The notes under the pieces: generated by a model
The model's input: only the letters and a program-made list of their open reading frames with translations
Told to the model about the DNA's origin: nothing
Databases searched by the model: none
DNA from: Candidatus Methylomirabilia bacterium
Lineage (GTDB): Bacteria > Methylomirabilota > Methylomirabilia > Rokubacteriales > CSP1-6
Assembly: GCA_046758385.1 (NCBI GenBank)
Contig: JBHIAB010000001.1
Location: forward strand, 2,608 to 66,607
Direction of reading: 5' to 3'
Length of the DNA: 64,000 bases
In this document: positions 1 through 64,000 of the stretch, piece after piece
How positions within the stretch are numbered: position 1 is the stretch's first letter
Layout of the letters: every line of letters begins with the position of its first letter
Position numbers and translations under genes: made by a program

Positions 1-881
1 GAGCCCGGGATGGTGGTGATCCGGTGGCCGAGAAGCCCGCCCGTGCAGGATTCGGCGAGGCCGAGCGTCAGGTGCCGCTGGGTGAGGAGCCGTCCGACCA
101 CCGCCTCCAGGTTTTCCCACTCGCGGCCGTAGCAATCGGCGCCCAGCGCCGCAGTGATCTCAGCCTCAGCCTCAGTTAGGGCCGCCTCCACGACGGATAG
201 CGAGGGGCCGCGTGCCCGAAGCCGGACCCAGACCTCACCCCCGACCGGCAGGCAATCAACGGCCACCGGGGCCTCGGGGCCGAGCCAGCCGCCGAGGCGC
301 TCCTCCACGGCGGCAAGATCGCACCCCACAGTCCGGAGCGCCCGAGCGAGCGTAACTCCCTTGTCGCCGAAGTGCTCGCGGGCGAACGGAACGAGGTGGA
401 ACCGCACGAGATCGGCCAGGGCCCCAGAACGTGGCGGGAGCACGGCCACGGCAGACTCACGAGCCCCGAGCACCCAGCCGGGCTCACCGTCTTCCACGGG
501 CCAGAGGGTGGCGCCTTGAGGGACCAGCGCTAGCCGGTCGAGCCGCCTGGGCCGCGGCCGATCCTGCCGGGCGTAGGCTGCCTCCAGCGCGGCAAGGAAC
601 CGTTCGTTGAGAACCAGGCGGGTTCCGGTAACGCGCGCGAGCACCCGGCGGACTACCTCGCCGGTTGAGTCGCCGCTAGCGCTCAGGATCACCACCAGCC
701 CGTAGCCCTCGGTCCCCGAGCGAAGCGCAGCCTCCAGGGCTGCCTCCTCGGCCTCCACCACGCCTCGAGACGCCACCGGAATCCCCTCGGCAGAGAGCGC
801 CAGAGCGACCCGATGCCCAGCCTCGTCCAAGGGCGCAATGACGGAGCCTGGGCTCACGGTGAGGATGAGGCTCCCGGTCAT
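1..881 (-). CDS. cinA: CinA-family protein (competence/damage-inducible protein A-like, PncC-type C-terminal domain); 3' end runs off the window start
   Basis: Not in ORF track (no stop inside window). Manual minus-strand translation from ATG 881..879 gives MTGSLILTVSPGSVIAPLDEAGHRVALALSAEGIPV... and reaches position 1 as ...LTLGLAESCTGGLLGHRITTIPGS. LAESCTGG is the CinA C-terminal domain hallmark. ATGA overlap with pgpA stop. Confidence 0.55.
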   Translation of the reverse strand, partial: MTGSLILTVSPGSVIAPLDEAGHRVALALSAEGIPVASRGVVEAEEAALEAALRSGTEGYGLVVILSASGDSTGEVVRRVLARVTGTRLVLNERFLAALEAAYARQDRPRPRRLDRLALVPQGATLWPVEDGEPGWVLGARESAVAVLPPRSGALADLVRFHLVPFAREHFGDKGVTLARALRTVGCDLAAVEERLGGWLGPEAPVAVDCLPVGGEVWVRLRARGPSLSVVEAALTEAEAEITAALGADCYGREWENLEAVVGRLLTQRHLTLGLAESCTGGLLGHRITTIPG

Positions 882-1399
882 GCGCTCCCCCCGACCAGCG
901 CGCGGAGCCCCCAGAGCAGCGCCAGGGTGTAGGCGCCGGCGATGAGATCGTCGAGCATGATACCAAGCCCCCCAGGCAACGACTCGCTCCGGCTGGCTGG
1001 AAACGGCTTCAGGATATCCAGGAGCCTGAAGAGGACGAAGGCCGACAGGAACAGGACGAGCTCACGTGGGAGCGCGATCACGGAGAGAAACATGCCGGCA
1101 ACCTCATCGACCACCACCAGGTTCGGATCCTTCCGGCCGAGCAGCCGCTCGGCGCGGCCCGAGGCCCACCCACCCAAGATGGTCAAGACGAGGAGAGCCA
1201 GAGCAAGCCCGAGTGGCGAGAACGGGACGATCCACAGGATCGCCAGAGCCAGGAGGCTTCCGGCGGTGCCCGGCACGACGGGCACATACCCCACGCCGCC
1301 CGCAGTGGCGATGAAGAGCGCCACCCGGTCTAGTGCCGTTCCAACTATTTGTGACGACTTTCGCGCTGCGCGCAGTCGCGATGGTTGTCGTAAACGCAA
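878..1399 (-). CDS. pgpA: phosphatidylglycerophosphatase A
   Basis: 173 aa; GGVGYVPVVPGTAGSL motif and multi-TM profile typical of PgpA. Confidence 0.7.
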   Translation of the reverse strand: MRLRQPSRLRAARKSSQIVGTALDRVALFIATAGGVGYVPVVPGTAGSLLALAILWIVPFSPLGLALALLVLTILGGWASGRAERLLGRKDPNLVVVDEVAGMFLSVIALPRELVLFLSAFVLFRLLDILKPFPASRSESLPGGLGIMLDDLIAGAYTLALLWGLRALVGGSA

Positions 1400-1434
1400 G
1401 CAGGTAACAGTCGGCCCAACAAGTTGGAACGGCG

Positions 1435-2781
1435 CTAGGAGGCCAATCGCTCAGCTCCGCCCCGAGATTCCGCCACACCGACGAGCTCGTATCCCTCCAC
1501 CTCCACGATCCTGATGCGCGCGAACCTGCCGGGGACCAGGTGCTGATCGCGAAGGTAGACGATCCCGTCTATCTCAGGTGCCTGGCCGGTCGTGCGCCCC
1601 TCCCAGGAAAAGGCCGGATCCTCGCTCGGTCCATCCACCAGCACGGTCTGAACGCTTCCGACGAGTGCCTGCTGCCGCTCCCACAGGATCCGGTCCTGGT
1701 ATTCCTGGACGAGGTGGGCTCGCTCAGCTATCACCTCGGGCGCCACCTGGTCGGCGATCCCGGCGGCAGGCGTCCCTTCTTCCGCGGAGTAGCTGAAGAC
1801 CCCGAGCCGGTCGAAGCGGACCCCCTCGATGAACTCCAGCAGATTCTGAAACGCTTCCTCGCTCTCCCCCGGGAACCCCACCAGCACCGTGGTCCGAAGT
1901 GTGACCCCGACAATGGCTTCGCGAACAGCCTGGACGAGCTCCCGCATGCGCCGAGCCGTGACGCCGCGGCGCATGGCGCTGAGGATCCCATCGTCGGCGT
2001 GCTGGATCGGCATGTCCACGTAGGGGACAAGCCGCGCTTGCCGCCACTTGGCCATGAGCCGATCGTTGATGTGAGCGGGGTGGAGATACATGGGGCGAAT
2101 CCATGCAATCGGTGTGTCCGAGAGCGCCAGCAGCAGATCTCCGATGTCCCCGTTGGCGGGGAGATCCTTGCCATAGGCGAGAGTGTCCTGGGACACCAGG
2201 ATCGCTTCCTGAACTCCTCGCCGCGCCAGCCCCTCCACCTCGTCCACGATGTCCGCCAGCGGGCGGCTCCGATGGCGTCCGCGAAACTGCGGGATCGCGC
2301 AGAACGCGCATTCCATGTCGCACCCTTCGGCAATCTTCACGTAGGCGTACGGGCCCGGCTGGCTGAGAAGACGCGGGGTCTGGGCGTCGTAGAGATAGCC
2401 TGGCGGGGCGTTGGTGGCCCAGTCCTGACGGCCCGCCTCCTGCCGAACCAGATCCACGATCCGCTCGAGCCCGGCGGTGCCCAAGATCCCGTCCACTTCA
2501 GGAATCTCCTCGAGGATCTCTCGCCCGTAGCGTTGCGGGAGGCAGCCGGTCACGATGAGCGAGCGCGCGCGGCCTCGGCCCTTGAGCCGGGCCAGCTCCA
2601 GGATGGTGCCGACCGACTCCTCCCGCGCGCGGTCAATGAAGGCGCAGGTGTTGACGATAAGGCAATCGGCCTCCGTCGCTCGGGCGACGGCGGCGAAGCC
2701 TGCCCGGTTCAGCATTCCGAGCATCAGCTCAGAATCGACTTGGTTCTTGGGACAACCGAGGGTGGTGAGGTGAATCTTCAT
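1435..2781 (-). CDS. rimO: ribosomal protein S12 methylthiotransferase RimO (radical SAM, MTTase N domain + TRAM)
   Basis: 448 aa. N-term KIHLTTLGCPKNQVDSE matches RimO LGCPKNxVDSE. Radical-SAM CxxxCxxC (CAFCAI). C-terminal TRAM-like segment (EGRTTGQAPEIDGIVY). Confidence 0.7.
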   Translation of the reverse strand: MKIHLTTLGCPKNQVDSELMLGMLNRAGFAAVARATEADCLIVNTCAFIDRAREESVGTILELARLKGRGRARSLIVTGCLPQRYGREILEEIPEVDGILGTAGLERIVDLVRQEAGRQDWATNAPPGYLYDAQTPRLLSQPGPYAYVKIAEGCDMECAFCAIPQFRGRHRSRPLADIVDEVEGLARRGVQEAILVSQDTLAYGKDLPANGDIGDLLLALSDTPIAWIRPMYLHPAHINDRLMAKWRQARLVPYVDMPIQHADDGILSAMRRGVTARRMRELVQAVREAIVGVTLRTTVLVGFPGESEEAFQNLLEFIEGVRFDRLGVFSYSAEEGTPAAGIADQVAPEVIAERAHLVQEYQDRILWERQQALVGSVQTVLVDGPSEDPAFSWEGRTTGQAPEIDGIVYLRDQHLVPGRFARIRIVEVEGYELVGVAESRGGAERLAS

Positions 2782-3063
2782 GGCGTCGAACGCCCTCAGC
2801 GGATGAGGACTGCCACGGGCTTCCCCCTGTCAATCACGACGACCCGCTCGCCCTTCCTGATCAGCGCCAGGTAGTGGGTGAGGCGGTTTTTTCAGCTCCC
2901 GAACCCCGATGATACGCATGTGGCCATTATAGCCACATGACCTTTACTATCAAGGCACCCGCTAAACAGGTTAGCCCGGAGTGCTGGTCGACGTTCCACC
3001 GCTCTGGGAGGCAGGCGAGTCTCCTCGGAGGCGTGAGGCGACTGTGCTGTGTCTGATGACTGT

Positions 3064-3828
3064 CTACTGGGCCATGAATCCCCCGTCGACGATCATCTCT
3101 GCTCCGGTCATGAACGACGACTCGTCGGAGGCCAGAAAGAGGGAGGCATACGCGATCTCGCGGGGATGGGCGATGCGGCCCAGGGGAATGGCAGCCTTGA
3201 ACTCCTCCCGGAGCGCTCGGGTGAGGTAGGGGGCCTGCATGGGCGTATCAACGATGCCGGGGTGGATGATGTTCGACCGGATGTTGTCCTTGGCGAACTG
3301 GATCGCGAGTGACTTGTTCAGGGAGATCAACGCGCCCTTGGCGGCGGTGTAGGCGTCCTGAGCCCGGGTGAAGCCGGCCAGGGCCGAGACCGATCCGACG
3401 AGGATGATGGAGCCCCCGCCGGCCTTCTTGAGGTGAGGGATCCCGTACTTGGTCACCCAGAACGCGGACTTCAGGTTGATGCCCATCACCCGGTCCCAGG
3501 CCGCCTCGTCGGTTTCGAGAACTGAGCGGTCGCGGTCTTTCCAGAGCACGCCGGCATTGTTGTAGAGAACATGGAGGGATCGAAAGGCTTGCACGCCTTC
3601 CTCGACCATCCGCTTGACGTCCTCCTCCACTGCCACATCTCCGACCGCGGCCACCGCCTCGCCGCCCGCCCGCTTCACCAGCTCCACGGTCTCATTGGCC
3701 GCGTCCCGGTTGATGTCAGCCACCACCATCCGCGCCCCGTGCTCGGCGAAGAGGAGCGAGGCTTCACGCCCCATTCCCATCCCCGAGCCCGTGATCAGCG
3801 CCACTCTACCCTGAAGCCTTGCCATCAC
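3064..3828 (-). CDS. SDR-family NAD(P)-dependent oxidoreductase
   Basis: 254 aa. TGSGMGMG glycine-rich dinucleotide motif, NNAG, catalytic YxxxK (YTAAK). Confidence 0.75.
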   Translation of the reverse strand: MMARLQGRVALITGSGMGMGREASLLFAEHGARMVVADINRDAANETVELVKRAGGEAVAAVGDVAVEEDVKRMVEEGVQAFRSLHVLYNNAGVLWKDRDRSVLETDEAAWDRVMGINLKSAFWVTKYGIPHLKKAGGGSIILVGSVSALAGFTRAQDAYTAAKGALISLNKSLAIQFAKDNIRSNIIHPGIVDTPMQAPYLTRALREEFKAAIPLGRIAHPREIAYASLFLASDESSFMTGAEMIVDGGFMAQ

Positions 3829-3887
3829 ACCTCTGCGGAGCGACCCGGCGCATCAGTAAGCTCCTTAAATTCGCTCGAAGTTCCGAA

Positions 3888-4217
3888 TCAGCGCTTGTAG
3901 GCGTTCACCGTGGGTGCGTTGAAGTACGCGAACTCGCGTCCCATGGCCACCTGACCCGCGAGCCACTGCTGATGGTGATGGAGCACCCCTGCTGGGCGGA
4001 GCACCCAGCGCGGCGCCTCCTCGATGGGATCTCCCTCCTCGGTGTAGACGTCGCAGAAGACAAGGGCAGTCTTGGGGAGCCAGGGAATCAGGCGGAGCGT
4101 CGAGAGGTCGGGTGAAATCCGCTTGGAACTCGCCGCTCCGAACACACTCCTTGTTGAACGCCCCGAGAGTATGGGCGTGGCTTGAGAACGACAGACCACA
4201 GGATTTTTGGCTGGCAT
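3888..4217 (-). pseudogene. glutamine synthetase remnant (N-terminal beta-grasp domain only, ~109 aa)
   Basis: FGAASSKRISPDLSTLRLIPWLPKTALVFCDVYTEEGDPIEEAPRWVLRPA...GREFAYF matches the GS N-domain pattern (FDGSSI..SDM.L.PD...DPW...lvfCDV...PR.iL; GpEpEFFlF). It ends with NAYKR (cf. GS NSYKRL) then stop. Far too short for a functional GS (~450-470 aa). Confidence 0.4.
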
Positions 4218-4261
4218 GACACAACGAAGTGTACCAGAAGTGCCGCACTTCCAACGAGCCG

Positions 4262-4759
4262 CTAGGTCGAGCGGTAGTTGCCGAACTGGAGCGCGATCCC
4301 CAGGTCCCTCTCCCGAAGCTTGGCAATGACGGCCTGAAGGTCGTCCCGGCTCTTGGCCGTGACGCGCACCTGATCCTGCTGGATCTGAGCCTGCACCCTG
4401 AGCTTCGTATCCTTGATGAGCTTGACGATCTCCCTGGCCTTCTCCCCCGGAATGCCCTGCTGCAGGCCGATCCTCTGGCGGAGGGCCCCGCCAGCCGCGG
4501 CTTCCACTGCTCCGTAGTCCAGGGCCTTGAGCGGGACACCCCGGCGGTGAAGCCGGGACTGGAGGATGTCCACCACGGCCCTGAGCTTCATGTCGTCGTC
4601 GGCCAACACGGTGAGGGCAGTCTTCTCAACCGTGACCTGGCAGCGTGAGCCTTTGAGATCGTAGCGCTGCTGGATTTCCTTGGTGGTCTGGTTGACCGCG
4701 TTGGTCACTTCCTGCATCTCCACCTTGCAGTACACGTCGAAGGAGTTCTCGGCTGCCAC
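4262..4759 (-). CDS. yajQ: YajQ-family cyclic-di-GMP-binding protein (UPF0234)
   Basis: 165 aa. [31 protein letters not shown] matches the YajQ N-terminus. GTG start. Confidence 0.75.
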
Positions 4760-4761
4760 GC

Positions 4762-4908
4762 TTACTTCACACCAAATAACTTCTGATCACGCGAATCAAG
4801 CATGATCTGTTCGATTACGTCCGGCTTCAACGCCTTTCGCTCAATCTTGTTGCGGATCCTATCGCGATACACCTCCAGGATCCTGTCCTCGTCGAACTTG
4901 TTCCTCAT
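4762..4908 (-). CDS. hypothetical small protein (48 aa), first gene of lower-GC island
   Basis: Manual translation [48 protein letters not shown]. No strong RBS. Below ORF-track length cutoff. Confidence 0.2.
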
Positions 4909-5020
4909 CCGCAAAATGGACGCAAGAGTACGCGAAACTGAAACCCGGTACCGCTACGTCCTTTGACCCTTGTACAGACTGAAAAGGTACACCACGTCTT
5001 CGTCTCTGATCGGATCAGCC

Positions 5021-5257
5021 TTAAGGTATCGGTACGAAAAGGGTCCCCTCCTCGTCTGAAGAGTGTCGGTACCGCCAAACGGTCTTTCTTGGACGTATTT
5101 CGGGAGTCGGGATCTGGCCGAGCCAGGCCGTCGCCGAGTGTTCGCTCGGATATCTCTGGACCGACACGCCAAGAACCTTCAACTTTGGACAGGCAGACAT
5201 CCTCCCATATATGAACGCTTTCACGTCCTCCTCGCTCATACTGACGAGTCGACTCAT
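5021..5257 (-). CDS. hypothetical protein (low-GC island)
   Basis: 78-aa ORF immediately downstream of 5262..5483 on the same strand. Competing ORFs on the other strand. No recognisable domain. Confidence 0.2.
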   Translation of the reverse strand: MSRLVSMSEEDVKAFIYGRMSACPKLKVLGVSVQRYPSEHSATAWLGQIPTPEIRPRKTVWRYRHSSDEEGTLFVPIP

Positions 5258-5261
5258 TGCT

Positions 5262-5483
5262 TCACTTCTCTCTCAAGCGCCTTTGGAACAGCCGAATAAG
5301 CTCCTCAGCACGCCGAATGCTTTCCCTAATAATACTCTCGAAGTTCCTAGGATCATACGGGGTCTGGGGGCTTGGTACGGCGTACGGGGAATAGTCAGCT
5401 TCGTCCCTGAGATTGCGTAGCTCTTTCAGCGCATTCCCTGCCCCATGTTCTGCTCGTACTAGCTGGTCTATCTCCCTGGTCAA
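5262..5483 (-). CDS. hypothetical protein (low-GC island)
   Basis: 73-aa ORF, charged/helical (…RRAEELIRLFQRRLREK). No recognisable domain. Confidence 0.25.
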   Translation of the reverse strand: MTREIDQLVRAEHGAGNALKELRNLRDEADYSPYAVPSPQTPYDPRNFESIIRESIRRAEELIRLFQRRLREK

Positions 5484-5597
5484 CGCGCCGTGATTATCCT
5501 GATCCTAGCGCTTGATAGTGGGCTATTTTGAATCACTTGTGCCATAATACTGGCACGGCGCTATATTTAGGAGCCCCGTAGACGCATCACTTTCCAG

Positions 5598-5626
5598 TTG
5601 ACGTGACCTGATGCGTCCTCTACACT
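5598..5626 (+). promoter_or_regulatory. sigma-70-like promoter (TTGACG-17-TACACT) flanked by paired palindromes, upstream of 5652 gene
   Basis: -35 TTGACG 5598-5603, 17-nt spacer, -10 TACACT 5621-5626. RBS AAGGAGG 5635-5641, 10 nt before ATG 5652. Inverted repeats GACGCATCA(5581-5589)/TGATGCGTC(5609-5617) and CGCATCA(5627-5633)/TGATGCG(5642-5648). Confidence 0.4.
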
Positions 5627-5651
5627 CGCATCATAAGGAGGTGATGCGAGC

Positions 5652-6077
5652 ATGGTTAGGGCGACAGAAGGGGAGCGAGAAATCCTGCGCCAAGCCGCTG
5701 AGGGCGCGGCGGCCATCTTGCCCAAGCTAGAGCAGGATCGGGCCGATCTCGATGACCGGATCGCCTCTCTCAGGGCCGCGATAGCGGCTTGGGAGGCTAT
5801 CTCGGGGAAACGACCGAGGAAGTCGCCTACCCCTGCCTCGGCTGAATCAGCTGAAGCGATACCCTCTCATCCGATCAAGCGCGGACAGGTTGCCCAGCAC
5901 ATTGACGCCATCCTAAAAGCGGGTGGTGACTACGACGAACCGGACCTGAGAAAAGCGATCTTTGACAGGTTCAATGTGGTCTATGGGCGCCCCACGATCT
6001 ACTCGGCATTGCGTCGAGGCCGCAAGATCGGGAGATATGAACAAAAAGAGAAGCGCTGGAGGATGAAGGTTGCGTGA
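5652..6077 (+). CDS. hypothetical protein (141 aa), island-borne
   Basis: Strong RBS and promoter upstream. N-terminal coiled-coil-like segment; C-terminal basic region. No recognisable domain. Confidence 0.5.
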   Translation: MVRATEGEREILRQAAEGAAAILPKLEQDRADLDDRIASLRAAIAAWEAISGKRPRKSPTPASAESAEAIPSHPIKRGQVAQHIDAILKAGGDYDEPDLRKAIFDRFNVVYGRPTIYSALRRGRKIGRYEQKEKRWRMKVA

Positions 6078-6120
6078 ACAACAAGAGGCCGTGATCGGCT
6101 TTTCCAGATCACGGCCCCCG

Positions 6121-6207
6121 TGCCCCCGTAGCTCAGCAGCAGGCTCAGCCATAGAGCACCCGCCTACTGAGCGGAAGGTCGCGCGTTCGAGGCCCGCCGG
6201 GGGCACC
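6121..6207 (+). tRNA. tRNA-like element (probable pseudo-tRNA on a tRNA-Arg(ACG)-like scaffold; anticodon loop CUACUGA = ACU; aberrant 19-nt D-loop; encoded CCA)
   Basis: Acceptor stem GCCCCCG/CGGGGGC, discriminator A + CCA. T-arm GCGCG-TTCGAGG-CCCGC. AGGTC variable loop. Anticodon stem CCCGC/GCGGA. The D-loop carries a ~10-12 nt internal duplication (GCTCAGCAG|GCTCAGCC). Confidence 0.4.
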
Positions 6208-6354
6208 AATTTCAACGGGGTATCCGGTGCGTCAACACCGAACACCCCCAACCCCGACACACCCCGCAGAGAGGAGTCGGGATTGGGGCCGCTAAGCCTC
6301 ACTTTTTTATCACTCTTGCGTGGGTGCTTGTCAAGGGTAAAGGCAAGGCCCACC

Positions 6355-7167
6355 ATGAACGTCCTGAACCCCGAAAGGAAGCTGGCTATTCTCTCCGCAT
6401 TGGTAGAAGGCAACTCCATGCGCTCTATTTCCCGCATGACCGGTGTCCACAAAACAACCATCTTGCGCTTGCTCAAGGAAGTGGGCGATAACTGTGTCAG
6501 GATTCTCGATGAGCGGATGCGCAGCCTGACCTGCCGCGTCATCGAGGGTGACGAGGTCTGGAGTTTCGTCAAAAAGAAGCAGCGGCGGCTGACCGCCGAG
6601 GAAAAGCTGAATCCCGAGTTTGGCGACCAGTACGCCTATATCGCCTTGGACCCGGACACGAAGCTCGTCCCGGTGTTCGTCGTCGGCAAGCGGGACGGTG
6701 CGACCACGTTCCGCTTCGTCCAGCAGCTTCGGCATCGGCTCGCCAATCGCATTCAGATAAGTACCGACGCCTTCCGCCCCTATGTGGAGGCCGTGGAGAG
6801 CGCCTTTGGGGCGGACATCGAATACGCGCAGTTGACCAAGGTCTACGAGGCCGAGAACCCAGGCCCTGGGTGCTATAGTCCGCCCAAAGTCACTGGCGTC
6901 CAGGTTACAGAGATCGCCGGCCGACCGGAGCCGAAGAAGACCTGCACGTCCTACGTCGAGCGGAACAACCTCACCATCCGCATGCAGCTTCGGCGCTTCA
7001 CGCGACTGACCAATGGGTTTAGCAAGAAGCTGGAGAACCTGAAGGCAGCTCTCGCTATTCACTTCGCTCATTACAACTTCTGCCGGATTCACGGCTCGCT
7101 CCGCGTGACCCCGGCGATGCCGCCAGGAGTCACGGACCGCATCTGGAAGTTGGAGGAACTGCTATGA
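6355..7167 (+). CDS. IS1-family transposase, single fused ORF (InsA-like HTH + InsB-like catalytic domain)
   Basis: 270 aa. HTH [23 protein letters not shown] resembles IS1 InsA. Catalytic part aligns to E. coli IS1 InsB blocks ([13 protein letters not shown] ~ DEQWGYVGAKSRQRW; YAYIALD...[11 protein letters not shown] ~ [48 protein letters not shown] ~ [33 protein letters not shown] ~ GHYLNIKHY). Terminal inverted repeats not located. Confidence 0.7.
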   Translation: [270 protein letters not shown]

Positions 7168-8228
7168 GGGCGCAGAAGGAGCGCAAGCTTGACGGCACTC
7201 CCAAGCTGGGCGAGAAACTCCGTATCGGCGGCACGATTGTTCATTTTGGTCGTGCTGAGCGCTTGTATCCGCACTGGCCGATCCCGACCTGTATCATTGT
7301 CGATGGACCATACGGGATCAGCGGATTCCCCGGTGACCCGCCCAGTCATCGGGACTTGCCCGACTGGTATGCCCCTCATGTCGCCGCGTGGTCACGGTAC
7401 TCCATGCCACAAACGACCTTATGGTTCTGGGGCACGGAAATCGGCTGGGCGGTTGTTCATCCGCTGCTAGATCGACATGGCTGGGAATATCGCTCGTGCC
7501 ATATCTGGGACAAAGGACTGACCCACATCGCCGGGAACGCCAACTCCCTCACGCTTCGTAAGTTCCCCGTCGTGACCGAAGTCTGCGTCCAATACGTCAA
7601 GGCGGCCCGCTTCTCCGTGAACGGTCGACAGCTGTCAATGCAAGAGTGGCTTCGATACGAATGGGAAAGATCCGGCTTGCCATTGACGCTCACTAATAAA
7701 GCGTGTGGAGTCTTAAACGCGGCGACCCGGAAATACTTCACCAAGTGCCACCTTTGGTACTATCCCCCCGTCGATGCGTTTGTTCGCTTCGTTAAATACG
7801 CCAACAAGCATGGCCGGCCTGAAGGGCGCCCCTACTTCAGCGTGGATGGGACGCGGCCCCTATCGGGCGAAGAATGGGCGAAGATGCGCGCAAAGTTTCA
7901 CTGCGAGGTCGGCGTCAACAATATCTGGCGCGAATCACCTGTCCGTGGCGAAGAGCGGATTAATGGATTCAGGTCGAGCATGCAGTGGAAGTATGCGAGT
8001 CTCCACGGGAGCCAAAAGCCGTTGCGCCTGATCGAGTTAATCGTGCGGGCCAGCACCGATCCCGGAGACGCAGTGTGGGACCCGTTCGGCGGCCTTTGTA
8101 CGACGGCCGTTGCTTGTCTCAGAGCGGGCCGCCGTTGCTTCAGCGCCGAGATCGTTCCCGAGTTCTACCTCGCCGCCAAAGAAAGGGTGGCCGCGTATGG
8201 CAAGGCCGTCAAAACCAGGACGCGTTGA
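7164..8228 (+). CDS. DNA methyltransferase, beta-class N6-adenine/N4-cytosine (PF01555-type; motif IV before motif I)
   Basis: 354 aa. Motif IV variant IIVDGPYG near the N-terminus. Motif I region ELIVRASTDPGDAVWDPFGGLCTTAVACLRAGRRCFSAEI near the C-terminus. Start overlaps transposase stop (ctATGAgg). Confidence 0.7.
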   Translation: MRAQKERKLDGTPKLGEKLRIGGTIVHFGRAERLYPHWPIPTCIIVDGPYGISGFPGDPPSHRDLPDWYAPHVAAWSRYSMPQTTLWFWGTEIGWAVVHPLLDRHGWEYRSCHIWDKGLTHIAGNANSLTLRKFPVVTEVCVQYVKAARFSVNGRQLSMQEWLRYEWERSGLPLTLTNKACGVLNAATRKYFTKCHLWYYPPVDAFVRFVKYANKHGRPEGRPYFSVDGTRPLSGEEWAKMRAKFHCEVGVNNIWRESPVRGEERINGFRSSMQWKYASLHGSQKPLRLIELIVRASTDPGDAVWDPFGGLCTTAVACLRAGRRCFSAEIVPEFYLAAKERVAAYGKAVKTRTR

Positions 8229-8976
8229 GCCGACCAAGTGGGAACATTATGAGTTATGGAGGCGGGTAATCGAAGCCATCCATGCGCTGCCACTTCATTT
8301 CAAGTCAGCGACCGTCATAGAAGGGATGCTCGTCACGGACATATTCACCCTGAACGCTGCACTTGGAGCAACAATAGAAGAGCAGGTCGTGGCCACCCTC
8401 AATGCCCTGCGTCCAGTATGGGATCCGGACAAGAAACTTCAGACTTTTGGCTTCGTGAGGCAAACGCAGACGTTCCCTGATGTGCTGCTTAGAAGAAAGA
8501 CTGACGGGCAATAGATTCTGATGGGGATCGAACTTAAGGGCTGGTATATGCTCGCGAAGGAAGGCGAACCGAGCTTCAGATTCACGGTTAACGCGAACGC
8601 ATGCAATCCCTGGGATTTGATCGTCGTCGTTCCGTGGGTTCTCTCAAATGTTTTGTCCGGCTCGCCCGTCGTCCATCCGGTATTCATTGACCTTACCCGG
8701 TATACTGCTGAGCAGCGGAACTATTATTGGCAATACGAGCGCGAAGCTAAGGGCGACCTCGGCGTAATCCTTGCGGAAGGTGCCACCACCTATCCCGTCA
8801 AGAGCGACAAGATTTCCGACAAGGCCAAGCATGATCCGAGCAGCAACTTTGGCCGACTGGCTCGGTACGGCATCATGGAAGCGTTCGTCAAAGCCACGAT
8901 GAATACGCCTGTTCGAGGCTTGCCAGCCCATCAATGGTTGGCATTTTTCAAGCGCGGGATCAAAGAACCCGATTGA
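8197..8976 (+). pseudogene. PD-(D/E)xK restriction-endonuclease-like gene interrupted by an in-frame TAG (8512-8514); fragments 8197..8514 and 8521..8976
   Basis: Both ORFs are in the same frame. Upstream fragment ends ...QTFPDVLLRRKTDGQ*. Downstream fragment begins (IL)MGIELKGWYM..., so the stop falls exactly between the PD and ExK catalytic elements (PD-x15-ELK). The gene sits directly downstream of the MTase. Confidence 0.5.
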
Positions 8977-9001
8977 AAATAGCCCAGTACCTAGCGCTTT
9001 A

Positions 9002-9295
9002 TCATAAAGACTGTCGCCCGCGCGGCGTGGTAAGCTCCATAGTATGCACGGGATACGGCGCCGCGCCGCGCCGCACCAACGGGTCCTTGCTCTTAGCGAG
9101 GACTCTCGCGGCTTTGATGAAACCCGTGGCCAGGGCGAATCTGTCCCTGACTATGCTGGTAACTGCGCGCTCTAACCACCTTGCATCCAACGTCTCCACA
9201 TCCGTCAGCGAACGCAGCAGGGCACACTGGGACGACGAGAGTTTCTCGAGCAGCTTCTTGGAAGCGTCCGCCGGCATGCCGCGGCCGATTGTCAC
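9002..9295 (-). CDS. hypothetical protein (97 aa), lower-GC, overlaps lolA stop
   Basis: ORF only; no recognisable domain. 4-bp overlap with lolA suggests co-transcription. Confidence 0.3.
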   Translation of the reverse strand: MTIGRGMPADASKKLLEKLSSSQCALLRSLTDVETLDARWLERAVTSIVRDRFALATGFIKAARVLAKSKDPLVRRGAAPYPVHTMELTTPRGRQSL

Positions 9296-9966
9296 CGACC
9301 CGGATCGAGGGGGACCACGGCCACACCTGGCGGCGGTGTGAAGACGAAGAGCTCATCACCCAGTGTCGGGTTGACCCCGATCTCGGTGAACTGCATGGTC
9401 ACGGTGTTGTCGAACTGGTCGTAGAGCACGGCCTTCCGCACCAGGTACTGCTCTCGGTCCACGGAGAGGATGAGGCGCGTGAGCACCGCGGTGGGCACCT
9501 TCGGCCTCAGGTCGATCAGCGGGTTCCCCGCCTGGTCCACCTTGAGCGGGTTCAAGAAGCGGACCGTGAACTCCTCCCGGACGCGCCCCAGTCCCGCCAG
9601 GAAACTTCCCGCGGGACCCGCGAGGGCCCGCGGCGCATCGCCTACGTTCACCTGATTCAGCTCCGGCGTGTACACCCAGATCGAGGTCCCGTCGGAGACA
9701 ATCTGCTGAGGCGAGGGAGTCTGGTACTCCCACCGCATCCTCCCCGGCTTCTTCAAATAGACGACCCCCTCGGCCTCGATGGTCTGCCCGAAGCTCTTGT
9801 TGAAGGCACTCTGGACGAACTCGGCGCGAAGGGTAGTGATCCGCGCATAGGTCGACTCGAGCCTGGCCACCACCCCATCGAGCGTGAGCGCCGAGGCGAG
9901 GCTGGGGAAAAAGATCAGGACGAGACCAATGACAGCTCGGCCAAGAGGTGCACTGGCTCTCCTCAT
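9292..9966 (-). CDS. lolA: outer-membrane lipoprotein carrier protein LolA
   Basis: 224 aa. Signal peptide, then LolA-like core (KKPGRMRWEYQTPSPQQIVSDGTSIWVYTPELNQV). Confidence 0.7.
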   Translation of the reverse strand: MRRASAPLGRAVIGLVLIFFPSLASALTLDGVVARLESTYARITTLRAEFVQSAFNKSFGQTIEAEGVVYLKKPGRMRWEYQTPSPQQIVSDGTSIWVYTPELNQVNVGDAPRALAGPAGSFLAGLGRVREEFTVRFLNPLKVDQAGNPLIDLRPKVPTAVLTRLILSVDREQYLVRKAVLYDQFDNTVTMQFTEIGVNPTLGDELFVFTPPPGVAVVPLDPGR

Positions 9967-9970
9967 ATGC

Positions 9971-12130
9971 CTAGAGACTGCGGCCCTGCCCGAGCCTGTT
10001 GAGATAGTCGACGCCGACCAGCACCTCGCGGGGCTTGGCGCCGTCGCCGGGGCCGATGATGCGGTCCTGCTCCATCATGTCGATAAAGCGCGCCGCCTTG
10101 GGGTAGCCCAGGCGCAGCCGGCGCTGGAGGAAGGAGATGGAGGCCTGCCGCTGCGCGATCACCAGCTGGACGGCATCCCAGTACATCTCGTCTCGCTCCG
10201 TGCCCTCCCCACCTCCGACCCTCCGCTCCTCGCGGCCAAGCTCAACCTCCTCGTACACCGCCGCCCCCTGCGTGCGGAGAAAGTCGCAGACCGACTGGAC
10301 TTCTTCCTCGGAGACCCAGGCGCCGTGGATCCGGAGCTGACGAGTGGCGCCGGGCGGCACGAAGATCATGTCGCCACGCCCCAGGAGCTGCTCGGCGCCG
10401 TTCGAGTCCAGGATGGTGCGAGAGTCCACCTTGGAGACCACCTGAAAGGCGATCCGCGCGGGGAAATTGGCCTTGATGAGGCCGGTGACCACATCGACGG
10501 ACGGCCGCTGGGTCGCGACGATCAAGTGGATTCCCACGGCCCGGGCGATCTGTGCCAGGCGCACCAGAGAGTGCTGCACCTCCCCCGCCGAGGCCATCAT
10601 GAGGTCTGCCAGCTCATCCACGACCACCACCCAATACGGAAGCCGCTCCGGCGGCTCGACCTCTCGGTTGTAGCTCTCGATGCCGCGGGCGCGACGCCCC
10701 GCCAGGAGGCCGTACCGCTCGTCCATCTTGGCCACGATCCAGCGAAGGCGCGCCGAGGCCTCCCGGGCGTCCGTGACCACCGGTGCCATCAGGTGGGGGG
10801 TCCCTTCGTAGACGCCAAGCTCCAGCCGCTTGGGGTCGATCATCAAGAAGCGCACCTCAGCCGGCGTGGCCTTGAAGAGGATCGAGCAGATCATGGCGTT
10901 GATGCTCACCGACTTCCCCGTCCCGGTCGCGCCGGCGATCAGGAGGTGCGGCATTGTCGTGAGGTCCGTCACGTACGGTTGCCCTGTGATGTCTTTCCCC
11001 AGACCCAACGGGAGCCTCCCTCTGGCCTCCACGAACTCGGTCGAGGTCATGACCTCTCGGAGGTAGACCGTGGCCGGCGCCGGGTTCGGAACCTCGACCC
11101 CCACCGTCCCGCGCCGCGGGATGGGCCCGACCACGCGCACGGCCGCAGCTTTCATCCCCAGAGCCAGGTCGTCGGCGAGGTTCACGACCTGGTTCACCTT
11201 GATCCCCGGGGCTGGCTCGAACTCATAGGCCGTGATGACAGGCCCGGGGTTCACCTGGACGATGCGCCCCTCCACGCCGAAGTCTTCGAGCTTCTTCGTG
11301 AGGACCTCGGCGTTCGCCTGTAGCTCCTCCCGGCTCCACTTGAGCTCGGTGAGGACCGGGGCCTTCAACAGCGCCACGGACGGGAGCTGAAAGGCGGATC
11401 CCTGCCCGTCGCCAAACTCGAACGTTTCCTTCCAGGTGAGCTCCCTAGCAGGCGCGGCCCCGTCAGGTCTCACCGGTCCCGCTCCGAGGGCAGGAAGAGG
11501 CTCAGGGGAAGCTGCCGGCTCGGCGATCCGAGCCGGGGCGACAAGGGGGGGCTCCGTCGGGACCGCCTGAGACACTGCCCGGGGCGCTCTCTTTCCGAAC
11601 AGCCGGCCAAGCCTGGCCCTCAGGCTCCGGGAAAGGATCGCGTACGGAACCTGGGTCAAGCAGAGAAGCCCCACGGGGATCAGGGTCACCAGCAGCAAGA
11701 CCGTGCCGACCTCGCCCACCGTGCGGTCCAGAAGCCTCACCAGGCTCCAGCCCACTATGCCTCCGCCCAAGGCGGGAGACTCCTCAACGGCGGGGGCGGC
11801 CCACCCCATGAGCCCGGTGACGCTGGCGAGAAGGAGGACGAAGCCGACGATACCAGAAAGCCCGGTGGCCAGGCGCAGACGGAAGAACGCGGTCAGCCCG
11901 AAGTGGATCAGGCCCAGAGGGAATAGATAGCTGGCGTAGCCGAAGGCCCAGAAGAACGCCCAGCTCAGCCAGATCCCGACCATCCCGACCGGGCTCAACT
12001 GATCGGCTGGGGGAAGGGAGGGATCGAAGGTGGCCAGAGCGAACATCCAGAACCCGGCAAGGGCCAGGGCCAGGATTGCCTTCACCTCCTTCTGCCACCG
12101 GGGGGCTCGTTGTCCGCTCTTCTTCTTCAT
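9971..12130 (-). CDS. ftsK: DNA translocase FtsK/SpoIIIE
   Basis: 719 aa. N-terminal TM helices, Pro-rich linker, motor domain with Walker A GATGTGKS and Walker B VVVVDELADLM, C-terminal gamma winged-helix. Confidence 0.85.
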   Translation of the reverse strand: MKKKSGQRAPRWQKEVKAILALALAGFWMFALATFDPSLPPADQLSPVGMVGIWLSWAFFWAFGYASYLFPLGLIHFGLTAFFRLRLATGLSGIVGFVLLLASVTGLMGWAAPAVEESPALGGGIVGWSLVRLLDRTVGEVGTVLLLVTLIPVGLLCLTQVPYAILSRSLRARLGRLFGKRAPRAVSQAVPTEPPLVAPARIAEPAASPEPLPALGAGPVRPDGAAPARELTWKETFEFGDGQGSAFQLPSVALLKAPVLTELKWSREELQANAEVLTKKLEDFGVEGRIVQVNPGPVITAYEFEPAPGIKVNQVVNLADDLALGMKAAAVRVVGPIPRRGTVGVEVPNPAPATVYLREVMTSTEFVEARGRLPLGLGKDITGQPYVTDLTTMPHLLIAGATGTGKSVSINAMICSILFKATPAEVRFLMIDPKRLELGVYEGTPHLMAPVVTDAREASARLRWIVAKMDERYGLLAGRRARGIESYNREVEPPERLPYWVVVVDELADLMMASAGEVQHSLVRLAQIARAVGIHLIVATQRPSVDVVTGLIKANFPARIAFQVVSKVDSRTILDSNGAEQLLGRGDMIFVPPGATRQLRIHGAWVSEEEVQSVCDFLRTQGAAVYEEVELGREERRVGGGEGTERDEMYWDAVQLVIAQRQASISFLQRRLRLGYPKAARFIDMMEQDRIIGPGDGAKPREVLVGVDYLNRLGQGRSL

Positions 12131-12139
12131 GCCTCCCTA

Positions 12140-13852
12140 TCACACCTCCAAGATAATTGGGAGGACGATGGGCTTGCGCTGAAAACGTTGGTTGATGAAC
12201 CGGCGAACCGTGCTCCTCACCAGCGACCCCAGGAGCGCTCCGTCAACCGGAGCTTCCGGATCGCACTCGGCGAGGGCCCCACGGATCGCCGCCTTGACTT
12301 CCGCCAGGATCTCTTCCGACTCCCTGACATAGACGAAGCCGCGCGAGGCGATCTCAGGGCCGGCCAGGAGCTCCCCACTCTGCCGGTTCACCGTGAGGGC
12401 TACCACCACCATGCCGTCCTGGGCGAGGAGCTGGCGGTCGCGCAGTACCACGGCGCCCACATCCCCAATGCCTTTGCCATCAACAAAGACCCGGCCGGCG
12501 GGGAACCGTCCGAGCAACCGGCCGGAGGTCTTGGTCAACTCCACCCCGAGGCCGTCCTCGATGACGAAGATCCGGTCGCGGAGAAGTCCCACTGACTCGG
12601 CCAAACGGCCGTGGGCGACCAGGTGTCGATACTCCCCGTGAACCGGAATGAAGTATCGCGGCCGCGTCAGATTCAGCATGAGCTTCAGGTCCTCTTGGCA
12701 GGCGTGACCCGACACGTGCACGAAGGCCACATCCTCCCAGAGCACCTCGGCACCCAGGCGAAAGAGCTGATTGATGACCCGGCCCAGCGGCCGCTCGTTG
12801 CCAGGGATGATCCGCGCCGACAGGACCACCAGGTCCCCCTCTTCGACCTGCATGGTCTTGTGCTCCTCGGCAGCCATGAGCGCGATGGCCGAGTTGGGCT
12901 CCCCCTGGCTCCCGGTGGAGAGGAGGACCTGCCGGTGCGGAGGCAGTTCGGCGAGCTCCTCGAGCCCCACCAGCGTGCCTGCCGGTACCCTCAGAGACCC
13001 CAGCTCGGTGGCGATCCGCACGTTCCCCACCATGCTCATGCCGAGCAGGGCGACTTTCCTGCCGAAGCGGGCAGCCAGCTCCAGCACCTGCTGTATCCGG
13101 TGGATGTGGGAAGCGAAGGTCGCGAGGATAATCCGGCGGGGAGCCTTCTCGAAAAGTGTCGCCAGGGATTGCCCCACCTCCGACTCGGAATGGGTGTGAC
13201 CTGGGCGCTCGACGTTGGTGGAATCCGAGAGGAGAGCGAGGACCCCCCGCTCCCCGATCTCAGCGAACTTCTGGTAATCGACAGGCTTGCCGTCGATGGG
13301 TGTGGCGTCGAGCTTGAAATCGCCAGTGTGAACCACCGTCCCCACGGGGGTCTCGATGGCGAGCCCGATGCCGTCCACGATGGAGTGGGTGACGCGGATC
13401 GCCTCGACACGAAAGGAACCCACCTCGATGACCTCGCGCGGCCGGAGGGGGCGGAGGTCAGCCTGCTCCTGGAGCCCGTGCTCGGCGAGCCGATCGGCTA
13501 CGAAGGCCAGCGTCAGGGGAGTCCCATACACGGGGACGTCGACCTGGTGGAGGAGGTAGGGGAGGGCGCCGATGTGGTCCTCGTGCGCGTGGGTGAGGAT
13601 CACGGCGCGAAACGCCCCCTTCTTGCCAATGAGATAGGCGAAGTCAGGGATCACATAGTCGATCCCGAGCATCTCGTCGTCAGGGAACATGAGGCCACAG
13701 TCGAGTGCCAAGAGGTCGTCCTCGAACTCGACGAGCATCATGTTGATCCCGATCTCGCCCAGGCCGCCGAGCGGGATCAGGCGGACCGCAGGCTCGGCGG
13801 GGAACTCCGGGGGGACGAGCTCGGAGCCACTGGTGGCGGTCACGCGGGGCAA
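12140..13852 (-). CDS. rnj: ribonuclease J (metallo-beta-lactamase/beta-CASP RNase)
   Basis: 570 aa. LIPLGGLGEIGINMM...THAHEDHIGALPYL MBL motif. Length and order typical of RNase J. Confidence 0.85.
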   Translation of the reverse strand: MPRVTATSGSELVPPEFPAEPAVRLIPLGGLGEIGINMMLVEFEDDLLALDCGLMFPDDEMLGIDYVIPDFAYLIGKKGAFRAVILTHAHEDHIGALPYLLHQVDVPVYGTPLTLAFVADRLAEHGLQEQADLRPLRPREVIEVGSFRVEAIRVTHSIVDGIGLAIETPVGTVVHTGDFKLDATPIDGKPVDYQKFAEIGERGVLALLSDSTNVERPGHTHSESEVGQSLATLFEKAPRRIILATFASHIHRIQQVLELAARFGRKVALLGMSMVGNVRIATELGSLRVPAGTLVGLEELAELPPHRQVLLSTGSQGEPNSAIALMAAEEHKTMQVEEGDLVVLSARIIPGNERPLGRVINQLFRLGAEVLWEDVAFVHVSGHACQEDLKLMLNLTRPRYFIPVHGEYRHLVAHGRLAESVGLLRDRIFVIEDGLGVELTKTSGRLLGRFPAGRVFVDGKGIGDVGAVVLRDRQLLAQDGMVVVALTVNRQSGELLAGPEIASRGFVYVRESEEILAEVKAAIRGALAECDPEAPVDGALLGSLVRSTVRRFINQRFQRKPIVLPIILEV

Positions 13853-13925
13853 ACTCCTCTCAGAATGGCGATTTTCTTATCTTACCACCGGGGTCGCCGG
13901 GCCCGAGAATTTCGCCTGACAAGGC

Positions 13926-15152
13926 CTAGCCGGGCGCCGGGGGCAGGGGCGCCTCCTGATCCAGGCGCTTGAGAAGGGTGTCTCGCACGCGTACAAACTC
14001 GGCGCGCTGGGGGACGGGGACAGGCTTCCCCGGCACGAACTTCTCCGAGAGCGCATTCACGAACCGCCCGCGCTTCTTGATCCGGTAGTCAAGGTGCGGA
14101 CCGGTCGACAAGCCCGTGGAGCCCACGTAGCCGATGACCTGACCCTGCTTGACGTGCCTCCCCCGCCCGAGCCCCTTCCGCACCCGGGAGAGGTGATTGT
14201 ACATGGTCTCATACCTAGCCCGGTGCTTCATCATCACCGAGATCCCGTAGCCGCCGTTCCAGCCTGCAAACGTGACGACGCCGTCGGCGACGGCGCGGAC
14301 GGGGGTGCCGGCCGGAGCGGCGTAGTCCACGGCGAGGTGCGGCCGGACACCGCCGAGGATCGGGTGGCGGCGTCGAAAGGTGTAGCCCGAAGTGATCCTG
14401 GTGTACTCGAGTGGCGAGCGAAGAAAGCTCTTGCGCATCGAGCGACCCTCGGGGTCGTAGTGGTCAATCCGGCCGTTCTTCGTGGTGAAGGCGAGGCCGC
14501 TCAGCCGCTGGCCCTCGTGCTCGTACTGCGCGATCAAGATATTCCCGTACTCGACGAACGTGTCGTCGGCGTAGCGCTTCTCCACGAGGAGGCGAAAGCG
14601 GTCTCCAGGCCAGGAATCGGCGGCAAAGTCGAAGTCCCAGGAGAAGATCTGAACGAACTTCAAGACCAGCTGGGGGCCTTCTCCGAGCGCATCCATGCTC
14701 TCGAAGAGGGAGGTCTGGATGGTCCCCGTGACCGGCGCCACCCGTACATCCACGGGGATCGAGATCCGGCGGGCGACCCATCGTTCCTGACGCCGCCAGA
14801 CCTCATAGCGATTCCAGGGAGTGGCTTGATACGCGAGACCGAGCACCCTGCCCTGGTCATTCCGGGTGATCTCGATGCTGTCTCCGGGGCGAACCCGAGT
14901 GAAGTCCACGAGGCCCTTGAGCTCGGCAACGACCCGATGGGCCGTGGCGAGATCGAGGCCCTCGCGCAGCAGCACGTCCAGAAACGTGTCACGAGCTTCG
15001 ATCGTCGCCCGGCTGACCGTGGTGGGCGGCAGTGGCGGAGGGTTCACGAGCGGAGAGGGCGAGCCACCGACCAGCAACCCGGACAGGATCGCCAGAAACA
15101 CCGTCCGGGGAAAAATCCGCCGCGAGCGAATCCGCACGAGGTTTTCTAACAC
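13926..15152 (-). CDS. M23-family metallopeptidase (murein DD-endopeptidase-like)
   Basis: 408 aa. N-terminal TM/signal. C-terminal HLAVDYAAPAGTPVRAVADGVV...GSTGLSTGPHLDY M23 motifs. Confidence 0.75.
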   Translation of the reverse strand: MLENLVRIRSRRIFPRTVFLAILSGLLVGGSPSPLVNPPPLPPTTVSRATIEARDTFLDVLLREGLDLATAHRVVAELKGLVDFTRVRPGDSIEITRNDQGRVLGLAYQATPWNRYEVWRRQERWVARRISIPVDVRVAPVTGTIQTSLFESMDALGEGPQLVLKFVQIFSWDFDFAADSWPGDRFRLLVEKRYADDTFVEYGNILIAQYEHEGQRLSGLAFTTKNGRIDHYDPEGRSMRKSFLRSPLEYTRITSGYTFRRRHPILGGVRPHLAVDYAAPAGTPVRAVADGVVTFAGWNGGYGISVMMKHRARYETMYNHLSRVRKGLGRGRHVKQGQVIGYVGSTGLSTGPHLDYRIKKRGRFVNALSEKFVPGKPVPVPQRAEFVRVRDTLLKRLDQEAPLPPAPG

Positions 15153-15157
15153 ACGCC

Positions 15158-15994
15158 CTACTTCCCCACCAAAGTCTTTTCCGCCTCGAACCAGACGGCT
15201 ACTCGGGCGAACTCGTCAAGCGAGAGCGTTTCCGCCCGGCGGCTCGGGTCGATCCCGGCGGCGCCGAGCCCCGTCCGGGCCGCATCCACGGACACGCGAA
15301 GCCCGCCGGCGAGGGCATTGGCCAAGCTTTTCCGACGGTGGCTGAAGGCCGCCTTGACGACCTGATGAAAAAGCGTGTCGTCGGCCAGCGGCACCCGGGG
15401 CGAAGGGAGAACGGTCAGATGGACCACGGCCGACTCGACCTGGGGTGGCGGCCGGAACGCGACCGGGGGGACGATCACGGCCACGCGGACATCGCAGAAG
15501 AGGTGGCAGAAGACCGACAGGGCGGCGTAGCGCTTGGAGCCCGGGCTCGCGGCGATCCGCTCGGCAACCTCCCGCTGAAACATCAGGACCATCTCCGAGA
15601 CGGCCGCCCGAGCATCGAGGAGTCGCGCCAGGATCGGCTTGGCGACGCTGTAGGGGAGGTTGCCCACCACGACGACTCGACCCCTCGGGGCCGGCCGGAG
15701 GGACGGCAACGCGGTGAAGTCGAACCGGCGCACATCGGCACGTCTGAGCTCAACGTGGGAAAACCGCCTGAGCCGCGGGGCCAGGCGGGCGACAAGCGAC
15801 TCGTCGATCTCCAGAGCGAGGAGCCGGCCGGCTCGCGCAGCCAGAAGCTCGGTGAGAGCGCCCTCGCCGGGGCCAATCTCAACGCAGAGGTCATCCTGGC
15901 CGAGACGGGCCAGGTCCACAACGGCCTGGGCAACTTTCCTGTCCCTCAGGAAGTGCTGGCCGAGGGCTCGGCGCCTCCTCACGGGCTCAGGCAT
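15158..15994 (-). CDS. rsmA: 16S rRNA (adenine1518-N6/adenine1519-N6)-dimethyltransferase RsmA/KsgA
   Basis: 278 aa. LGQHFLRD start motif, VEIGPGEGALT SAM motif, VVGNLPY. Confidence 0.85.
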   Translation of the reverse strand: MPEPVRRRRALGQHFLRDRKVAQAVVDLARLGQDDLCVEIGPGEGALTELLAARAGRLLALEIDESLVARLAPRLRRFSHVELRRADVRRFDFTALPSLRPAPRGRVVVVGNLPYSVAKPILARLLDARAAVSEMVLMFQREVAERIAASPGSKRYAALSVFCHLFCDVRVAVIVPPVAFRPPPQVESAVVHLTVLPSPRVPLADDTLFHQVVKAAFSHRRKSLANALAGGLRVSVDAARTGLGAAGIDPSRRAETLSLDEFARVAVWFEAEKTLVGK

Positions 15995-16625
15995 CCCGCT
16001 GCTGCAGGGCCCGGAGGTCGGCCAGCAGCGCCTGGTGCACTTCCTTCACCTGGCGTGCGGTCGCCTCGCGGGAGCCGGAGTTGTCGATGACGTAGTGGGC
16101 CTGCTTCACCTTCTCGGCGAGCGGCATCTGGCTCCGGATCCGGCTCGCCACCTCGTCCTCAGAAACACCGTCTCTCAGGGTCAGCCGTTTCACCTGGGTC
16201 GCCTCGTCACTTACCACGACCACGAGCCGGTCCGTGTTCCTGACACCGCTCGTCTCGACCAGCAACGCCGCATCGAAGATTGCGAGCCCCTCGAACCCTT
16301 CCGCGATCAGCCCCTCCAGAATACCGGCGTAGCGGGCGCGGATCTCGGGGTGGGTGATCTCTTCCAGGCGCTTGCGCTTCCCCGGATCGTCAAACACCAG
16401 GGCGCCCAGCTTCTTCCGGTCGACCAGGCCGTCGGGTTGAAGGATCCCGCGCCCAAACTCGGCCACGATCCGCTCGTACGCAGCCTCGCCCGGCTCCATC
16501 ACTTCCCGCGCCAAGAGGTCGGCATCGATGATCAGACAGCCCAGGTCTCGGAAGAGCCGCGAGACCGTGCTCTTCCCGGTCGCGATCCCCCCCGTCAGGC
16601 CCACCAGAAGGAACTTGCGCTTCAT
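15987..16625 (-). CDS. coaE: dephospho-CoA kinase
   Basis: 212 aa. GLTGGIATGKST P-loop, CoaE-like layout. Confidence 0.8.
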   Translation of the reverse strand: MKRKFLLVGLTGGIATGKSTVSRLFRDLGCLIIDADLLAREVMEPGEAAYERIVAEFGRGILQPDGLVDRKKLGALVFDDPGKRKRLEEITHPEIRARYAGILEGLIAEGFEGLAIFDAALLVETSGVRNTDRLVVVVSDEATQVKRLTLRDGVSEDEVASRIRSQMPLAEKVKQAHYVIDNSGSREATARQVKEVHQALLADLRALQQRDA

Positions 16626-16644
16626 CGGGGCGCCAGAGTTGACC

Positions 16645-17082
16645 TCAATGCTGGGCGTGAGGCTTGCCCTCCTTTCCCTTGGACCGCAAAGACTTCAGCA
16701 TGGGACCAATGTCTCTGAGGAACGCTTCACAGCCTTGAATCTGTTTCTCCACGTACGCCTTGTCGAACTCTGCAAAGGAGACGTAGTCACCTTTCAGGCG
16801 GTCCCGAAAGAGACGGTTATAAAGTTGACCGTGATGTCTGGGCAGTCGGCCCGCTTTGATTATTTCCCGGTTGAAGGCTGCACGAACCCCACTGTGCTTC
16901 TTGAACTTGTGCCCCTCTTCAAGGAGGAGGGCGCTCACAGCATAGAACAAGGCATAGTACGCGCGGTTCACGGCGAGCGCATGATCCCCGGCCGCCAACT
17001 CGCGTCGCGCGGCATTCAGGCTCTCCGCGGCCCTGCTCCACCAATAACGGATCGCCTGCGTTTTGGGGCTTTGGGAGCTCAT
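16645..17082 (-). CDS. HEPN-domain protein (toxin-like partner of MNT)
   Basis: 145 aa. YYALFYAVSALL...KKHSGVRAAF HEPN-type helical core. 4-bp overlap with upstream MNT gene. Confidence 0.65.
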   Translation of the reverse strand: MSSQSPKTQAIRYWWSRAAESLNAARRELAAGDHALAVNRAYYALFYAVSALLLEEGHKFKKHSGVRAAFNREIIKAGRLPRHHGQLYNRLFRDRLKGDYVSFAEFDKAYVEKQIQGCEAFLRDIGPMLKSLRSKGKEGKPHAQH

Positions 17083-17429
17083 AAACGAATGCCCCTCTTT
17101 TCAATTTCCTCGTGAATGGGCATGGCGGAGACCATGCCGTGATCCCAGGTTTGGCGATCGATGATCAGTTCGCTCAGGTTCGCGTCATACTCAAGATTAA
17201 TCTCGAAGATCACCTGCGAGATCTGATCTTCTGTTTGGACGTCAAGACGATCTTTCAGCACGACCAGGATGTCCACATCGGACTCATCATCAGGCCTCCC
17301 CCAGGCAAGGGACCCAAATAGGACGATCCGATCCACCTCAAACCGGGCCTTCAGCCGGTCACGCGCAGCTTCGAGCGCCGCCCGAAGCCCCACATCTAGC
17401 TTCAGGTCCCTGAGACCCTTCCTGGTCAT
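17079..17429 (-). CDS. minimal nucleotidyltransferase (MNT, Pol-beta superfamily; antitoxin-like)
   Basis: 116 aa. LFGSLAWGRPDDESDVDILVV = GS-x9-13-D.D motif. Confidence 0.7.
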   Translation of the reverse strand: MTRKGLRDLKLDVGLRAALEAARDRLKARFEVDRIVLFGSLAWGRPDDESDVDILVVLKDRLDVQTEDQISQVIFEINLEYDANLSELIIDRQTWDHGMVSAMPIHEEIEKRGIRL

Positions 17430-17469
17430 GTTCCCTCCCCTGCGCTATCACGATCACTCTTACTAGGCT

Positions 17470-18366
17470 CTACGCTCTTCCTTCCTGGTCCATCATCCGT
17501 CTCCTTCTTCGTTCTTCCATTTCTTCCACAATATGTTTACCTCTTGCCTCATCTGCCGGGGAGATCGGAAGAAGACTGAGTGTCAGCGCAGCCCGAGCCA
17601 CCTCCGTCGCTAGTTGTCCTCGGCTGAATTCTGAGAGCACACCATTCTCAGTTACCCAGTCAGCCAAGGCCGCACAACAGTTCCATCTACCCAATGATCC
17701 TTCCGTGCAGCGCCTTACAAGCCACAGTACTACGTCGATGATTTGTAGTCCCACCAATAACTTCGATGTCACCTCGATAGGACACCGGTACGTGTCTACT
17801 TCCTGCATATCAGTCATCCATGAAAACGGGCTGGTCGAAAACGAAAACCTTGTATGCACCCCATACATTTCCTCCATGGCCCTGGCGAACTGACTCTGTT
17901 CATCGTGGATGAATCGGGTTACTTGAAGGCCGGTACCCTCGAGCAGTGTGTGAATACCGCCAACTAACAGACTAAACGCTACTGCATTTGGTGCATCGAG
18001 CTCGCTTCTCCTAAACTTCAACTCCGGGAACTCTTCGGTATGGTCCAAGGCCCAGTCCATCGCGTCCAGTAAAAGCTCTTGGACTCTGCGATCCTTAACT
18101 TTGTTCTGGATATTCCATCGCAGCCGCCTCAGAACACGACGAAACCCTTCAACATCCCCTCTTTCGTAAACCGACCAAAACTCTTCCTGACTCCGCTGGC
18201 TCAGGTTCTCTACGATGACGTGCGCCAAAGATAGCCGGAAAAACCGATTACCGTAGTGCACAGGAGAGACAGCTTGGTTGATCCCACTGTCAAGCAAAGT
18301 GTCTACAATTAAATTGTTCCCGGTATTGCCAGATTCATCGGTATACGCAAGGATTGACTCGCTCAT
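17470..18366 (-). CDS. DUF3800-like protein (uncharacterised, predicted RNase-H-like fold family)
   Basis: 298 aa in a distinctly lower-GC ~1 kb patch. N-terminal AYTDESGNTG (cf. DUF3800 Y.DESG). Later LVGLQIIDVVLWLV (cf. DUF3800 llQlADl). Confidence 0.45.
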   Translation of the reverse strand: MSESILAYTDESGNTGNNLIVDTLLDSGINQAVSPVHYGNRFFRLSLAHVIVENLSQRSQEEFWSVYERGDVEGFRRVLRRLRWNIQNKVKDRRVQELLLDAMDWALDHTEEFPELKFRRSELDAPNAVAFSLLVGGIHTLLEGTGLQVTRFIHDEQSQFARAMEEMYGVHTRFSFSTSPFSWMTDMQEVDTYRCPIEVTSKLLVGLQIIDVVLWLVRRCTEGSLGRWNCCAALADWVTENGVLSEFSRGQLATEVARAALTLSLLPISPADEARGKHIVEEMEERRRRRMMDQEGRA

Positions 18367-18475
18367 GCGTTAGCGCTTCCGATCTGGAAACTCTCCTGAA
18401 TTCTGCACGTCGGCATCCAGAAACCCAATCTACGTACTCCCGTGAATCTTTGCGGACAGCCGAGACATGGAAATG

Positions 18476-21058
18476 TCAAACCTCGGACCAGTCGCGCCCG
18501 GTCTTGATGTCCACGGTCAAGGGGACGGAGAGGGTCATGGCGGATTCCATGGTCTTGCGGGCCAGGGACTCGAGCGTGGGGAGCTCATCCTCGGGGACTT
18601 CGAAGAGCAACTCATCGTGCACCTGGAGCAGCATGCGGCTTCGGAGGCCCCGTGAGCCGAGCGCCTCGGCCATGCGCACCATGGCGATCTTGATCAGGTC
18701 GGAGGCGGTGCCCTGGATCGGGGCATTCATGGCCATCCGCTCGGCCGCGCCACGCGCGTTGGGATTGCCGCTGTTCAGCTCGGGGAGGTAGCGGCGCCGC
18801 CCGAGCAGCGTCGTCACGTAGCCCTTCTCTCGCGCCTCGGTCAGGGTCCTGTCGAGATACGCCTTCACCTTCGGGTGCCGCGTGAAGTAGTCGTCCAGAT
18901 ACTTCTGGGCGTTCTTTTGATCGACTCCTGCGGCCTGAGAGAGGCCAAAAGCCGAGATGCCGTAAATGATGCCAAACCCGATCCCCTTCGCCACGCGCCG
19001 CATCTCCGGCGTGACCGCCTCCGGAGTAGCCCCGAACACCTCCCACGCCGTGCGGGCGTGGATGTCCTCCCCTCGGCGGAAGGCCCCGATCAGTGATTCC
19101 TCGCCAGAGCAGTGAGCCAGGACCCTCAAGTCGATCTGGGAGTAGTCGGCGGCGAGGAAGCGCTGGCCGGCTTCAGGGACGAAGGCCTGGCGGATCCGGC
19201 GTCCCAGGCCGGTCCTCACCGGGATGTTCTGGACGTTCGGTTCCGACGACGACAATCTGCCCGTTGCGGTGACGAGCTGGTTGAAGGAAGTGTGAATGCG
19301 GCCGGTCCGCGGGTGGATCAGCCCGGGCAAGGCATCCGCATAGGTGGACTTGAGCTTGGCCAGGGTGCGGTGCTCGAGGAGTTTGGCCGGGAGGGGGTGG
19401 CCCAGGGCCAGCTGCTCGAGCACCTCCGCGTCGGTGGAGTAGCCGGTCTTGGTGCGCTTGACCGGTGGCAGCTTGAGCCTCTCGAAGAGCACCCGAGCGA
19501 GCTGCCTCGGGGAGTTGATATTGAACGGCTCGCCGGCCAAGGTGTGAATCTCTCGGGTGAGCCTGTCCAGATCACGCTCGAGCTCCTTGGCAAAGCCCTG
19601 GAGGCGCTCGGGATCCACCCGGATGCCGTCGAGCTCCATGCGGGCCAGGACCGGCACGAGCGGCCGTTCCACCTCCTCGTACAGTCCGAGGAGCCCGTGC
19701 TCCGCCAGGAGTGCCGAGGCCTCTGACCAGTAGCGCCAGACCCAGCGTGCCCGCTCGCCCGCTCGGGCCGCCACCTCCTCGGCGGGCGCGCCCGCAGACG
19801 GAGCAGCCACGGGCTCCTCCCCGAACTGCTCGAGACAGACCTCCTCGAGCGGGTAGCGAGCACGCGCAGAGTTGACCAGATACGCGGCCACGGCCGAATC
19901 CTCGAAGCGCGGCAGGGGGAGCCCGCGTGCCAGGATCCACTGAAGCGTGAGCTTCAGGTCGTGACCGATGAGCGGGTGCCCGCCCGGATCCGGGAGGGCC
20001 TCGCACACTGGGAGGAAGGCTCGGCCGATGCCCGGGTGAAAGAGGCCCAGGCCGAGAATCACCGGATCCGGCGCCCCTCCCTGCCCCACCCACTCCACCC
20101 CGATGGGGTCTCCGGGGGGGAGCTGGCGGAGGCACTCAACCAGCGCTTCAGGAGAGAGGAGGATTCGCACGGCCTCGGCCGGCAGCTCGATTCGCGGGGC
20201 GGGGAGCTGGCGGAGAAGGCTTGAGAACTCCAGCTCAGTCCAGATGGCGCGGAGCCGGACCACGTCAGGTTCCTGGCGCTTGAAAGCCTCCATCTCTAAG
20301 TCGAGCGGGACCCGCCGACTGATGGTGGCCAGTTCCCGTGAGAGGCTCACCTGCTTTCGGTTGGCGGCCAGAGCCTCCCGAAGCTTGCCGCCGCCCACCA
20401 GGAGGAGGTTCTCGTAGACCCGCTCGATGGTCCCAAACTGCCCCAGGAGCTTTCGGGCAGTGGTCTCGCCGATCCCGGGCACGCCCGGAATGTTGTCGAT
20501 TGCATCCCCCATCAGCGCCAGGAGATCCGGGATCCCGGCCGGCGGTACGCCCCAGCGCTCATGGACCTTGGCCTCGTCGTAGACGACCCGCTCGCCCGTG
20601 CGCCCGACCACCGAGAGGACGCGGACCTTGGGTCCGACGAGCTGGAGCATGTCCTTGTCCGCCGTGACCAGGACCAGCTCGACCGGGAGGTTTCGGACTC
20701 GATCCACGACAGTCCCCAGGATGTCGTCAGCCTCATAGCCGGCCACTTCGAGGACCGGAATCCTGAGCGCCTCGATCACGGCCTTCACGTGCGGGATCTG
20801 GACAGCCAGATCTGCCGGCATCCCCGGGCGGGTCTCCTTGTAGCGCTCGAAGGCTTCGTGCCTGAAGGTCGGGCCCGGCGCGTCCCACGCGACGCCGATG
20901 TACTCCGGCTGCTCTTCCCTGAGGAGCTTCCAGAGCATGGTGCCGATGCCGAAGACGGCGTGGGTGGGGACCCCGCGAGACGTGGAGAGGTAGCCGAGGG
21001 CGTGGTAGGCGCGGTAGAGGTGAGAGGGCCCGTCGATCAGAAAGAAGCGCGGTGTCAT
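18476..21058 (-). CDS. polA: DNA polymerase I
   Basis: Real start MTPRFFLIDGPSHLYRAYHA (5'-3' exo domain) at 21058, not at 21628. C-terminal palm motifs ...LLQVHDELLFEV. 861 aa. ATGA overlap with glnE stop. Confidence 0.9.
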   Translation of the reverse strand: MTPRFFLIDGPSHLYRAYHALGYLSTSRGVPTHAVFGIGTMLWKLLREEQPEYIGVAWDAPGPTFRHEAFERYKETRPGMPADLAVQIPHVKAVIEALRIPVLEVAGYEADDILGTVVDRVRNLPVELVLVTADKDMLQLVGPKVRVLSVVGRTGERVVYDEAKVHERWGVPPAGIPDLLALMGDAIDNIPGVPGIGETTARKLLGQFGTIERVYENLLLVGGGKLREALAANRKQVSLSRELATISRRVPLDLEMEAFKRQEPDVVRLRAIWTELEFSSLLRQLPAPRIELPAEAVRILLSPEALVECLRQLPPGDPIGVEWVGQGGAPDPVILGLGLFHPGIGRAFLPVCEALPDPGGHPLIGHDLKLTLQWILARGLPLPRFEDSAVAAYLVNSARARYPLEEVCLEQFGEEPVAAPSAGAPAEEVAARAGERARWVWRYWSEASALLAEHGLLGLYEEVERPLVPVLARMELDGIRVDPERLQGFAKELERDLDRLTREIHTLAGEPFNINSPRQLARVLFERLKLPPVKRTKTGYSTDAEVLEQLALGHPLPAKLLEHRTLAKLKSTYADALPGLIHPRTGRIHTSFNQLVTATGRLSSSEPNVQNIPVRTGLGRRIRQAFVPEAGQRFLAADYSQIDLRVLAHCSGEESLIGAFRRGEDIHARTAWEVFGATPEAVTPEMRRVAKGIGFGIIYGISAFGLSQAAGVDQKNAQKYLDDYFTRHPKVKAYLDRTLTEAREKGYVTTLLGRRRYLPELNSGNPNARGAAERMAMNAPIQGTASDLIKIAMVRMAEALGSRGLRSRMLLQVHDELLFEVPEDELPTLESLARKTMESAMTLSVPLTVDIKTGRDWSEV

Positions 21059-24000
21059 GGCGAGAACACTCGCTCGAAGATCTCCCGCACCTCGGCGGTG
21101 CACCGCTTGTAGTCGGCCAGGAACTCGGAGCGGCCCGGCAACCCCAGGGCTTTCGCCACTCGCCGAGGCATGGGACCGGCGATCTCGATGCCGTCGGGCG
21201 GACGCCCGCCAAAGAGCCGGAGGGAGGCCGAGACTCTGCGGAGGAAGCGATAATGGTCTGCCAGGACCGAGGCGTCCCGCTCCGAGAGAAGTCCCTGCCT
21301 CTCGATGGCCCGGAGCGCAGCAGGGGTGTTCGCGCGCCGAATCGTCGGGCACCGCTCTCCATGGGAGAGCTGAAGCGTCTGGACAATGAACTCGACGTCC
21401 ACGAGGCCCCCCCGACCATACTTGACGGACAGGCGCCCCGGGCCTTCCTTCCCCAACTCGTGCTCCATGCGCTGGCGGAGGTCGCGGATCTCCTTGAGTT
21501 CCGCGCCAGTGAGCGGCCCACGGTAGACAATCTCCCGGACCAGGCGCTGCACCCGGCGCGCCAGGCGAGGGGCACCCGAGACCACCCGGGCGCGGGTGAG
21601 GGACTGGCGCTCCCAGAGGTCCGCCCACTCGCGATAATAGCTATCCAGAGCGGCCAGGCTCGATGCAAAGCCGCTGCCCCTGCTGCCCGGGCGAAGCCGG
21701 AGATCCACAGGGTAGACCACGCCCGCCGAAGTGATATCGCCCAAGAGGCTCGACAGCCGCTCGACGGCCCGATCGTAGAACTCATGGGCGCGATCGCCAT
21801 CGTCGTAAATGACGAAGAGGTCGAGATCGGACCCCGTGGTGAGCTCCCGGCCGCCGAGCTTCCCGAGCCCAACGACGACCGCCGGCGCCCACCGCCCGTC
21901 GTCCTTGAGGGGTCCCCCACTTTCTTCGCTCAGCAAGAACAGGGCAAGCGCCCAGGCCACATCCACCGCGGCCTCGGCCAGGGCTGTCAGCTCGCGCGAG
22001 AACCCTTCGATGGACGTCACGCCCAGGAGAAAGCGCCAGGTAACCTCCAGCTCCTCGGCTTGCTTCGTACGGCGCAGCCGGTCCTTCCGCTCGCCGAGGC
22101 TCAACCCCCGAGCCAGCGCCGGAGCGAGCGCGCCCTTGAAGGCGGCCCTGGTCTTGGGCTCCGCCAGTCTGAGGGAATCGGCCAGGCGGGTAAGGAGCTC
22201 AGGCTGGAGGGTCAGGAGCTGAGCGAGCGGTTCCCCACGCGCGCAGAGTCGGACCACGTTGCCCATGAGCTCAGGCCGGCGGGCGAGGAGCTCGAGGTAG
22301 GCGGTGCGGGGCCCGACGGCGGCCACGAAGCGCTCGAACTGATTGAGCGCCTCATCCGGGTCCGGGCTCTGCCAGAGCGCATCCAGAAGCGTGGGGAACA
22401 TCCGGTTGAGCGCCTGGGCGGCGGGTGCCGGGTACGGGATCAGGGGCCTGCCCTCCAGGATGAGCTTGAAGTTCTGGCGGGCTCGTTCCGGGTCGGCAAA
22501 GCCGGTGGCCCGAAGGGCCGTCGCCGAGGGGATGCGGAACCGCCTGGGCTCGGCGGGCGGCGCCTCGAAGAAGCGTGCGAACGCCCGGTGCACTTGTTGT
22601 GTGATGCCTCGGTACCGGGCGCCGAAGGCCTGCGCGGCCCGCGCTGGCGGAAGCATGAAGGCCAGGCGCCGGGCCAGGCGACCGAGCGCCTCCGGGTCTC
22701 GAGGGAGCGTGTGGGTCTGGAACTCGTGAAGGATCTGCAACCGGTGCTCGACGGTACGAAGGAAGGTGTAGCCCTCCGTCAGCCTGCGCCCGAGGTCGGG
22801 GAAGAGATAGCCACGCTCCGTCAATCGGAAGATCGCGCGGAGCGTGTTGCGCTCCCTGAGCCAGGGATCGTCTCCTCCGTAGAGGAGCTGGAGCGCCTGC
22901 ACCAGAAACTCCACCTCGCGGATTCCGCCGATTCCCAGCTTGACGTTCAGGCGCTCGTGGCCCTTGGCCCGGAGGGAGAGGTCGATCTCCCCCTTCATGG
23001 CCCGAATCTGGGCCACGATCTCTGGGTCCACAGCCGGGCGGTAGACGAAAGGGCGGATCAAATCCATGAACTCACGCCCCACCCGAGCGTCGCCGGCGCA
23101 CGGGCGCGCCTTGATGAGAGCCTGTCGCTCCCAGAGCTCGGCGCGGTCGGCGAGGTAGGTGCGATAGGTGGCGAGCGAGAGAACCAACGGGCCCATCCGG
23201 CCTTCCGGACGCAGGCGGAGATCGACCCGAAAGGCGTGCCCTTCCTCGGTGGGGGACTCGAGCGCCGCCACGATGGCTTCGGCCACGCGTGTGAAGTGCT
23301 CGACATTGGGCAGGACGCCGTCGGAGCCGCCGCTGGTCTCCCCATCCTCCGAATACACGAACACCAGGTCGATGTCGGAGGAATAGTTCAGCTCCTCGCC
23401 ACCCAGCTTTCCCATGGCGATGATGGCGAGGTTGGCCTCGGCGCCGCCCTCCGCCATGGGCGACCCGTACCGGGCCCGGCCCCGCTCCGAGGCCCAGCGC
23501 CAGGCCGCCTCCAGGCAGACATCCGCCAGTCGCGAAAGCTCTTCGGTGGTGACCGTGAGGTCGGCATCCCCGAGGAGGTCCCGCGCCCCGATCCGGAGCA
23601 GGTGGCGGTACTTGAAGCGCCGGAGGACGTTCCACCAGGCCTCGCGCCGGGAGAACGGAGCGAGGTTTTGCGCCAGCTCGCTCGCCAGCTCGTCGCGAAG
23701 ACGCTGGCGCATCGTGGCTGGCTCCAAAAGCCACGGCAAGAGCACCGGATGGCGGCGGAGCGTGTCCGCCAGAAACTGGCTCCCGCCGCCAAGGGTGGCC
23801 AGCAGCGGAACCGTCCCGGGATGCTCGCGAAGTGTGGCATAAAAGACCGCCCGATCCACCTGACCTGCCAGGCGCTCCAGATTGTTGAGCGCCATGTCGG
23901 GATCGGGGGATTCGGCCAGGGCCCGGAGGAGTCGGGGCAGGACGGGAGTTAGCAGATCCGCCTCGCGTGGGCTCGGCGTCAGGCCCGCGAGGTTCCGGAG

Positions 24001-24108
24001 CGCGCCACGGGGGTTAGCGAAGCCAAGGGCGGCCAGCGCCCGCCGCGCCCGGGCATCTTCGGGAGCCGCCTCGCAGAGCCAACGGCCGTCGCCGATCTCC
24101 GACCCCAC
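21055..24108 (-). CDS. glnE: bifunctional glutamine synthetase adenylyltransferase/adenylyl-removing enzyme
   Basis: 1017 aa. Duplicated nucleotidyltransferase + GlnE domains, PDMALNNLERLAG-type blocks. Confidence 0.85.
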   Translation of the reverse strand: MGSEIGDGRWLCEAAPEDARARRALAALGFANPRGALRNLAGLTPSPREADLLTPVLPRLLRALAESPDPDMALNNLERLAGQVDRAVFYATLREHPGTVPLLATLGGGSQFLADTLRRHPVLLPWLLEPATMRQRLRDELASELAQNLAPFSRREAWWNVLRRFKYRHLLRIGARDLLGDADLTVTTEELSRLADVCLEAAWRWASERGRARYGSPMAEGGAEANLAIIAMGKLGGEELNYSSDIDLVFVYSEDGETSGGSDGVLPNVEHFTRVAEAIVAALESPTEEGHAFRVDLRLRPEGRMGPLVLSLATYRTYLADRAELWERQALIKARPCAGDARVGREFMDLIRPFVYRPAVDPEIVAQIRAMKGEIDLSLRAKGHERLNVKLGIGGIREVEFLVQALQLLYGGDDPWLRERNTLRAIFRLTERGYLFPDLGRRLTEGYTFLRTVEHRLQILHEFQTHTLPRDPEALGRLARRLAFMLPPARAAQAFGARYRGITQQVHRAFARFFEAPPAEPRRFRIPSATALRATGFADPERARQNFKLILEGRPLIPYPAPAAQALNRMFPTLLDALWQSPDPDEALNQFERFVAAVGPRTAYLELLARRPELMGNVVRLCARGEPLAQLLTLQPELLTRLADSLRLAEPKTRAAFKGALAPALARGLSLGERKDRLRRTKQAEELEVTWRFLLGVTSIEGFSRELTALAEAAVDVAWALALFLLSEESGGPLKDDGRWAPAVVVGLGKLGGRELTTGSDLDLFVIYDDGDRAHEFYDRAVERLSSLLGDITSAGVVYPVDLRLRPGSRGSGFASSLAALDSYYREWADLWERQSLTRARVVSGAPRLARRVQRLVREIVYRGPLTGAELKEIRDLRQRMEHELGKEGPGRLSVKYGRGGLVDVEFIVQTLQLSHGERCPTIRRANTPAALRAIERQGLLSERDASVLADHYRFLRRVSASLRLFGGRPPDGIEIAGPMPRRVAKALGLPGRSEFLADYKRCTAEVREIFERVFSP

Positions 24109-24165
24109 CCGTGGGGCCCTCCTGTCACTGCTCGGTCCGGACAGCTCCCGCCCCCGGCGGACCCC

Positions 24166-24516
<351 letters not shown>

Positions 24517-25983
24517 TCAGCGTCCCAGGCGCTTGACCGCTTTCCGATAGAGGGCGACGTACTCCCGCGCCGACGCCTCCCAGGAAAAGTCCTCTGCCAT
24601 CCCGCTGCGGATGAGCTGACGCCACCGCTCCGGCTGACGATAGACGGCCACCGCCCTCCGCACGGCCTCCACGAGCCCTCCCGCGCTGAAGGCGTCGAAC
24701 CCGAAACCGGTTCCGGCACCCGTGGCGGGGTCGAACTCCATCACCGTGTCGGCGAGCCCACCCGTCCGGCGCACCACAGGGACCGTGCCGTAGCGGAGGC
24801 CGATGAGCTGGCCAAGTCCACAGGGCTCGTAGCGAGACGGCATCAGGAAGCAATCGGCTCCGGCGTAAATCCGTCGCGCCAGCACGGAGTCAAACCCGAT
24901 CTCCACGGCCACCTGCCCCCGGTGCCGCGCGGCGGCCTCAGCGAGCGTCTGCTCGACCTCTGGCTCACCGGAGCCGAGAAGCACCAGCTGGCATCCCATC
25001 TCCAGCAGCTCGGGAAGCGCCGCCAGCACCAGATCGAGCCCTTTCTGCTCGGCCAGGCGCGTCACCATCCCGAGCAGTGGGGCGGACTCGTCCTGAAGCC
25101 CCAGCTCTTCCTGGAGCGTGCTCTTGCAGGCCCGCTTGCCCTCCACGTCCTTTGCCGTATAGCACTGGGGTATCTCGGCGTCTGTCGCAGGGTTCCAGAC
25201 CTCGTAGTCGATGCCATTGACGACTCCAGAGAGATCCCGGGTCCGTTCCTGGAGGACTCCCTCGAGCCCACAGCCAGACTCGGGCGTCTGGATCTCGCGG
25301 GCATAGGTGGGACTCACCGCGTTCAGGAGGTCGGAGAACACCAGGCCGCCCTTGAGGAAGCTGATCTTGCCGTAAAACTCGATCCCAGCCGGCGTGAAAA
25401 GATCCCAACCCAGCCCGGTCATGGGCATGTCGTAGTGCCAGAACAACCCCTGGTAGGCAAGATTGTGAACGGTGAAGAGCGTGGCCACCGGAGCCAGAAC
25501 GGGGTCATCCCGGTAGAGGGTCTCCAGGTAGACGGGAATCAGTCCCGTCTGCCAGTCGTTGACATGAATCACATGGGGCGCCCAACCCAACGCGCGGACC
25601 GCCTCCACCGCGCCCCGGCAGAAGAAGAGGAAGCGCTCGCAGTTGTCCCAGTAATCGCCATCGGGGGTCGTGTAGAGCCCGTCACGGTCGTAGTAGTGGT
25701 CATTCACGAGGAAGTAGACGGGAATCTTCCGCCCCATCCGCCCCTCGAGCAGCGCGCCCTCCACCTGCCGGTCGGCGATCGGCACCTGGACCCTGGAGAG
25801 GACGGGAGTCAAGGTGGGCGCGTGCCGTTCGATCCCGCGGTGCTTCGGCATCAGCACCCGGACATCGTGCCCCAGCACCTCCAGGGCTTTGGGAAGCGCG
25901 CCCGCCACATCGCCGAGTCCCCCGGTTTTGGCAAAGGGCTCCACTTCAGAGGCAATCAAGAGAATGCGCAAACGCTGAGGCAC
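24517..25983 (-). CDS. glgA: glycogen synthase (ADP-glucose type)
   Basis: 488 aa. N-terminal IASEVEPFAKTGGLGDV (KTGGL motif). GT-B fold length. Confidence 0.85.
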   Translation of the reverse strand: MPQRLRILLIASEVEPFAKTGGLGDVAGALPKALEVLGHDVRVLMPKHRGIERHAPTLTPVLSRVQVPIADRQVEGALLEGRMGRKIPVYFLVNDHYYDRDGLYTTPDGDYWDNCERFLFFCRGAVEAVRALGWAPHVIHVNDWQTGLIPVYLETLYRDDPVLAPVATLFTVHNLAYQGLFWHYDMPMTGLGWDLFTPAGIEFYGKISFLKGGLVFSDLLNAVSPTYAREIQTPESGCGLEGVLQERTRDLSGVVNGIDYEVWNPATDAEIPQCYTAKDVEGKRACKSTLQEELGLQDESAPLLGMVTRLAEQKGLDLVLAALPELLEMGCQLVLLGSGEPEVEQTLAEAAARHRGQVAVEIGFDSVLARRIYAGADCFLMPSRYEPCGLGQLIGLRYGTVPVVRRTGGLADTVMEFDPATGAGTGFGFDAFSAGGLVEAVRRAVAVYRQPERWRQLIRSGMAEDFSWEASAREYVALYRKAVKRLGR

Positions 25984-26074
25984 TGGATCCCCCCGGCGGG
26001 ATTAACACCAGCATTATCCCCGCCCCCCCGCGGCTTTGTCAACGCCGCGCGGGACTCCCACAACGAGCGGTTTT

Positions 26075-27745
26075 TTAAACCTGCTCGAGAATGGGGAAGA
26101 CGAGCGCAGTGATGTGGGAGCTGATCCGCTTGAGGTTCGTCAACACGTCGAGGTGGATCTCGGAGGTCTCCATCGACTCGGCCAGTCCCGCCCGGAGGCG
26201 GGCCAGGTGGGATTCCCGTAGTTCACGCTCCCGCTGGCGCACGATCGGCCGCTGATCCAGCACCTCCTGGGCCAGGCCCCGGTCGTTGGCCGCGAAGGTC
26301 GCGATGGCGCGCTCCAGGTTCTTGGCGACCATGGCGTGAAAGTCCACGATCTCGGCCTCCCCGGCTTCCGAGAACCGCCGCCCCTGATAGAGCTTCTTTC
26401 GGGCCAGCTCCATCAGGTTCTTGTCGATGATGTCGCCGATGTTTTCCAAGTTTCCGATGAACGAGATCAACGCAATCTCCCGACTCGACAGATCGGGGGA
26501 CATGGTCTCCCGGCTGAGGCGCGTCAGGAAGAGCTTGATCTCCCGCTCCAGGTAGTCCACCTGGTCGTCCCGCCGCTCTACGTCCTCCAGGAGCTCCTGG
26601 CTGTTGGTACGGAAGACCGGGATGACGTCGCGGAGCATCCCCTGCACGACGTCGGCTATTCGAAGAGCTTCGCGCGTGGCCTGGCCGAGGGCCAGGGACG
26701 GCTGGTCCTGGGAGCGCTCGTCCAAGTAACGAGTCTTGAAGGGGTTCTCGCCCTGCTCCTGGTCGGGGACCAGCACCGTGATCAGGCGCGCCGCGAGGGC
26801 GGCGAACGGCAGAAAGAAGGCGCTGATCCCCACGTTGAAGAGGGTGTGGGCGTTGGCGATCTGCCGGGCCGGGGCCGCCGCGCTCCAGGTGACCCACTCG
26901 CTGAAGGGACCGATGAAGGGAAAGATGAGCGCCACCCCCAGCACTTTGAAGGCGATGTGGGCCGCGGCGACCCGTTTGGCATCGGTGGTGGTGCCGACGG
27001 AGGCGGTCAGGGCCGTTACGCAGGTGCCGATGTTGGCGCCCAGCACGATGGCTACTGCGCCAACAGTCGGGAGAAGCCCCTGGCTGGCCAGCGTGATGGC
27101 GAGCCCGATGGTCGCCGCTGACGAGTGCACCAGGGCGCTGAACCCCGCTGCGGCCAGCACGCCGAGCACGGGGCTGTCCCCCAGCGCCATGAAGAGTTGT
27201 TGAGCCAGCGGGTTGTCGCGGAGCGGGGCCATGCCTTCCAGCATCACCTTGAGGCCTAGAAAGATGAGCCCGAATCCCAGGAGCGCTTGGCCCATGTCCC
27301 GCACCGGACGGCGCCGCGCGAAGAAGATCACCGAGAATCCGGCCCCCACGAGGAGGAGGGCGTAGTCGGTGATCTTGAAGGCGATGAGCTGAACCGTGAA
27401 GGTGGTGCCGATGTCGGCCCCCAGGATCACCCCCAGGGTGTGGGCGAAGGGCATGAGCCCCGCGGAGACGAAGCCGATGAGCATGACCGTGGTGGCGGAG
27501 GAGGACTGGATGATGGCCGTCGCCAGGGCGCCGGAGAGGACCGCCATGAGACGGCTGCGCGTCAGGCCGGTCAGGAGGGTGTGAAGGCGGCCCCCCGCAG
27601 CCCGCTGGAGCCCCTCCCCCGTGAGCTGAATGCCGTAGAGAAGCAGCGCCATCCCGCCGAACAGCGCCAGCAGCACCACGGCTAAAGCCTCGGAGGGGGG
27701 CTCACGCCCCCCTTCCGAACCTCCCCCCATCGGCTGCGCGGGCAA
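26075..27745 (-). CDS. Na+/phosphate cotransporter family protein (NptA-like with C-terminal PhoU-like domains)
   Basis: 556 aa. Duplicated Na_Pi_cotrans membrane repeats (QSSSATT), C-terminal soluble PhoU-like helices. N-terminal start uncertain; 44-nt overlap with next gene. Confidence 0.7.
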   Translation of the reverse strand: MPAQPMGGGSEGGREPPSEALAVVLLALFGGMALLLYGIQLTGEGLQRAAGGRLHTLLTGLTRSRLMAVLSGALATAIIQSSSATTVMLIGFVSAGLMPFAHTLGVILGADIGTTFTVQLIAFKITDYALLLVGAGFSVIFFARRRPVRDMGQALLGFGLIFLGLKVMLEGMAPLRDNPLAQQLFMALGDSPVLGVLAAAGFSALVHSSAATIGLAITLASQGLLPTVGAVAIVLGANIGTCVTALTASVGTTTDAKRVAAAHIAFKVLGVALIFPFIGPFSEWVTWSAAAPARQIANAHTLFNVGISAFFLPFAALAARLITVLVPDQEQGENPFKTRYLDERSQDQPSLALGQATREALRIADVVQGMLRDVIPVFRTNSQELLEDVERRDDQVDYLEREIKLFLTRLSRETMSPDLSSREIALISFIGNLENIGDIIDKNLMELARKKLYQGRRFSEAGEAEIVDFHAMVAKNLERAIATFAANDRGLAQEVLDQRPIVRQRERELRESHLARLRAGLAESMETSEIHLDVLTNLKRISSHITALVFPILEQV

Positions 27746-28358
27746 AGCCCGCGCTCGGAGACGCGTGAGCCAGATGGGCGGTCTCGTTCAAGGTGATCAG
27801 TCGGGGTGGGCGCACGACGGTGAGCGAGGCGTTGTCGACCCTGAGGCGCCAGAGCCTGTTGAGCGAAAGACCCAGGAGGTGGCAGAGGTAGGTGCTAATG
27901 ACGCCCCCGTGTGAGACCACCAGCACCTCGCCCCCATCCGGATGATTGGCGACAATCTGCTCGACCACAGCCAGCACCCGCGTCGCGACCTCAGCCAGCC
28001 GCTCCGAGGCGGGAGGCGGGCAGTCCAACGGAGCCAGAAGCCACTGGAGGTAAGGATCCCCGTCTCCCGCTCGGACCTCCTCCACCGTTCGTCCCTCCCA
28101 GGCGCCGAGCGACAGCTCACGGAGGTCATCCAGCACGCTCAGGGGGACGCCGAGCCCTTCTACAGCGATCTCCGCTGTCTCCACGGCGCGCCTGAGGGGG
28201 CTCACATAGGCCGTGGCCAGACGCCGGCCGCGGAGCGCCCGACCCAGGGCCAGCGCCTGGCTGCGCCCAAGTTCTGAAAGGCCGACGTCGATGCTTCCCT
28301 GAAAGCGCCGGGCGGCGTTCCACACACTCTGCCCGTGACGGGCCAAGAGCAGGGTCAT
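27702..28358 (-). CDS. histidine phosphatase family protein (phosphoglycerate mutase-like)
   Basis: 218 aa. LLLARHGQSVWN (RHG catalytic motif), later SHGG. Confidence 0.7.
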   Translation of the reverse strand: MTLLLARHGQSVWNAARRFQGSIDVGLSELGRSQALALGRALRGRRLATAYVSPLRRAVETAEIAVEGLGVPLSVLDDLRELSLGAWEGRTVEEVRAGDGDPYLQWLLAPLDCPPPASERLAEVATRVLAVVEQIVANHPDGGEVLVVSHGGVISTYLCHLLGLSLNRLWRLRVDNASLTVVRPPRLITLNETAHLAHASPSAGFARAADGGRFGRGA

Positions 28359-29782
28359 CGCGCGACCTGCCGTTCGATCGCCGCCTGGGCCACCCTCAAG
28401 CGGGCCAGGGTCCTGTCCTTTCCCAGGAGCGCCATCACCTGAAAGATGGGGGGGCTGACCGTCTTCCCCGTCAGCGCAAGGCGTGTGGGCTGGGCGAGGT
28501 CCACCAACTTGAGCTCCAACTCCCCGGCCAAGCCGCGGTAGAGCGTCTCCAGAACCTCCGGCTCGAACCGCTCCTGGCCCTCGAGGCGCTTCACGAGCAC
28601 TCTCAGGCGCGGCAGCACCTCCGGGGTGAAGAACTTGCCAACGGCCCGAGGGTCATAGCCTTCCGGCTCGGCAAAGTAGAAGCGCCCATGGTCCACCATG
28701 TCGACGTAGGTGGAGGCCCGCTCCCTGAGGCTCGCGGCGACGCGGGTCAGCCATCGCCGATCCTCCGGGACCGGAACCCCGGCGCGCTCCAGAAACGGGA
28801 CCAACTCCTCCGCCAGCCGCTCAGCCACGGCTTGCTTCATCCAGTGATTGGAGAGCCATTCGAGCTTGGCGCGGTCGAAGACCGCTCCCGCGGCACCCAC
28901 GTGGGCGAGGTCGAAGTGCTCGATCAGCTCATCCTGAGAGAAGATCTCCTGATCGCCGTGAGACCAACCGAGCCGTGCGAGGTAGTTCACCATGGCTTCG
29001 GGAAGGATCCCCGCCTCGCGGAACGCCAGCACCGACGTGGCGCCGTGCCGCTTGGAGAGGCGGCTGCGGTCCGGGCCCAGGATCATGGGGATGTGGCCGA
29101 AGGCCGGCGAGGGGTATCCCAGGGCCTGGTAGCAGAGGATCTGCTTGGGAGTGTTGGAGAGGTGGTCGTTGCCGCGGATGACGTGGGTGATCTTCATGGT
29201 CACGTCGTCCACCACCACGCAGAAATTGTAGGTGGGGGTCCCGTCCGTGCGGACCAGAATCCAGTCGTCGAGCTGGGCATGATCGAAGCTGACCTCGCCG
29301 TGGATCAGGTCCTGAACGACGGTCTGTCCGGCCAGCGGAATCCGGAGGCGGAGGGCGTGGGGGACAGAGGCCGACACCCCTCGGTCCCGGCAGCGCCCGG
29401 AATACCGGAACGTCGCGCCGCGGGCCTGCGTGGCCCGGCGCTCGGCTTCTAGCTCATCCGGTGCGCACTCACAGCGATAGGCTTTGCCCTCGGCGAGGAG
29501 GCGCTCGGCATGGGCCCGGTAGATCTCCATGCGCTCGGTCTGGCGGTAGCCGGGGGTCGGGGGCCCCTCATCCCAGTCCAGGCCGAGCCACCTGAGCGCG
29601 TCGAGGATGGAGGCGATGAACTCCTCCGTGGAGCGTGAGCGATCGGTGTCCTCGATCCGGAGAATGAAGGTGCCCTTGTGGCGGCGCGCGAAAAGCCAGT
29701 TGAAGAGCGCCGTGCGTGCGCCACCGACATGGAGGTGTCCGGTGGGGCTGGGAGCGAAGCGGACACGAACCGGCTCAGCCAT
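28355..29782 (-). CDS. gltX: glutamate--tRNA ligase
   Basis: Start taken at MAEPVRVRFAPSPTGHLHVGGARTALFNW (HIGH motif). KMSKS-region LSKR present. Confidence 0.85.
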   Translation of the reverse strand: MAEPVRVRFAPSPTGHLHVGGARTALFNWLFARRHKGTFILRIEDTDRSRSTEEFIASILDALRWLGLDWDEGPPTPGYRQTERMEIYRAHAERLLAEGKAYRCECAPDELEAERRATQARGATFRYSGRCRDRGVSASVPHALRLRIPLAGQTVVQDLIHGEVSFDHAQLDDWILVRTDGTPTYNFCVVVDDVTMKITHVIRGNDHLSNTPKQILCYQALGYPSPAFGHIPMILGPDRSRLSKRHGATSVLAFREAGILPEAMVNYLARLGWSHGDQEIFSQDELIEHFDLAHVGAAGAVFDRAKLEWLSNHWMKQAVAERLAEELVPFLERAGVPVPEDRRWLTRVAASLRERASTYVDMVDHGRFYFAEPEGYDPRAVGKFFTPEVLPRLRVLVKRLEGQERFEPEVLETLYRGLAGELELKLVDLAQPTRLALTGKTVSPPIFQVMALLGKDRTLARLRVAQAAIERQVAR

Positions 29783-29843
29783 ACACCTCAGCCCCTTTCG
29801 CATCAGGCTCAATCTCGTATCTTAACATTGCACGCCGAACGAC

Positions 29844-30953
29844 TCAGTGGAGCCGCGTTACGACCTCGCGCACGGCGCGCCCGACGGTTTCGACCTCGCG
29901 CTCGGTGAGCTCGGGGAAGCACGGCAAGGAGAGAACCTCCCGCGAGGCCTGCCAGGCCCCGGGAAAGGCGCGCTCCCCGCCCGGGGACACGCGCTGGAAC
30001 AGGCGCTGGGCGGAAAGAGGCAGGGGGTAATGATGCGCAGTTCCGACCCCGAGGTCAGCCAGTCCCTTCGCCAGGGCATCGCGCTCGGGCGAGCGAACCG
30101 TATAGAGGTGGTAGACATGGCTCGCCGGGGGCCGCTCGATCGGCAATGCCAGGGGCAGCCCCTCGAAGAGGGCGGTGTAGCGGGCGGCGAGCTGGCGCCG
30201 GGCCTCGATCCAGCCATCGAGGCGGTCCAGCTTGACCCGGAGGATGGCGGCCTGGAGCTCGTCCAGCCGGCTGGACCAGCCCAGCTCAAGGTGGTGGTAC
30301 TTCTCCCGTGCGCCGTGATCGCGCAGGAGCCTCACGCGCTCAGCCAGCTCGTCCCGGTCGGTCACTACCATGCCCGCATCCCCGCACGCGCCGAGGTTCT
30401 TCGTTGGGAAGAACGAGAAGCAGGCCAAGTCTCCCCAGCTCCCGATGGGCCGTCCCGCATAGGCCGCCCCGACAGCCTGAGCCGCGTCCTCGACGACGGC
30501 GACCCGGCGCTCCCGAGCGACCTCGGTGAGCCGGTCCATCGCGGCCGGATGGCCGTAGAGGTGGACGGCCACGATCGCCCGCGTGCGGGGAGTCAGGACG
30601 CGCACCACCTGGGCAGGATCGAGAGTGAAGGTGTCGAGGTCGATGTCGACGAAGACGGGGGTGGCGCCAACGTGAAGAATGGTGGAGGCAGAGGCGACGA
30701 AGGAGAAGGCCGGCGTGATCACCTCATCCCCAGGGCCGACGCCGAGAGCCCGAAGGGAGAGCGCCAGGGCATCGGTCCCCGAAGCCACCCCAACGCCGTG
30801 GCCGACGGCGCACCGGACGGCAACCTCGGCCTCCAGCGCTGCCCCCTCCGGGCCCTTGATGAAGCGCCCGGAGCTCAGCACGCGACCGGCGGCTTCGAGC
30901 AGCTCCTCTCGGAGCTGGGCATGCTGGCGGATGAGATCGACGGTCGGAATCAT
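29844..30953 (-). CDS. DegT/DnrJ/EryC1/StrS-family PLP-dependent aminotransferase (sugar aminotransferase)
   Basis: 369 aa. Family-typical blocks (FSFFPTKNLGACGDAGMVVT, HLYG...). Confidence 0.75.
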   Translation of the reverse strand: MIPTVDLIRQHAQLREELLEAAGRVLSSGRFIKGPEGAALEAEVAVRCAVGHGVGVASGTDALALSLRALGVGPGDEVITPAFSFVASASTILHVGATPVFVDIDLDTFTLDPAQVVRVLTPRTRAIVAVHLYGHPAAMDRLTEVARERRVAVVEDAAQAVGAAYAGRPIGSWGDLACFSFFPTKNLGACGDAGMVVTDRDELAERVRLLRDHGAREKYHHLELGWSSRLDELQAAILRVKLDRLDGWIEARRQLAARYTALFEGLPLALPIERPPASHVYHLYTVRSPERDALAKGLADLGVGTAHHYPLPLSAQRLFQRVSPGGERAFPGAWQASREVLSLPCFPELTEREVETVGRAVREVVTRLH

Positions 30954-33097
30954 CGGAGCCCTACCGCCCCGGCCCCCCTGCCGAGCTGACCAAGCCCCAG
31001 GAGGTTCACCATGAACCGGATCTCGTCATCATCGTCCTCGCGGTCGATGTACTCCACCGCGACGTCGAAACACTGGCAGTGGTAGTTCAGGCCGAAGCGG
31101 TTCTCCACGATCGTGTCGGTCCGGATGTCCCAGTTGGTCCCGAAGCGGAAGCTGATGGCACGGGTGAGGCCGGCCGTGAGTTCTCCCCGGATGAACTCGA
31201 TTCGATCCGGGTCGCTGAAGCGGCTCCCCACGGTGGCGGTGATGTTCCGGATGGTGGTCGTGAGGTCGCTGTTGATGGTCTGGACCCCGTCGCCGTAGAC
31301 GTCGAAGCTCGCGTCCCCCCGGAACCTCAAGATCCGGTTGGGCTCCACGATCAGCTCGCCCTGAAGATCCCTCAGCGGTCTCTTGTCCTCAAGGAAGTCC
31401 AGGGTCTGGTTGAGCTGGAAACGGAGCAGCTCCCACCGCACCGCTTCCTGTCCAGCGTTCGCCACCGTCTTGGCATTGAGCCGGTTAGTGAGCGAATAGG
31501 TGATCTGGCCGATCTTCGGAATGTTATCCACTCCGAGGTCGGCCTGCGGAAGTCCGGTGGGGTTCACGACGCCCTGGCCGGCATCGTACTGGGGAATCTT
31601 GCTCTGGTTCACGCCCTGGATCAGTGAGTAGTTCACCCGGGGCTCGATCACGTGCTGAAGGAGTGCTATGCCGCCGACCCCGCCCACATCGAAGATCCGG
31701 GAGGCGCGGGCCGCCGCATCAGCGCCGAGCTCGCCCAGGAGCCGGGCGCGCGCCTCGTCCTCAGTCACCTCCACGCCGCCGCCGCCTCGGGTAACCCGCT
31801 GACCAACCACGGTCTTGTCGTAGATGGTTGCCCGCCCGCCCGCGAACGGGGTGATCGTGAAGAGCCCGCCCAGCGGGAGCGGGAGCAGGACCCGGGGGTG
31901 AAGGTCGGCCCGGAGACCGTCAGAGCCCACGTCTCGGACGAAGTTCACGAAGCTCGACTCCACTTCGTAGAGCAGTCCGGGCACCCCCGGCACCGGCTGA
32001 GGCATGGCGTCCAGACGCAGCTCGGGGAGCCGCTGGAGCTCCACGGGACGGTTGGTGGTCAGATCCTGATACCAGAGCGCGCTGCCGGCGAAGTTCCAGG
32101 ACTCCCAACGCCGGGTCAGGGAGAGGGTGGATTCCATGCGCTGCAGGCTGCGCTCGCCGAGCCGATCGCCGAACACGCGGAAGAACTCGTCGCTCGACAC
32201 CGCGTTGATATCGGCCGCGAACGACAGGCCCGGCGAGATGTCCCAGCCGTGTCTCAGGAAGAAGTTCCCGCGGTCATCGTCGTCCTTGAAGGTCTCCCGG
32301 ATGAAGAAGCCGCCGGCCGAGCCTCTGCTCGACTCTGAGAGGACGTAGCGGTACTCGCCTGAGGCGCCCACACCGAGGCTGCTGAAGGTCTCCAGTGAGA
32401 GGGTGAGGTCCTCGCTGTCCGAGATAGCCCAGTAGAACGGCACCTGGGTGAACACCCCCTTGCGCGAGGAGTTCCCGATGGTAGGGAACAGAAAGCCGGT
32501 CTGGCGTTCGCGGCGGAGGGCCGCGGCGAAGTAAGGGAACCAGGGGATCAAGGGGATGTTCCGAACCCAGAACGAGCCACCGCGGCCCCAGAGGTAGTCG
32601 TCGAGATACGCCGTGGCCTCCCGGGCGTGGATGGACCACGGGGGTGGGTCAGCCTCGCAAGTCGTGAAGACCCCGTCCTGGATCTTGTAGACGCGCTCCG
32701 CAACCCGCGCCATCCGCTTGCCCGAAAGTCGGTAGTAGGGTGGAAAGAAGGCCGACCCGTTGTGGACGACGCCGGTGCGGGTCTTCACGTTGTACTCGAT
32801 CCGCTCTCCGCGCAGGCGGTCCTCCTCATCGATGAACTCCGCATTTCCGAGCGCCACGGCCTCACCGGTTTCTCGGTTGAGCTCCACCCGGTCGGCGGTG
32901 AGCCGGCTCTTTCCCTGGATGATGTCGACGTTGCCCGTCGCGATCAGCAACCCGTCCTCGCCTACCTGCTCGAGCCGATCGGCCTGGATCCTCACCTCGC
33001 CGCTAGGTTCCCGAAGGGTCAGGGGCTCCTGGGCAAAGGCGGGAAGTGCCGAGACCAGCCAGACAGTGGCGAGTGCCAGGGTGTTGGGTCGCATCAT
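30950..33097 (-). CDS. lptD: LPS-assembly protein LptD (OstA family)
   Basis: 715 aa. Signal peptide, OstA N-domain, large beta-barrel with aromatic-rich strands. Confidence 0.75.
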   Translation of the reverse strand: MMRPNTLALATVWLVSALPAFAQEPLTLREPSGEVRIQADRLEQVGEDGLLIATGNVDIIQGKSRLTADRVELNRETGEAVALGNAEFIDEEDRLRGERIEYNVKTRTGVVHNGSAFFPPYYRLSGKRMARVAERVYKIQDGVFTTCEADPPPWSIHAREATAYLDDYLWGRGGSFWVRNIPLIPWFPYFAAALRRERQTGFLFPTIGNSSRKGVFTQVPFYWAISDSEDLTLSLETFSSLGVGASGEYRYVLSESSRGSAGGFFIRETFKDDDDRGNFFLRHGWDISPGLSFAADINAVSSDEFFRVFGDRLGERSLQRMESTLSLTRRWESWNFAGSALWYQDLTTNRPVELQRLPELRLDAMPQPVPGVPGLLYEVESSFVNFVRDVGSDGLRADLHPRVLLPLPLGGLFTITPFAGGRATIYDKTVVGQRVTRGGGGVEVTEDEARARLLGELGADAAARASRIFDVGGVGGIALLQHVIEPRVNYSLIQGVNQSKIPQYDAGQGVVNPTGLPQADLGVDNIPKIGQITYSLTNRLNAKTVANAGQEAVRWELLRFQLNQTLDFLEDKRPLRDLQGELIVEPNRILRFRGDASFDVYGDGVQTINSDLTTTIRNITATVGSRFSDPDRIEFIRGELTAGLTRAISFRFGTNWDIRTDTIVENRFGLNYHCQCFDVAVEYIDREDDDDEIRFMVNLLGLGQLGRGAGAVGLR

Positions 33098-33129
33098 CGC
33101 AAGTGCTTGAGAGTTCTACAAAAAAGGGA

Positions 33130-34449
33130 TTACATGCTATCAGCGCCTCTCTCGATTCCGCAAGGAATATCCCGGCTTCCCCCGGAGAGAGCCAGCACAT
33201 CGGCCACGCAGAAGAGCGAGCCACAAACACAAACGACAGGGGTCGTGGGCGGCGCGAGGGCCAGGGATAGGGCTTCAGCGACGGTGTCGGCCACCTCCAC
33301 CCCCGCCTCGGTGGGGGGCAGGAGGCCCTGAAGTTCCCTGGGCTGGGTGGCCCGGGGGTTGGAGGATGCCGTGAGGATCAGCCGACTCGCCAGCGGCGTG
33401 AGGGCCTTCAGAATCCCGGCCTTGTCCTTGTCGGCCGAGATGCCGACGACCAGGGTCGTCGGCACTCCGCCGAAGAAGTCCCGAAGGGAGGTTGCCAGCG
33501 CCTGGGCGCCTCCGGGGTTGTGGGCCCCGTCCAGGACCACCCAGGGGTCTCGCCCCGTTAGCTGGAATCGCCCAGGCCAGCGCACTCCGGCAAGCCCTTG
33601 GCGAATCGCCTCCTCCTTCACCTCGATCCCTGAGGACGACAGCGCCCTGACCGCCTGGACGGCGAGCAGGGCATTCCCGGGCTGAAAGCTCCCGAGGAGC
33701 GGCAGGAAGATCTCGCCGAGTCGCCAACCTGGGCCGGAGAGGGTCAGTTGCTGGCCCGAGAGGTCGCGCGCCTCCACCGAAGCGGACAGTTCGCGCCCGT
33801 CCAGGAGGAGTGGGACGCCCGCCGCCTGGGCCTGCCCGATGACCAGAGGGGTCACCTCGGCGGCCTGGGTCGCCGAGACTGCCATCCCGCTCCGGATGAT
33901 GGCGATCTTCTCCCGGGCAATGTCCTCGATCCGCCAGCCGAGGTAAACCTGGTGATCGTAGTCGATTCGCGTGACCACCTCCACGAGCGGCGTCCCGACG
34001 GTGGTCGCATCGAGGCGACCACCCAGCCCCACCTCCAGGACCGCGACCTCCACGTCCTGCCGCGCGAAGTGATCGAGCGCCAGCGCCGTGGCAGCTTCGA
34101 ACATGGTGACGTTGAGGCGCGCGATCAGGGTTCCCAGAGCCTCCACCCCGTCAGCAACGTCCTCCTCGGGAATAGCCGCTCCATCCACTCGGATCCGCTC
34201 GCGAAAGGAGCAAAGGTGGGGCGAGCTGTAGAGGCCGACTCGGAGGCCTAGAGCCTTGAGAATGGCGGCAATCATCACCGCCACCGAGCCTTTGCCGTTG
34301 GTGCCTCCGACTTGGACGATCTGGAAACGCCCTTCAGGGCGACCCAGGGCCTCCAGCATGGTCTCGATCCGCTCCCGGCCCGGTCGCATGCCAGCCTGCT
34401 CTCCTCCCCTGAGGCCGAGGAGGCGAGAGACAGCTTCCCGGTAGGTCAT
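33130..34449 (-). CDS. folC: bifunctional folylpolyglutamate synthase/dihydrofolate synthase
   Basis: 439 aa. VGGTNGKGS P-loop, Mur-ligase-like architecture. Confidence 0.8.
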   Translation of the reverse strand: MTYREAVSRLLGLRGGEQAGMRPGRERIETMLEALGRPEGRFQIVQVGGTNGKGSVAVMIAAILKALGLRVGLYSSPHLCSFRERIRVDGAAIPEEDVADGVEALGTLIARLNVTMFEAATALALDHFARQDVEVAVLEVGLGGRLDATTVGTPLVEVVTRIDYDHQVYLGWRIEDIAREKIAIIRSGMAVSATQAAEVTPLVIGQAQAAGVPLLLDGRELSASVEARDLSGQQLTLSGPGWRLGEIFLPLLGSFQPGNALLAVQAVRALSSSGIEVKEEAIRQGLAGVRWPGRFQLTGRDPWVVLDGAHNPGGAQALATSLRDFFGGVPTTLVVGISADKDKAGILKALTPLASRLILTASSNPRATQPRELQGLLPPTEAGVEVADTVAEALSLALAPPTTPVVCVCGSLFCVADVLALSGGSRDIPCGIERGADSM

Positions 34450-35306
34450 GGAAGCGGAAAGGCGGGACGATCGGCGAAGAAGGCGAGAATTCGGCAGAGG
34501 AGGTCCCTGAGCTCCCGGCGCTCCACCACCCGATCCACCTGGCCGTGATCCAGGAGGAACTCGGAGCGCTGGAAGCCCTCGGGGAGCGGCTGGCGAATGG
34601 TCTCGGAGATGACCCGCGGGCCGGCGAACCCGATGAGGGCCCGCGGCTCGGCCAGGATCAGGTCCCCGAGCATGGCCAAGCTCGCGGTCACGCCTCCGGT
34701 GGTCGGGTCGGTCAGGATGGAGATGTAGGGCACACGCTCCTCGCCCAGCCGCTGGAGCGCCGCGGACGTTTTCGCCATCTGCATGAGCGAAAGGATTCCC
34801 TCCTGCATCCGGGCCCCGCCCGAAGCGCAGATCACGACGAGCGGCGTTCGCTTCTGGATGGCCAGCTCGATGGCCCGGGTCACCTTCTCCCCCACTACCG
34901 AGGCCATGCTCCCGCCCAAGAAGTCGAAATCGAAGACGCAGAGCACCACCGAGAAGTCTCCGATCCGGCCAATCCCAGAGACCACTGCTTCCTCGAGCCC
35001 GGTTTTCTCGCTGGCGGCACGCAGGCGGTCGCGGTAGCGCTTGGTGTCGCGGAAACCGAGTGGGTCCTGAGAGCGGAGGCCCTGGTCGCGCTCTTCGAAC
35101 GAGCCGGGGTCGACCAAGAGCGCGATCCGCTCACGGCTCCCGATGCGGAAAGGGTAGCGGCACTTGGGGCAGATCCGCCCGGCACGCTCTACCTCGGCAC
35201 GGTAGACGATCTCCTTGCACGAGTTGCACTTGATCCAGAGCCCCTCGGGCATGACGACCCTGCGGGGCCCTGCCTCACCCTCTCTCCGCTTCCAAAACCA
35301 CGCCAT
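34446..35306 (-). CDS. accD: acetyl-CoA carboxylase carboxyltransferase subunit beta
   Basis: 286 aa. N-terminal Zn-ribbon CNSCKEIVY...CPKCRY. CT-beta core. Confidence 0.85.
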   Translation of the reverse strand: MAWFWKRREGEAGPRRVVMPEGLWIKCNSCKEIVYRAEVERAGRICPKCRYPFRIGSRERIALLVDPGSFEERDQGLRSQDPLGFRDTKRYRDRLRAASEKTGLEEAVVSGIGRIGDFSVVLCVFDFDFLGGSMASVVGEKVTRAIELAIQKRTPLVVICASGGARMQEGILSLMQMAKTSAALQRLGEERVPYISILTDPTTGGVTASLAMLGDLILAEPRALIGFAGPRVISETIRQPLPEGFQRSEFLLDHGQVDRVVERRELRDLLCRILAFFADRPAFPLP

Positions 35307-35477
35307 ATGCCTCGGAGGGGGGCTACGCCCCCCTACCCTCGATCATCGGAGGGGGCCTCGACGGCCCCCTCCGAGGCCTCCCCCATGGATTGCGCGGGCC
35401 AAGCCCGCGCTCGAAGGCAGCCAACTCATGCTCCCGAGGAGGACCAAGCGAGGCGGGCTGCCCGCGGCGCACGGCCG

Positions 35478-36284
35478 TCACCGCGCGGTCTTCCTCAGGG
35501 GGGCTTTGAGAGAGGCGATGAAGCGGCCGACCTCGGGCACGAGGGCCTCGCTTCCCGCGTGGGCTTCCACCTCCCTGACGATGGCGGAGCCCACGATGAT
35601 GCCGTCGACGTACGGGGCCAGCGCGCTCACCTGCTCGGGAGTGGAGATTCCGAAACCGACGCAGAGGGGCTTGGTGGTGATGGCCCTCAGGTCGGCGAGA
35701 TAACGGGCCAGATCGGGAGGCAGTTCAGCGCGCGCCCCGGTCACCCCCGTGAGCGAGACCGCATAGATGAAGCCCCGGCTCCTTCTGGCGATCATCCGCA
35801 TGCGCTCGGGCGACGAGGTAGGAGCCACCAGGTGGATCAGGTCGAGACCGACCACGCGCGCCTCGGCGGACAGCTCACCAGCCTCCTCCGGCGGCAGGTC
35901 GGCGACAATCACGCCGTCCACTCCAGCGTCAGCGGCGGCCCGGGCAAAAGCCTTGAGGCCGAAGGAAAAGAGCGGGTTGGCGTAAGTGAGAAGTGCCACG
36001 GGGACCGCCACCCCACCCCGTACCTCTCTGAGCAGCTCCAGGACCCGGAGCAGCGTTGTGCCGCCTGCGAGGGCGCGCTGAGACGCGCGCTGAATCACCG
36101 TCCCGTCAGCCAGCGGATCCGAGAAAGGGACACCCAGCTCGATGAGATCGGCCCCCTGACGGGTTGCTTCCTGGAGGAGCCGCCGGGTGATCGCAAGGGA
36201 CGGGTCCCCGGCGGAGAAGTACGGGATCAGCGCCCGCTCCCCCCTGGCGCGCAGCCGGGCAAAGGCTCGTTCAATGCGGCTCAC
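35478..36284 (-). CDS. trpA: tryptophan synthase alpha chain
   Basis: 268 aa. ALIPYFSAGDP...ADLIELGVPFSDPLADG. Confidence 0.85.
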   Translation of the reverse strand: MSRIERAFARLRARGERALIPYFSAGDPSLAITRRLLQEATRQGADLIELGVPFSDPLADGTVIQRASQRALAGGTTLLRVLELLREVRGGVAVPVALLTYANPLFSFGLKAFARAAADAGVDGVIVADLPPEEAGELSAEARVVGLDLIHLVAPTSSPERMRMIARRSRGFIYAVSLTGVTGARAELPPDLARYLADLRAITTKPLCVGFGISTPEQVSALAPYVDGIIVGSAIVREVEAHAGSEALVPEVGRFIASLKAPLRKTAR

Positions 36285-36287
36285 GGA

Positions 36288-37498
<1,211 letters not shown>

Positions 37499-37502
<4 letters not shown>

Positions 37503-38116
37503 CGGGCAGCTCTAGCGCGCGTGATGAAGCGATGAAGCTTCTCGGGATCTTTTTTGCCCGGGCGCGCCTCCACGCCCGAGTTCACGTCCACCGCATAGGG
37601 GTGACCGATCTCGATGGCTTGGGCGACGTTCTCTGGTGTGAGGCCGGCAGACAGGATGATCCGCCCCTTGAGAGCGGCCTGGCTGGCCAGCTCCCACTGG
37701 ATCGGTGTTCGGCGCTCCCCATCGCTCCACCGGGCCGGGCTGTCCAGGAGGAAGGCCGAGACCCGGTAGCCCGCGAGCCGATCGAGGTCGGCAGCGCTCC
37801 CCAGCTTGATCGTCTTGATGACCGGAAGGCGGTAGTCGGTGAGCGACTCGGGCGGCTCCTCGCCGTGGAACTGAAGGGCGGCGAGGTGTGCCATCTCAGC
37901 CACGGCCTTGACGTGGCCCGCCGGGTGGTCCCAAAAGACGCCAACGGGCGTGACGAAGGGTGGCAAGGCCTCGACAATGGCCGCTGCGGCAGCAGGGGTG
38001 ATGTAGCGGGGAGTCCCTTCGACGAAGATGAAGCCCAGTGCATCCGCGCCCACGTCCACGGCAAGCCGCGCATCCTCGAGGTCCGTGATCCCGCAAATCT
38101 TCACCTTAGTCCTCAT
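37499..38116 (-). CDS. trpF: phosphoribosylanthranilate isomerase
   Basis: 205 aa. [28 protein letters not shown]. Confidence 0.8.
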
Positions 38117-38920
38117 GGGAGGTCCTCCACCAGCGCGAGCTCGCGGACCTTGGCGGCAAGGTCGGGCGCCTTCACCAGCGCCTCGCCCACCAGGACCGCG
38201 TGAGCCCCGGCGGCAACCACGCGCTCCACGTCTCTCCGCGTGAAGAAACCGCTCTCGCTCACCACCACCGGCCCCGGCGGAACCAGCGGAAGCAGTGAGA
38301 GCGAAGTTTCGAGCCGCGTCTCGAAGGTGTGGAGGTTCCGGTTGTTGATCCCGATGATCGACGCCCCGGCCGACAGCGCGAGGTCCAGCTCCCCCTGCGT
38401 GTGAACCTCCACCAGCGCCCCGAGACCCAGCCCTTTGGCGACGTGGAGGAGCTCGCCGAGCCGGGAAGGGTCGAGTGCCGCGACGATGAGCAGCACGGCG
38501 TCGGCGCCCGAGGCGCGTGCCTCCCAGAGCTGATACTCATCGAGGATGAAGTCCTTTCGGAGGAGCGGCACGGCGACGACCGATCGCACCTCGCCGAGGA
38601 GCTCGATCCGTCCCCGAAAGTACCGCTCGTCGGTCAGGACCGAGAGGGCGGCAGCACCGCTGGTCGCCGCGGTCTCGGCGTAGGTGAGAGGGTCGAGGCC
38701 CTCCGCCAGCACGCCACGGGACGGCGATGCGGTCTTGAGCTCGGCGATGAGCCTCACCTGGCGGGGGCCTGCCGGGTGAAGGGCCGCCTCGAAGTCGCGG
38801 GGAGGCGAGAGGGAGCGACACCGGGCCTCGATGTCGGCCAGTGGCCGATCTCGCTTCTGCCGAGCAAGTTCCTCGCGCTTGTAGCGAAGGATCTCGTCCA
38901 GAACACCCACGGCCAGGCTC
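38113..38920 (-). CDS. trpC: indole-3-glycerol phosphate synthase
   Basis: ORF-track N-terminal extension rejected; probable GTG start at 38920 (…VGVLDEILRYKREE). IAELKTASPSRG and IGINNRNL blocks. Confidence 0.8.
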
Positions 38921-40202
38921 AGTAATCGGCGCGGTGGCGCTCCCCGACCCGGGGGGGGCGGAGCTCGACCCGGCGGAGTTGCTCTAGGACGTGCTCGCGG
39001 ATGGTACGGGGCGGCGGCAGGTCGCGCACCACCTTGCCCTGTCTCATCAACGGCTTGATGAGCGGCTCCACCAGACCACCGCACTCGCACCGCTCGACAG
39101 GCTTGTGCGCCGGCACCACGACGCTCCGGAAACAGGCCCGGCAGCGATAGACCTGCTTGGACCCCGAGCGCTTGCCGCGCTTGGCCATGGGCTTGCCGTC
39201 AATTTCCATGATGTCCAGCGCGAAGTTCAGCGCCGGGGCGTTGGCAATGGAGGTCCCCACGCCGTAGGCATCCACCAGAGGATTGAGCCTCAGAACCTCT
39301 TCCTCGTCGATCCCCCCGGAGGCAATGAGCTTCACGTGCTCGAAGCCACGGGAGTCCAGCTCCCAGCGGACCTCCTCCAGAAGCCGGAAGAAGTCCCCGC
39401 GGCGGGACGAAGGCGTGTCCAGGCGCACAGCGTAGAGGTCCTTGCCCAGCGCCTCGGCGACCCGGATGGCTTCGAACTTCTCGTCCTGCAGGGTGTCGAT
39501 GAGGGCCACGCGGCGCACTTTGGGTTCGATGATCTCGTGAAACGCCTTCAGCGCCTCTGTTGTGTCTCCCACCATGAGGACCAGGGCGTGGGGGATCGTG
39601 CCCATGGGGTCGGCCTCGATCAGCTCCGCCGACTTGGTGACGGCCACGCCATCGCACCCCCCGATGAAGGCGTTCCGCTCGATCATCGGGGCGAGGGCCG
39701 GGTGCATACGACGAGCCCCGAAGGAGATCACCTGGCGCTCGCCGGCGGCCTTCTTGCACCGCGCGGCCTTGGTGGCGATGCCAGAGGCCTGGCAGAGGAG
39801 GCCCAGAAGAGCGGTCTCGTAGTGCGCCCATTCCACGTACGCGCCTTCAACAGCCAGCACCGGTTCGTAGGCGCCAAAGAGCGTACCCTCGTCCATGCTC
39901 CACACGTCCACCGCCAACCCTTCGAGGAGGGCCGCGACCTCTTCGACGCCGGCCAGGATGCCCCACTGCCAGCTACCGGGAAGGCCCTTCAGGCGGACCT
40001 CGGCCTTGGCGCGCTTGCGGTCGCCCAGGTGGCGGAGAATCTCCACCGTCCGGCCGAAGTAAATGTCGTGCACCCGGCCCGACTTGATGTCCGCGTCAGT
40101 AGCGAGGTGGAAGGTCCGATTGGGGGGCCGATTCGGCACAGGGCCGTCCTCCTGGGAGACAGAGGTGCCCTTCATTCTTCCAGACCCCCAACTAAAAGTC
40201 AA
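38919..40202 (-). CDS. nicotinate phosphoribosyltransferase-family protein with C-terminal Zn-ribbon
   Basis: 427 aa. NAPRTase-family layout. C-terminal CRACFRSVV...CECGG. Confidence 0.65.
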   Translation of the reverse strand: MTFSWGSGRMKGTSVSQEDGPVPNRPPNRTFHLATDADIKSGRVHDIYFGRTVEILRHLGDRKRAKAEVRLKGLPGSWQWGILAGVEEVAALLEGLAVDVWSMDEGTLFGAYEPVLAVEGAYVEWAHYETALLGLLCQASGIATKAARCKKAAGERQVISFGARRMHPALAPMIERNAFIGGCDGVAVTKSAELIEADPMGTIPHALVLMVGDTTEALKAFHEIIEPKVRRVALIDTLQDEKFEAIRVAEALGKDLYAVRLDTPSSRRGDFFRLLEEVRWELDSRGFEHVKLIASGGIDEEEVLRLNPLVDAYGVGTSIANAPALNFALDIMEIDGKPMAKRGKRSGSKQVYRCRACFRSVVVPAHKPVERCECGGLVEPLIKPLMRQGKVVRDLPPPRTIREHVLEQLRRVELRPPRVGERHRADY

Positions 40203-40247
40203 CGAAACTCGGGTGTTTGGGGATGGAGAGGGCCGGATCGAGGCCGA

Positions 40248-41114
40248 TCAGTCAAGCTTGAGACCGCGGAGGTGCGCCCTTAAGGCTTCGGCAAGGTCCG
40301 GGCGGGCCAGGGAGAGCTCCACCGTGGCCGTGACGAACCCGAGCTTGTCCCCGGTGTCGTAGCGCTTGCCTTCGAAGGCCACGGCGTAGAGCGGGCGGTG
40401 TGAGCGGAGGGCTCTCAGGCCATTGGTCACCTGAATCTCACCCCGGGAATCCGGTGGCGTCTGGGCGAGAATAGGGAAAATGTCCGGGGTGAGGACATAC
40501 CGTCCGATGATCGCCAGGTCTGACGGCGCCTCTTCAGGCGCCGGCTTCTCCACCAGATCCAAGACTTCGTAGACGTTTGTGGCGAGCGGCTTGGGCTGGA
40601 TCACCCCGTACCGGTGGATCTGGTCCCGGGGGATATGCTCGACCGCAACGACCGGACCCTGGCACTGCCCGTAGACGTCGAGCAGTTGACGCATGCAAGG
40701 GGTTTCGGCCACGACGATGTCGTCGCTCAAGAGGACGGCGAAGGGCTCCTCGCCAACCAGGGACCGGGCGGATAGGATGGCATGTCCGAGCCCGAGCGGC
40801 TCCTTCTGGCGCACGTAGGAGACCGAGGCCAGATCCGAGATTGTCCTGATCTGGGCCAGTTCCTTGGCCTTGCCCCGGTGCTGGAGGTAGTGTTCCAGCT
40901 CGAATGCCAAATCGAAGTGGTCCTCGATGGCCCGTTTCCCCCGCCCCGTGACGATGACGATCTCGTCAAGCCCCGAGGCCACGGCTTCCTCCACCACGTA
41001 CTGGATGGTGGGTTTGTCCACCAGCGGGAGCATCTCCTTGGGCAGGGCCTTCGTGGCCGGGAGGAACCGGGTGCCCAGCCCGGCAGCGGGGAACACGGCC
41101 TTCCGAATCCTCAC
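40248..41114 (-). CDS. galU: UTP--glucose-1-phosphate uridylyltransferase
   Basis: 288 aa. KAVFPAAGLGTRFLPATKALPKEMLPLVDKP N-terminal signature. Confidence 0.85.
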   Translation of the reverse strand: MRIRKAVFPAAGLGTRFLPATKALPKEMLPLVDKPTIQYVVEEAVASGLDEIVIVTGRGKRAIEDHFDLAFELEHYLQHRGKAKELAQIRTISDLASVSYVRQKEPLGLGHAILSARSLVGEEPFAVLLSDDIVVAETPCMRQLLDVYGQCQGPVVAVEHIPRDQIHRYGVIQPKPLATNVYEVLDLVEKPAPEEAPSDLAIIGRYVLTPDIFPILAQTPPDSRGEIQVTNGLRALRSHRPLYAVAFEGKRYDTGDKLGFVTATVELSLARPDLAEALRAHLRGLKLD

Positions 41115-41306
41115 AGAGAGCCTCCTCGGTCAGGCATCTCGGGCCGAAGATATACGACGCGCGCGAGAAAGGGAAGGTGGGGGCCAACCGGTCGTCGGTC
41201 AGGCTGCCGGCGCCTTTTTTTATGGGTTACACCGGACAGCGTTCTATGATGCTCGCAGGCGACCACCCGGCTCGTCCGGGCAGCCGAAGGCACGAAGGTC
41301 ACGAGG

Positions 41307-42020
41307 GTGAAAGGGTACTCACACATCCGGCTGGGCGTGGGCCTGCTGGGCGGCCTCATCGCCGTGCTTCTCGCGATGCTTCCCTCCCGAGGTACTCTCC
41401 TTAGCAGCAAGTTTCGCAACGCGAGTCCACCCCCTGTCACATGGACGGAGCTCCCGGTCTCAGGCCCGGAGAAGAAAGCAAGATCAGAAGAGTCGGCCTC
41501 CGTTGATCGGCGAGAGCCAGTCGTCTTACCCACGCCTAAGGCTACGTATACGCTTCATCTCGGCCCCTTCGTGATCGCGAGGGAGGCCGATGACGCCGAG
41601 GCCAGGCTGAACGAGCTCGGCATGTCCACTATGCGGTACCGTCAGCCTTCGAGCAGCGCCCTCTACGCCGTGAAAGTGGGCGAGTTCAGGACGCTTGCCC
41701 GAGCCATAGAGACCACGAAGCACCTCGCGCTCCGCCATCCCGCCCTGCGGCTAGGTAAGCTGGAGACTACGGCCGGGGGAGCATTGACCATCGTGGCGGA
41801 CAGCCTCTATCCCCTTCGGGAAGCCGTGGCCCTAGCCGTGGAGCTGCGAAAGGAAGGGTTTGCGGCTCAGGTCAAGACCGCGGAGGGAGCGGCCCCAGTG
41901 TTTGTCGTGCGGCCCAAGCAGACCTATGATCTCCAGACCGCCCAGGAGATGAGCCGGCAGTTCCACGCCCAACGCTTGCCGAACGCCGTCGTACTGGTGA
42001 AGCCCAGCCCGTCACGCTGA
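41307..42020 (+). CDS. membrane protein with SPOR-like domain(s)
   Basis: 237 aa. N-terminal TM helix. YAVKVGEFRTLARAIETTKHL... SPOR-like repeat. Confidence 0.5.
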   Translation: MKGYSHIRLGVGLLGGLIAVLLAMLPSRGTLLSSKFRNASPPPVTWTELPVSGPEKKARSEESASVDRREPVVLPTPKATYTLHLGPFVIAREADDAEARLNELGMSTMRYRQPSSSALYAVKVGEFRTLARAIETTKHLALRHPALRLGKLETTAGGALTIVADSLYPLREAVALAVELRKEGFAAQVKTAEGAAPVFVVRPKQTYDLQTAQEMSRQFHAQRLPNAVVLVKPSPSR

Positions 42021-42587
42021 GTCGCGAGGTTCATCTTTGAGCTGATGCCGCCAGATCGCCTGACGGATGGTGGCGAGAAACGGCTCGGCGTGGAAGGGTT
42101 TTTCGATAAAGGCGGAGGCCCCTTTATTCAGAGCCTCCTGAGCGAACTCTCGGGTCGCATAGGCCGTGATCATCACCACGTGCACCGCCGGGTTGGCACG
42201 CTTTGCAACCTCCAGGACCTGAAGCCCGCTCAGATGGGGCATCACGATGTCGCACACGATGACGTCAAAGGCACTGCTCTCTAGAACCCTCGCGGCCTCC
42301 CGGCTGTCACTGGTGGACTGGGGAGCATAGCCCGCCTGCTCGAGCAGATCCACCATGACCTCGAGGGTCTTGGGCTCGTCGTCAATCACCAGAATTCGGG
42401 GATTCTCCACCTTCTTCCCCCTGGCGTGATGCCTCCACCGCCATACTAACGTGACCCCGTCTCTGGGACAAAAAAACTCTTGAGGGATCCCGATCCTCAT
42501 CGTCCTGCCTTCCCAAACCCTGGAGCAGCTCACGACGCTCGTCGTCCTCTTCAAGTTCCTCCGGTAGCAAGCTCCCCCACCCCTCAT
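42012..42587 (-). CDS. response-regulator receiver-domain protein (CheY-like, stand-alone)
   Basis: RILVIDDEPKT...DVIVCDIVMP receiver motifs. True start probably downstream of the ORF-track M. Confidence 0.6.
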   Translation of the reverse strand: MRGGGACYRRNLKRTTSVVSCSRVWEGRTMRIGIPQEFFCPRDGVTLVWRWRHHARGKKVENPRILVIDDEPKTLEVMVDLLEQAGYAPQSTSDSREAARVLESSAFDVIVCDIVMPHLSGLQVLEVAKRANPAVHVVMITAYATREFAQEALNKGASAFIEKPFHAEPFLATIRQAIWRHQLKDEPRDSA

Positions 42588-43018
42588 CTTCCCGCCTCTC
42601 CCAAACCCCGAAGTAGCTCACGGCAGCGATCGAGGACGGAGCCCGCTTCCTCGACGGCGACGCGCGCCTCATCCTCCGTATACAGCCTTTGCGGAGGGGC
42701 CCCCGTTTCCTCGTCCCCGTAAAAGCTCACCTCCCGCTCGCGCCGAAGCCGACGGGAGATAGACGCGACCCGGTCGATCTCCTTCCCGAAGGGTTCTGGG
42801 AACTTCTCCCGGTGATCCTTCAGGATGATCCCCACATCGTGGATCCGGGGGACCTCGACGCCCGCGATCCTCAAAGCAGCTTTCAAGGCCAGCTCCACGA
42901 CCTCCTGCGACCTTCGGACGACCAGGTTCCACACTCCCCGCCGGTGAAGACCCTCCGCCTCCAGGAGAATGTCCCCTGCCTGGGTGAGAAGGCCCTCCGC
43001 CATCTCACGGTTCGTCAT
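42584..43018 (-). CDS. HEPN-domain protein (module 2)
   Basis: 144 aa helical. 4-bp overlap with upstream MNT. Paralogous in layout to 51664..52089. Confidence 0.65.
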   Translation of the reverse strand: MTNREMAEGLLTQAGDILLEAEGLHRRGVWNLVVRRSQEVVELALKAALRIAGVEVPRIHDVGIILKDHREKFPEPFGKEIDRVASISRRLRREREVSFYGDEETGAPPQRLYTEDEARVAVEEAGSVLDRCRELLRGLGEAGR

Positions 43019-43551
43019 AGCTCGAAGATCTCCCCGGGCACGTAGTCCGGTTTCAGCTCCCAGTAGCGGATCCTCCCCCGTTTCAAGCGTCGGGCCCCGA
43101 GGCGATCGAGGGAGCTCCGGAGATGCGCCAATATCGCCGAAAAGAACCCCTCACGGTCGAAGAGGATCACGGCATCCTCGACCAGGTCCAAGTAGAGAGG
43201 TGTGAGCCGCTCAGCCTCTTCGGGGCTCTTCAGAACAGGACTGAAGTCCGTGAGGACCCCTTGTTTGCGCAGCGCCGCTAACCGAGGGGCTAAAAGGTCA
43301 TCAGCTGCGCTCAGCCGCTCCTGCCGCGCAAGTCGTCCTCTGGGCAAATCCCTTGCGATGATGAGGAGGTCGATGTCAGACACGGAGGTCGCCTCCCGCC
43401 GGGCCACGGAGCCGAAGAGAACAACCGCGACGAGGGATTCCCCAAGGAGCCCCTTCAAAGCGTCGGTGTAATCAACGGCGAGCTCCCGGAGAGCCCGGTT
43501 GTGTTCCGCTGTCTCCATCCCGCTCTTCCCCTGGTCCAAGAGTTCCCTCAC
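43015..43551 (-). CDS. MNT nucleotidyltransferase (module 2)
   Basis: 178 aa. LFGSVARREATSVSDIDLLII motif. C-terminus YWELKPDYVPGEIFEL nearly identical to the 52086..52604 paralog (YWVLKPDLRPGEIIEL). Confidence 0.7.
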   Translation of the reverse strand: MRELLDQGKSGMETAEHNRALRELAVDYTDALKGLLGESLVAVVLFGSVARREATSVSDIDLLIIARDLPRGRLARQERLSAADDLLAPRLAALRKQGVLTDFSPVLKSPEEAERLTPLYLDLVEDAVILFDREGFFSAILAHLRSSLDRLGARRLKRGRIRYWELKPDYVPGEIFEL

Positions 43552-43583
43552 AGCTGCCCATCAGCCTCACGATAACCTGGATG

Positions 43584-43870
43584 TCAGATAGGCCTTACGA
43601 AAGCGAAGTGTTTGAACGGGGGAAGCGGCGGCTCGACAAGCGTGGCCAGTTCGACCAGGCTCAAGGCTCCTTGCCGCGGCTCTGCCTCGTAAAGCACCCG
43701 GGCATCGCGCAGGATCTCAAAAGCCAGCGTTGGCTTCAGGCGCGGTGAAAACAGGTGAATATCAGGCTTACACGCCGGGACCAAGGCCTGAACCTCTCGT
43801 AGGGCGAGGAGGGGATCATCTGGACCCGCGGCGAACACGAGAAGATCGAGATCGGAGATTGCCGTCCCTT
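43584..43870 (-). pseudogene. N-terminally truncated MNT nucleotidyltransferase remnant
   Basis: Frame open from TAA at ~43871. Reads SFIPCQGTAISDLDLLVFAAGPDDP... The SD.DLLV half of the MNT motif is present, but the GSxxRG half and any ATG are missing. Confidence 0.4.
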
Positions 43871-43994
43871 GACACGGAATGAACGATTATTCGCTGGATG
43901 GCTTCAGTTGACCCCCGGCTAAAGACGCTTCCTCCATCTCTTCCTTCACGCCGGTCATGGCGAGGCCCGAGGGTGTAGCTGCCGAGACAGAGGA

Positions 43995-44435
43995 TCAGCG
44001 GACACGCTCGTCGATCCGGCCCAGGATCTCCGTGATCCCCTGGAGAATCGGCCGGGTGGCCTCCTGGGTTTCCCGGATGAGCTGGCGGGTGGCCTCAGTC
44101 TCACGAGTGATCAGCTCCTGGGTCTCCCGGCTCATCTGCTGGAGAAGCTGGCGATTGCCTTCGGCCTCACGAACGATCAACTCCTGGGTCTCCCGGATGA
44201 GCTGGCGGCTGGCCTCCGTCTCACGAGTGATCAGCTCCTGGATCTCCCGGCTCATCTGCTGGAGAAGCTGGCGATTGCCTTCGGCCTCACGAACGATTAG
44301 CTCCTGGGTCTCCCGAATGAGGCCGCCGATCTCTCGCCGGGTCAGGCGGCCATTGTAGACCGAGAAGACGCCGACAATGAGCCCGAAGATGGTGATGCCG
44401 GACGCGAAGAGGGTGAAGATCTCAACAAAACTCAT
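43995..44435 (-). CDS. membrane-anchored coiled-coil protein with two 40-aa tandem repeats
   Basis: Start taken at MSFVEIFTLFASGITIFGLIVGVF (TM helix). Then LIRETQELIVREAEGNRQLLQQMSRE(I/T)QELITRETEA(S/T)RQ appears twice. Encoded by a near-perfect 120-bp tandem DNA repeat. Confidence 0.5.
   Translation of the reverse strand: MSFVEIFTLFASGITIFGLIVGVFSVYNGRLTRREIGGLIRETQELIVREAEGNRQLLQQMSREIQELITRETEASRQLIRETQELIVREAEGNRQLLQQMSRETQELITRETEATRQLIRETQEATRPILQGITEILGRIDERVR
44062..44330. repeat. 120-bp tandem direct repeat (~2.2 copies, ~1 mismatch between full copies) inside CDS 43995..44435
   Basis: 44101-44160 vs 44221-44280 differ at one base. 44062-44100 vs 44182-44220 and 44161-44181 vs 44281-44301 extend the period. 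Confidence 0.85.
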
Positions 44436-44458
44436 GGGTCTTCGCCCCTTCGCACATT

Positions 44459-44710
44459 CTAGGGCGAGCAAGGGTGCCAAGCAAGTTCATGGAGGAAGCC
44501 TTTCCCGAACCCGACACGTTCCGTCTCCACCAAGGGAGAGAACTCAAACATTCGATCGATCAGGCGCTTCTCATCCTCCCCTCGCAAGCCGACGAAGATG
44601 TCGTAATCGCTCCCCCGGGACCAATCCCCTCTGGCCATCGAGCCGAAGAGGACCACAAACTCCAGCTCCTCGCCACGCCTGTCCAGCAGATGCCGCAGAA
44701 AGCGCTCCAA
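44459..44710 (-). CDS. MNT nucleotidyltransferase (solo, TTG start)
   Basis: LFGSMARGDWSRGSDYDIFV motif. No ATG in frame upstream up to TAA. No HEPN partner directly downstream. Confidence 0.55.
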   Translation of the reverse strand: MERFLRHLLDRRGEELEFVVLFGSMARGDWSRGSDYDIFVGLRGEDEKRLIDRMFEFSPLVETERVGFGKGFLHELAWHPCSP

Positions 44711-44916
44711 TTTTTCAACCTCAGGGCGATCCGATAACGCCCGCAGCGGCGAAGGCCACTGTTCGTCGAGCTTCGGCCCCGTGCGCCCTCGAATCTTAGC
44801 ATAAAGCGCAAGGCCAGAGATCAGCCAGGCTGCGGCAGCGCGTATTTAGAACTACTCAGAATGTCGGAGAAAGGCCCGCCCCAGAACGTCACCGTCTTCA
44901 AGCAGGCCGAGGATGC

Positions 44917-45780
44917 TCACATGGCGACTCTGGCTGAGGTCTTCAGGATGATCTGCCGAGAGACCTGAGTGCCTGGGACGACCGGAATAGTGACCACGCG
45001 GGTGACTGTCGTGGCCCCGGACGTGTGAGTGGCGCTCACCACGTCGACTCCGCCGGGGATTGTAAATCTAAAGGGCGCGTTGCCGTCGGTGGCCGTCTCT
45101 TTCGTATCGTTCAGGACTTGCTCGCCGTCTTGTGCCGAGAAGATTTCGACGGTCAGGCCATTCGGCTGGGGGATGTCGTTGACGATGACGGTCACGATCA
45201 GCGTGCTGGTAACCTGGACCGGTGACTGAGAGTTAGCCAGGCCGGGAGGTCTGACCGGGAATTCGATGTCGTCCCCCGTACCCAGCGCGCCGTCCGGCCC
45301 TGCGCTAATGATCTGCCCGGCCTGGTTTGTCTGCCCCTGGGTAGGGTCAGCCGTGTAGGAATATGGCCGACCCCAAGCGTCCACAAAGAGTTCGTTCGGG
45401 TCAAATTGGCCAAGGAGGTACGGGCCGCGCCACCCGGTGCCGACCCCGCCCACATGCTCGTTGGTACCGTCGGCCGTGTGGAAGGCCGGTTGGTTCCCCT
45501 GGACCAAAAGCTCGGATAAGGTCGTAGGCAGCCGTCCCATGTCCCCCAGGTAGCCGAACTTCCCTCTCTCCGGATTCCCCACGATCGCTCTGAAAATCTC
45601 TTCGATCTCGGTCCGGGTCGCCTCCTCGTTGGAGGACTGAAAGGCCTGGAACGCCAGCGGAGTGATGAGGGCAGCCAAGATGGCCACGACGGCGAGCCCG
45701 ATCACTATCTCGATCAGGGTGAAACCATGCCTTCGCCAGAAGGGGAAACCTCTCAACCACAAGATGGGCAAACGCATCAT
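44917..45780 (-). CDS. type II secretion/type IV filament pseudopilin, GspG-like (paralog 1)
   Basis: Prepilin N-terminus ...RRHG|FTLIEIVIGLAVVAILAALITP (Glu+5). GspG-domain motifs WRGPYL, DAWGRPYSY, SAGPDGALGTGDDIEF. Confidence 0.7.
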   Translation of the reverse strand: MMRLPILWLRGFPFWRRHGFTLIEIVIGLAVVAILAALITPLAFQAFQSSNEEATRTEIEEIFRAIVGNPERGKFGYLGDMGRLPTTLSELLVQGNQPAFHTADGTNEHVGGVGTGWRGPYLLGQFDPNELFVDAWGRPYSYTADPTQGQTNQAGQIISAGPDGALGTGDDIEFPVRPPGLANSQSPVQVTSTLIVTVIVNDIPQPNGLTVEIFSAQDGEQVLNDTKETATDGNAPFRFTIPGGVDVVSATHTSGATTVTRVVTIPVVPGTQVSRQIILKTSARVAM

Positions 45781-45785
45781 TCCCT

Positions 45786-46622
45786 TCAATCCGGAATTGC
45801 GCACGGGTTCGCGGTGACCGAGACAACGGCACCGGTCAACATCCGGACCTCCTTGAGGACCGACTGTCCAGCGTGGACCGGCACGATGACGGTGCGGGCG
45901 ACGGTGCTGCACGGCCCACCCCCGCCGCCCCCCTGTCCGGTGTGGGCGACCACGAGGGCGTGTAGCCCATGGGTCACGTTCTCGAACACGAAGCCGTCAA
46001 ACCTCAAACCACCCGGCAGGTGCTTCCGGGTGGGAGTGACAGCCTGCTCTCCGTCAAGCGGCGAGTAAAGTTTCGCCGTAGCGCCCAGCGGGCCTGGGAT
46101 CTGATTTCCGAGGACTGAGACGAACAGCCTCCCCGTGGTGGGCGGCGCGTGAAGGGGGAACACGATGTCATCCGTCGTTCCCGAGACGCCGTCCGGCCCC
46201 AGGCTGATGATCTGGCCATTTTGAAAATCGAAGGGCCGACCCCAGGAGTCCAGGAAGAGGTCGGCGGTGGAGAAGAAGCTTTTCAGATATGGGCCTCGCC
46301 AGCCGGTCCCGAGCTTCCCGACGTGCTCGATGCCGCCGTCGGCCGTGTGGAAGGCGAGTTGATTGCCCTGTTCGACGAGCTCGGAAAGGCTCGTGGGCAG
46401 CCGCCCCATGTCCCCCAGGTAGCCGAACTCGCCCTGGGCGGGATTCCCAAAGATGGCCCGGAAGATCTCTTCTGCCTTCTCTTGCGTCTCTCGCTCCCTG
46501 TCGGCTTCGACGAGGCCGAAGAGGTTCGGGGCCATGAGCCCTATCACGGCGGCCAACACAGCAAGAACGATGACCACCTCGATGAGGGTGAACCCCTGAG
46601 AACGATCTCTTGGCTGCTTCAT
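45786..46622 (-). CDS. pseudopilin, GspG-like (paralog 2)
   Basis: MKQPRDRSQG|FTLIEVVIVLAVLA; WRGPYL, DSWGRPFDF, SLGPDGVSGTTDDIVFP. Gly-rich C-terminus. Confidence 0.7.
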   Translation of the reverse strand: MKQPRDRSQGFTLIEVVIVLAVLAAVIGLMAPNLFGLVEADRERETQEKAEEIFRAIFGNPAQGEFGYLGDMGRLPTSLSELVEQGNQLAFHTADGGIEHVGKLGTGWRGPYLKSFFSTADLFLDSWGRPFDFQNGQIISLGPDGVSGTTDDIVFPLHAPPTTGRLFVSVLGNQIPGPLGATAKLYSPLDGEQAVTPTRKHLPGGLRFDGFVFENVTHGLHALVVAHTGQGGGGGGPCSTVARTVIVPVHAGQSVLKEVRMLTGAVVSVTANPCAIPD

Positions 46623-48364
46623 GGCTGGAGAGGCGGATTCAGAACGCATGAGAACGTGATGGTTGGGCGCCCGCTGATCCTGTTCGGCTTGGGCTTCTTC
46701 GGCTTCTTGCCCTTCTTATGGTCGTCATCATCGTCGTCGTCGTGTCCTTTCCCATGCCCACCACTCGAGGACGCGTTTTCCGCTAGGACGACGCCGGTGA
46801 TGGTGGGGCGGCCGCTGATACGGATCCGCCCATGCGCGGCGACGAGTCCGGTGAGAGGTTTGCTGGAGCTGATCTTGATCTCGTCGCCGGCCACCAACAG
46901 CGTATCGGTGAGGTGGGCGGTCATTGTGGGGCGTCCCGAGACTTTGATGTCTCCTGTGGCGAGTACAGTGACCCTCCACGATAACGCGCCGCTCCCCGCG
47001 CGACCCGAAATCTTGGCGTCCCCCTCGAAGAAATAGGTTCCATCGACGGCGGTCTTGCCGCTGAACGTCCACTTGGCAGGGTGCCCCGGCCGATATTTCC
47101 AGCCCTGGAACTTCTGTCCTTTGTGCAACGTTGCGAGGTGCTTCGGCGGGTCGTCGCCGTCGAAGACCTCCCCATTGGATTTCAGGTGAAACACCTGCCC
47201 GACGGGAAGATCGACCTTGGCGGCGGTCAGGAAGTCAGCCGGGTCGATCGCGGGGATGTCTTTTGGATCGAATCCTCCTCCGACACCGGGCCCGCCTATA
47301 TCTACCTTCTTTGAAGCCGAGAACTTCCCGCTGGCAGTAGCGTCCCCGGCGATCGACACGCGATCACGAATCTTGAGATCTCCATTCGCGTGGACGTTCC
47401 CACACTGTCCATTGATCGTTGCCCGGTCGTCGATCTTGAGATCCCCGTTCACCAGTATGGCGTCGGTCACGTTGAAGGCAATTAGCCCCACCGGGATCTT
47501 GACGTCGAGCCGGTTGACGATGTTCGACTTCAGGGCCACGTGCAAGGCTTCTGTCAGGGGGCGCCCGCCGAACTCGATCTCGGCGAACCTGACCCCCGCG
47601 GGCACAGAATCGAAGACGATGGTGACTTCGGATCCGTCGGGCCCCACCACCGTGGTCGGCTGACTGACGAGACTCACCTGCTGGCCGTCCTCCGGGAAGA
47701 AGAGGGTCGCGGTGACGTTCTTCGCGGGGTTCTTGCTCCTGCCCACAGTGACGGTCAAGAAGAGATGCCCTGCGTCCTGAAATGGTTCGGAGCTGATGTC
47801 GTCGCCGGTATCGAACAGGCCGTCTGGCCCAGCGCTGGTGATCTGACCGATCCGCACGGTCAGGGAGACGCCTCCGGAGGTCGGATCGGTGGACGGTACC
47901 GTGACCTCGGGGCAGGTGTAGCGAAAGCGGTTGCCCCAGCCGTCCTCCAGATGCTCATTCGTGAAAATCATCTCCTTGAAGTACGGCCCCTGCCACCCCA
48001 TCCCGAGCCCGCCCCGATTCGCGGTGTCGAAAAGCGCGGTCGAAGGGTTGAAACTGGAATCGCAGAGGGTGTGAGGCCCTTGGAGATTGTTCAGTTCTTC
48101 CAGGCTCTTCGGGACCCGGCCCACGTCGCCGATGAAGCCGAAGGTTGCCTCCCCGGGGATCCCGGCGATCACCTCCACTAGCTTGGCCAGCTTGCGGCGG
48201 GTCGCTTCTTCGTTTGAGACCGTGATGTCGAGAACCAGCGGGAGCGCCAGGGCGGCCCCCGTCGCAGCGAGGGCGAGGAGCACCAGCAGCCCGAGGAGCG
48301 TGAAGCCCCTGGTCCCTACGCTTCCTCCCACCTCATCGGTCACCCGTCGAGAGCCAAGTTCCAC
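46619..48364 (-). CDS. giant pseudopilin-like protein (581 aa) with beta-helix-like repeat domain and acidic/basic tail
   Basis: N-term ...VGTRG|FTLLGLLVLLALAATGA (Gly not Glu at +5). WQGPYF, DGWGNRFRY, SAGPDGLFDTGDDIS GspG motifs. Then repeated GDLKI/ISGRPTIT units. Tail GHGKGHDDDDDDDHKKGKKPKKPKPN. Confidence 0.6.
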   Translation of the reverse strand: MELGSRRVTDEVGGSVGTRGFTLLGLLVLLALAATGAALALPLVLDITVSNEEATRRKLAKLVEVIAGIPGEATFGFIGDVGRVPKSLEELNNLQGPHTLCDSSFNPSTALFDTANRGGLGMGWQGPYFKEMIFTNEHLEDGWGNRFRYTCPEVTVPSTDPTSGGVSLTVRIGQITSAGPDGLFDTGDDISSEPFQDAGHLFLTVTVGRSKNPAKNVTATLFFPEDGQQVSLVSQPTTVVGPDGSEVTIVFDSVPAGVRFAEIEFGGRPLTEALHVALKSNIVNRLDVKIPVGLIAFNVTDAILVNGDLKIDDRATINGQCGNVHANGDLKIRDRVSIAGDATASGKFSASKKVDIGGPGVGGGFDPKDIPAIDPADFLTAAKVDLPVGQVFHLKSNGEVFDGDDPPKHLATLHKGQKFQGWKYRPGHPAKWTFSGKTAVDGTYFFEGDAKISGRAGSGALSWRVTVLATGDIKVSGRPTMTAHLTDTLLVAGDEIKISSSKPLTGLVAAHGRIRISGRPTITGVVLAENASSSGGHGKGHDDDDDDDHKKGKKPKKPKPNRISGRPTITFSCVLNPPLQP

Positions 48365-48432
48365 CGCGCATCTACGATCTTTCGCTGGCAGGCCCTATCT
48401 CCCCTGACCTTATCCTCTCCCCCGGTCTATCG

Positions 48433-49059
48433 CTATTTGAGCCGGCTGCAGATGTCATCTCCGCCTGGAGCCGGCCCCGAATCCGCCGGGGAGTCGGGAT
48501 CGGTGTCGATGGTCCCATCCGGCCCCGCCGAGCAGGTCCACACCACCTTCGCCGGAGAGTCTGCGGGATTCGCATTGCCGATGTTTACCAGATAGCGGTT
48601 CCCCCAGGGGTCCTCAGTGATTTTCTCCAGGTACGGCCCCCGCCAACGAAACCGACCGTTCGAGGAGTATGGGGTGGTCCCGGGGGCGTTCTTGATCAGA
48701 TGATCCTCAAGATCGTCGGCCTTTCCCGGTGTGAACCATTTGTTGTTACCGGGGGGGTTGTCGATAGGATCGTTGCCCGGCCCTTGGAGGATGTCGAAGT
48801 CAGGGGTTCCTGTGGTCCGCGTGCCATCCGTATAGATCGGGAAATGGCCCACGTCTCGGGTGAGGCGGATGATGCTCGCCCCGATGACCTTGACATCTCC
48901 CTCGGCCTTTTCTCTCTTGGCATCTTCCACGTAGCTGATCACCATAGGAGTGATCGCCCCCAGGAGCAGGCCGATCACCGCCAGGACGACGATCATCTCC
49001 AAGAGGCTGATTCCCAACTCCCCTCCGAACTTCCGTCTCCTCATGCTTATCAGCTCCAT
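48433..49059 (-). CDS. gspG: pseudopilin, closest to canonical GspG
   Basis: G|ISLLEMIVVLAVIGLLLGAITP; WRGPYLEKITEDPWGNRYLV; SAGPDGTIDTDPD. Confidence 0.7.
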   Translation of the reverse strand: MELISMRRRKFGGELGISLLEMIVVLAVIGLLLGAITPMVISYVEDAKREKAEGDVKVIGASIIRLTRDVGHFPIYTDGTRTTGTPDFDILQGPGNDPIDNPPGNNKWFTPGKADDLEDHLIKNAPGTTPYSSNGRFRWRGPYLEKITEDPWGNRYLVNIGNANPADSPAKVVWTCSAGPDGTIDTDPDSPADSGPAPGGDDICSRLK

Positions 49060-49094
49060 TCCTTCAAGGATTGGAAAGTCTCGCGGGCTCCCGA

Positions 49095-49832
49095 TCAGGC
49101 TCCGGGCAAGATCGCGCTCGCCCTTCCCAGGTTCTTCCCTATATCATCAGATCCGGCGGCGACACTTTCCCGGTTCAGAGGCGTCTCGAGCAAACGGTCT
49201 GGGCCAACGGAGAGGATCCAGCCGTTGCCCAACACCCGCATGATCTCTGATAATCCCGCCTGACCCCGAATCGCGACCTCGCCGCCAAAGATCAGGGGTA
49301 GAACATTGATGATGTAGGCCCGGTCCCATGGGTCACTGATGACGGGTTCCATGTAGGGGCCCTGCCAGTCGGGAAAGTCGACCACACTCGGCCTTCTGAC
49401 CAGGTAGTCGTTGATGTCCAGGGCAGTGCTCGGAGAAAAATTCACGCAGCTCCGGCCGATAAAAACGGTGGCATCGAAGAAGCCGATGTTCAAGAAGTCC
49501 GGGAGGGGCGTGCCGAGCGTCGGATCTATAGATGTCGGCACCCCAGATTGGAGGAAGCACGGTCCGGCCCCCCCGACCACCCCGATCTTTTCCTCCCCGG
49601 GCCACTGGCGCGTGTCCTGGCGGAACTTCATCATGGCGTTGGCAAGGGTCAACAGCTCTCTGGCAGCCTTGGTCTCCTTCGCCTCCTCGATCCGATCCAT
49701 CGTCATGGGAATGGCTACGGACGCGACGATCGTGGTCATCGCGACGACCGCCGTAGTCTCGTAGAGGGTCACCCCGCGGCAATCCCTGAAGCGGGCGAGA
49801 AGGAATCTGAGCGTTCTGACGATGCGTCTCAT
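49095..49832 (-). CDS. pseudopilin, GspG-like (paralog 5)
   Basis: ...DCRG|VTLYETTAVVAMTTIVASVAIP; WQGPYMEPVISDPWDRAYIINV; SVGPDRLL. Confidence 0.7.
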   Translation of the reverse strand: MRRIVRTLRFLLARFRDCRGVTLYETTAVVAMTTIVASVAIPMTMDRIEEAKETKAARELLTLANAMMKFRQDTRQWPGEEKIGVVGGAGPCFLQSGVPTSIDPTLGTPLPDFLNIGFFDATVFIGRSCVNFSPSTALDINDYLVRRPSVVDFPDWQGPYMEPVISDPWDRAYIINVLPLIFGGEVAIRGQAGLSEIMRVLGNGWILSVGPDRLLETPLNRESVAAGSDDIGKNLGRASAILPGA

Positions 49833-50029
49833 GGCGTTGTCTTCTCGACATCTCTAACTGAGAGCGCACTCAAATGCGTCACGATTATAGCTGCACCCAA
49901 AGAATGGGGCCGGGGGGAGAGGAAGCGATGCCGCTCCCCCCGGTAAAGTCCCCCAAACGCCTTCTTCCAAGAAGTACTGGCGCGGCGCTGCTAAGACCCG
50001 CCTCGTGTCTTATGCGCTACTACTTGTCC

Positions 50030-50701
50030 CTAGTTTTGGACGATCTTCTTGCCGAGGCTCCGGCCGATGTCGTTACCATTCGGATCCAAGTCCGAATCTA
50101 CAAAGTCGGTGGTCAGGGTCTGGTCGGATCCACCCGAGATGACCCACCCGTAGCCCAAGTAATTGTGGGCACCCAAGTCCTCGGCGTCAAACAACGGGCG
50201 GGGGTTAAAGATATAGGCACGGCCCCAGGGATCCGCGGTGATCGGATCCATGTAGGGTCCATTCCAGTTGGAATAGCCTGAGGGCCCAGTGCTCGCCGAC
50301 AAGTAGGTGTTGAGGTCCACGGGCGGAGCGCAGGTATTATTGCCAAGGCAGGTGTTGGGAGTCAGGGTGAGGTCTGTCAGAGCGGGCAGTGGGGCGCTGC
50401 CGCTAACGAGGAAGATTGTTTGGTCTGGGATCCCATCGTTGCCGCTGGTATCCATCTCGAGTTCCCCAGGCCACTTTCCCGTGTCGTTGAAGAAGCTAAA
50501 GGCAGCCTTGAAGATGGTTTCCGTCTCCTGCTTCGCGGCAGTGCCCTCGGCGCTCTGAATCTGCTGGAGGGCCACAGGCACCGCGACGGCGGCGATAATC
50601 CCCGCCATGGCGACCGCCGCCGTGATCTCGTAGAGGCTGATGCCTCGTGAATCCCTGAGGTGCCTCAGCAACGCCTTGAACATTCTGGCCATCCGTCCCA
50701 T
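50030..50701 (-). CDS. pseudopilin, GspG-like (paralog 6)
   Basis: ...DSRG|ISLYEITAAVAMAGIIAAVAVP; WNGPYMDPITADPWGRAYIF. RBS GGAGGG 7 nt upstream of ATG 50701. Confidence 0.7.
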   Translation of the reverse strand: MGRMARMFKALLRHLRDSRGISLYEITAAVAMAGIIAAVAVPVALQQIQSAEGTAAKQETETIFKAAFSFFNDTGKWPGELEMDTSGNDGIPDQTIFLVSGSAPLPALTDLTLTPNTCLGNNTCAPPVDLNTYLSASTGPSGYSNWNGPYMDPITADPWGRAYIFNPRPLFDAEDLGAHNYLGYGWVISGGSDQTLTTDFVDSDLDPNGNDIGRSLGKKIVQN

Positions 50702-50753
50702 CTTCTCACCCTCCTTGTCTCGAGAGCTTCTCTCGAGATGTTATGGGTTTGCG

Positions 50754-51524
50754 TTAACTGACGCCAGACTGAACCTTCTCAATCCGCTTGCCAAGATTTT
50801 GCCCGACATCGTCTGTCGCAGGTGCGAGCACGGAGTCGGTCAGCCTTGTCTGGAGCAGCCGATCCGGCCCCACACTGAGGACCCAGGCATATCCCAGATC
50901 CCCCCCGGTCTCGATGGCCCCGGTAACGGCGTCCGGCGTGCCCGCGGCCCCGACACCGGCTGTGATCGCCTCGGCGAACATCAAGGGGAGGACATTGATG
51001 ACGTACGCCTGATTCCAGGGGTCAGCCGTAATGGGCTCCATGTAGGGACCCTGCCAGCTGGGGTAATCCACCGGGTTAGGCTTTCTGACCAGGTAGTCGT
51101 TGATGTTCAGGGCATTGGTGTGGCTGAAGGTCGCGCAGAGAGATGCCTGAGGCAGAAAGTCGCCGGTATCGATCGTTCCGATCTCAGCGCGCGTCAGCGT
51201 GGGAAGAAGCGCGCTCGTCTGTGGATCACTTCCTGGCCTCCCCGTCTGGAGGAAGCACGATGTGCCATCGGTCCTGATCTCCACCTCGCCGGGCATCCGG
51301 CCTGTGTCCTCGAAGAAGCTCGCGATAGCTTTGGTGATGATGGTCACTTCCTGGGCGGCCTTGGCACTCTTGGCTGCCTCTATCTTGTCCAGCGCCACCG
51401 GCAGAGCCACCGCCGCGAGGATGGCGGTCATGGCGACGACCGCCGTGGTCTCGTAAAGCGTGACCCCGCGGACATCCTTGAGGTGTCGGATAAGACCCCT
51501 GAGCAATCTCGTTACGGGCTTCAT
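50754..51524 (-). CDS. pseudopilin, GspG-like (paralog 7, promoter-proximal)
   Basis: Start chosen at MKPVTRLL (51524), preceded by GGAGG and the sigma-54 promoter. ...DVRG|VTLYETTAVVAMTAILAAVALP; WQGPYMEPITADPWNQAYVINV; SVGPDRLL. Confidence 0.7.
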   Translation of the reverse strand: MKPVTRLLRGLIRHLKDVRGVTLYETTAVVAMTAILAAVALPVALDKIEAAKSAKAAQEVTIITKAIASFFEDTGRMPGEVEIRTDGTSCFLQTGRPGSDPQTSALLPTLTRAEIGTIDTGDFLPQASLCATFSHTNALNINDYLVRKPNPVDYPSWQGPYMEPITADPWNQAYVINVLPLMFAEAITAGVGAAGTPDAVTGAIETGGDLGYAWVLSVGPDRLLQTRLTDSVLAPATDDVGQNLGKRIEKVQSGVS

Positions 51525-51555
51525 GTCCTTTGTCCTCCGCCGGTTGAGGCAGATA

Positions 51556-51571
51556 GCAATCATCGGGCCAG
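51556..51571 (-). promoter_or_regulatory. sigma-54 (RpoN) -24/-12 promoter
   Basis: Minus-strand reading CTGGCCCGATGATTGCT against consensus TGGCACG-N4-TTGCW. GG..GC spacing exactly 12. About 20-nt leader with GGAGG before ATG 51524. Confidence 0.5.
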
Positions 51572-51663
51572 CGTTAAGTGCTTGATTTCTTGGGGAAAAC
51601 GCCTCGAACAATAAGAGGAGAAAGCTACAAAATTTGGGAGTTCCCTACAAATCTTGAGGATCA

Positions 51664-52089
51664 TTAATCAGGGCCGTATCGATCGATAGCGGCCCGGACG
51701 GTGTCCAACACCCGCCTTGCCTTTGCCAGGGCGTCTCCCCCGTCTTCCGCATCGAAGAGCTGGCTAGCCGGGACCCCATCCGGTGACCCATAAAAGGCAG
51801 GCTCCCGGTCTAACGCCAAGCTGTCAGAGTCATAGGCCAGCCGGTCCGCCGCCTTCCGGTCAAGGACTTTCCTGCGGGCCAGCTCTTTTTTGATCAGCCG
51901 TCCAAGCAGGTGAGATTTCGGATACTCGATGCCCCACAGACGGAACAGGCCCTTGATCGCCAGCTCTGCGGCCTCCTGACACTTGCGTACCACTCGATGA
52001 TAATGTTCTGCCCGCTGAGACCCCTCGGCTTCTCTCAGGATGATCTCAGCGTCCGCCAGATACGATCGAGCGGCTCTGTCGTTCCTCAT
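51664..52089 (-). CDS. HEPN-domain protein (module 3)
   Basis: 141 aa helical. 4-bp overlap with MNT. Paralogous layout to 42584..43018. Confidence 0.65.
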   Translation of the reverse strand: MRNDRAARSYLADAEIILREAEGSQRAEHYHRVVRKCQEAAELAIKGLFRLWGIEYPKSHLLGRLIKKELARRKVLDRKAADRLAYDSDSLALDREPAFYGSPDGVPASQLFDAEDGGDALAKARRVLDTVRAAIDRYGPD

Positions 52090-52604
52090 AGCTCGATGAT
52101 CTCGCCGGGCCTGAGATCAGGCTTCAGCACCCAATACCAGCTCCCGTCGGGGAGAGACTTCTTTCGGGATCCCAGGGCACGCAATCGTTCGCGGACGACC
52201 TCCAATTCCTTGCGGAATTGTTCTCTGGGGTCGTAAAGAATCACCGCTTCTTCCACCATGTCGAGGAAGATGAGGGGGTGCGCCCTTGCTTCCTCCTCTG
52301 AAAGGGCAAGGAAGGCGGGTTCAAGGGGTCGGCCGCACGCCTCTAGGTCGCGATACTCTCTGCTTTCCCGAACCTCAGCCAGTAAGGGAAGAAAGCTCTT
52401 GGTCCTCTTGGCATAGCTCTTGGGAGGGTTCTGAAGGATAACCAAGATGTCTAAATCGCTACCCGGCCGATCAGTCCCTCTGGCGGCAGAGCCGAAGAGC
52501 GCCACCGCAATGAGCTGTTCCCCCAGGGCGTGCTTCAACGCGGCGCTGACCTTCCTCGCCAGAGCCATCACCTTCTCGGTATGACCCGGGAACTTTGTGC
52601 TCAT
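52086..52604 (-). CDS. MNT nucleotidyltransferase (module 3)
   Basis: Start at MSTKFPGHTEK (52604). LFGSAARGTDRPGSDLDILVIL. C-term YWVLKPDLRPGEIIEL. The ORF-track N-terminal extension (…GEGEGEGEG…) is translation of the palindromic repeat and is rejected. Confidence 0.7.
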   Translation of the reverse strand: MSTKFPGHTEKVMALARKVSAALKHALGEQLIAVALFGSAARGTDRPGSDLDILVILQNPPKSYAKRTKSFLPLLAEVRESREYRDLEACGRPLEPAFLALSEEEARAHPLIFLDMVEEAVILYDPREQFRKELEVVRERLRALGSRKKSLPDGSWYWVLKPDLRPGEIIEL

Positions 52605-52638
52605 GTTTGGATTCTTCCGGGTTCGACGTGGCTGCTGT

Positions 52639-52689
52639 CCTTCCCCCTCACCCTCGCCCTCTCCCCCAAAGGACCCAAAGGGGAGAGGG
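52639..52689. repeat. GC-rich palindromic intergenic repeat, copy 1 (CCCTCACCC..GCCCTCTCCCC-loop-GGGGAGAGGG)
   Basis: Perfect 10-bp inverted repeat with 13-nt loop, preceded by conserved CCCCTCACCCTCGCCCTCTCCC. Confidence 0.6.
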
Positions 52690-52705
52690 AACTCTGTCGA
52701 GGAGG

Positions 52706-54106
52706 TCAGCCGCCCTTGAAGCGCTCGGGGTCGATCCCATACTTTTTGACCCGGTACCACAGGCTCCGCTCGTTGATCCCGAGCCGCTTGGCGGCAACGG
52801 CCTGGACCCCTCGCGCTTCCCGGAGGGCTTCGATAATCCGTTCCCGCTCTAATGCGGCAAGGCGCTCGTCCAGGGAGCCTGCCGCCGCGGAACTCTCGGT
52901 CGCCGGCGCGGAGGGGTGGAGGTGCAGGGGGAGGTCTTCCTTCTGGATAAGCTCTCCCTCGGCCATGATCGCCGCGCGCTCGATGCAGTTTCGAAGCTCG
53001 CGGACGTTTCCCGGCCAGAAGTAGGCCATGAGCCGCTCCATCGCCTCACCGGACAGTCCCCTCACGTTCCTGTCCTCGGTGTCGGCGATCTCCTGGAGGA
53101 AACGCTCCACGAGGAGCGGGATGTCCCCCACCCGCTCTCGGAGCGGCGGAAGGACGATGGCGAAGACATTGAGGCGGTAGTAGAGGTCCTCCCTGAACTC
53201 CTTCCGTCGGACCGAGTCCGCCAGATCCTTGTTGGTGGCCGCGATGACGCGGACATCCACCCGAATCGGCTTGGTGCCCCCGACGCGGTAGATCTCCTGG
53301 TTCTCGATGGCCCGGAGGATCTTGGCCTGGGTCGTGAGGGCCATGTCTCCCACCTCGTCCAGGAAGAGGGTGCCCCCGTGGGCGAGCTCAAATTTGCCCG
53401 GCCTTTGCGCCGTGGCCCCGGTGAAGGCTCCCCGCTCGTGGCCGAAGAGCTCCGACTCGAGGAGACCGTCCGGGATGGCGGCGCAGTTGACCTTCACCAG
53501 CGGAGCCTCTCGTCTCGGGCCGTTTCGATGGACCAACTCGGCCACCAGCTCCTTCCCCGTCCCCGACTCCCCCTGGATGAGGACTGTCGCCTGGCTCCGG
53601 ACCACCTTCTCCAGGAGCACGAAGACCTCTTGCATCCGGCCGCTCTGCCCGATGATGCCGGGGAAGTCATACCGCCGCTGGAGGCGCTCACGGAGCTCTC
53701 GGACCTCGCGCTGCAGTAGCCGCTTCTCCAGCGCTCGAGCGATCACCACTTCCAACTCGTTCACCCTGAACGGTTTGGTGAAGAAATCGTAGGCCCCCCG
53801 AGCCAGGGCTTCCATGGCCTGCTGTTTAGTGGCTACCCCCGACATCACGATAACGATCAGATCCGGCGCGAAGGCCTTGGCCCGGCTTACGAACTCGATC
53901 CCGGAGAGTCCGGGAAGCTTCACGTCGGTCACGGCGATGTCGATAGTTTGAGAGCGCAGGCACTCGAGGGCCTTTTCGGCGGTCGAGGAAACCTCCACCG
54001 CATAGCCTTGCTTTGTCAGGGCTTCTTGAAGGGCGAAACGGACAGACTCCTCATCCTCCACCACGAGGATGGCGATGGACTCCGGCGCCACGCTACGCTC
54101 GGTCAT
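52706..54106 (-). CDS. sigma-54-dependent response regulator (NtrC/PilR family: REC + AAA+ + HTH)
   Basis: 466 aa. REC (LVVEDEESVRFAL...DIAVTDVKLPG). AAA+ with GESGTGKE Walker A and GAFTGA sigma-54 contact motif. C-terminal Fis-type HTH. Confidence 0.85.
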   Translation of the reverse strand: MTERSVAPESIAILVVEDEESVRFALQEALTKQGYAVEVSSTAEKALECLRSQTIDIAVTDVKLPGLSGIEFVSRAKAFAPDLIVIVMSGVATKQQAMEALARGAYDFFTKPFRVNELEVVIARALEKRLLQREVRELRERLQRRYDFPGIIGQSGRMQEVFVLLEKVVRSQATVLIQGESGTGKELVAELVHRNGPRREAPLVKVNCAAIPDGLLESELFGHERGAFTGATAQRPGKFELAHGGTLFLDEVGDMALTTQAKILRAIENQEIYRVGGTKPIRVDVRVIAATNKDLADSVRRKEFREDLYYRLNVFAIVLPPLRERVGDIPLLVERFLQEIADTEDRNVRGLSGEAMERLMAYFWPGNVRELRNCIERAAIMAEGELIQKEDLPLHLHPSAPATESSAAAGSLDERLAALERERIIEALREARGVQAVAAKRLGINERSLWYRVKKYGIDPERFKGG

Positions 54107-54143
54107 CGTGGGTCGCTCTCCGACCGTGTTAGCCTTGATCCGC

Positions 54144-54190
54144 CCTGCACCCTCACCCCAGCCCTCTCCCTGAAAGGGAGAGGGAGAGGA
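54144..54190. repeat. GC-rich palindromic intergenic repeat, copy 2
   Basis: CCTGCACCCTCACCCCAGCCCTCTCCC TGAAA GGGAGAGGG; 9-bp IR. Confidence 0.6.
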
Positions 54191-55708
54191 TCAAGAGGCC
54201 GTCGTGCCCTTAACGGGCAGGAGTATGGCGAACTCTGTGCCATGATCATGCGAGCTCCTTGCCTTGATCTCCCCCCCGTGATCGGCGACGGCACGATAGG
54301 CGATGGGGAGGCCAAGGCCGGACCCCTCCTTCTTCGTCGTGTAGAAGAGGGTGAAGATCCGGTCCAGATCCTCGGCCGGGATGTAGGAGCCGCTGTTGAT
54401 GACACGCACGGCGATGACCTGCCCGGGTTCTATGTCGGCCGGGGCTTCCTCCTGGCTTACGGCCACCGCAATCCGGCCACCCGCCGGGGTGGCCTCGAAG
54501 GCATTGATAATGATGTTCACGAACGCCTGGCTCAGACGATCCGGATTGCCCGAGATGGGAGGAAGGGAGGAGGGGATGAGCTTCTCCAGCTCCACCCCCT
54601 TCTCCCAAAAGCGCATCTCGCTCCATACCGTCGACACAGCGTCCGCCACGAGACTCTCGACCTGGCAGAGGACCGGTTCCCGGACCTGCACCTGGGCCAG
54701 CGTCCTGATCTCGTCGGTGAGGCGCCGGACCCGCTCCAGCTCCGCTTCGATTCGTTCCACGTAACGACGGTCGGGGCTATCCGGAGCAATAGTGTCGCCA
54801 ATAAGGTCGGTGAGGGTCTGAACCGCAAGGACGCTGCCGCCGATCTCATGGACGATGCTGGCCCCCAGCGCCCCCAACGCGGCCAGTTGATCCACGCGAC
54901 GGATCTCTCTCTCAATGGCCTGAACCTGAGCGAGATCCTGAATGGCGAGGATCGCCGCCCGGCTCTCTCCTATGTGCGAGTCTACCGGGCCAATGGTTCC
55001 CCTCACCATCACGCGTCTGCCATCCCGCAAGGCCAGAATGAGATGAGGGAGCGTCGTCGGCGTCTCGGCCGTGAAAGCCTCGCGCAACGCCCGAAGGAGC
55101 TGGGCCTGTCCCTCGCTCGGTTCCAGGACTTCCCACATTGTCTTCCCCACCAACTGCTCTGGCGCCAGACCGAGTATCCGACGGGCTTCGGCGTTGGCAT
55201 CCAGGATCTCCCCGGCGGGGCTGAGGGTGATGATTCCCTCCGGGAGGCGGTCGAGGATGTCTGTAGCCCTGGCGTACTTCTCAAAGGAGAGGAGGAGGTA
55301 GTTCAGGCGGTTGGTAAGCCCGGAGATTTCATCGGTTTCGCGCGCCGGCGGGCGCTCGGCCGAAGAAGGCATCGTCTGCTCCAGCCGGCCAAGCATCTGG
55401 CGGATGGGGTGAACGATGGCGACCGCGATGGCAATCCCGAGGAGAAGAGCCAGCCCTCCCCCGACACCGATCACCCATAAGGTGGTTTCCCGAAGCGCCT
55501 GGGCCTCAGCAATGGGGAGAAGCGCAAAAACGCCGGCGCCCAGCGACTGAGTCGTGAGGCGGATGGCCCACAACCCCACGGCCATGGCAAGTCCCATGAG
55601 GACCAGGGGGAGGAACACGATCAGACGGATGCCGGTCAGCCGTCTGGCCCGTCCAATGACGCGGCGAAGGGTAAGCCCCTGCCGCCTGTCAGCTACCTGC
55701 GATTTCAT
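54191..55708 (-). CDS. sensor histidine kinase with PAS domain (PilS/NtrB-like partner of the sigma-54 regulator)
   Basis: 505 aa. Two TM helices, PAS-like segment, H-box LAALGALGASIVHEIGGSV. ATP-binding N/G1/G2 boxes (INAFEAT, GSGLGL). Confidence 0.8.
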   Translation of the reverse strand: MKSQVADRRQGLTLRRVIGRARRLTGIRLIVFLPLVLMGLAMAVGLWAIRLTTQSLGAGVFALLPIAEAQALRETTLWVIGVGGGLALLLGIAIAVAIVHPIRQMLGRLEQTMPSSAERPPARETDEISGLTNRLNYLLLSFEKYARATDILDRLPEGIITLSPAGEILDANAEARRILGLAPEQLVGKTMWEVLEPSEGQAQLLRALREAFTAETPTTLPHLILALRDGRRVMVRGTIGPVDSHIGESRAAILAIQDLAQVQAIEREIRRVDQLAALGALGASIVHEIGGSVLAVQTLTDLIGDTIAPDSPDRRYVERIEAELERVRRLTDEIRTLAQVQVREPVLCQVESLVADAVSTVWSEMRFWEKGVELEKLIPSSLPPISGNPDRLSQAFVNIIINAFEATPAGGRIAVAVSQEEAPADIEPGQVIAVRVINSGSYIPAEDLDRIFTLFYTTKKEGSGLGLPIAYRAVADHGGEIKARSSHDHGTEFAILLPVKGTTAS

Positions 55709-55732
55709 GCCGGGTGGAGGTGATTTTCCCCC

Positions 55733-55775
55733 TCACCCCGCCCTCTCCCCCAGTGGGGGCGAGCGACAATGGGCC
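55733..55775. repeat. GC-rich palindromic intergenic repeat, copy 3 (degenerate stem)
   Basis: TTTTCCCCCTCACCCCGCCCTCTCCCCC AGT GGGGGCGAG. Confidence 0.5.
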
Positions 55776-55825
55776 AGTGGGGGCCGGATTCCTTCGGATC
55801 AGGGTTAAAAGACTGCTCAGAATAT

Positions 55826-55993
55826 GAGAGAGGTCACGACGCCAAACCACGTGACAGTCACGGAGGTCACCACGATGGCGACCAGCCATTTGAAACTCTT
55901 GTCGATCCGGCCCTCCACCTCCCGCTGCGATTCCGCTATCGCCTTTCGCAGCTCGCCGATCTCGGAAATGACGCGCTCAAAGCCCTGCTCCAT
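55826..55993 (-). CDS. small membrane protein (55 aa), unannotated in ORF track
   Basis: GGAGG 7 nt upstream of ATG 55993. MEQGFERVISEIGELRKAIAESQREVEGRIDKSFKWLVAIVVTSVTVTWFGVVTSLIF: amphipathic helix + C-terminal TM. Confidence 0.35.
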
Positions 55994-56071
55994 GTCTTAT
56001 CCTCCTGTTCCATGTTCGCTTCGCTCTATCCAACCATCTGGCTTCAGCGGGAAGCCGCGCTTCGGCTCCTT

Positions 56072-56638
56072 TCAACGCTCGGCCTCGAAGATGGGAATGG
56101 CCTCTCCCTCGAGCTCGATTCGACGGCGCCGGCCAGCCCGTTCCAGCACCACCCCGTCGGGACGGATCTCCACGACCCGCTCCTCCCCGAGCCGCTCTCC
56201 CTCGCTCAAGAGACGGCCATCGATGGAGGCCACTTTCTCTGAGCCCGAGATGATGACAGCCTTCACGGTGTAGGAAGGAAGCGGGGCGGGCGGAGGCGGG
56301 GGAGGCAACGGCTTGGCGACGGGACTCTTGGCACTCTTGGGGGCACGGAGGGCCCGCTCCTCCTCAGCCGTCAGGAACGGATCTCGTCCCCAAGTCCCCT
56401 CGAACCGCTTGAGCCACAATGCGTAGTCATCCCTGGCAAGGATGGCGACCGCAGTGCGAGAGGGAGTGGAGCTAGGTCCGGGCTCGTCAAGCCTTGCCGG
56501 TGCTTGAGCAACTGGCCGCCGGGCCGGAGACCGCCCCCTGAACCTTTTTGTGAGGGGCGAGGTGAAGAAGGCCCACACCATCGTTGCCAGCAGCAGGACC
56601 GTAATGACGATGCGCCGGATCTCCACTACTTCCCCCAC
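56072..56638 (-). CDS. PilP/GspC-like secretin-interacting protein
   Basis: 188 aa. N-terminal TM, Pro-rich linker (PPPPPPAP). C-terminal beta-domain YTVKAVIISGSEKVASIDGRLLSEGERLGEERVVEIRPDGVVL. Confidence 0.45.
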   Translation of the reverse strand: MGEVVEIRRIVITVLLLATMVWAFFTSPLTKRFRGRSPARRPVAQAPARLDEPGPSSTPSRTAVAILARDDYALWLKRFEGTWGRDPFLTAEEERALRAPKSAKSPVAKPLPPPPPPAPLPSYTVKAVIISGSEKVASIDGRLLSEGERLGEERVVEIRPDGVVLERAGRRRRIELEGEAIPIFEAER

Positions 56639-57270
56639 CGGAAGGTCCTGAGTTGCATCTCCGTACCGAGCTGGCCGTCTTCGTGCTGCACCTGCACGGA
56701 TTCCACTGCCACATACATGGAAAGGCTGCGGAGGCCTTCGAGAAACCGTACGAGATGGCGATAGCGATGAACCGCCCTCAGCCGGATGATCAAGGGGCTG
56801 GCCGTGAGTCCACGGGGCACTCTGAAGGATGAAGATCGTGGACGTTCAGAGCGTGAGGGACCCCGGGACCGACGCCCGCGAGATGCTTCCCCATCGCTTG
56901 GGGGGCTTTGAAGGTTGAGGCTGACGAGTTGCATGCCGGCCGAGCGAGCCAGATCTGCCACGGCCTCCAGAGCGCTGGGGAGAGCCTGCTCGGGAGGGAA
57001 GCGATCTCGCAGGCGGGCCTCCAACTGCTTCCAGAGCTTCCGCTCCTCCTCACCGACGGGTGGCACCGAACGTTGCTGCTCACGCACCACTCGGCGCTCT
57101 GTCTCCCCACGGGCTAATTGGGCCTTGAGCATCCTGATCTCTCGATACTTTGGGGCCACGAGTCCCAGGTATCCCCCGACCGCAAGGAGGCCGAGAAGCC
57201 CCATCACCATCGCGGCCTGTGCCTTGAAGGGCAAGCGCTGGAAATTGGGAAGCTGGGGTAGCTGAGGCAC
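56626..57270 (-). CDS. PilO/GspM-like inner-membrane assembly protein
   Basis: 214 aa. Single N-terminal TM, coiled coil, periplasmic domain. Position between PilMN-like and PilP-like genes. Confidence 0.45.
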   Translation of the reverse strand: MPQLPQLPNFQRLPFKAQAAMVMGLLGLLAVGGYLGLVAPKYREIRMLKAQLARGETERRVVREQQRSVPPVGEEERKLWKQLEARLRDRFPPEQALPSALEAVADLARSAGMQLVSLNLQSPPSDGEASRGRRSRGPSRSERPRSSSFRVPRGLTASPLIIRLRAVHRYRHLVRFLEGLRSLSMYVAVESVQVQHEDGQLGTEMQLRTFRWGK

Positions 57271-58830
57271 TTACCGCAGCTCTTTCAAGTGAAGTGTCAG
57301 TTCGAAGGCGAGGCGGTCCTCCTCGGCCGTGACCATCTCTTGGGTCGATTGGGGTGGCTGGGCCTTGCGCCGGAGGTCTCTCGCCCGCCTCCCCTCTTTG
57401 CTCCGGCGCTGGCTCGTCTGGACCTCGGGCCTCAGTGCCCCGTACCTCACCTCGAAAAAGAACGGCGAATCCCCGAGGCCGAAGTAGAAGCGGTTGAACT
57501 CTGATTGAGCCCTGGCGATATCGGCGAACTCCACGGCCCCTGTGAGCCTCATACGAGTGCCAGCTTTATCCCTGGACAGGGCCAGCTCTTCCAGGCGCAG
57601 ATGATCCGGGGCCAGGCGGCTTATCTCCTTCAGGACATCGGCCAGCGGCGGCCCCCCCAAGGGGTCTTGGGTGAGCAGGTGGATTCGCTGGCGCTGGATC
57701 TCCCGCTCCCGCAGGATCCGTTCAACCCCCCTGACCCTGGCCAGATGTGTCTGTTTCGCCGCGGTCCTGACTGCCAGGGCCCGGCGATAACTCGCCACCT
57801 CCCAAGCAGCACCCCAGAAGGAATAGCCCAAAGAAAGGACAAGCAGCGCCGCAACGACCCCGCCTACCGTCTTCAACAGCCGTGACTGCCGCGCTTCGAC
57901 AATGGATCGAGGCAGGAGGTTAGCGGTCTCGCGAGAGGACAGCATCGCCACCCCCAGAGGGAGGAGAAAGGCCCCTGCGGGAACACCCGCCAGCTCCTCG
58001 GTCTCCGGCGGAAGGACTCCCCGAATCGCCTCGTTGAGGTTGAACACCGACACTCCGGGGAGACGGGCTTCGACCTCGGGAAGGACCCGCTCGAAATTGG
58101 CGTCTACGCTCCCCACCACCACGGCGCCGACGGGCTCTCCCTTCGAGGCGACCGTGTATTGGCGGACTGTTCGCTGAAATTCGGTCACGAACCACTCGCT
58201 GAGCTGGAGACCGGGAACCGCGAGCTGAGGGATCTCTCGCGTCAGCCGGATCGTCCCCCTTTCGACCACGGTGACGGTAAGCGCGCGGAACCCCCAGTGA
58301 ACGACCGCCGTGGGGCGGTCCAACGAGAATGGCGAGAGAGAGCGCGCCACCTCCAGTGAAGCCAACGGTGCCGTGGTCACCAAGTGAGGGATGAGACGGG
58401 CGTCCAGCAGGGCGGACAGGGGTTGGTCCACCTCCTTCCGCGGGACCGCAACCACCAGCACCTCATCCTTCCGGACCGCGTCCTCGGTCTGCCCGAGTGT
58501 CTGGTGCCCCACGAGCAGATTCCCCCCGAGCTCCCGAGCCAGCCCTCGTTCCAGGTAGAGCTGTCGCTCCCTCCCGGTCATGGAGGGAAGGACCTCGATG
58601 CGGTGGGTCGAGTCAGGAGGAGACAAAACCAGATGGGCCTGCCGCCCCGTGATCCCTCCCTCGACCATCAGGGACTTGAGGAGGGCTCCGTCCAAGGTCC
58701 CCGCGGGGACCGCTCTGGCCGTGGCCTTGAGGATGGTGGGTGGATCAGTGCTGCGATCCACCTCCACGGCGATCAACCGCGTGGCGGCGATCTCCAGCCC
58801 GATGGTTCGGTGTGAGGTCAGCACCGCCAT
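57271..58830 (-). CDS. PilM-PilN-like fusion (GspL-like) assembly protein
   Basis: 519 aa. N-terminal actin-like PilM segment (IGLEIAATRLIAVEV). Internal TM (VGGVVAALLVLSLGYSFWGAAW). PilN-like C-terminus. Confidence 0.55.
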   Translation of the reverse strand: MAVLTSHRTIGLEIAATRLIAVEVDRSTDPPTILKATARAVPAGTLDGALLKSLMVEGGITGRQAHLVLSPPDSTHRIEVLPSMTGRERQLYLERGLARELGGNLLVGHQTLGQTEDAVRKDEVLVVAVPRKEVDQPLSALLDARLIPHLVTTAPLASLEVARSLSPFSLDRPTAVVHWGFRALTVTVVERGTIRLTREIPQLAVPGLQLSEWFVTEFQRTVRQYTVASKGEPVGAVVVGSVDANFERVLPEVEARLPGVSVFNLNEAIRGVLPPETEELAGVPAGAFLLPLGVAMLSSRETANLLPRSIVEARQSRLLKTVGGVVAALLVLSLGYSFWGAAWEVASYRRALAVRTAAKQTHLARVRGVERILREREIQRQRIHLLTQDPLGGPPLADVLKEISRLAPDHLRLEELALSRDKAGTRMRLTGAVEFADIARAQSEFNRFYFGLGDSPFFFEVRYGALRPEVQTSQRRSKEGRRARDLRRKAQPPQSTQEMVTAEEDRLAFELTLHLKELR

Positions 58831-58840
58831 TACCTCAGTC

Positions 58841-60058
58841 TCATCGGCCCGTGTATCTCATTTTCCCCAGGATTGAATAGATGGGGAGGTAGACGGACAG
58901 GATGGAGCCCAAGACGACGACGGCCATGACGGCAATGACGGCGGGCTCGATGAGGGCAAAGAGCCGTCGAACGGTGTCGGGTACTTCACGGTCGTAGTAC
59001 TGAGAGATCTTGGCCAGACTGTCGCCCAGGTTGCCGGACATCTCCCCGGTGGAGACCATTCTGACCACGAGGGGCGGAAACTCTCCGGAGAGCCGGAGGG
59101 CGTCGGTAAAGGACATCCCTGCCACCACTCGCTCACGTACCCGGGCCACCCCTCGGGCGATCACTGCGTTCCCCACGACCCGCTCCAGGACCATCAGGGT
59201 TAGCGCGAACTCCACTCCCGCTCGGTGAAGGGTTTCCAGGAAGTGCGCAAAGCGGCTCATGGCAATCTTCTGAAGGAGACCCCCGACGACTGGCACCTGC
59301 AGTTTGACGCGATCGACGAGAAGCCGGCCAGCCGGCACCCTCACCGCCAGTCGGACGGCCACGACAAGTCCGAAGATCCCGAGGAAGACAAGCATCCAGT
59401 TGGCTGCCATGAAATCGCCAATCGCCAGGACGATCTTGGTGGGAAGAGGCATGGGGGCCCCGGTCTTGGCGAGGAGCCCCTTGAATTTTGGCAGGACGAA
59501 CGTAAAGAGGACCGTCGCCAGGATCCCCAGGGCCGTCATGAGAAGGGCGGGGTAGATGCTGGCCTGGCGGAGCTGGCTCGCCAACCCCTCCTGCCACTCC
59601 AGGGAGGCCACCAGCTCCATGAGCACCGCGTCGAGCTTTCCAGAGGCCTCGCCAGCACGGACGGTGGCCACATAGACCTCTGAGAATACCTTGGGCAGGC
59701 TCGCCATGGCCTCCGAGAGCATGACCCCTCTCTCCAGCTTCTGAACGAGGATCTCCGTGACGGTCCTGACGCGCGGGCTAGCCTCTCTGGCGTACTCCTT
59801 GAGAGCAGGGAGCAGCGGGACCCCGGCGGACAAGATGGTGCCCAGATGTACGGTGAAGAGAATGAGCTCCCTGCGGGAGATTCGACCCACGGACTCTCGA
59901 GGCTGCCGCGTCGCTCTCGGGGCCCGCTCCTGGACGGAGATGACGTAGAGCCCCCTGTCCGAAAGCATGGAATCCACCTGATCTTCGGTGGGGGCGTCCA
60001 TCACCCCGGTCACGGTCTTCCCCATCTCATCCTTGGCTCTGTAAGCAAACTGCGGCAT
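58841..60058 (-). CDS. gspF: type II secretion/type IV pilus platform protein GspF/PilC
   Basis: Start at MPQFAYRAKDEMGK (60058). Duplicated T2SSF domains, three TM segments. Confidence 0.85.
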   Translation of the reverse strand: MPQFAYRAKDEMGKTVTGVMDAPTEDQVDSMLSDRGLYVISVQERAPRATRQPRESVGRISRRELILFTVHLGTILSAGVPLLPALKEYAREASPRVRTVTEILVQKLERGVMLSEAMASLPKVFSEVYVATVRAGEASGKLDAVLMELVASLEWQEGLASQLRQASIYPALLMTALGILATVLFTFVLPKFKGLLAKTGAPMPLPTKIVLAIGDFMAANWMLVFLGIFGLVVAVRLAVRVPAGRLLVDRVKLQVPVVGGLLQKIAMSRFAHFLETLHRAGVEFALTLMVLERVVGNAVIARGVARVRERVVAGMSFTDALRLSGEFPPLVVRMVSTGEMSGNLGDSLAKISQYYDREVPDTVRRLFALIEPAVIAVMAVVVLGSILSVYLPIYSILGKMRYTGR

Positions 60059-60069
60059 CTTCCGGATTC

Positions 60070-61737
60070 CTACTCGATGGAATGCGTGACCCGGATGATC
60101 TCGTCCAGGGTCGTGATCCCGGCCGCCACCTTTTTCATGCCGTCCTCGAGCATGGTCTCCATCCCTTGCTCCCGGGCGACTTTCAGGAGAAGTCCCGGCT
60201 CGGCTTTTTGGGTAATGAGCTGACCGACCTGCGGGCTCGCCAGGAGAATCTCGAAGATCGCAATCCGGCCCCGGTATCCGGTGAAGTTGCATGCCCCACA
60301 CCCCTTGCCCTCGTAGAAGGTCGCAATCGCCTGGGCCGTCGGTCCCGCTCGGGCCAACAGCTCATCGTCGGGAGTGACCTCGGCCTTGCAGTTCCGGCAG
60401 ATGACCCGGACTAGACGCTGGGCAAGAACGGCGAGGAGGGAGGATGCCACGAGGAAGGGCTCGACTCCCATCTCCAGCATGCGGGGAATCGTTCCGACGG
60501 CATCGTTGGTGTGAAACGTGCTGAAGACGAGGTGTCCGGTCAGGGCAGCCCGCACCGTGGTCTCGACCGTTTCCAGATCTCGCATCTCCCCCACGAGGAT
60601 GATGTCCGGGTCGTGGCGAAGAACCGAGCGAAGTCCCGACGCGAAGGTCAGCCCCGCCCGCGGGTTGATCTGAGATTGCCGGATCAGCGGGATCTCGTAC
60701 TCCACTGGATCCTCGAGGGTGATGATGTTGACCTCCAGCGAGTTGATGTGCGAGAGGGCCGAGTAGAGGGTGGTGGTTTTCCCCGAGCCGGTCGGCCCAG
60801 TCACAAGGATCAAGCCATAGGGCTTTTGAATAAGCCGCTTGAAGATGGCCAGGTGCTCCTGTGAAAACCCGAGCTGCTCGAGGCCAAAGCTTCGGCTCTT
60901 ATCGAGGACACGGATGACCAGGTTTTCCCCGTGGATGGTGGGAAACGTCGAGACTCTCAGGTCCAACCGATGGGGACCCTCGTAGTACTGAATGCGGCCA
61001 TCCTGAGGGACGCGGCTCTCGGAGATGTTCAGATTGGCAAGGATTTTCACGCGGGTGACGATCCCCGAGTGAAGAGAGCTGGGAATGGTCGGACCCGAAT
61101 AGAGGATCCCGTCGAGTCGGAATCGCGTGCGAACCGTCCTCTCGTCGGGTTCGATATGGATATCGGTGGCACCGTCCTGGGCGGCCTTCCTGAATAGGTC
61201 GTCAACGACTTGAACAATGGGAGTCTCGACGCTCACGCTGCCCGCTGCTCCCGCCGCGCGACCCTCCGCCTGCTGGATTTCCTCTTCCGTGGCCCCCTTG
61301 CGTCCCGCCTGCCCGGAATAGAATTTGTTGATCACCTGACGAATCTGGCTTTCCTTGGCAGACACCACCTTGATGAAGCGCTGGGTAGTCCGCTGAAGCT
61401 CGTCGATCGCGGCCACATCAAAAATATTGGCCATGGCCACCGTCAGGGAGAACTCCTCCTGGGAGATCGGGACCAACGTGTGTTTCTTTGCGAAGGTGTC
61501 TGGGACGAGCGCAAACAGGTCGGGGTCAAAGTCATGTTTGTCGAGGTCGATATGGGGAATGCCGGCCTGCTCGGCCAGGGCCTGGGAGAGGTCGTCGGCC
61601 GTGGCAAAGCCCATGCGGATCAGCACCTCTCCGAACAGCTCACCCGAGGTCCGCGCCTCACGCAGGGTCGCGTCACGCTGCTCTTTCGTTATCACCCCGG
61701 TCTCGACCAGGTACTCCCCAAGCGGCTTCCGAGCCAT
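60070..61737 (-). CDS. gspE: type II secretion/MSHA-type assembly ATPase GspE/MshE with N-terminal MshEN (c-di-GMP-binding) domain
   Basis: 555 aa. Walker A GPTGSGKTTTLY, Asp box, Walker B, tetracysteine CRNCKAEV...GKGCGAC. N-term has two MshEN-type motifs (PLGEYLVETGVITKEQRDATLREA and LFGEVLIRMGFATADDLSQALAEQ). Confidence 0.9.
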   Translation of the reverse strand: MARKPLGEYLVETGVITKEQRDATLREARTSGELFGEVLIRMGFATADDLSQALAEQAGIPHIDLDKHDFDPDLFALVPDTFAKKHTLVPISQEEFSLTVAMANIFDVAAIDELQRTTQRFIKVVSAKESQIRQVINKFYSGQAGRKGATEEEIQQAEGRAAGAAGSVSVETPIVQVVDDLFRKAAQDGATDIHIEPDERTVRTRFRLDGILYSGPTIPSSLHSGIVTRVKILANLNISESRVPQDGRIQYYEGPHRLDLRVSTFPTIHGENLVIRVLDKSRSFGLEQLGFSQEHLAIFKRLIQKPYGLILVTGPTGSGKTTTLYSALSHINSLEVNIITLEDPVEYEIPLIRQSQINPRAGLTFASGLRSVLRHDPDIILVGEMRDLETVETTVRAALTGHLVFSTFHTNDAVGTIPRMLEMGVEPFLVASSLLAVLAQRLVRVICRNCKAEVTPDDELLARAGPTAQAIATFYEGKGCGACNFTGYRGRIAIFEILLASPQVGQLITQKAEPGLLLKVAREQGMETMLEDGMKKVAAGITTLDEIIRVTHSIE

Positions 61738-61840
61738 CTGGACCGTTCCTCTCTGTCACGTCGGTTAGGAGGGGTTCTGCGTTCAAACACACCATTATAC
61801 CAGGAATTTTAGCAACTTGAGCGATCCAGAACCCGGCGCC

Positions 61841-63007
61841 TCAGCGGCCGCGGGCGAGAAACCGAAGGCGCTCTCTCACTTTCGCGACCAGGGGGGCATG
61901 GCGCTCAGAGGCCAACTCGACGAACTTCTGGTAGTGCCGCTCTGCTTTCTCCCTGTGCCCGCGACGTTCCCAGAGGAGCGCGACGTTGTAATGGGCCTCG
62001 GCCAGCGTGGGATCGTACCGGAGCGCCTCCCCGAACGCCTCCAGCGCATCGTTGTGGCGTTCGGCCAGCAAGAAGATGATCCCGAGGTTGGTGTGGCTCT
62101 CCACGTTGGCGGGGTTGATCCGAAGGGCCTGCTTGAAGAGGTCGATGGCCTCCCGATACTGTCCCTTGCGGTAACGAATCACGCCCAGGTTGTTCAGGGC
62201 CTTCTCGTACTTCGGGTCCAGGGCGAGAGCTTGCTCAAAGGCCTCGATGGCCTGATCCAGCCGCCCGCTCTCTTTCAACGCCACCCCCAGGTTATTGAAT
62301 GCCGCAGGGTTGCGAGGATCCGCCGCAATCGACTTCTGGTACTCCTCGACCGCCCGGTCGAGCTGGCCCGTCCGCTGAGAGCGGAGTGCGGCCGCAAAGA
62401 ACTTGGTAGCCCCCTTCTCCTCATCGGGTCGAATCTCCACGATGGTCGGCGAGGACGGCTTCCTGGCCGGGCGCGGACGAGCCATGGGAGGAGGCGGCGG
62501 AGGTGCCTCGACTTTCGCCGGGCTGGGAGCGGGAGGCGGGGCCTTCTCGGCCTCCTTGGCCTCCGGGAGCGCCGCCTTCACTCGGCTAAGGGCGACCTCC
62601 CGGCGAGGGTCGGTGCGGGGGGTCGACCTGGCAGGTGGTTGCTTGACCGGGGGCCGTGGTTTCTCCGCCAGTGCGGCCTCGAGAGCCGCCCGAACCTCGG
62701 GGATCGTGGTGCCCTCCTCCGACTTCGGGGCCGGGGCAGGGGCCTGTGCCAGCGGTGTCTTTGATTCGACGATCAGGAAAGGCTGCGCGGGAGCCCTCAC
62801 GCGCGCGGGCTTCGGTCGAATCAGATAAAGCCCGCCGATCAGGAGCAGGCCGACCAGACCCATGCTGCCTACCAGGAGGACGAGCCTCCGCGCGGATGCT
62901 CCGCCCCAGCCCGGGAGCGCCGACAATGGCCGCTTGACAGAGAATGGAGGCAGTCTCCGAACGGCTCCCTGCTGCGCCCTCTTCAGCGCCTCGGTGATCA
63001 GGCTCAC
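61841..63007 (-). CDS. TPR-repeat membrane protein (MshN/PilF-like)
   Basis: 388 aa. N-terminal TM, Pro/Ala-rich linker. At least 5 TPR units (AAFNNLGVALKESGRLDQAIEAFEQALALDP...). Confidence 0.65.
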   Translation of the reverse strand: MSLITEALKRAQQGAVRRLPPFSVKRPLSALPGWGGASARRLVLLVGSMGLVGLLLIGGLYLIRPKPARVRAPAQPFLIVESKTPLAQAPAPAPKSEEGTTIPEVRAALEAALAEKPRPPVKQPPARSTPRTDPRREVALSRVKAALPEAKEAEKAPPPAPSPAKVEAPPPPPPMARPRPARKPSSPTIVEIRPDEEKGATKFFAAALRSQRTGQLDRAVEEYQKSIAADPRNPAAFNNLGVALKESGRLDQAIEAFEQALALDPKYEKALNNLGVIRYRKGQYREAIDLFKQALRINPANVESHTNLGIIFLLAERHNDALEAFGEALRYDPTLAEAHYNVALLWERRGHREKAERHYQKFVELASERHAPLVAKVRERLRFLARGR

Positions 63008-64000
63008 GGCCGGTGGGCGTTTCCGGGGCTGTCGACGACCCGTACGACCCTGACCGCTTCAAACCCCATCTCTGCCGTGAGCCGATCCCGGGTCTCGTTG
63101 GCCTCAGCCAGCTCCAGGAAGCGCCCCACGAGAACCCCGTAGTTCGGCTCGCCACGCTCACCAGCCCTGACGGCGACGAACGGACGATAGCCACGCACGG
63201 AGAGCCGCTGCTCCACCTCCCGTGCCTGGTCCTCGGTGGGATATGCCCCGACCAGGAGCGTAAACGGTTGGTCACCCTTGCCCCGCTCTGCATCGGACGA
63301 GGGCTCGACGCCCGGCGAAGACGTGGAGGAGGCAGGGCCCCAATCCCACCCCTTGGATGCCAGCCACCCGGCCGCGAACGCAAGGACGACCATGCCCGCG
63401 ATCCAAAGGGGGAGGGCCCGCCGCGGCACCGGGCCGGCCGGCCCCACACTGACCTCGTGGCTCAGGCTCTTGATGGCCTTGTGCGCCCGTCCCCGGGTGA
63501 TGTGGGTGGAGTGGTCCACGAACCCTTGAAGGAGGGCCCGATCGCAGGCCAGGTTGATCAGGCGAGGGACGCCACGCGAGAAGCGGTAGATAGCCTCAAG
63601 GGCTCCCGACGAGAGCGTCACCTCCCCGCTCCCGCCGGCCACCATTAGCCGATGATAGATGTACTGGCAGGTCTCCTGGAATGGGAGCGGCCGAAGCTGG
63701 CAGCGGACGGACACCCGCTGGTTGAGCTGCTTGAGCTCGGGCGTGGCCAAGAGATCCAGGAGGCCCAGCTGGCCCACCAGGATGATCTGGATGAGCTTCT
63801 CCCGCTCGGTCTCCAGGTTGGAGAGGAGCCGGATCTGTTCCAGGAGCGTCGGCGAGAGGTCCTGGGATTCGTCGATGATGAGGACCGCGTTCTGGCCTTC
63901 CGTGAGTGACCGAATGAGGAAATCATTGAGCTCGTCGATCAGCTCCTTCTTCGTGCTGCCGCTGCCAGTGAGGCCGAAGTCATGAAGCACGGCGCGAAGC
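63004..64000 (-). CDS. ExeA/GspA/MshM-like AAA ATPase with C-terminal SPOR domain; 5' (N-terminal) part beyond window end
   Basis: LIIDESQDLSPTLLEQIRLLSNLETEREKLIQIILVGQLGL...RGVPRLINLACDRALL ExeA blocks (Walker B onward). Walker A not in window. TM, then SPOR-like LLVGAYPTEDQAREVEQRLSVRGYRPFVAV. Confidence 0.7.
   Translation of the reverse strand, partial: LRAVLHDFGLTGSGSTKKELIDELNDFLIRSLTEGQNAVLIIDESQDLSPTLLEQIRLLSNLETEREKLIQIILVGQLGLLDLLATPELKQLNQRVSVRCQLRPLPFQETCQYIYHRLMVAGGSGEVTLSSGALEAIYRFSRGVPRLINLACDRALLQGFVDHSTHITRGRAHKAIKSLSHEVSVGPAGPVPRRALPLWIAGMVVLAFAAGWLASKGWDWGPASSTSSPGVEPSSDAERGKGDQPFTLLVGAYPTEDQAREVEQRLSVRGYRPFVAVRAGERGEPNYGVLVGRFLELAEANETRDRLTAEMGFEAVRVVRVVDSPGNAHRP

Follow-up and report, generated by a model that had tools for sequence, protein, structure and literature searches.

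The pseudopilin array

The window, that is, the whole stretch of 64,000 nucleotides analyzed here, derives from a Candidatus Methylomirabilia MAG and contains seven pseudopilin-like genes between positions 44917 and 51611. One of them (46619..48364, minus strand) starts with GTG and encodes, according to the ORF list, 581 amino acids plus a stop; its product is a trimodular pseudopilin that lacks the glutamate at position +5 (Glu5). A first-pass annotation of this DNA had placed the ORF at exactly these coordinates, without giving the strand, and inside a pseudopilin array, as found here. The protein is identical to NCBI MFQ5827573.1 (hypothetical protein, Candidatus Methylomirabilia bacterium), and its best homologs reach E-values of 1e-194 for the N-terminal half and 1e-111 for the solenoid half. 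Because both halves have many homologs and the identical protein is held at NCBI, the ORF can be taken as a real gene and not a chance ORF. Based on structure prediction, the protein consists of three modules: a pilin core (residues 21-185), a beta-sandwich (195-292) and a beta-solenoid (296-581). The N-half and the C-module were modeled separately; a combined alignment misplaced PilX-type sequences onto the N-terminal half.

The other six pseudopilins of the array all match T2SSG, and three of the six match N_methyl as well (Pfam, NCBIfam). Directly upstream lies a GspG-like pseudopilin of 208 aa with Glu5 (48433..49059, minus strand; TIGR01710 65.7 bits, plus T2SSG). It is the best GspG match of the array, its position is kept in relatives, and it is likely the major subunit. 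Two paralogs lie downstream, each with a GspG-like core, a beta-sandwich and Glu5, and each matching N_methyl and T2SSG. The first (45786..46649, minus strand), listed as an ORF of 287 aa, is about 30% identical to the N-half of the 581-residue protein; its start is probably the ATG at 46622, which overlaps the stop of the preceding gene as ATGA (ccATGAag). The second (44917..45912, minus strand), listed as 331 aa, shares 38% identity with the N-half across 224 aa and probably starts later than listed. Three more GspG-like genes (49095..51611, minus strand; T2SSG and TIGR01710 matches) encode Glu5-bearing pseudopilins of 245, 223 and 285 aa with the N-termini GVTLYE, GISLYE and GVTLYE, respectively.

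Further upstream and in the same orientation, Pfam and NCBIfam matches indicate filament machinery (56072..63990, minus strand). These genes encode an AAA_22+SPOR protein, a TPR protein, a PilB/GspE-family ATPase with a c-di-GMP-binding MshEN domain, a GspF/PilC platform protein, a PilM-like protein of 519 aa, a PilO-like protein and a weakly matching GspC-like protein, none of which matched NCBIfam up to an equivalog cut-off. Neither a prepilin peptidase (peptidase A24) nor a secretin was found among the window ORFs scanned.

The Glu5-less pilin module

Alignment to homologs places a class-III-type leader peptide at residues 1-20 (48305..48364, minus strand), with Gly20 as its last residue. 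The leader ends in ...VGTRG and is followed by FTLLGLLVLLALAATGAALALP; as in a class-III signal peptide, the Gly at -1 and the hydrophobic tract align in 50 homologs, where ...VGTRG-FTLLG lines up with G-F(A/T)L(I/L)x (the hyphen marks the end of the leader). The pLDDT of residues 1-20 is low, as expected for a leader. The alignment further shows that the +5 position, which is Glu in normal pilins and in the definition of the type IV pilin superfamily, is occupied by Gly25 (codon 48290..48292, minus strand). The class-III-like leader with Gly at +5 that the first-pass annotation had described can thus be read directly in the ORF as G-FTLLG. Among the seven pseudopilins of the array, only the 581-residue protein lacks Glu5, and the other six have E at this position.

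The leader is followed by the alpha1 helix (residues 21-67) and a GspG-like pseudopilin core that extends to residue ~185 (47810..48304, minus strand) and carries the motifs GWxGPY, DxWG and SAGPDG..DD. Together they show the pilin fold of a long N-terminal helix on an antiparallel sheet. A CnaB/transthyretin-like beta-sandwich occupies residues ~195-292 (47489..47782, minus strand). The pilin part aligns with the GspG-like paralogs and not with the GspK (T2SSK) or PilX_N families. Specifically, the 581-residue protein had no match to PilX_N, T2SSK, N_methyl (PF07963/TIGR02532) or T2SSG (PF08334) in Pfam and NCBIfam at E <= 0.1, and a sequence search of the PDB with the N-half yielded nothing significant.

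The N-half (residues 1-295) belongs to a family of stand-alone pseudopilins, with 52 homologs of 266-321 aa (E to 1e-194); the longest has 321 aa, save for one distant paralog of 399 aa. At +5, these proteins have Gly (28), Ala (14), other residues (4) or, in 2 orthologs, Glu. Judging from these sequences, the loss of Glu5 is conserved in the family. The genes always occur in a cassette of the order GspG-like / Glu5-less / paralog / paralog, which is found in Methylomirabilota, Vicinamibacterales/Acidobacteriota and deltaproteobacterial MAGs. The arrangement of the cap class, in which a sole Glu5-less subunit is encoded together with partner minor pilins, is present in the window, and the cassette is kept in relatives. 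The first-pass annotation had held that Gly at +5 abolishes filament incorporation. This was too strong, since GspK and PilX, minor pilins that naturally lack Glu5, have been described to enter the filament at its tip (bioRxiv 10.64898/2026.02.12.705559).

The C-terminal solenoid and its charged loop

The C-module (residues 296-581; 46622..47479, minus strand) is predicted to form a beta-solenoid of ~286 aa of the ComZ/PilX type, which resembles ice-binding proteins (pLDDT 92.6, pTM 0.89). A structure model had been proposed as a check on the suspected beta-helix, with a disordered, low-complexity C-terminal region as the outcome that would speak against it; the region is instead folded with high confidence. 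It had also been described as ~400 aa of repeats following the GspG core. The beta-helical nature stands, while the extent does not, as a sandwich of ~100 aa comes first and the solenoid covers the remaining ~286 aa. In Foldseek, ComZ was the top match of the C-module and the only one with E <= 0.001. Overall, the best matches among solved structures are ice-binding proteins and this Thermus tip pilin, with fold matches that span 170-216 residues. The solenoid is of the triangular, ice-binding-protein-like kind found in the ComZ/PilX solenoid minor pilins, and the pectate-lyase-like fold suggested earlier is wrong, having been rejected on scores.

The repeats noted in the first pass fit this assignment. 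GDLKI occurs in two copies (residues 307 and 328), as stated, and SGRPT(I/M)T occurs three times (residues 476, 517 and 564) and not twice. The latter is the usual rung motif of the family, with SGNPT in relatives. A recent duplication as the source of the SGRPTIT repeats is excluded, since SGNPT-type rungs are the family norm.

At the sequence level, 102 homologs of the solenoid were collected (E to 1e-111); PilX_N is present in 72 of them, DUF7305 in 27 and DUF4900 in 9. An exhaustive search extended the relatives to at least 1000 representative clusters, with 694 representatives at E <= 1e-10. Identity to the PilX_N-type relatives is 30-51%, and the nearest known relatives share 43-51%. The solenoid itself matches DUF7305 weakly (21.4 bits against a cut-off of 27 bits), and a literature search on DUF7305 found nothing. 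A PDB sequence search with the solenoid half gave no significant match; a weak match to ComZ (E 0.032) arose via the PilX_N region, which is absent from the 581-residue protein. In one canonical operon for type IVa pili (pilB-pilT-pilC-pilS-pilR-pilin-GspH-like-pilin-264aa-[P0010]-prepilin-peptidase), the slot of pilX is filled by the homolog P0010.

Alignment and pLDDT delimit a disordered charged insertion at residues ~530-559 (46688..46777, minus strand) with the sequence SSSGGHGKGH-D7-HKKGKKPKKPK, in which His, Asp7 and Lys/Pro-rich tracts follow one another. The first-pass annotation had taken it for a C-terminal tail, but 20 further residues, RISGRPTITFSCVLNPPLQP, follow as the last strands of the solenoid. 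The charged stretch is thus an insertion of ~20 aa ahead of the final rung, and it lengthens the loop to 33 aa, compared with a median of 13 in 101 homologs. The pLDDT of the loop is 52-64, its coding DNA has a 9-bp repeat as well as a short run of GAC/GAT, and the insertion is absent from the homologs P0003 and P0004. At the same site of the solenoid, the homolog P0292 has an unrelated low-complexity insert. Because the loop is lineage-specific and disordered, at a site that tolerates unrelated inserts, it is not a conserved functional site.

Proposed role and relation to known systems

Taken together, these features allow the 581-residue protein to be assigned, with moderate confidence, as the subunit that caps the tip of a T2SS/MSH-like type IV filament and displays the solenoid as a plug and/or adhesin. 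The central idea of the first-pass annotation, a beta-helix on a Glu5-less pseudopilin that acts as tip adhesin or cap, appears to hold because the solenoid fold is predicted confidently, ComZ is the best pilus-related match of solved structure, the relatives are of the PilX type and the loss of Glu5 is conserved in the family. In the proposed mechanism, the leader, alpha1 helix, GspG-like core and sandwich are the pilin module of a conserved family that lost Glu5. We infer that the protein is processed as a prepilin and that, as a Glu5-less subunit like GspK and PilX, it would only be able to enter the filament first, no other subunit being stacked above it. Assembly would therefore start from a priming complex of this subunit with the two Glu5-bearing downstream paralogs, and the subunit would end up at the distal position. 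Because the pilin part is not a homolog of GspK or PilX, the Glu5 argument is one by analogy. In one lineage, a PilX/ComZ-type beta-solenoid would have been excised and gained at the natural C-terminus of the subunit, with the pilin-fold parts of the donor left behind. Attached to the C-terminus of a cap subunit, the solenoid would therefore be exposed at the tip of the filament, where it would serve as a plug and/or as an adhesin for a putative ligand, and the Asp7/Lys-rich stretch would be a flexible surface loop with no established role. The solenoids of ComZ and PilX are inserted into the pilin sheet, which fixes them rigidly. The geometry may differ in the 581-residue protein, where the solenoid hangs from the C-terminus after the sandwich.

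It is rather unlikely that the protein is instead a modular pilin displayed on the shaft or side, or a non-assembling periplasmic or membrane-anchored protein, whose solenoid serves a purpose other than tip capping, for instance binding or cleaving polysaccharides, binding ice or minerals, or capturing DNA via the Lys-rich loop. Such a role would be compatible with the observations that the shaft is not strictly closed to modular pilins that have flexible linkers (PMC8179133) and that the relatives P0223 and P0250 carry the same solenoid module on Glu5-bearing GspJ/PilW-like N-termini. DNA binding of ComZ via lysines (PMC6561018) and the His, Asp7 and Lys/Pro-rich tracts of the loop point the same way. 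In contrast, the conserved Glu5 loss of the carrier family speaks for a place at the filament end, every one of the closest relatives by sequence is a minor pilin, and Pfam gave no match to DUF3494 or lyase families. Additionally, the charged loop is lineage-specific, disordered and located where the P0292 insert shows that insertions are tolerated.

The combination of the two halves is unique to this protein in the databases searched. The fused form is a singleton, present as one protein, one cluster member and one 68-kb contig of one MAG. Genome and metagenome contigs scanned with the 581-residue protein as the single query yielded no match, and profile scans with the N-half alignment yielded 53 loci with the solenoid module in none. 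The search of metagenome databases for the same architecture, which the first pass had recommended, thus produced no second case among the loci searched. That the protein unites two modules which are separate in every other genome searched had been missed at that stage. There is a small chance that the fusion is an artifact of metagenome assembly or a sequencing error, the true gene being a pseudopilin of ~295 aa and the solenoid DNA coming from a PilX-type gene elsewhere. The singleton status, the absence of the module from some 50 related loci and the length of the N-half homologs, all <=321 aa (n=52) except the distant 399-aa paralog, would fit such an artifact. The junctions speak against it. 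Both are in frame and lie exactly at domain boundaries, so that a chimera would require two precise in-frame joins. The N-half homologs stop at ...KIPVG(QGGKG), which is the exact start of the solenoid in the 581-residue protein. In PilX-type homologs, the solenoid is preceded by a median of 188 aa and followed by a median of 10 aa, the latter being the ...LQILSW strand that 96 of 101 homologs have; both are absent here, with no leftover of the donor PilX_N region or terminal strand. The stop codon of the module overlaps the ATG of the next syntenic gene as ATGA, synteny is intact on both flanks, and GC is uniform across the gene. The module is also only 43-51% identical to its nearest known relatives and is not a copy of a known co-assembled gene. 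A recent horizontal insertion was considered separately and rejected, as the GC content does not shift along the gene. Two genes separated by an unnoticed frameshift, a possibility raised in the first pass, are likewise excluded, since the ORF is unbroken and no alternative-frame end resembling ...QGGKG plus stop occurs at the junction. The fusion is clean and represents a single exchange of domains within an already known type of protein, not a new system. A bactofilin-like polymerizing domain in a cytoskeletal or self-assembling protein is highly improbable and was rejected on scores, as PF04519 reaches 18.4-21 bits, below its gathering cut-off of 27.9 bits, over ~40 of 286 residues, ComZ and ice-binding proteins match far better over 170-216 residues, and the protein has a class-III leader and a pilin operon context.

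Beta-solenoid tip pilins such as ComZ and cyanobacterial PilX have recently been recognized as the plug or adhesin of pili without PilY1. In the 581-residue protein, the same solenoid is cut out of the PilX scaffold and extends the C-terminal end of another pseudopilin without Glu5. Provided that the gene is authentic, the solenoid is a module that folds and works on its own, the otherwise uncharacterized Glu5-less family of ~295 aa is singled out as the one that supplies the filament cap, and a concrete construct becomes available for finding what the solenoid binds. No new kind of machine is revealed, and attention is drawn to a conserved, unstudied pseudopilin cassette of Methylomirabilota and Acidobacteriota. 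More tentatively, this cassette may represent an undescribed type of priming complex for type IV filaments, made entirely of GspG-derived paralogs with no homologs of GspH/I/J/K or FimU/PilV/W/X, and the 581-residue protein would then demonstrate, as an experiment of nature, that the PilX/ComZ solenoid is autonomous and can be transplanted as a working tip module to an unrelated cap subunit. The complex so envisaged would contain one GspG-like major subunit and three pseudopilins with a GspG core and a CnaB-like sandwich, the first of them Glu5-less.

Among known systems, the DUF3494 ice-binding proteins (IBP-1 fold) resemble the 581-residue protein in fold only; it has no Pfam or sequence match to DUF3494, and its pilin operon context gives no pointer to ice binding. 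The solenoids of ComZ and cyanobacterial PilX are described as tip-located (PMC6561018; bioRxiv 10.64898/2026.02.12.705559). ComZ, the competence-pilus pilin of Thermus thermophilus (PDB 6qvi) proposed to sit at the tip (PMC6561018), shares 12-18% sequence identity. The two differ in architecture, as the ~286-aa solenoid is C-terminal here, after the GspG-like core and beta-sandwich, and the returning strand is absent; the protein thus departs from the ComZ/PilX class in solenoid placement. For the PilX_N-type minor pilins (PF14341 with DUF7305/DUF4900), the solenoid is a true sequence homolog, but the 581-residue protein lacks the PilX_N region, uses an unrelated pilin scaffold and has the additional 20-aa charged loop. 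In the literature, these PilX pilins are caps without Glu5 in which the solenoid may take the place of PilY1 as plug or adhesin (bioRxiv 10.64898/2026.02.12.705559).

Like GspK, the tip pseudopilin of the T2SS, the protein is the sole Glu5-less member of its set, exceeds its partners in size owing to an added domain and has the genes of partner minor pseudopilins as neighbors. In GspK, the sheet harbors the extra domain as an alpha-helical insertion. Neither sequence nor HMM comparison shows similarity to GspK, and the partners are paralogs of the protein itself and not GspI/GspJ. Modular type IV pilins, which consist of an N-terminal pilin module and one or more C-terminal modules and are expected at the tip (Raynaud et al., 2021; PMC8179133), provide the remaining parallel. 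The 581-residue protein has this architecture, as do Streptococcus sanguinis PilB with its vWA module and CofB. It differs from them in that the grafted module comes from another class of minor pilins and is not a general adhesion or lectin domain, and in that the carrier is Glu5-less.

Array and machinery genes

The 581-aa gene (46619-48364) is a genuine ORF with a GTG start; it lies on the minus strand, which the first-pass annotation left unmentioned. Its product is identical to a hypothetical protein already deposited for a MAG of Candidatus Methylomirabilia. Seven pseudopilin-like genes share this strand between 44917 and 51611, and the 581-aa gene is the fifth among them. The leader and the Gly at the fifth position after cleavage (+5) reported by the first-pass annotation were confirmed (...VGTRG↓FTLLG, Gly25). 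The protein is alone among the seven array pseudopilins in lacking Glu at this position (Glu5), and processing at the leader by a prepilin peptidase is presumed. All six array neighbors match the T2SSG model, and each has its best score with the GspG model, below the cut-off. Three extra GspG-like genes (245, 223, and 285 aa; 49095-51611) possess atypical G↓(V/I)(T/S)LYE N-termini and do not match the N_methyl HMM.

The genes upstream of the array, in the same orientation, encode a HEPN/nucleotidyltransferase pair, a sigma-54 response regulator, and a PAS histidine kinase; proteins resembling GspC (weakly), PilO, and PilM (519 aa); a GspF/PilC platform protein and a PilB/GspE-family ATPase; and proteins of the TPR and AAA_22+SPOR types. 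No match of these genes attains an equivalog cut-off, and the system is accordingly classified from sequence as a divergent, T2SS/MSH-like type IV filament machine. Neither a secretin nor a prepilin peptidase was found in the window. The presence of an LptD gene shows the organism to be diderm. The assembly ATPase (60070-61737, minus strand) bears an N-terminal MshEN, or MshE-related, c-di-GMP-binding domain, so filament assembly is probably under c-di-GMP control. The 519-aa protein (57271-58830, minus strand) matches nothing in Pfam and PilM only weakly; its N-terminus and a hydrophobic segment mid-protein make it look like a PilM-PilN-type fusion.

Interspersed with the pilus genes are two complete pairs of HEPN and MNT-type nucleotidyltransferase genes (42584-43551 and 51664-52760) and a lone nucleotidyltransferase ORF of 83 aa (44459-44710). 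One of the pairs separates the first pseudopilin from the sigma-54 regulator. A 161-aa ORF (43995-44480, minus strand) encodes a hydrophobic N-terminal segment, after which a charged unit of ~33 aa (RETQELIVREAEGNRQLLQQMSREIQELITRETEA.RQLI) is tandemly repeated almost perfectly; it has no Pfam match.

The N-terminal half and its conserved cassette

The region after the GspG core, first described as a single repeat region of ~400 aa, instead comprises two distinct domains. By homology the protein divides cleanly into two halves, which were modeled one at a time, since aligning both families together misaligned them. The model of the N-terminal half (residues 1-295) has a pLDDT of 86.8 and an alpha1 helix of 47 residues. 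Homology searches with this half returned 52 proteins (E down to 1e-194, 44-67% identity), 50 of them close family members and nearly all of these 266-321 aa long, from Acidobacteriota/Vicinamibacterales, deltaproteobacterial, and unassigned MAGs. These relatives terminate in ...KIPVG(QGGKG) or ...P(I/L)(R/H/N), exactly at the point where the 581-aa protein runs on. Because the +5 residue in the family is Gly (28) or Ala (14), with Glu in two orthologues only, the loss of Glu5 is evidently a conserved family trait and no accident of the 581-aa gene.

Gene order around the family is invariant: a GspG-like gene of ~210 aa, the family gene, and paralogues of ~287 and ~270 aa. In the window these are located at 48433-49059, 46619-48364 (the 581-aa gene), 45786-46649, and 44917-45912; the last, listed as 331 aa, probably has a later start, near MMRLPILW...RRHGFTLIE. 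The three extra GspG-like genes lie upstream of this cassette. The cassette (44917-49059; also loci L001, L006, L007, and L008) occurs in Methylomirabilia, Vicinamibacterales/Acidobacteriota, and deltaproteobacterial MAGs. Its last three genes, the Glu5-less one of ~295 aa and two paralogues of ~270-290 aa, each encode a GspG core and a CnaB-like sandwich. No homologues of GspH/I/J/K or FimU/PilV/W/X were recognized in the cassette, which may be an undescribed minor-pseudopilin set.

The C-terminal solenoid and its relatives

The C-terminal module (residues 296-581) is confidently predicted to be a beta-solenoid with one flanking helix (pLDDT 92.6, pTM 0.89). With Foldseek, ComZ of Thermus thermophilus (PDB 6qvi) was the top-ranked and sole match at E <= 0.001. 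The SGRPT(I/M)T motif, thought to occur twice, is present in three copies and is the rung motif of the family's solenoid (SGNPT in relatives). Confidence is low only at residues ~530-559 (SSSGGHGKGH-D7-HKKGKKPKKPK). This charged stretch had been taken for the C-terminal end, but 20 residues (RISGRPTITFSCVLNPPLQP) follow it. It is an insertion of ~20 residues, predicted to be disordered, in the loop ahead of the last rung, which measures 33 aa against a homologue median of 13; its DNA is partly a short GAC/GAT run and a 9-bp repeat. In the distant homologue P0292 this site holds a Gly/Ser/Asn/Gln-rich insertion unrelated to it, so the site is permissive, and nothing points to a conserved function for the charged loop.

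A homology search with the module identified 102 proteins (E to 1e-111, 30-51% identity), typically 400-490 aa long, and an exhaustive profile search matched at least 1000 representative clusters, 694 at E <= 1e-10. An N-terminal PilX_N domain is present in 72 of the 102; other matches are to DUF7305 (27), DUF4900 (9), and, weakly, Bactofilin (28). A bactofilin-like polymer was rejected on scores. One homologue, P0010, holds the pilX position in a canonical type IVa pilus operon (pilB, pilT, pilC, pilS, pilR, pilin, GspH-like gene, pilin, 264-aa gene, P0010, prepilin peptidase), and near P0004 lie a gene for a prepilin peptidase and another PilX_N protein. The module also occurs on Glu5-bearing GspJ/PilW-like N-termini (P0223, P0250) and within a GspK-like protein of 1132 aa (P0293). 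It appears somewhat mobile, shuffled among minor-pilin scaffolds.

PilX-type homologues have a median of 188 residues ahead of the module, and 96 of 101 extend beyond the end of the 581-aa protein by a median of 10 (...PLQILSWGL, Trp near-invariant), a stretch that, from the published ComZ architecture, would be a strand returning to the pilin sheet. Since the 581-aa protein possesses neither flank, it carries the solenoid alone, as an excised module fused straight onto the end at which the members of a different pilin family naturally stop. The module is absent within 4-8 kb at all ~50 loci of the N-terminal family in genomes and metagenomes, and none of ~250 module-bearing proteins examined has a GspG-like/sandwich N-terminus. 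The combination is unique within the searched data.

A proposed modular cap pseudopilin

By analogy with GspK and PilX, the best-supported reading is that the 581-aa protein is a modular cap pseudopilin. A Glu5-less subunit would be assembled first and come to lie at the filament's distal end, with the two downstream-encoded Glu5-bearing paralogues beneath it in a putative priming trimer and the GspG-like 208-aa protein forming the shaft. The PilX/ComZ solenoid would have been added to the cap in this lineage and displayed at the tip as a plug and/or an adhesin for a presumed ligand. A rival explanation is that the solenoid acts away from the tip or has another biochemical role. It is unlikely that the gene is an assembly chimera. 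While it is a singleton MAG gene (alone in its 90% cluster and confined to one 68-kb contig), both joins are in-frame and domain-exact, and its stop codon, TGA, shares bases with the ATG that begins the following pseudopilin gene (ccATGAag, 46619-46625). Given this overlap, 46622 is the probable start (MKQPRDRSQGFTLIE...) of that downstream ORF (45786-46649, listed as 287 aa), implying translational coupling. GC content is uniform along the whole gene, and at the junction no trace of the ancestral ...QGGKG end survives in another frame; together with the overlap, these features indicate a well-integrated gene.

To the specialist the domain transplant is neat and not astonishing. The conserved and unstudied cassette of GspG-derived paralogues, the first one Glu5-less, is the more interesting by-product. 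The protein falls within the modular pilins as defined previously (PMC8179133), and in its working it may be likened to the ComZ/PilX solenoid tip pilins. In ComZ, a DNA-binding protein and proposed competence pilus cap, an ice-binding-protein-like solenoid is described as interrupting a GspK-like pilin fold between its penultimate and last strands (PMC6561018). According to a 2026 preprint, all cyanobacterial PilX homologues share this solenoid, which is proposed to replace PilY1 as a tip plug; the preprint also restates that PilX lacks Glu5 and hence caps the filament (bioRxiv 10.64898/2026.02.12.705559). In contrast to these tip pilins, the 581-aa protein is without a PilX_N/GspK-like scaffold, and its solenoid is appended rather than inserted.

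Follow-up and report, generated by a model that had tools for sequence, protein, structure and literature searches.

The window, a 64-kb stretch of DNA read on both strands (128 kb), comes from an uncultured Methylomirabilota (Rokubacteria) bacterium, a member of a poorly studied phylum. Its minus strand encodes, in order, a sensor histidine kinase (54191-55708), a sigma-54 enhancer-binding response regulator (52706-54106), an MNT/HEPN pair (52604-51664), and seven pilin-like proteins (51524-44917). Domain searches, translations, and the sequence itself placed all of the features described in an earlier, sequence-only reading at the coordinates it had given. The upstream cluster at 56072-63990 encodes an MshE-type ATPase with an MshEN c-di-GMP domain, an MshM-like AAA+/SPOR protein, and an MshN-like TPR protein, together with PilC, PilM/N, PilO, and PilP-like genes. 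The window contains neither a secretin nor a prepilin peptidase gene, both of which are present in a related locus (L026), and no rpoN or ihf gene lies within the 64 kb.

The kinase begins with two transmembrane (TM) segments followed by PAS, HisKA, and HATPase_c domains (PAS_4, HisKA, and HATPase_c in Pfam). The activator combines a receiver, an AAA+ domain with the GAFTGA motif, an AAA lid, and a Fis-type HTH (Response_reg, Sigma54_activat, AAA_lid_14, and HTH_8 in Pfam), and its translation shows Walker A (GESGTGKE), Walker B (DEVGDM), and the receiver Asp. The domains and catalytic motifs of both proteins are intact. By NCBIfam, the activator is NtrC-class (AtoC and NtrC score best, below their cutoffs), and its nearest solved structures are the Aquifex NtrC-family proteins 4l4u and 1ny5. 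The pair had been called PilS/PilR-like, which is apt for the cytoplasmic domains of the kinase but not for its membrane portion: a hydropathy scan, run on this protein and four of its orthologs, shows two TM segments, near residues 23-53 and 75-107 and joined by a short loop, where P. aeruginosa PilS has six (PMC6058289). Nor do the family searches assign the pair more closely, as neither protein reached a specific NCBIfam family, with AtoS and AtoC as best matches, both below cutoff.

The seven consecutive pilin-like genes carry the class-III signal G|(V/I/F)(T/S)L(Y/L/I)E, with Glu5 absent from gene 5. Pilin 1 (50754-51524, 256 aa) has a 20-aa leader ending in RG, then VTLYE, and a GspG-like domain (Pfam T2SSG; NCBIfam GspG below cutoff); its homologs at 50-59% identity come only from Rokubacteria/Methylomirabilia. 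By domain search and comparison, it is followed by pilin 2 (50030-50701, 223 aa), an ortholog of the fourth pilin of the relatives, pilin 3 (49095-49832, 245 aa), and pilin 4 (48433-49059, 208 aa; the L025 call gives 203 aa). Gene 5 (46619-48364) encodes a large pilin-like protein of up to 581 aa with the signal G|FTLLG, beta-helix-like repeats, and an Asp/Lys-rich tail. Pilin 6 (45786-46649, 287 aa) and pilin 7 (44917-45780, ~287 aa from an MMRLPIL start) each have an N_methyl motif.

Between the activator and pilin 1 lie an MNT-type nucleotidyltransferase gene (52086-52604; Pfam NTP_transf_2, GS...DLD motif, weak MntA_antitoxin match below the NCBIfam cutoff) and a HEPN-domain gene (51664-52089; Pfam HEPN), which overlaps the MNT stop by 4 nt. 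The sequence-only reading had listed this pair after the kinase and the activator. The pair is present as described, but it occurs only in this lineage: gene tables for L026-L029, L035, and L095 show no MNT/HEPN between activator and pilins. It is a lineage-specific insertion between the activator stop codon and the enhancer, outside the conserved logic. Three copies of a REP-like GC-rich repeat also occur. One copy, with the hairpin CCCTCTCCCC...GGGGAGAGGG (repeat family D10), lies after the stop codon of the activator and ahead of the MNT gene (52639-52672). A second (54144-54177) falls within the 84 nt that separate the kinase and activator genes, which in relatives share a 4-nt overlap, and a third (55723-55756) is immediately upstream of the kinase start.

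The region ahead of pilin 1 contains a sigma-54 -24/-12 element, TGGCCCGATGATTGCT (51555-51570, minus strand; GG at 51569-51568, GC at 51557-51556), in which the TGGC-N7-TTGC spacing is exact. It is the sole match with at most one mismatch to TGGCAC-N5-TTGCW in the 128 kb, and a position weight matrix also scores it highest, at 14.6 bits, with the runner-up in the window at 10.8. The claim that this is the only good -24/-12 element is thus borne out. By itself, however, the motif occurs at chance frequency and is not significant, with ~1.1 such matches expected per window and at least one found in 72 of 100 shuffles; position -22 is C, where the consensus has A. Its significance derives instead from its position, the IHF and enhancer motifs located with it, and its conservation in relatives. 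The usual geometry of sigma-54 promoters would place the transcription start at 51543-51545, ~11-12 nt downstream of the -12 GC. A Shine-Dalgarno GGAGG (51534-51538) lies 9 nt before the ATG at 51524, the arrangement from which the start of pilin 1 had been proposed, and a public genome carries an identical 256-aa call (P0001, 100% identity, 100% coverage).

Upstream of the promoter element, a consensus scan finds an IHF site, AATCAAGCACTTA (WATCAANNNNTTR), at -43 to -31 (51575-51587, minus strand). It is the sole exact match in the window, where 0.25 are expected. The interval 51572-51663 had been proposed as a place to search for tandem regulator sites, and it holds two predicted activator sites on the minus strand, conserved in sequence and spacing. 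The proximal site, CTCCCAAATTTTGTAG, is an imperfect palindrome at -96 to -81 (51625-51640, centre ~-88); the distal site, CCTCAAGATTTGTAG, spans -115 to -101 (51645-51659, centre ~-108), aligns with the distal sites of the relatives, and begins 4 nt after the HEPN stop codon. With an enhancer matrix built from the other loci only, leaving the window out, these are the two best sites in the window (19.2 and 17.4 bits). The single-site score was matched in 2 of 30 block shuffles, and the matrix found no further matches in ~100 kb of related loci. The exact IHF consensus sits between the predicted activator sites and the promoter. The sigma-54, IHF, and enhancer scans each have their single or best window match inside one 105-bp stretch, in canonical order and orientation. 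Given the sigma-54 site, we estimate the chance of both the IHF and enhancer matches landing there at ~1e-6.

It is the comparison with nine related Rokubacteria loci (L026-L029, L034, L035, L094-L096; ten with the window) that decides the case, which the motif alone does not. All nine have orthologous kinase-activator pairs (53-59% and 67-73% identity, respectively) adjoining pilin arrays, and all nine keep a YGG(C/T)NNGA-N3-TTGCT element (GG-N10-GC). They also share the palindrome CTNCAAAATTTGNAG and, 20-21 bp upstream of it, a second site, and the HTH helix of the activator is near-invariant, which fits a conserved DNA target. Enhancer distances to the promoter are fixed or helically phased: all seven short-class loci have the palindrome core at -92/-91, and in the remaining three, where it is found at -134 and -156, the shifts of 42 and 64 bp correspond to 4.0 and 6.1 helical turns. 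The IHF consensus is exact at the window's position in L027, L028, and L096 and at -76 in L026 and L035, and has one mismatch, at -66, in L095; it is thus within one mismatch in seven of ten loci including the window and degenerate in three, the consensus used being the Proteobacterial one. Identity between window and relatives is 42-58% inside the motifs vs 16-29% in the intergenic DNA between them. The promoter cassette stays with the downstream operon whichever gene precedes it: L026-L028, L035, and L095 have the activator there, the window has HEPN, and L029, L094, and L096 have a cyclase gene; in L034 only the end of an uncharacterised ORF is visible. In a distant lineage (L038), an activator gene likewise precedes a strong sigma-54 promoter and a pilin gene.

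Taken together, the conserved block strongly supports the core proposal of an adjacent two-component sigma-54 activator acting on a -24/-12 promoter before pilin 1. We consider it probable that the 139-bp region 51525-51663 is a complete sigma-54 enhancer-dependent promoter for the first pilin gene or genes, with its predicted activator encoded ~1 kb upstream. From the computed gene content, motifs, order, spacing, and conservation, we infer the pairing of protein and site, the start site, the sensed signal, and the operon length. The membrane kinase, with its two TM segments and PAS domain, would phosphorylate the receiver of the NtrC-class activator, whose dimers would bind the two palindromic sites near -88 and -108 on the same helix face. 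An IHF-like protein would bend the DNA at the WATCAANNNNTTR site, and the activator oligomer would touch sigma-54 RNA polymerase at TGGCCC-N5-TTGCT and open the promoter with ATP. Transcription would then run from near 51544 into pilins 1 and 2, and into the later pilins as far as a hairpin after pilin 2 is passed. The MNT/HEPN pair was inserted later, into the gap between activator stop codon and enhancer, disrupting neither.

That hairpin (CCGGGGGGAG...CTCTCCCCCCGG, 49910-49943, minus strand) lies in a 197-nt gap, whereas elsewhere in the array neighbouring genes are 35-70 nt apart or overlap; hairpin and gap together may limit the transcript. We regard it as a serious, if somewhat doubtful, possibility that a real sigma-54 promoter drives pilins 1 and 2 only, the GC-rich hairpin terminating or strongly attenuating transcription and pilins 3-7 having separate or much weaker expression. 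In relatives, the orthologous fourth pilin is likewise followed by a strong hairpin (L026, L027, and L095 have comparable ones) and a 100-130-nt gap, then the large pilin-like gene, and the window's gene order is rearranged relative to theirs. Yet the hairpin, possibly an attenuator or 3' stabiliser, has no canonical U-tract (ATTCTTTGGG), and a terminator scan made no call. Apart from an isolated TATAAT, the gap has no match to a sigma-70 or sigma-54 promoter or to the enhancer, and the seven genes share a strand and are closely packed. All seven may form one enhancer-dependent regulon, as had been proposed, but this would be an overstatement if pilins 1 and 2 alone are driven.

The pairing of the activator with these sites is predicted from conserved adjacency, and it is improbable that another enhancer-binding protein, encoded elsewhere, activates the promoter while the adjacent pair controls other targets, such as assembly genes or itself. 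The generic NtrC-class activator would allow this, as would the ~1 kb of MNT/HEPN between activator and enhancer in the window and the two intervening genes in L029, L094, and L096. However, activator genes usually adjoin their targets (PMC2725144); in these loci only the kinase-activator-promoter-pilin block is invariant, while the upstream neighbours vary (PilP, PilC, or a TPR gene); HTH and enhancer are both conserved; and matrix scans found no second enhancer/sigma-54 pair in the window or related loci. Very improbable is a fortuitous -24/-12 match, with the pilins transcribed from some other promoter, such as a sigma-70-type one, or by read-through out of the same-strand kinase-activator-MNT-HEPN genes and the AT-rich palindromes serving an unrelated regulator or nucleoid protein: the chance-level motif without A at -22 and an 8-bp inverted repeat around the L027 element (GTGTGAAG-TTTG-CTTCACAC), which could be an operator, would suit it, but GG-N10-GC with TTGCT is kept in 10 of 10 loci while the flanking sequence is randomised, the intergenic region has no sigma-70-like promoter call, a dedicated adjacent sigma-54 activator is conserved, and integral helical phasing from enhancer to -24 element is expected for activator-sigma-54 looping and not for an unrelated operator.

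Sigma-54 enhancer control of pilin genes is ordinary and well known, and the significance of finding it predicted here, in a poorly studied phylum, is modest. NtrC-type promoters with IHF (E. coli glnHp2, Klebsiella nifH, P. putida Pu) combine tandem dimer sites ~80-150 bp upstream with a -24/-12 core and an IHF bend between them, and depend on helical phasing. The predicted promoter shares all of these features in a compact layout, with a proximal site centred at -88 and an IHF consensus reaching -31, and differs in having pilins as targets. The MshE-, MshM-, and MshN-type components and GspG-type pilin domain resemble MSHA-type and T2SS-like clusters, from which the window differs in its pilins, which are 200-260 aa long, have leaders of 16-20 aa, and carry Val or Ile at +1. 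PilSR control of pilA is established experimentally in P. aeruginosa (PMC6058289), PilS-PilR-related systems occur in Geobacter, Myxococcus, Kingella, Xanthomonas, and Lysobacter (PMC6058289, PMC2725144), and in Geobacter, where control by PilR and RpoN is likewise established experimentally, pilA is directly downstream of pilR (PMC2725144). As in these systems, a kinase and an NtrC-class regulator are encoded upstream of a pilin gene with a (here predicted) sigma-54-dependent promoter. Unlike the P. aeruginosa system, in which PilS senses PilA through six TM segments and PilR sites are described as TGT-N11-AGA plus GTCT elements (PMC6058289), the window has a two-TM, short-loop kinase, likened by features with no orthology implied, the site motif CTNCAAAATTTGNAG, and a toxin-antitoxin-like MNT/HEPN pair between regulator and target. 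Commensal Neisseria offers a further parallel, as control of pilE by RpoN, IHF, and Npa/Nps is established experimentally there (PMC6528607): both pair a two-component kinase with an NtrC-class activator, place an IHF site between the activator-binding sequence and the promoter, and have a GG-N10-GC promoter ahead of a pilin gene, the major pilin in Neisseria. The Neisseria regulator genes lie away from pilE, after parC (PMC6528607), whereas those of the window's predicted system, from the phylum Methylomirabilota, with another enhancer sequence and an array of GspG-like, long-leader pilins as target, lie inside the pilus cluster.

A sigma-54-type -24/-12 element, TGGCCCGATGATTGCT, lies at 51570-51555 on the minus strand, with its GG and GC exactly 10 nt apart (the second G of GG is numbered -24) and one mismatch to TGGCAC-N5-TTGCW, a C for A at -22. 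It is the sole match to this consensus with one mismatch or fewer within the window, and it tops an approximate position weight matrix scan of the window at 14.6 bits, against 10.8 for the second match (54242-54227), which falls within the kinase coding sequence and was hence taken as chance. The promoter match taken alone is not significant because about 1.1 matches with up to one mismatch are expected per shuffled window. The element sits outside coding sequence in a 139-bp intergenic region, on the same strand as pilin 1. From its -12 position to the ATG at 51524 there are 32 nt, between which lies a GGAGG for ribosome binding (51538-51534, minus strand), 9 nt ahead of the ATG, and the 256-aa product from this start is identical to the public gene call. 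The sequence-only reading had placed the only good, exactly spaced -24/-12 element it found before the first pilin gene and fixed that gene's start at 51524 from the GGAGG-ATG arrangement; both statements stand. No sigma-70 promoter was called in 51525-51663 by a scan covering 43500-56500, and the number of terminator calls across 43500-56500 was at chance level. The only Rfam match in the whole window is a tRNA (6122-6205); none, riboswitch or other known RNA, lies near the pilin promoter.

To our knowledge, single-cell and metagenome genomes are the only source on Rokubacteria lineages. Pilin 1 has close homologs (50-59% identity) in Rokubacteria/Methylomirabilia only; the protein itself is identical to a Methylomirabilia-bin protein (P0001), and the window's region is also found on contig JBHIAZ010000060 of GCA_046758825.1 (L025). 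For comparison we used nine independent related loci (L026-L029, L034, L035, and L094-L096), drawn from contigs with close pilin homologs and from short metagenome contigs. Most of the informative loci came from protein search and contig look-ups, and a metagenome scan added seven short close contigs, of which the two with the promoter region (L034, L035) were used. A pilin-alignment scan of the genome collection yielded only distant relatives from other phyla (at most 31% identity), unfit for footprinting, and one contig (L097) was left out, its pilin homolog (P0056) lying beside MlaC in an unrelated context without enhancer or sigma-54 element. In loci with enough sequence, an orthologous kinase (53-59% identity) and activator (67-73%) lie upstream of the pilins on the same strand. 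Farther upstream the genes differ (TPR in L026 and L028, PilC in L027, PilP-like in the window), which leaves kinase-activator-promoter-pilins as the conserved block. Within it, YGG(C/T)NNGA-N3-TTGCT is kept in 10 of 10 loci, the window included, upstream of a pilin or TPR-pilin operon. At one related locus (L027, 9165-9190) a perfect 8-bp inverted repeat, GTGTGAAG-TTTG-CTTCACAC, encloses the -24/-12 element; L028 and L029 have a weaker form of the repeat, and the window has none. In that clade the repeat could serve as an operator that overlaps the promoter, or it could be coincidental.

Common to the nine related loci is a palindrome, CTNCAAAATTTGNAG, upstream of an IHF-like site. The window version is imperfect and 16 nt long (CTCCCAAATTTTGTAG, 51640-51625, minus strand, centre about -88), and a second copy follows farther upstream (CCTCAAGATTTGTAG, 51659-51645, minus strand, centre about -108), the second being the more degenerate and lying 20-21 bp upstream of the first. 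The AT core of the palindrome starts at -92/-91 in seven loci, at -134 in L095, and at -156 in L026 and L035; these offsets of 42 and 64 bp equal 4.0 and 6.1 helical turns. When a matrix built from the other nine loci, with the window left out, was run over both strands of the 64-kb window, the two sites ranked first (19.2 bits) and second (17.4 bits). Block shuffles reached 19 bits in 2 of 30 cases, and so the evidence rests on pairing and position, not on a single score. The third-ranked match, at 42387 (14.8 bits), falls at the start of a receiver-only gene or within it, scores in the range of the shuffles, and was taken as chance. Across about 100 kb of related loci, the full matrix found no other site. 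When the loci are aligned without gaps on -24, the window and its relatives are 42-58% identical within three motif blocks and 16-29% identical between them, which is the pattern expected if selection acted on the motifs alone. Activator sites of the NtrC class are dyad-symmetric, paired, and roughly 80-150 bp upstream of -24; the two predicted window sites are of this kind, and they are conserved, phased, and specific. The tandem regulator repeats that had been suggested for 51572-51663 are thus represented by two predicted sites, and the motif itself appears to be new and clade-specific.

Between the enhancer and the core promoter lies AATCAAGCACTTA (51587-51575, minus strand, -43 to -31), an exact match to the IHF consensus WATCAANNNNTTR and the one such match in the window, against 0.25 expected. 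Exact matches occur in six of the ten loci and a one-mismatch match in a seventh: the position is that of the window in L027, L028, and L096, -76 in L026 and L035, and -66 in L095, where the single mismatch is found. In L029, L034, and L094 the position is degenerate yet AT-rich. No IHF/HU genes were found in the window, and tblastn of the window with approximate E. coli IHF sequences gave no match.

The distance from the activator gene to this promoter cassette differs among the loci. The enhancer begins some 15-50 nt past the activator stop in L027, L028, L035, and L095, and about 270 nt downstream of it in L026, beyond GC-rich hairpin-forming sequence. In the window, about 1.04 kb, made up of an MNT/HEPN pair and a REP-like element, separates the activator stop at 52706 from the distal enhancer site at 51659, the HEPN stop codon being only 4 nt from that site. 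Pfam identifies the MNT gene (NTP_transf_2, 52086-52604, minus strand), in which the GS-X-DxD motif GSAARGTDRPGSDLDIL is readable, and the HEPN gene (51664-52089, minus strand); the two overlap by 4 nt (52086-52089). Adjacent, overlapping nucleotidyltransferase and HEPN genes make the pair a candidate MNT/HEPN (type VII-like) toxin-antitoxin system, and the NCBIfam MntA match is below cutoff (31.8 bits vs 60). Relatives have no HEPN or MNT genes between activator and pilins; given this absence and the intact adjoining enhancer, we read the pair as a lineage-specific insertion that left the promoter intact. The pair is present as the sequence-only reading described it, but it lies outside the conserved logic. 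L029, L094, and L096 carry a CHASE2-guanylate cyclase gene and a TPR gene as insertions in its place, and in these loci and L034 the whole promoter cassette stands ahead of the TPR gene, with the first pilin within about 60 nt after.

These sister-clade insertions span 4045-8516 in L029, 670-5113 in L094, 488-4910 in L096, and 256-2484 in L034; the TPR gene encodes about 725 aa, and in L029 the CHASE2-guanylate/adenylate cyclase gene overlaps the activator stop. The arrangement hints at a cyclic-nucleotide link to pilus regulation. The REP-like element of the window, GC-rich and about 34 nt long, occurs in three copies flanking the kinase and activator genes (52639-52672, 54144-54177, and 55723-55756) and is built of a hairpin, CCCTCTCCC...GGGAGAGGG, with a (C/G)NGGGTGAGGG tail behind it. 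In relatives the kinase and activator genes overlap by 4 nt; here they are 84 nt apart, and one copy fills this gap. By pattern search, the rest of the window has no copy. On the minus strand just past the last pilin gene lies a second pair, MNT (43015-43551) and HEPN (42584-43018), so that the pilin array has MNT/HEPN genes on either side; a third MNT-like ORF, a short one, is found there too (44459-44710, minus strand). With 38% and 36% identity, the two pairs are paralogs of old standing, and the idea of a recent duplication that could drive recombination across the array was rejected because the proteins share only 36-38% identity. In relatives, the array ends with the large pilin-like gene, and a receiver-only gene comes directly after it. 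A bolder reading, which we consider improbable, is that the activator reads CTNCAAAATTTGNAG as an undescribed enhancer, that the enhancer-IHF-sigma-54 cassette is portable and outlives insertions, and that HEPN/MNT could couple toxin-antitoxin or defence functions to a phage-receptor-like filament.

Seven pilin-like genes run on the minus strand from 51524 down to 44917, recognized by a class-III signal (G, hydrophobic residue, Glu at +5), a hydrophobic N-terminal helix, and a GspG-type domain; Glu5 is absent in pilin 5. Pfam T2SSG matches pilins 1-4 and 7 and falls below cutoff in pilin 6, and N_methyl matches pilins 6-7. The order is rearranged relative to relatives: pilins 1 and 3 resemble their p2/p1, pilin 2 is the ortholog of their fourth pilin (p4), pilin 4 resembles p3, and pilins 5-7 resemble p5. 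That all seven genes form one enhancer-dependent regulon is a less secure proposal than the promoter ahead of pilin 1, given the rearranged order, the 197-nt gap after pilin 2, and the strong GC hairpin within it (49910-49943, minus strand). Transcription may read through this hairpin with attenuation, or it may terminate after pilin 2 with the downstream pilins initiated separately; against separate initiation, scans for sigma-70, sigma-54, and enhancer elements detected no alternative promoter between pilins 2 and 3. The p4-type pilin gene is followed by strong GC hairpins lacking clear U-tracts in the window (49833-50029, minus strand) and in L026 (12264-12376), L027 (12200-12326), and L095 (4577-4676). 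Possible roles are a conserved attenuator or a 3' mRNA stabiliser, by which the proportion of early to late pilins would be set. Within the array, a 581-aa pilin-like protein (46619-48364, minus strand; G|FTLLG, without Glu5) carries repeated 'ISGRPT' beta-helix-like segments (a weak bactofilin match) and an unusual tail, HDDDDDDDHKKGKKPKKPKP, and its relationship to the relatives' large fifth gene is distant (27% identity across the N-terminal 130 residues). A 161-aa ORF without Pfam match (43995-44480, minus strand) is hydrophobic in a segment at its N terminus and contains a 120-nt sequence twice in tandem, the copies being 95% identical (RETQELI...REAEGNRQLLQQMSRE).

The regulators and pilins lie in a long minus-strand run for a type IV pilus/T2SS-like machine: an MshM-like AAA+/SPOR protein (63004-63990), a TPR protein (61841-63007), an MshE/PilB-type ATPase (60070-61737), PilC/GspF (58841-60301), a weakly PilM-like protein of 519 aa (57271-58830), a PilO-like protein (56626-57270), and a PilP-like protein (56072-56638). 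At its N terminus the ATPase carries a c-di-GMP-binding domain of MshEN type (Pfam MshEN; the NCBIfam c-di-GMP motif scores above cutoff), and pilus assembly may therefore respond to c-di-GMP independently of transcriptional control. A 58-aa ORF with a C-terminal hydrophobic segment (55817-55993, minus strand) lies just upstream of the kinase, a position that holds one or two small ORFs (53-93 aa) in relatives. The remainder of the window is ordinary chromosomal housekeeping. One stretch (4000-10000) has a lower G+C of 0.58-0.60 vs about 0.66 and holds the tRNA at 6122-6205 (plus strand), then ORFs without Pfam match and an N6_N4_Mtase DNA methylase (7164-8228, plus strand); it may be a small integrated element.

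The regulator pair is as the sequence-only reading described it. Pfam finds PAS, HisKA, and HATPase_c domains in the kinase (54191-55708, minus strand), and Response_reg (2.9e-25), Sigma54_activat (1.4e-71), HTH_8 (3.9e-12), and AAA_lid_14 in the activator (52706-54106, minus strand), whose GAFTGA, Walker A, Walker B, and receiver Asp, predicted to be residue 61, are intact in translation. With a receiver, an AAA+ domain bearing GAFTGA, and a C-terminal Fis-type HTH, the activator is an NtrC-class enhancer-binding protein. No RpoN-box ORF was found in the window; from the intact GAFTGA activator we infer that the organism has sigma-54. By hydropathy, the kinase has two transmembrane segments separated by a loop of about 22 residues, followed by PAS, and two segments are also present in the kinases of L026, L028, and L029; the L027 kinase shows one, its gene call starting within the first segment. 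The best NCBIfam families, AtoC for the activator (480 bits, cutoff 714) and AtoS for the kinase (196 bits, cutoff 646), are both below cutoff, and PDB and plasmid tblastn searches returned generic NtrC-family proteins only.

The anatomy is that of a textbook enhancer-dependent promoter: the sequence features and their conservation are observed, while the binding partners, the signal, and the start site are predicted. The kinase would set the phosphorylation of the activator's receiver domain, and activator dimers would sit on the two same-face palindromes. An IHF-like bend at -43 to -31 would carry the activator to sigma-54 polymerase at -24/-12, where ATP hydrolysis would open the promoter for transcription from near 51544, leaving a leader of about 20 nt. 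For Methylomirabilota/Rokubacteria, this gives a concrete, testable model of pilus expression with a promoter, a predicted start, two activator sites, a bend site, and candidate regulators, and the conserved enhancer motif can be used to search Rokubacteria genomes for more regulon members.

In the literature searched, Methylomirabilota/Rokubacteria receive only the remark that pilus genes exist (PMC5712423). The closest precedents lie elsewhere: PilSR in P. aeruginosa (PMC6058289), PilR and RpoN at Geobacter pilA, which is immediately downstream of pilR (PMC2725144), and RpoN, IHF, and the Nps/Npa system at pilE of commensal Neisseria (PMC6528607). The likeness to PilSR/RpoN control that had been claimed holds for the NtrC class and the gene order, with the regulator beside the kinase and upstream of the major pilin gene; the order here is kinase-activator-(MNT-HEPN)-pilin, and in relatives kinase-activator-pilin directly. 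It does not extend to the sensor, since P. aeruginosa PilS uses six transmembrane segments to sense PilA (PMC6058289) and the window kinase has two, nor to the binding motif, CTNCAAAATTTGNAG being unlike the TGT-N11-AGA with GTCT elements that marks PilR binding (PMC6058289); no TGT-N11-AGA was seen by eye in 51572-51663. The pair probably works like PilSR, but its membership by orthology is unproven because no PilR- or PilS-specific NCBIfam model matched. The activator/sigma-54/pilin arrangement recurs beyond this pilin clade, on metagenome contigs without taxonomic labels: a distant locus (L038) has an NtrC-class activator, then TGGCACGAAGATTGCT, then a pilin (253-2709). GspG-like pilins 24-32% identical to pilin 1 are encoded at L038, L041, L044, L048, and L050, with strong sigma-54 consensus elements 76-160 nt upstream of the pilin starts. 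On the model proposed for the window, textbook PilR/RpoN/IHF logic would reach well beyond Proteobacteria. Our understanding of sigma-54 or pilin regulation is unchanged by this finding: the regulatory design is already well known, and the novelty consists in predicting it for Methylomirabilota/Rokubacteria and in the clade-specific enhancer motif.

Follow-up and report, generated by a model that had tools for sequence, protein, structure and literature searches.

Three repeat copies in consecutive spacers of a kinase and regulator operon

The window, a 64-kb stretch of a Candidatus Methylomirabilia MAG, contains a minus-strand operon made up of a small ORF, a PAS histidine kinase, a sigma54 regulator and an MNT-HEPN pair. 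The small ORF (55817..55993) encodes a 58-aa small membrane protein and is a homologue of 68-71-aa proteins in orthologous loci, being shorter at the C-terminus. Next in the operon are a PAS-HisKA-HATPase sensor histidine kinase of the PilS/NtrB-like type (54191..55708) and a PilR/NtrC-like sigma54-dependent response regulator with receiver, AAA+ and Fis-type HTH parts (52706..54106). The MNT-HEPN toxin-antitoxin (TA) pair (51664..52604, with MNT at 52086-52604 and HEPN at 51664-52089) lies between the regulator and pilin-like genes. The sole transposase found in the window is of the DDE type.

Three copies of a GC-rich repeat occupy the three consecutive spacers of this operon. The pattern CCCTCACCC-N{0,6}-GCCCTCTCCC matches three times in the window, always on the plus strand (52645-52665, 54150-54170 and 55730-55749), against no match expected or found in 100 dinucleotide shuffles, and a repeat search of the window returned the same three-member family (D14). 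Outside the 3.1 kb that holds the copies there are none in the other 61 kb. The three-copy family proposed in an earlier note on this DNA is thereby confirmed with small corrections, whereas the literal pattern given there, with an NNN spacer, has no match even at two mismatches and a variable gap is needed. On the plus strand the copies take the form CCCTCACCC-N1-2-GCCCTCTCCC with 2, 2 and 1 nt before GCCC, and on the gene-sense strand each reads CCCTCTCCC-loop-GGGAGAGGG-N2-3-GGGTGAGGG.

Copy 1 (52645..52689, minus strand) is in the regulator/MNT spacer, 16 nt past the regulator stop codon and 40 nt short of the MNT start, and consists of CCCTCTCCC (52689-52681), a 15-nt loop, GGGAGAGGG (52665-52657), CGA and GGGTGAGGG (52653-52645). 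It adjoins the upstream edge of the MNT-HEPN pair. Copy 2 (54150..54184, minus strand) is in the 84-nt kinase/regulator spacer (54107..54190), 6 nt past the kinase stop codon and 43 nt short of the regulator ATG, and reads CCCTCTCCC TTTCA GGGAGAGGG CTG GGGTGAGGG; the same spacer carries a GGAGAG Shine-Dalgarno sequence 9 nt 5' of the regulator ATG. A 7-nt inverted repeat, TTGATCC/GGATCAA, flanks copy 2 on both sides. Copy 3 (55730..55765, minus strand) occupies the 58-aa ORF/kinase spacer, 49 nt past the stop codon of the ORF and ending 21 nt short of the kinase ATG, and reads CGCTCGCCC CCACTGG GGGAGAGGG CG GGGTGAGGG. Its first block is degenerate and differs by a single additional change from CCCTCGCCC, the 'mm' type of E. 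coli. Considered as a hairpin, the copy has a degenerate distal arm, which reads GGGGGCGAGCG on the plus strand (CGCTCGCCCCC on the minus strand) and has two mismatches.

By the genes of the deposited annotation all three copies are intergenic. The placement described earlier (between regulator stop and MNT start, between kinase stop and regulator start, and 5' of the kinase) is correct, and the site of copy 3 is at the same time downstream of the 58-aa ORF. Under random placement over the 60 junctions of the window, or over its 36 sizeable junctions, three copies at three consecutive junctions have a probability of about 0.002-0.005. The clustering at consecutive junctions in a single orientation is therefore non-random and could reflect selection for a local function rather than local spread.

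The repeats belong to the BoxC / PIT / TMECO / HPGQ family

Judged by their sequence the repeats are copies of BoxC / PIT / TMECO / HPGQ, a long-known bacterial interspersed repeat. This type of repeat has been known since the 1990s and, taken alone, the finding of further instances is an annotation point. The literature on the family reportedly includes work by Bachellier et al. in the 1990s and by Hoyne and Maher in 2000 and 2002. The family is also treated by Holder 2015 (PMC4666352) and Kaplan 2016 (PMC5100583). The element is non-coding and about 35-45 nt long. In it a pyrimidine block, CCCTCTCCC, is joined by a loop to the purine block GGGAGAGGG, and after a further 2-3 nt comes another purine block, GGGTGAGGG. 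The published TMECO pattern is CCCTCNCCC-N3-6-GGGNGAGGG-N3-GGGNGAGGG (PMC4666352) and copy 2 matches it exactly, with loops of 5 and 3 nt. The order CCCTCNCCC, GGGNGAGGG, GGGNGAGGG on one strand (class II purine-motif) is exact in copies 1 and 2, and copy 3 fits it with one mismatch in block 1. When one mismatch or fewer per block and relaxed loops are allowed, the published pattern finds all three copies and nothing else in the 64 kb. First and second loops are 15 and 3 nt in copy 1 and 7 and 2 nt in copy 3, as against 3-6 and 3 nt in the published form; the published first-loop range looks too narrow because the first loop spans 1-20 nt across phyla.

The match to E. coli is close, with copy 2 identical over 42/42 nt to a locus in NZ_AP045177 and blastn of this copy giving matches in 4342/5426 E. 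coli genomes. Both G-blocks are invariant when the copies are aligned with the E. coli TMECO sequences of Table 1 in PMC4666352. When 52300-56100 was scanned against Rfam with a limit of E ≤ 10, nothing appeared beyond miRNA noise below threshold, and there is no Rfam family for the element. The copies agree with BoxC/TMECO in the sequences and the order of the three blocks (CCCTC[T/G]CCC, GGGAGAGGG, GGGTGAGGG) and in a second loop of 2-3 nt of the 'type B' kind (C-rich, CTG/CG). Also shared are the strictly intergenic position, the local clustering, the presence/absence differences between related genomes and the lack of a U-tract. They differ in their host, which is a member of the Methylomirabilota and not of the Proteobacteria, in the 15-nt first loop of copy 1, and in the 2-nt second loop and extra mismatch of copy 3. 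They are moreover direct repeats in separate consecutive spacers, whereas in E. coli inverted A+B pairs within one spacer are typical.

The earlier comparison with REP/BIME elements holds for the general kind, that of dispersed intergenic palindromic repeats to which REP/BIME (PU) belong, but not for the family. Like REP/PU/BIME the copies are short GC-rich palindromes that occur several times over outside genes; they favour the 3' ends of genes and are of a type transcribed into mRNA hairpins able to stabilise upstream segments. The BoxC match however points to another sequence family, one which has a third, non-palindromic block and lacks the mosaic BIME organisation. To our knowledge no Y1 (RAYT) transposase is known for BoxC, unlike REP/PU/BIME. 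Repeats of the form CCCTCTCCCXX(X)GGGAGAGGG found in Enterobacter sp. 638 'in duplicate or triplicate at the 3' end of genes' (Taghavi et al. 2010) have hairpin arms identical to those of the copies; that paper describes the hairpin only and not the third block, and presumes a terminator role without a test.

Hairpins, termination and alternative DNA structures

The complementary arm noted earlier is present in copies 1 and 2, where a perfect GGGAGAGGG arm gives predicted hairpins with perfect stems of 10-11 bp (11 bp in copy 1), but is degenerate in copy 3, in which a 5-bp perfect core is left. The predicted energy of the minimal element is about -18 to -23 kcal/mol, and in G-quadruplex-aware RNA folding the hairpin always beats the G-quadruplex (G4) in the energy model.

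A GC-rich hairpin directly 3' of each stop codon, together with the role presumed for the Enterobacter 638 repeats (Taghavi et al. 2010), could suggest that the copies act as intrinsic terminators or insulators, as the earlier note had proposed, so that kinase, regulator and TA pair would each be transcribed as a unit of its own. No T/U run however follows any copy on either strand, the sequence 3' of the stems being G-rich on the minus strand and mixed on the plus strand, and a terminator scan gave nothing at the three sites. A scan for promoters gave no sigma70-like site on the minus strand, which carries the genes, and hence none downstream of any copy to restart transcription. Promoter and terminator activity were absent in E. 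coli in the work of Hoyne & Maher 2002 and RNA polymerase was unaffected in E. coli studies, both as cited in PMC4666352. The terminator or insulator reading is thus already weakly refuted and we regard it as hardly credible.

From their sequence the copies appear to have what triplex and G4 formation requires, since in all three there are four G3+ tracts separated by loops of 1-3 nt, and the R and RH blocks keep their mirror symmetry. The E. coli element forms a purine-motif triplex and a K+-dependent G4 in vitro (PMC4666352, PMC5100583) and in this species the TM loci are hypervariable from strain to strain (PMC4666352). The neighbourhood here is itself rearranged: a TA pair has been inserted, the small ORF is truncated and the pilin paralogues vary. 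These observations would be in keeping with DNA structural switches, in which the G-rich non-template strand gives rise to triplex or G4 and modulates elongation or replication or promotes recombination at the pilus locus. Against such switches, in vivo DMS footprinting and duplex CD/NMR showed no sign of triplex in E. coli (PMC4666352), and the RNA energy model favours the hairpin over G4. Ten SNPs between two assemblies of the locus from the same strain all fall in pilin genes and none in or beside a copy, and members of the family have no orientation bias relative to genes (see below). We consider a role as DNA switches very improbable.

The copies are absent from orthologous loci

Eight orthologous loci from uncultured relatives including Rokubacteria were collected by protein search and contig look-ups, with kinases 50-59% identical to the one in the window. 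A metagenome protein scan with the kinase yielded only 24-34% identical paralogues and was useless for synteny. In 8/8 orthologous loci the kinase gene overlaps that of the regulator by 4 nt (ATGA/GTGA), as against the 84-nt repeat-bearing spacer here, and no TM-like motif was found in the 72 kb that cover all eight. Conservation of the regulator start and of the kinase C-terminus between the locus and its orthologues identifies the 84-nt spacer as the derived or novel part. The spacer 5' of the kinase measures 108 nt here and between -37 and +71 nt in the orthologues, and the MNT-HEPN pair is missing at the corresponding position in 5/5 orthologous loci that reach past the regulator.

Because all eight orthologous loci are without the element and the genes overlap there, the three copies appear to be lineage-specific insertions that have widened three neighbouring junctions, once tight, in an operon associated with pili. 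One of these insertions would have split the kinase/regulator pair that overlaps in the relatives; at only 50-59% identity of the orthologues the insertions are not datable. A 4-nt gene overlap is generally taken as permitting translational coupling. The locus thus offers a natural before/after pair, a 4-nt overlap in the relatives and an element-bearing 84-nt spacer here, that could be used to test the effect of an insertion on coupled gene expression.

Distribution of the family and its position relative to genes

The BoxC element has been catalogued as proteobacterial, with 3610 copies in 262 genomes. In our searches elements with its three-block layout turned up in a dozen or more phyla, and the element is abundant in other bacteria. 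The core of 19 specified bases, taken alone, would be expected by chance about 13-260 times in 596 Gb depending on GC content. The third block is nevertheless present in 120/127 core matches (94%) from many phyla, as compared with 0.9% of positions drawn at random from these loci, and chance was on this ground rejected as the source of the cross-phylum matches.

Curated phages contain essentially no copies (5 weak partial matches in 2.3 Gb) and only 223/72,556 plasmid records contain the element, megaplasmids and chromosome-sized records included. Among E. coli matches to copy 2 only 15/21,657 places are on plasmids. IMG/VR contigs do contain full elements, but they were not counted as phage carriage, since predicted prophage regions account for many of these contigs. 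The presence of the element in at least a dozen phyla, with nearly none in curated phages and few on plasmids, sharpens the question of how it spreads or recurs.

A MITE was considered and rejected, since the inverted and direct repeats in the flanks of 148 family members, examined for terminal inverted repeats (TIR) and target-site duplications (TSD), are no longer than those of shuffled-pair controls (mean 4.3 vs 4.2 nt). In the same 148 members conservation of the flanks does not extend past 2-3 nt. When 789 ORFs from 120 loci were clustered all-vs-all, there emerged only generic paralogues and no recurrent neighbour of the kind expected of a RAYT-like mobiliser.

With gene calls from a crude purpose-made ORF caller, junction occupancy across the family is highest at convergent junctions (27%), lower at tandem (18%) and lowest at divergent ones (6.6%), with P = 1e-5 for the comparison, and members are closer to the upstream stop than to the next start. 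A preference for 3' ends was also noted by Kaplan 2016 (PMC5100583) and in the Enterobacter 638 paper (Taghavi et al. 2010). In tandem gene contexts, called in the same way, strand bias is absent (36 vs 38), so that no sense-strand-specific feature such as the G4 or the third block appears to be selected by the direction of transcription.

These figures bear on the main rival reading, that the copies are functional RNA stem-loops at cistron boundaries which block 3'-to-5' exonucleases or serve in processing. They would in this way set the stabilities and stoichiometries of the small ORF, kinase, regulator and toxin-antitoxin segments, and an alternation of G4 and hairpin on the sense strand would add a switch. 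REP in malEFG is the model for stabilisation by a stem-loop at a cistron boundary. A 3'-UTR element would also prefer junctions at which a gene ends and be situated closer to the upstream stop, and in the operon the G-rich strand is the sense strand in all three copies, which form strong predicted hairpins 6, 16 and 49 nt past the upstream stop codon (copies 2, 1 and 3) at three consecutive junctions. The preference for 3' ends is however equally expected from purifying selection against promoter insertions, the family has no strand bias and the hairpin of copy 3 is degenerate. All eight orthologous operons manage without the element and with overlapping genes, and the negative E. coli results on RNA polymerase, promoter and terminator activity, as cited in PMC4666352, point the same way. 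Such an RNA function is in our view unlikely.

Likely origin and consequences of the insertions

The likeliest reading is that of a structure-prone repeat, selfish or neutral, which contributes hairpins to the mRNA; its main rival is a stabiliser role like that of REP. Taking the evidence jointly, we think it likely that the BoxC copies in this operon are lineage-specific insertions and that they have probably spread or been kept as structure-prone sequence of a selfish or neutral kind. No gene lies in the element, and neither TIR nor TSD was detected in family members, absences from which we infer that selfish or neutral spread or retention is probable. Insertions would be tolerated mainly just 3' of stop codons. 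As the G-rich strand is the sense strand in this operon, each copy would add a strong GC hairpin to the polycistronic mRNA, followed by a G-tract tail and no U-run. The hairpin would act at most as a barrier to 3' exonucleases and not as a terminator. Translation of the kinase and the regulator would be expected to be uncoupled by the insertion, with the Shine-Dalgarno sequence of the spacer available to the regulator. At the DNA level triplex or G4 may form on single strands, and the local instability linked to such sequences in E. coli would fit the rearranged neighbourhood seen here.

A broader and more tentative proposal, which we hold to be doubtful, is that BoxC is a pan-bacterial insertional element that spreads by an undiscovered host-encoded or structure-driven route and is actively remodelling operons, with local spread to three adjacent junctions in this case. 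It would be near-identical in E. coli, Methylomirabilota, Chloroflexota, Planctomycetota, Deinococcota and Cyanobacteria yet nearly absent from curated phages and rare on plasmids. At this locus its insertions would have left kinase and regulator uncoupled where they once overlapped, and would mark the boundary at which a toxin-antitoxin pair was inserted.

Copy 1 also affects gene calling. The ORF at 52086-52760 begins at a GTG (52760) and places a spurious N-terminal extension (52605..52760, minus strand) containing ...FGGEGEGEGEGQQ... ahead of the true MNT ATG at 52604. The extension crosses copy 1 as ...GGEGEGEGEG..., so that the GEGEGEGEG artefact recorded earlier is real, and a 'GEGEGEG' ORF extension produced by the element is a recognisable artefact.

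Repeat copies at consecutive gene junctions

A search of the window for the two-part motif CCCTCACCC-N{0,6}-GCCCTCTCCC returned three matches, all on the plus strand (52645-52665, 54150-54170 and 55730-55749), against none in 100 dinucleotide-preserving shuffles, and family D14 from the repeat finder comprises the same three members; the GC-rich repeat described in the earlier note is therefore sound. Its literal NNN-spacer pattern has to be corrected, as it gave no matches with two mismatches allowed and the true spacing is 2, 2 and 1 nt in copies 1, 2 and 3 (numbered by rising coordinate). The 'GEGEGEGEG' extension that it regarded as spurious is indeed part of ORF 52086-52760, the real start codon of this ORF being the ATG at 52604. 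The copies occupy three consecutive junctions of the 60 in the window (random-placement P ~0.002-0.005) and are unaltered in another assembly of this strain (99.93% identity over 14 kb). In the deposited protein records the host is a MAG of Candidatus Methylomirabilia.

All genes around the copies lie on the minus strand. Downstream of T2SS-E/F-like, PilM, PilO-like and further pilus genes come a 58-aa small membrane ORF (55817-55993), copy 3 (55730-55765), a PAS-HisKA-HATPase kinase (54191-55708), copy 2 (54150-54184), a sigma54-dependent response regulator (52706-54106), copy 1 (52645-52689), an MNT nucleotidyltransferase (52086-52604), a HEPN protein (51664-52089) and several pilin-like paralogues. 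On this gene-sense strand every copy contains three blocks, reading CCCTCTCCC, loop, GGGAGAGGG, CGA, GGGTGAGGG in copy 1, CCCTCTCCC, TTTCA, GGGAGAGGG, CTG, GGGTGAGGG in copy 2 and CGCTCGCCC, loop, GGGAGAGGG, CG, GGGTGAGGG in copy 3.

At least four of the paralogous pilin-like (T2SSG-fold) genes stand in tandem at 48002-51611 (minus strand). The window differs from a 14-kb contig of GCA_046758825.1 by 10 SNPs, all of them in pilin-like genes, within 48137-50374, which points to the pilins as the part of the locus that changes fastest. A sigma54-type -24/-12 match, TGGCCCGATGATTGCT (51555-51570, minus strand; one mismatch to TGGCAC-N5-TTGCW), lies downstream of the PilR-like regulator and ~30 nt before position 51524, where the first pilin-like gene is annotated to start, and is a plausible candidate target promoter of the kinase/regulator two-component system.

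The repeat is a BoxC/TMECO element

The published TMECO pattern, 5'-CCCTCNCCC-N3-6-GGGNGAGGG-N3-GGGNGAGGG (Holder et al. 2015, PMC4666352), describes an element first named BoxC and later PIT (potential intrastrand triplex; Hoyne and Maher), of which 23 copies are listed for E. coli K-12 (PMC4666352); Kaplan et al. 2016 (PMC5100583) is a second paper on an element with these blocks. Copy 2 fits the pattern exactly, copy 1 fits apart from a 15-nt first loop, and copy 3 departs from it by a single mismatch in block 1 and a second loop of 2 nt. Both G-blocks are invariant when the window copies are aligned to those of E. coli, and a blastn search with copy 2 matched 4,342 of 5,426 complete E. coli genomes, one match being identical over 42/42 nt. 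The copies therefore belong to BoxC/TMECO, a family separate from REP/BIME, and the window adds a new host to a kind of repeat already known. The REP/BIME-like reading of the earlier note was right in spirit, in that this is a dispersed palindromic repeat, and missed that the family had already been described. A search of Rfam found no family for the element.

A recurrent block-1 variant, CCCTCGCCC, is found in copy 3 (55757-55765) and in five family loci of other genomes (L107, L068, L114, L095 and L017), and its occurrences across the family span E. coli, Deinococcus and Planctomycetes. It mismatches block 2 (G·A) and could pair with block 3 (GGGTGAGGG) via G·T/U wobble, a hint that elements bearing it have an alternative block-1/block-3 hairpin.

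Distribution across bacteria

Holder et al. tallied 3,610 proteobacterial copies in 262 genomes (PMC4666352). An exact scan for the 19-base core, with one genome per GTDB species, matched at least 120 stretches. Among the matches listed, record titles name Pseudomonadota, Cyanobacteria, Planctomycetota, Verrucomicrobiota, Chloroflexota, Acidobacteriota, Myxococcota, Thermodesulfobacteriota, Binatia, Nitrospirae, Omnitrophota, Elusimicrobia, Deinococcus and Rokubacteria. In 596 Gb, chance would be expected to produce the core alone some 13-260 times; a chance origin of the cross-phylum matches was rejected because 120 of the 127 among the matches listed carry a pyrimidine block 1-20 nt upstream of the core, compared with 0.9% at randomly chosen positions of those loci. 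Representative elements from every phylum have the full architecture, the recurrent variant included. Curated phage genomes almost lack the element, and it is rare on plasmids (only 15 of 21,657 E. coli element places); it is present in IMG/VR contigs, many of which are predicted prophage regions. This cross-phylum conservation without an evident vehicle is one of only two points for specialist pursuit, the other being a clean before/after operon junction.

Comparison with orthologous loci

That junction emerges from eight contigs of uncultured relatives, including Candidatus Rokubacteria, carrying kinase orthologues of 50-59% identity. Each of the eight has a 4-nt overlap (ATGA or GTGA) between the stop of the kinase gene and the start of the regulator gene, whereas the window has an 84-nt spacer that holds copy 2; since the kinase C-terminus and regulator N-terminus are conserved between the window and its orthologues, this spacer is the novelty. 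The spacer preceding the kinase measures 108 nt in the window versus a range of -37 to +71 nt among the orthologues, and no TM-like motif (the three-block element) was found in 72 kb of orthologous sequence. By this comparison the three copies are derived insertions, and the MNT-HEPN pair adjoining copy 1 is lineage-specific too, since pilin-like genes directly follow the regulator in four of the five orthologous loci that reach past it and a different toxin-antitoxin pair follows in the fifth. The 58-aa ORF is ~30% identical to 68-71-aa small membrane proteins of the orthologous loci and lacks their last ~12 residues, a shortening that may have resulted from the rearrangement by which copy 3 arrived.

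At one orthologous locus (L324, 8975-9693) a DUF433 and PIN-like/DUF5615 toxin-antitoxin (TA) pair lies downstream of the regulator, in the place taken by MNT-HEPN in the window. TA pairs may insert preferentially in the spacer between regulator and pilin genes.

Structure and possible function

In copies 1 and 2 a loop is followed by a perfect GGGAGAGGG arm, giving predicted hairpins with perfect stems of 10-11 bp, and copy 3, its distal arm being degenerate, has a perfect core of 5 bp. Folding of the minimal elements yields about -18 to -23 kcal/mol, and the RNA energy model favours the hairpin over a G-quadruplex (G4), a canonical motif for which is kept in all three copies. In vitro, the E. 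coli element as an isolated strand adopts a stable triplex, and a G4 when K+ is present (PMC4666352, PMC5100583), while duplex DNA and in vivo DMS footprinting gave no triplex in E. coli (PMC4666352); a role as a DNA-level switch is among the less likely explanations. So is a terminator, a suggestion of the earlier note that finds no support here: none of the three copies has a T-run after it, a terminator scan returned nothing at their sites, and PIT elements, in work cited in PMC4666352, had neither promoter nor terminator activity. The genome paper on Enterobacter sp. 638 (Taghavi et al. 2010) presumed a role in termination for its palindromic repeats, whose hairpin arms are identical to those of the element.

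Family statistics, resting on crude gene calls of our own that were checked against the window, place the element at 27% of convergent, 18% of tandem and 6.6% of divergent junctions (convergent versus divergent, P = 1e-5). Tandem contexts have no strand preference (36 vs 38), with a median of 47 nt to the upstream stop versus 86 nt to the next start. In family flanks, terminal inverted repeats and target duplications do not exceed controls, and no recurrent protein family adjoining the element was found.

We favour the view that a structure-prone repeat, either selfish or neutral, inserted here, and that such insertions would be tolerated directly behind stop codons. In this operon they have probably uncoupled translation of the kinase and regulator, the new spacer carrying a GGAGAG Shine-Dalgarno sequence 9 nt before the regulator ATG. 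They would also add mRNA hairpins, which may slow 3' exonucleases; the main rival explanation is that such a REP-like stabiliser role has been selected. Among E. coli strains TM loci are much more variable than control intergenic sites (PMC4666352).

Other features of the window

Imperfect inverted repeats of 28 nt flank a 3.5-kb segment (5507-8998) with a GC content of 0.58-0.60 vs 0.64-0.69, containing a DDE transposase-like protein with weak IS1/IS240 matches (6070-7167) and an N6/N4 DNA methylase (7164-8228); it is probably an IS or transposon with methylase cargo. A second MNT-HEPN toxin-antitoxin pair (~42600-43500, minus strand), 70-77% identical in DNA to that at 51664-52604, has no BoxC/TM copy beside it. 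The repeat finder also returned a 71-nt repeat pair (D11; 27690-27760 and 35346-35416, 77% identical), consisting of two GC-rich hairpins, TCGGAGGGGGGCTCACGCCCCCCTTCCGA... and ...GCGCGGGCAAAGCCCGCGC, which is a candidate second interspersed repeat family in this genome, and a 120-nt unit duplicated in tandem in perfect register (D6; 44061-44300, 95% identical).
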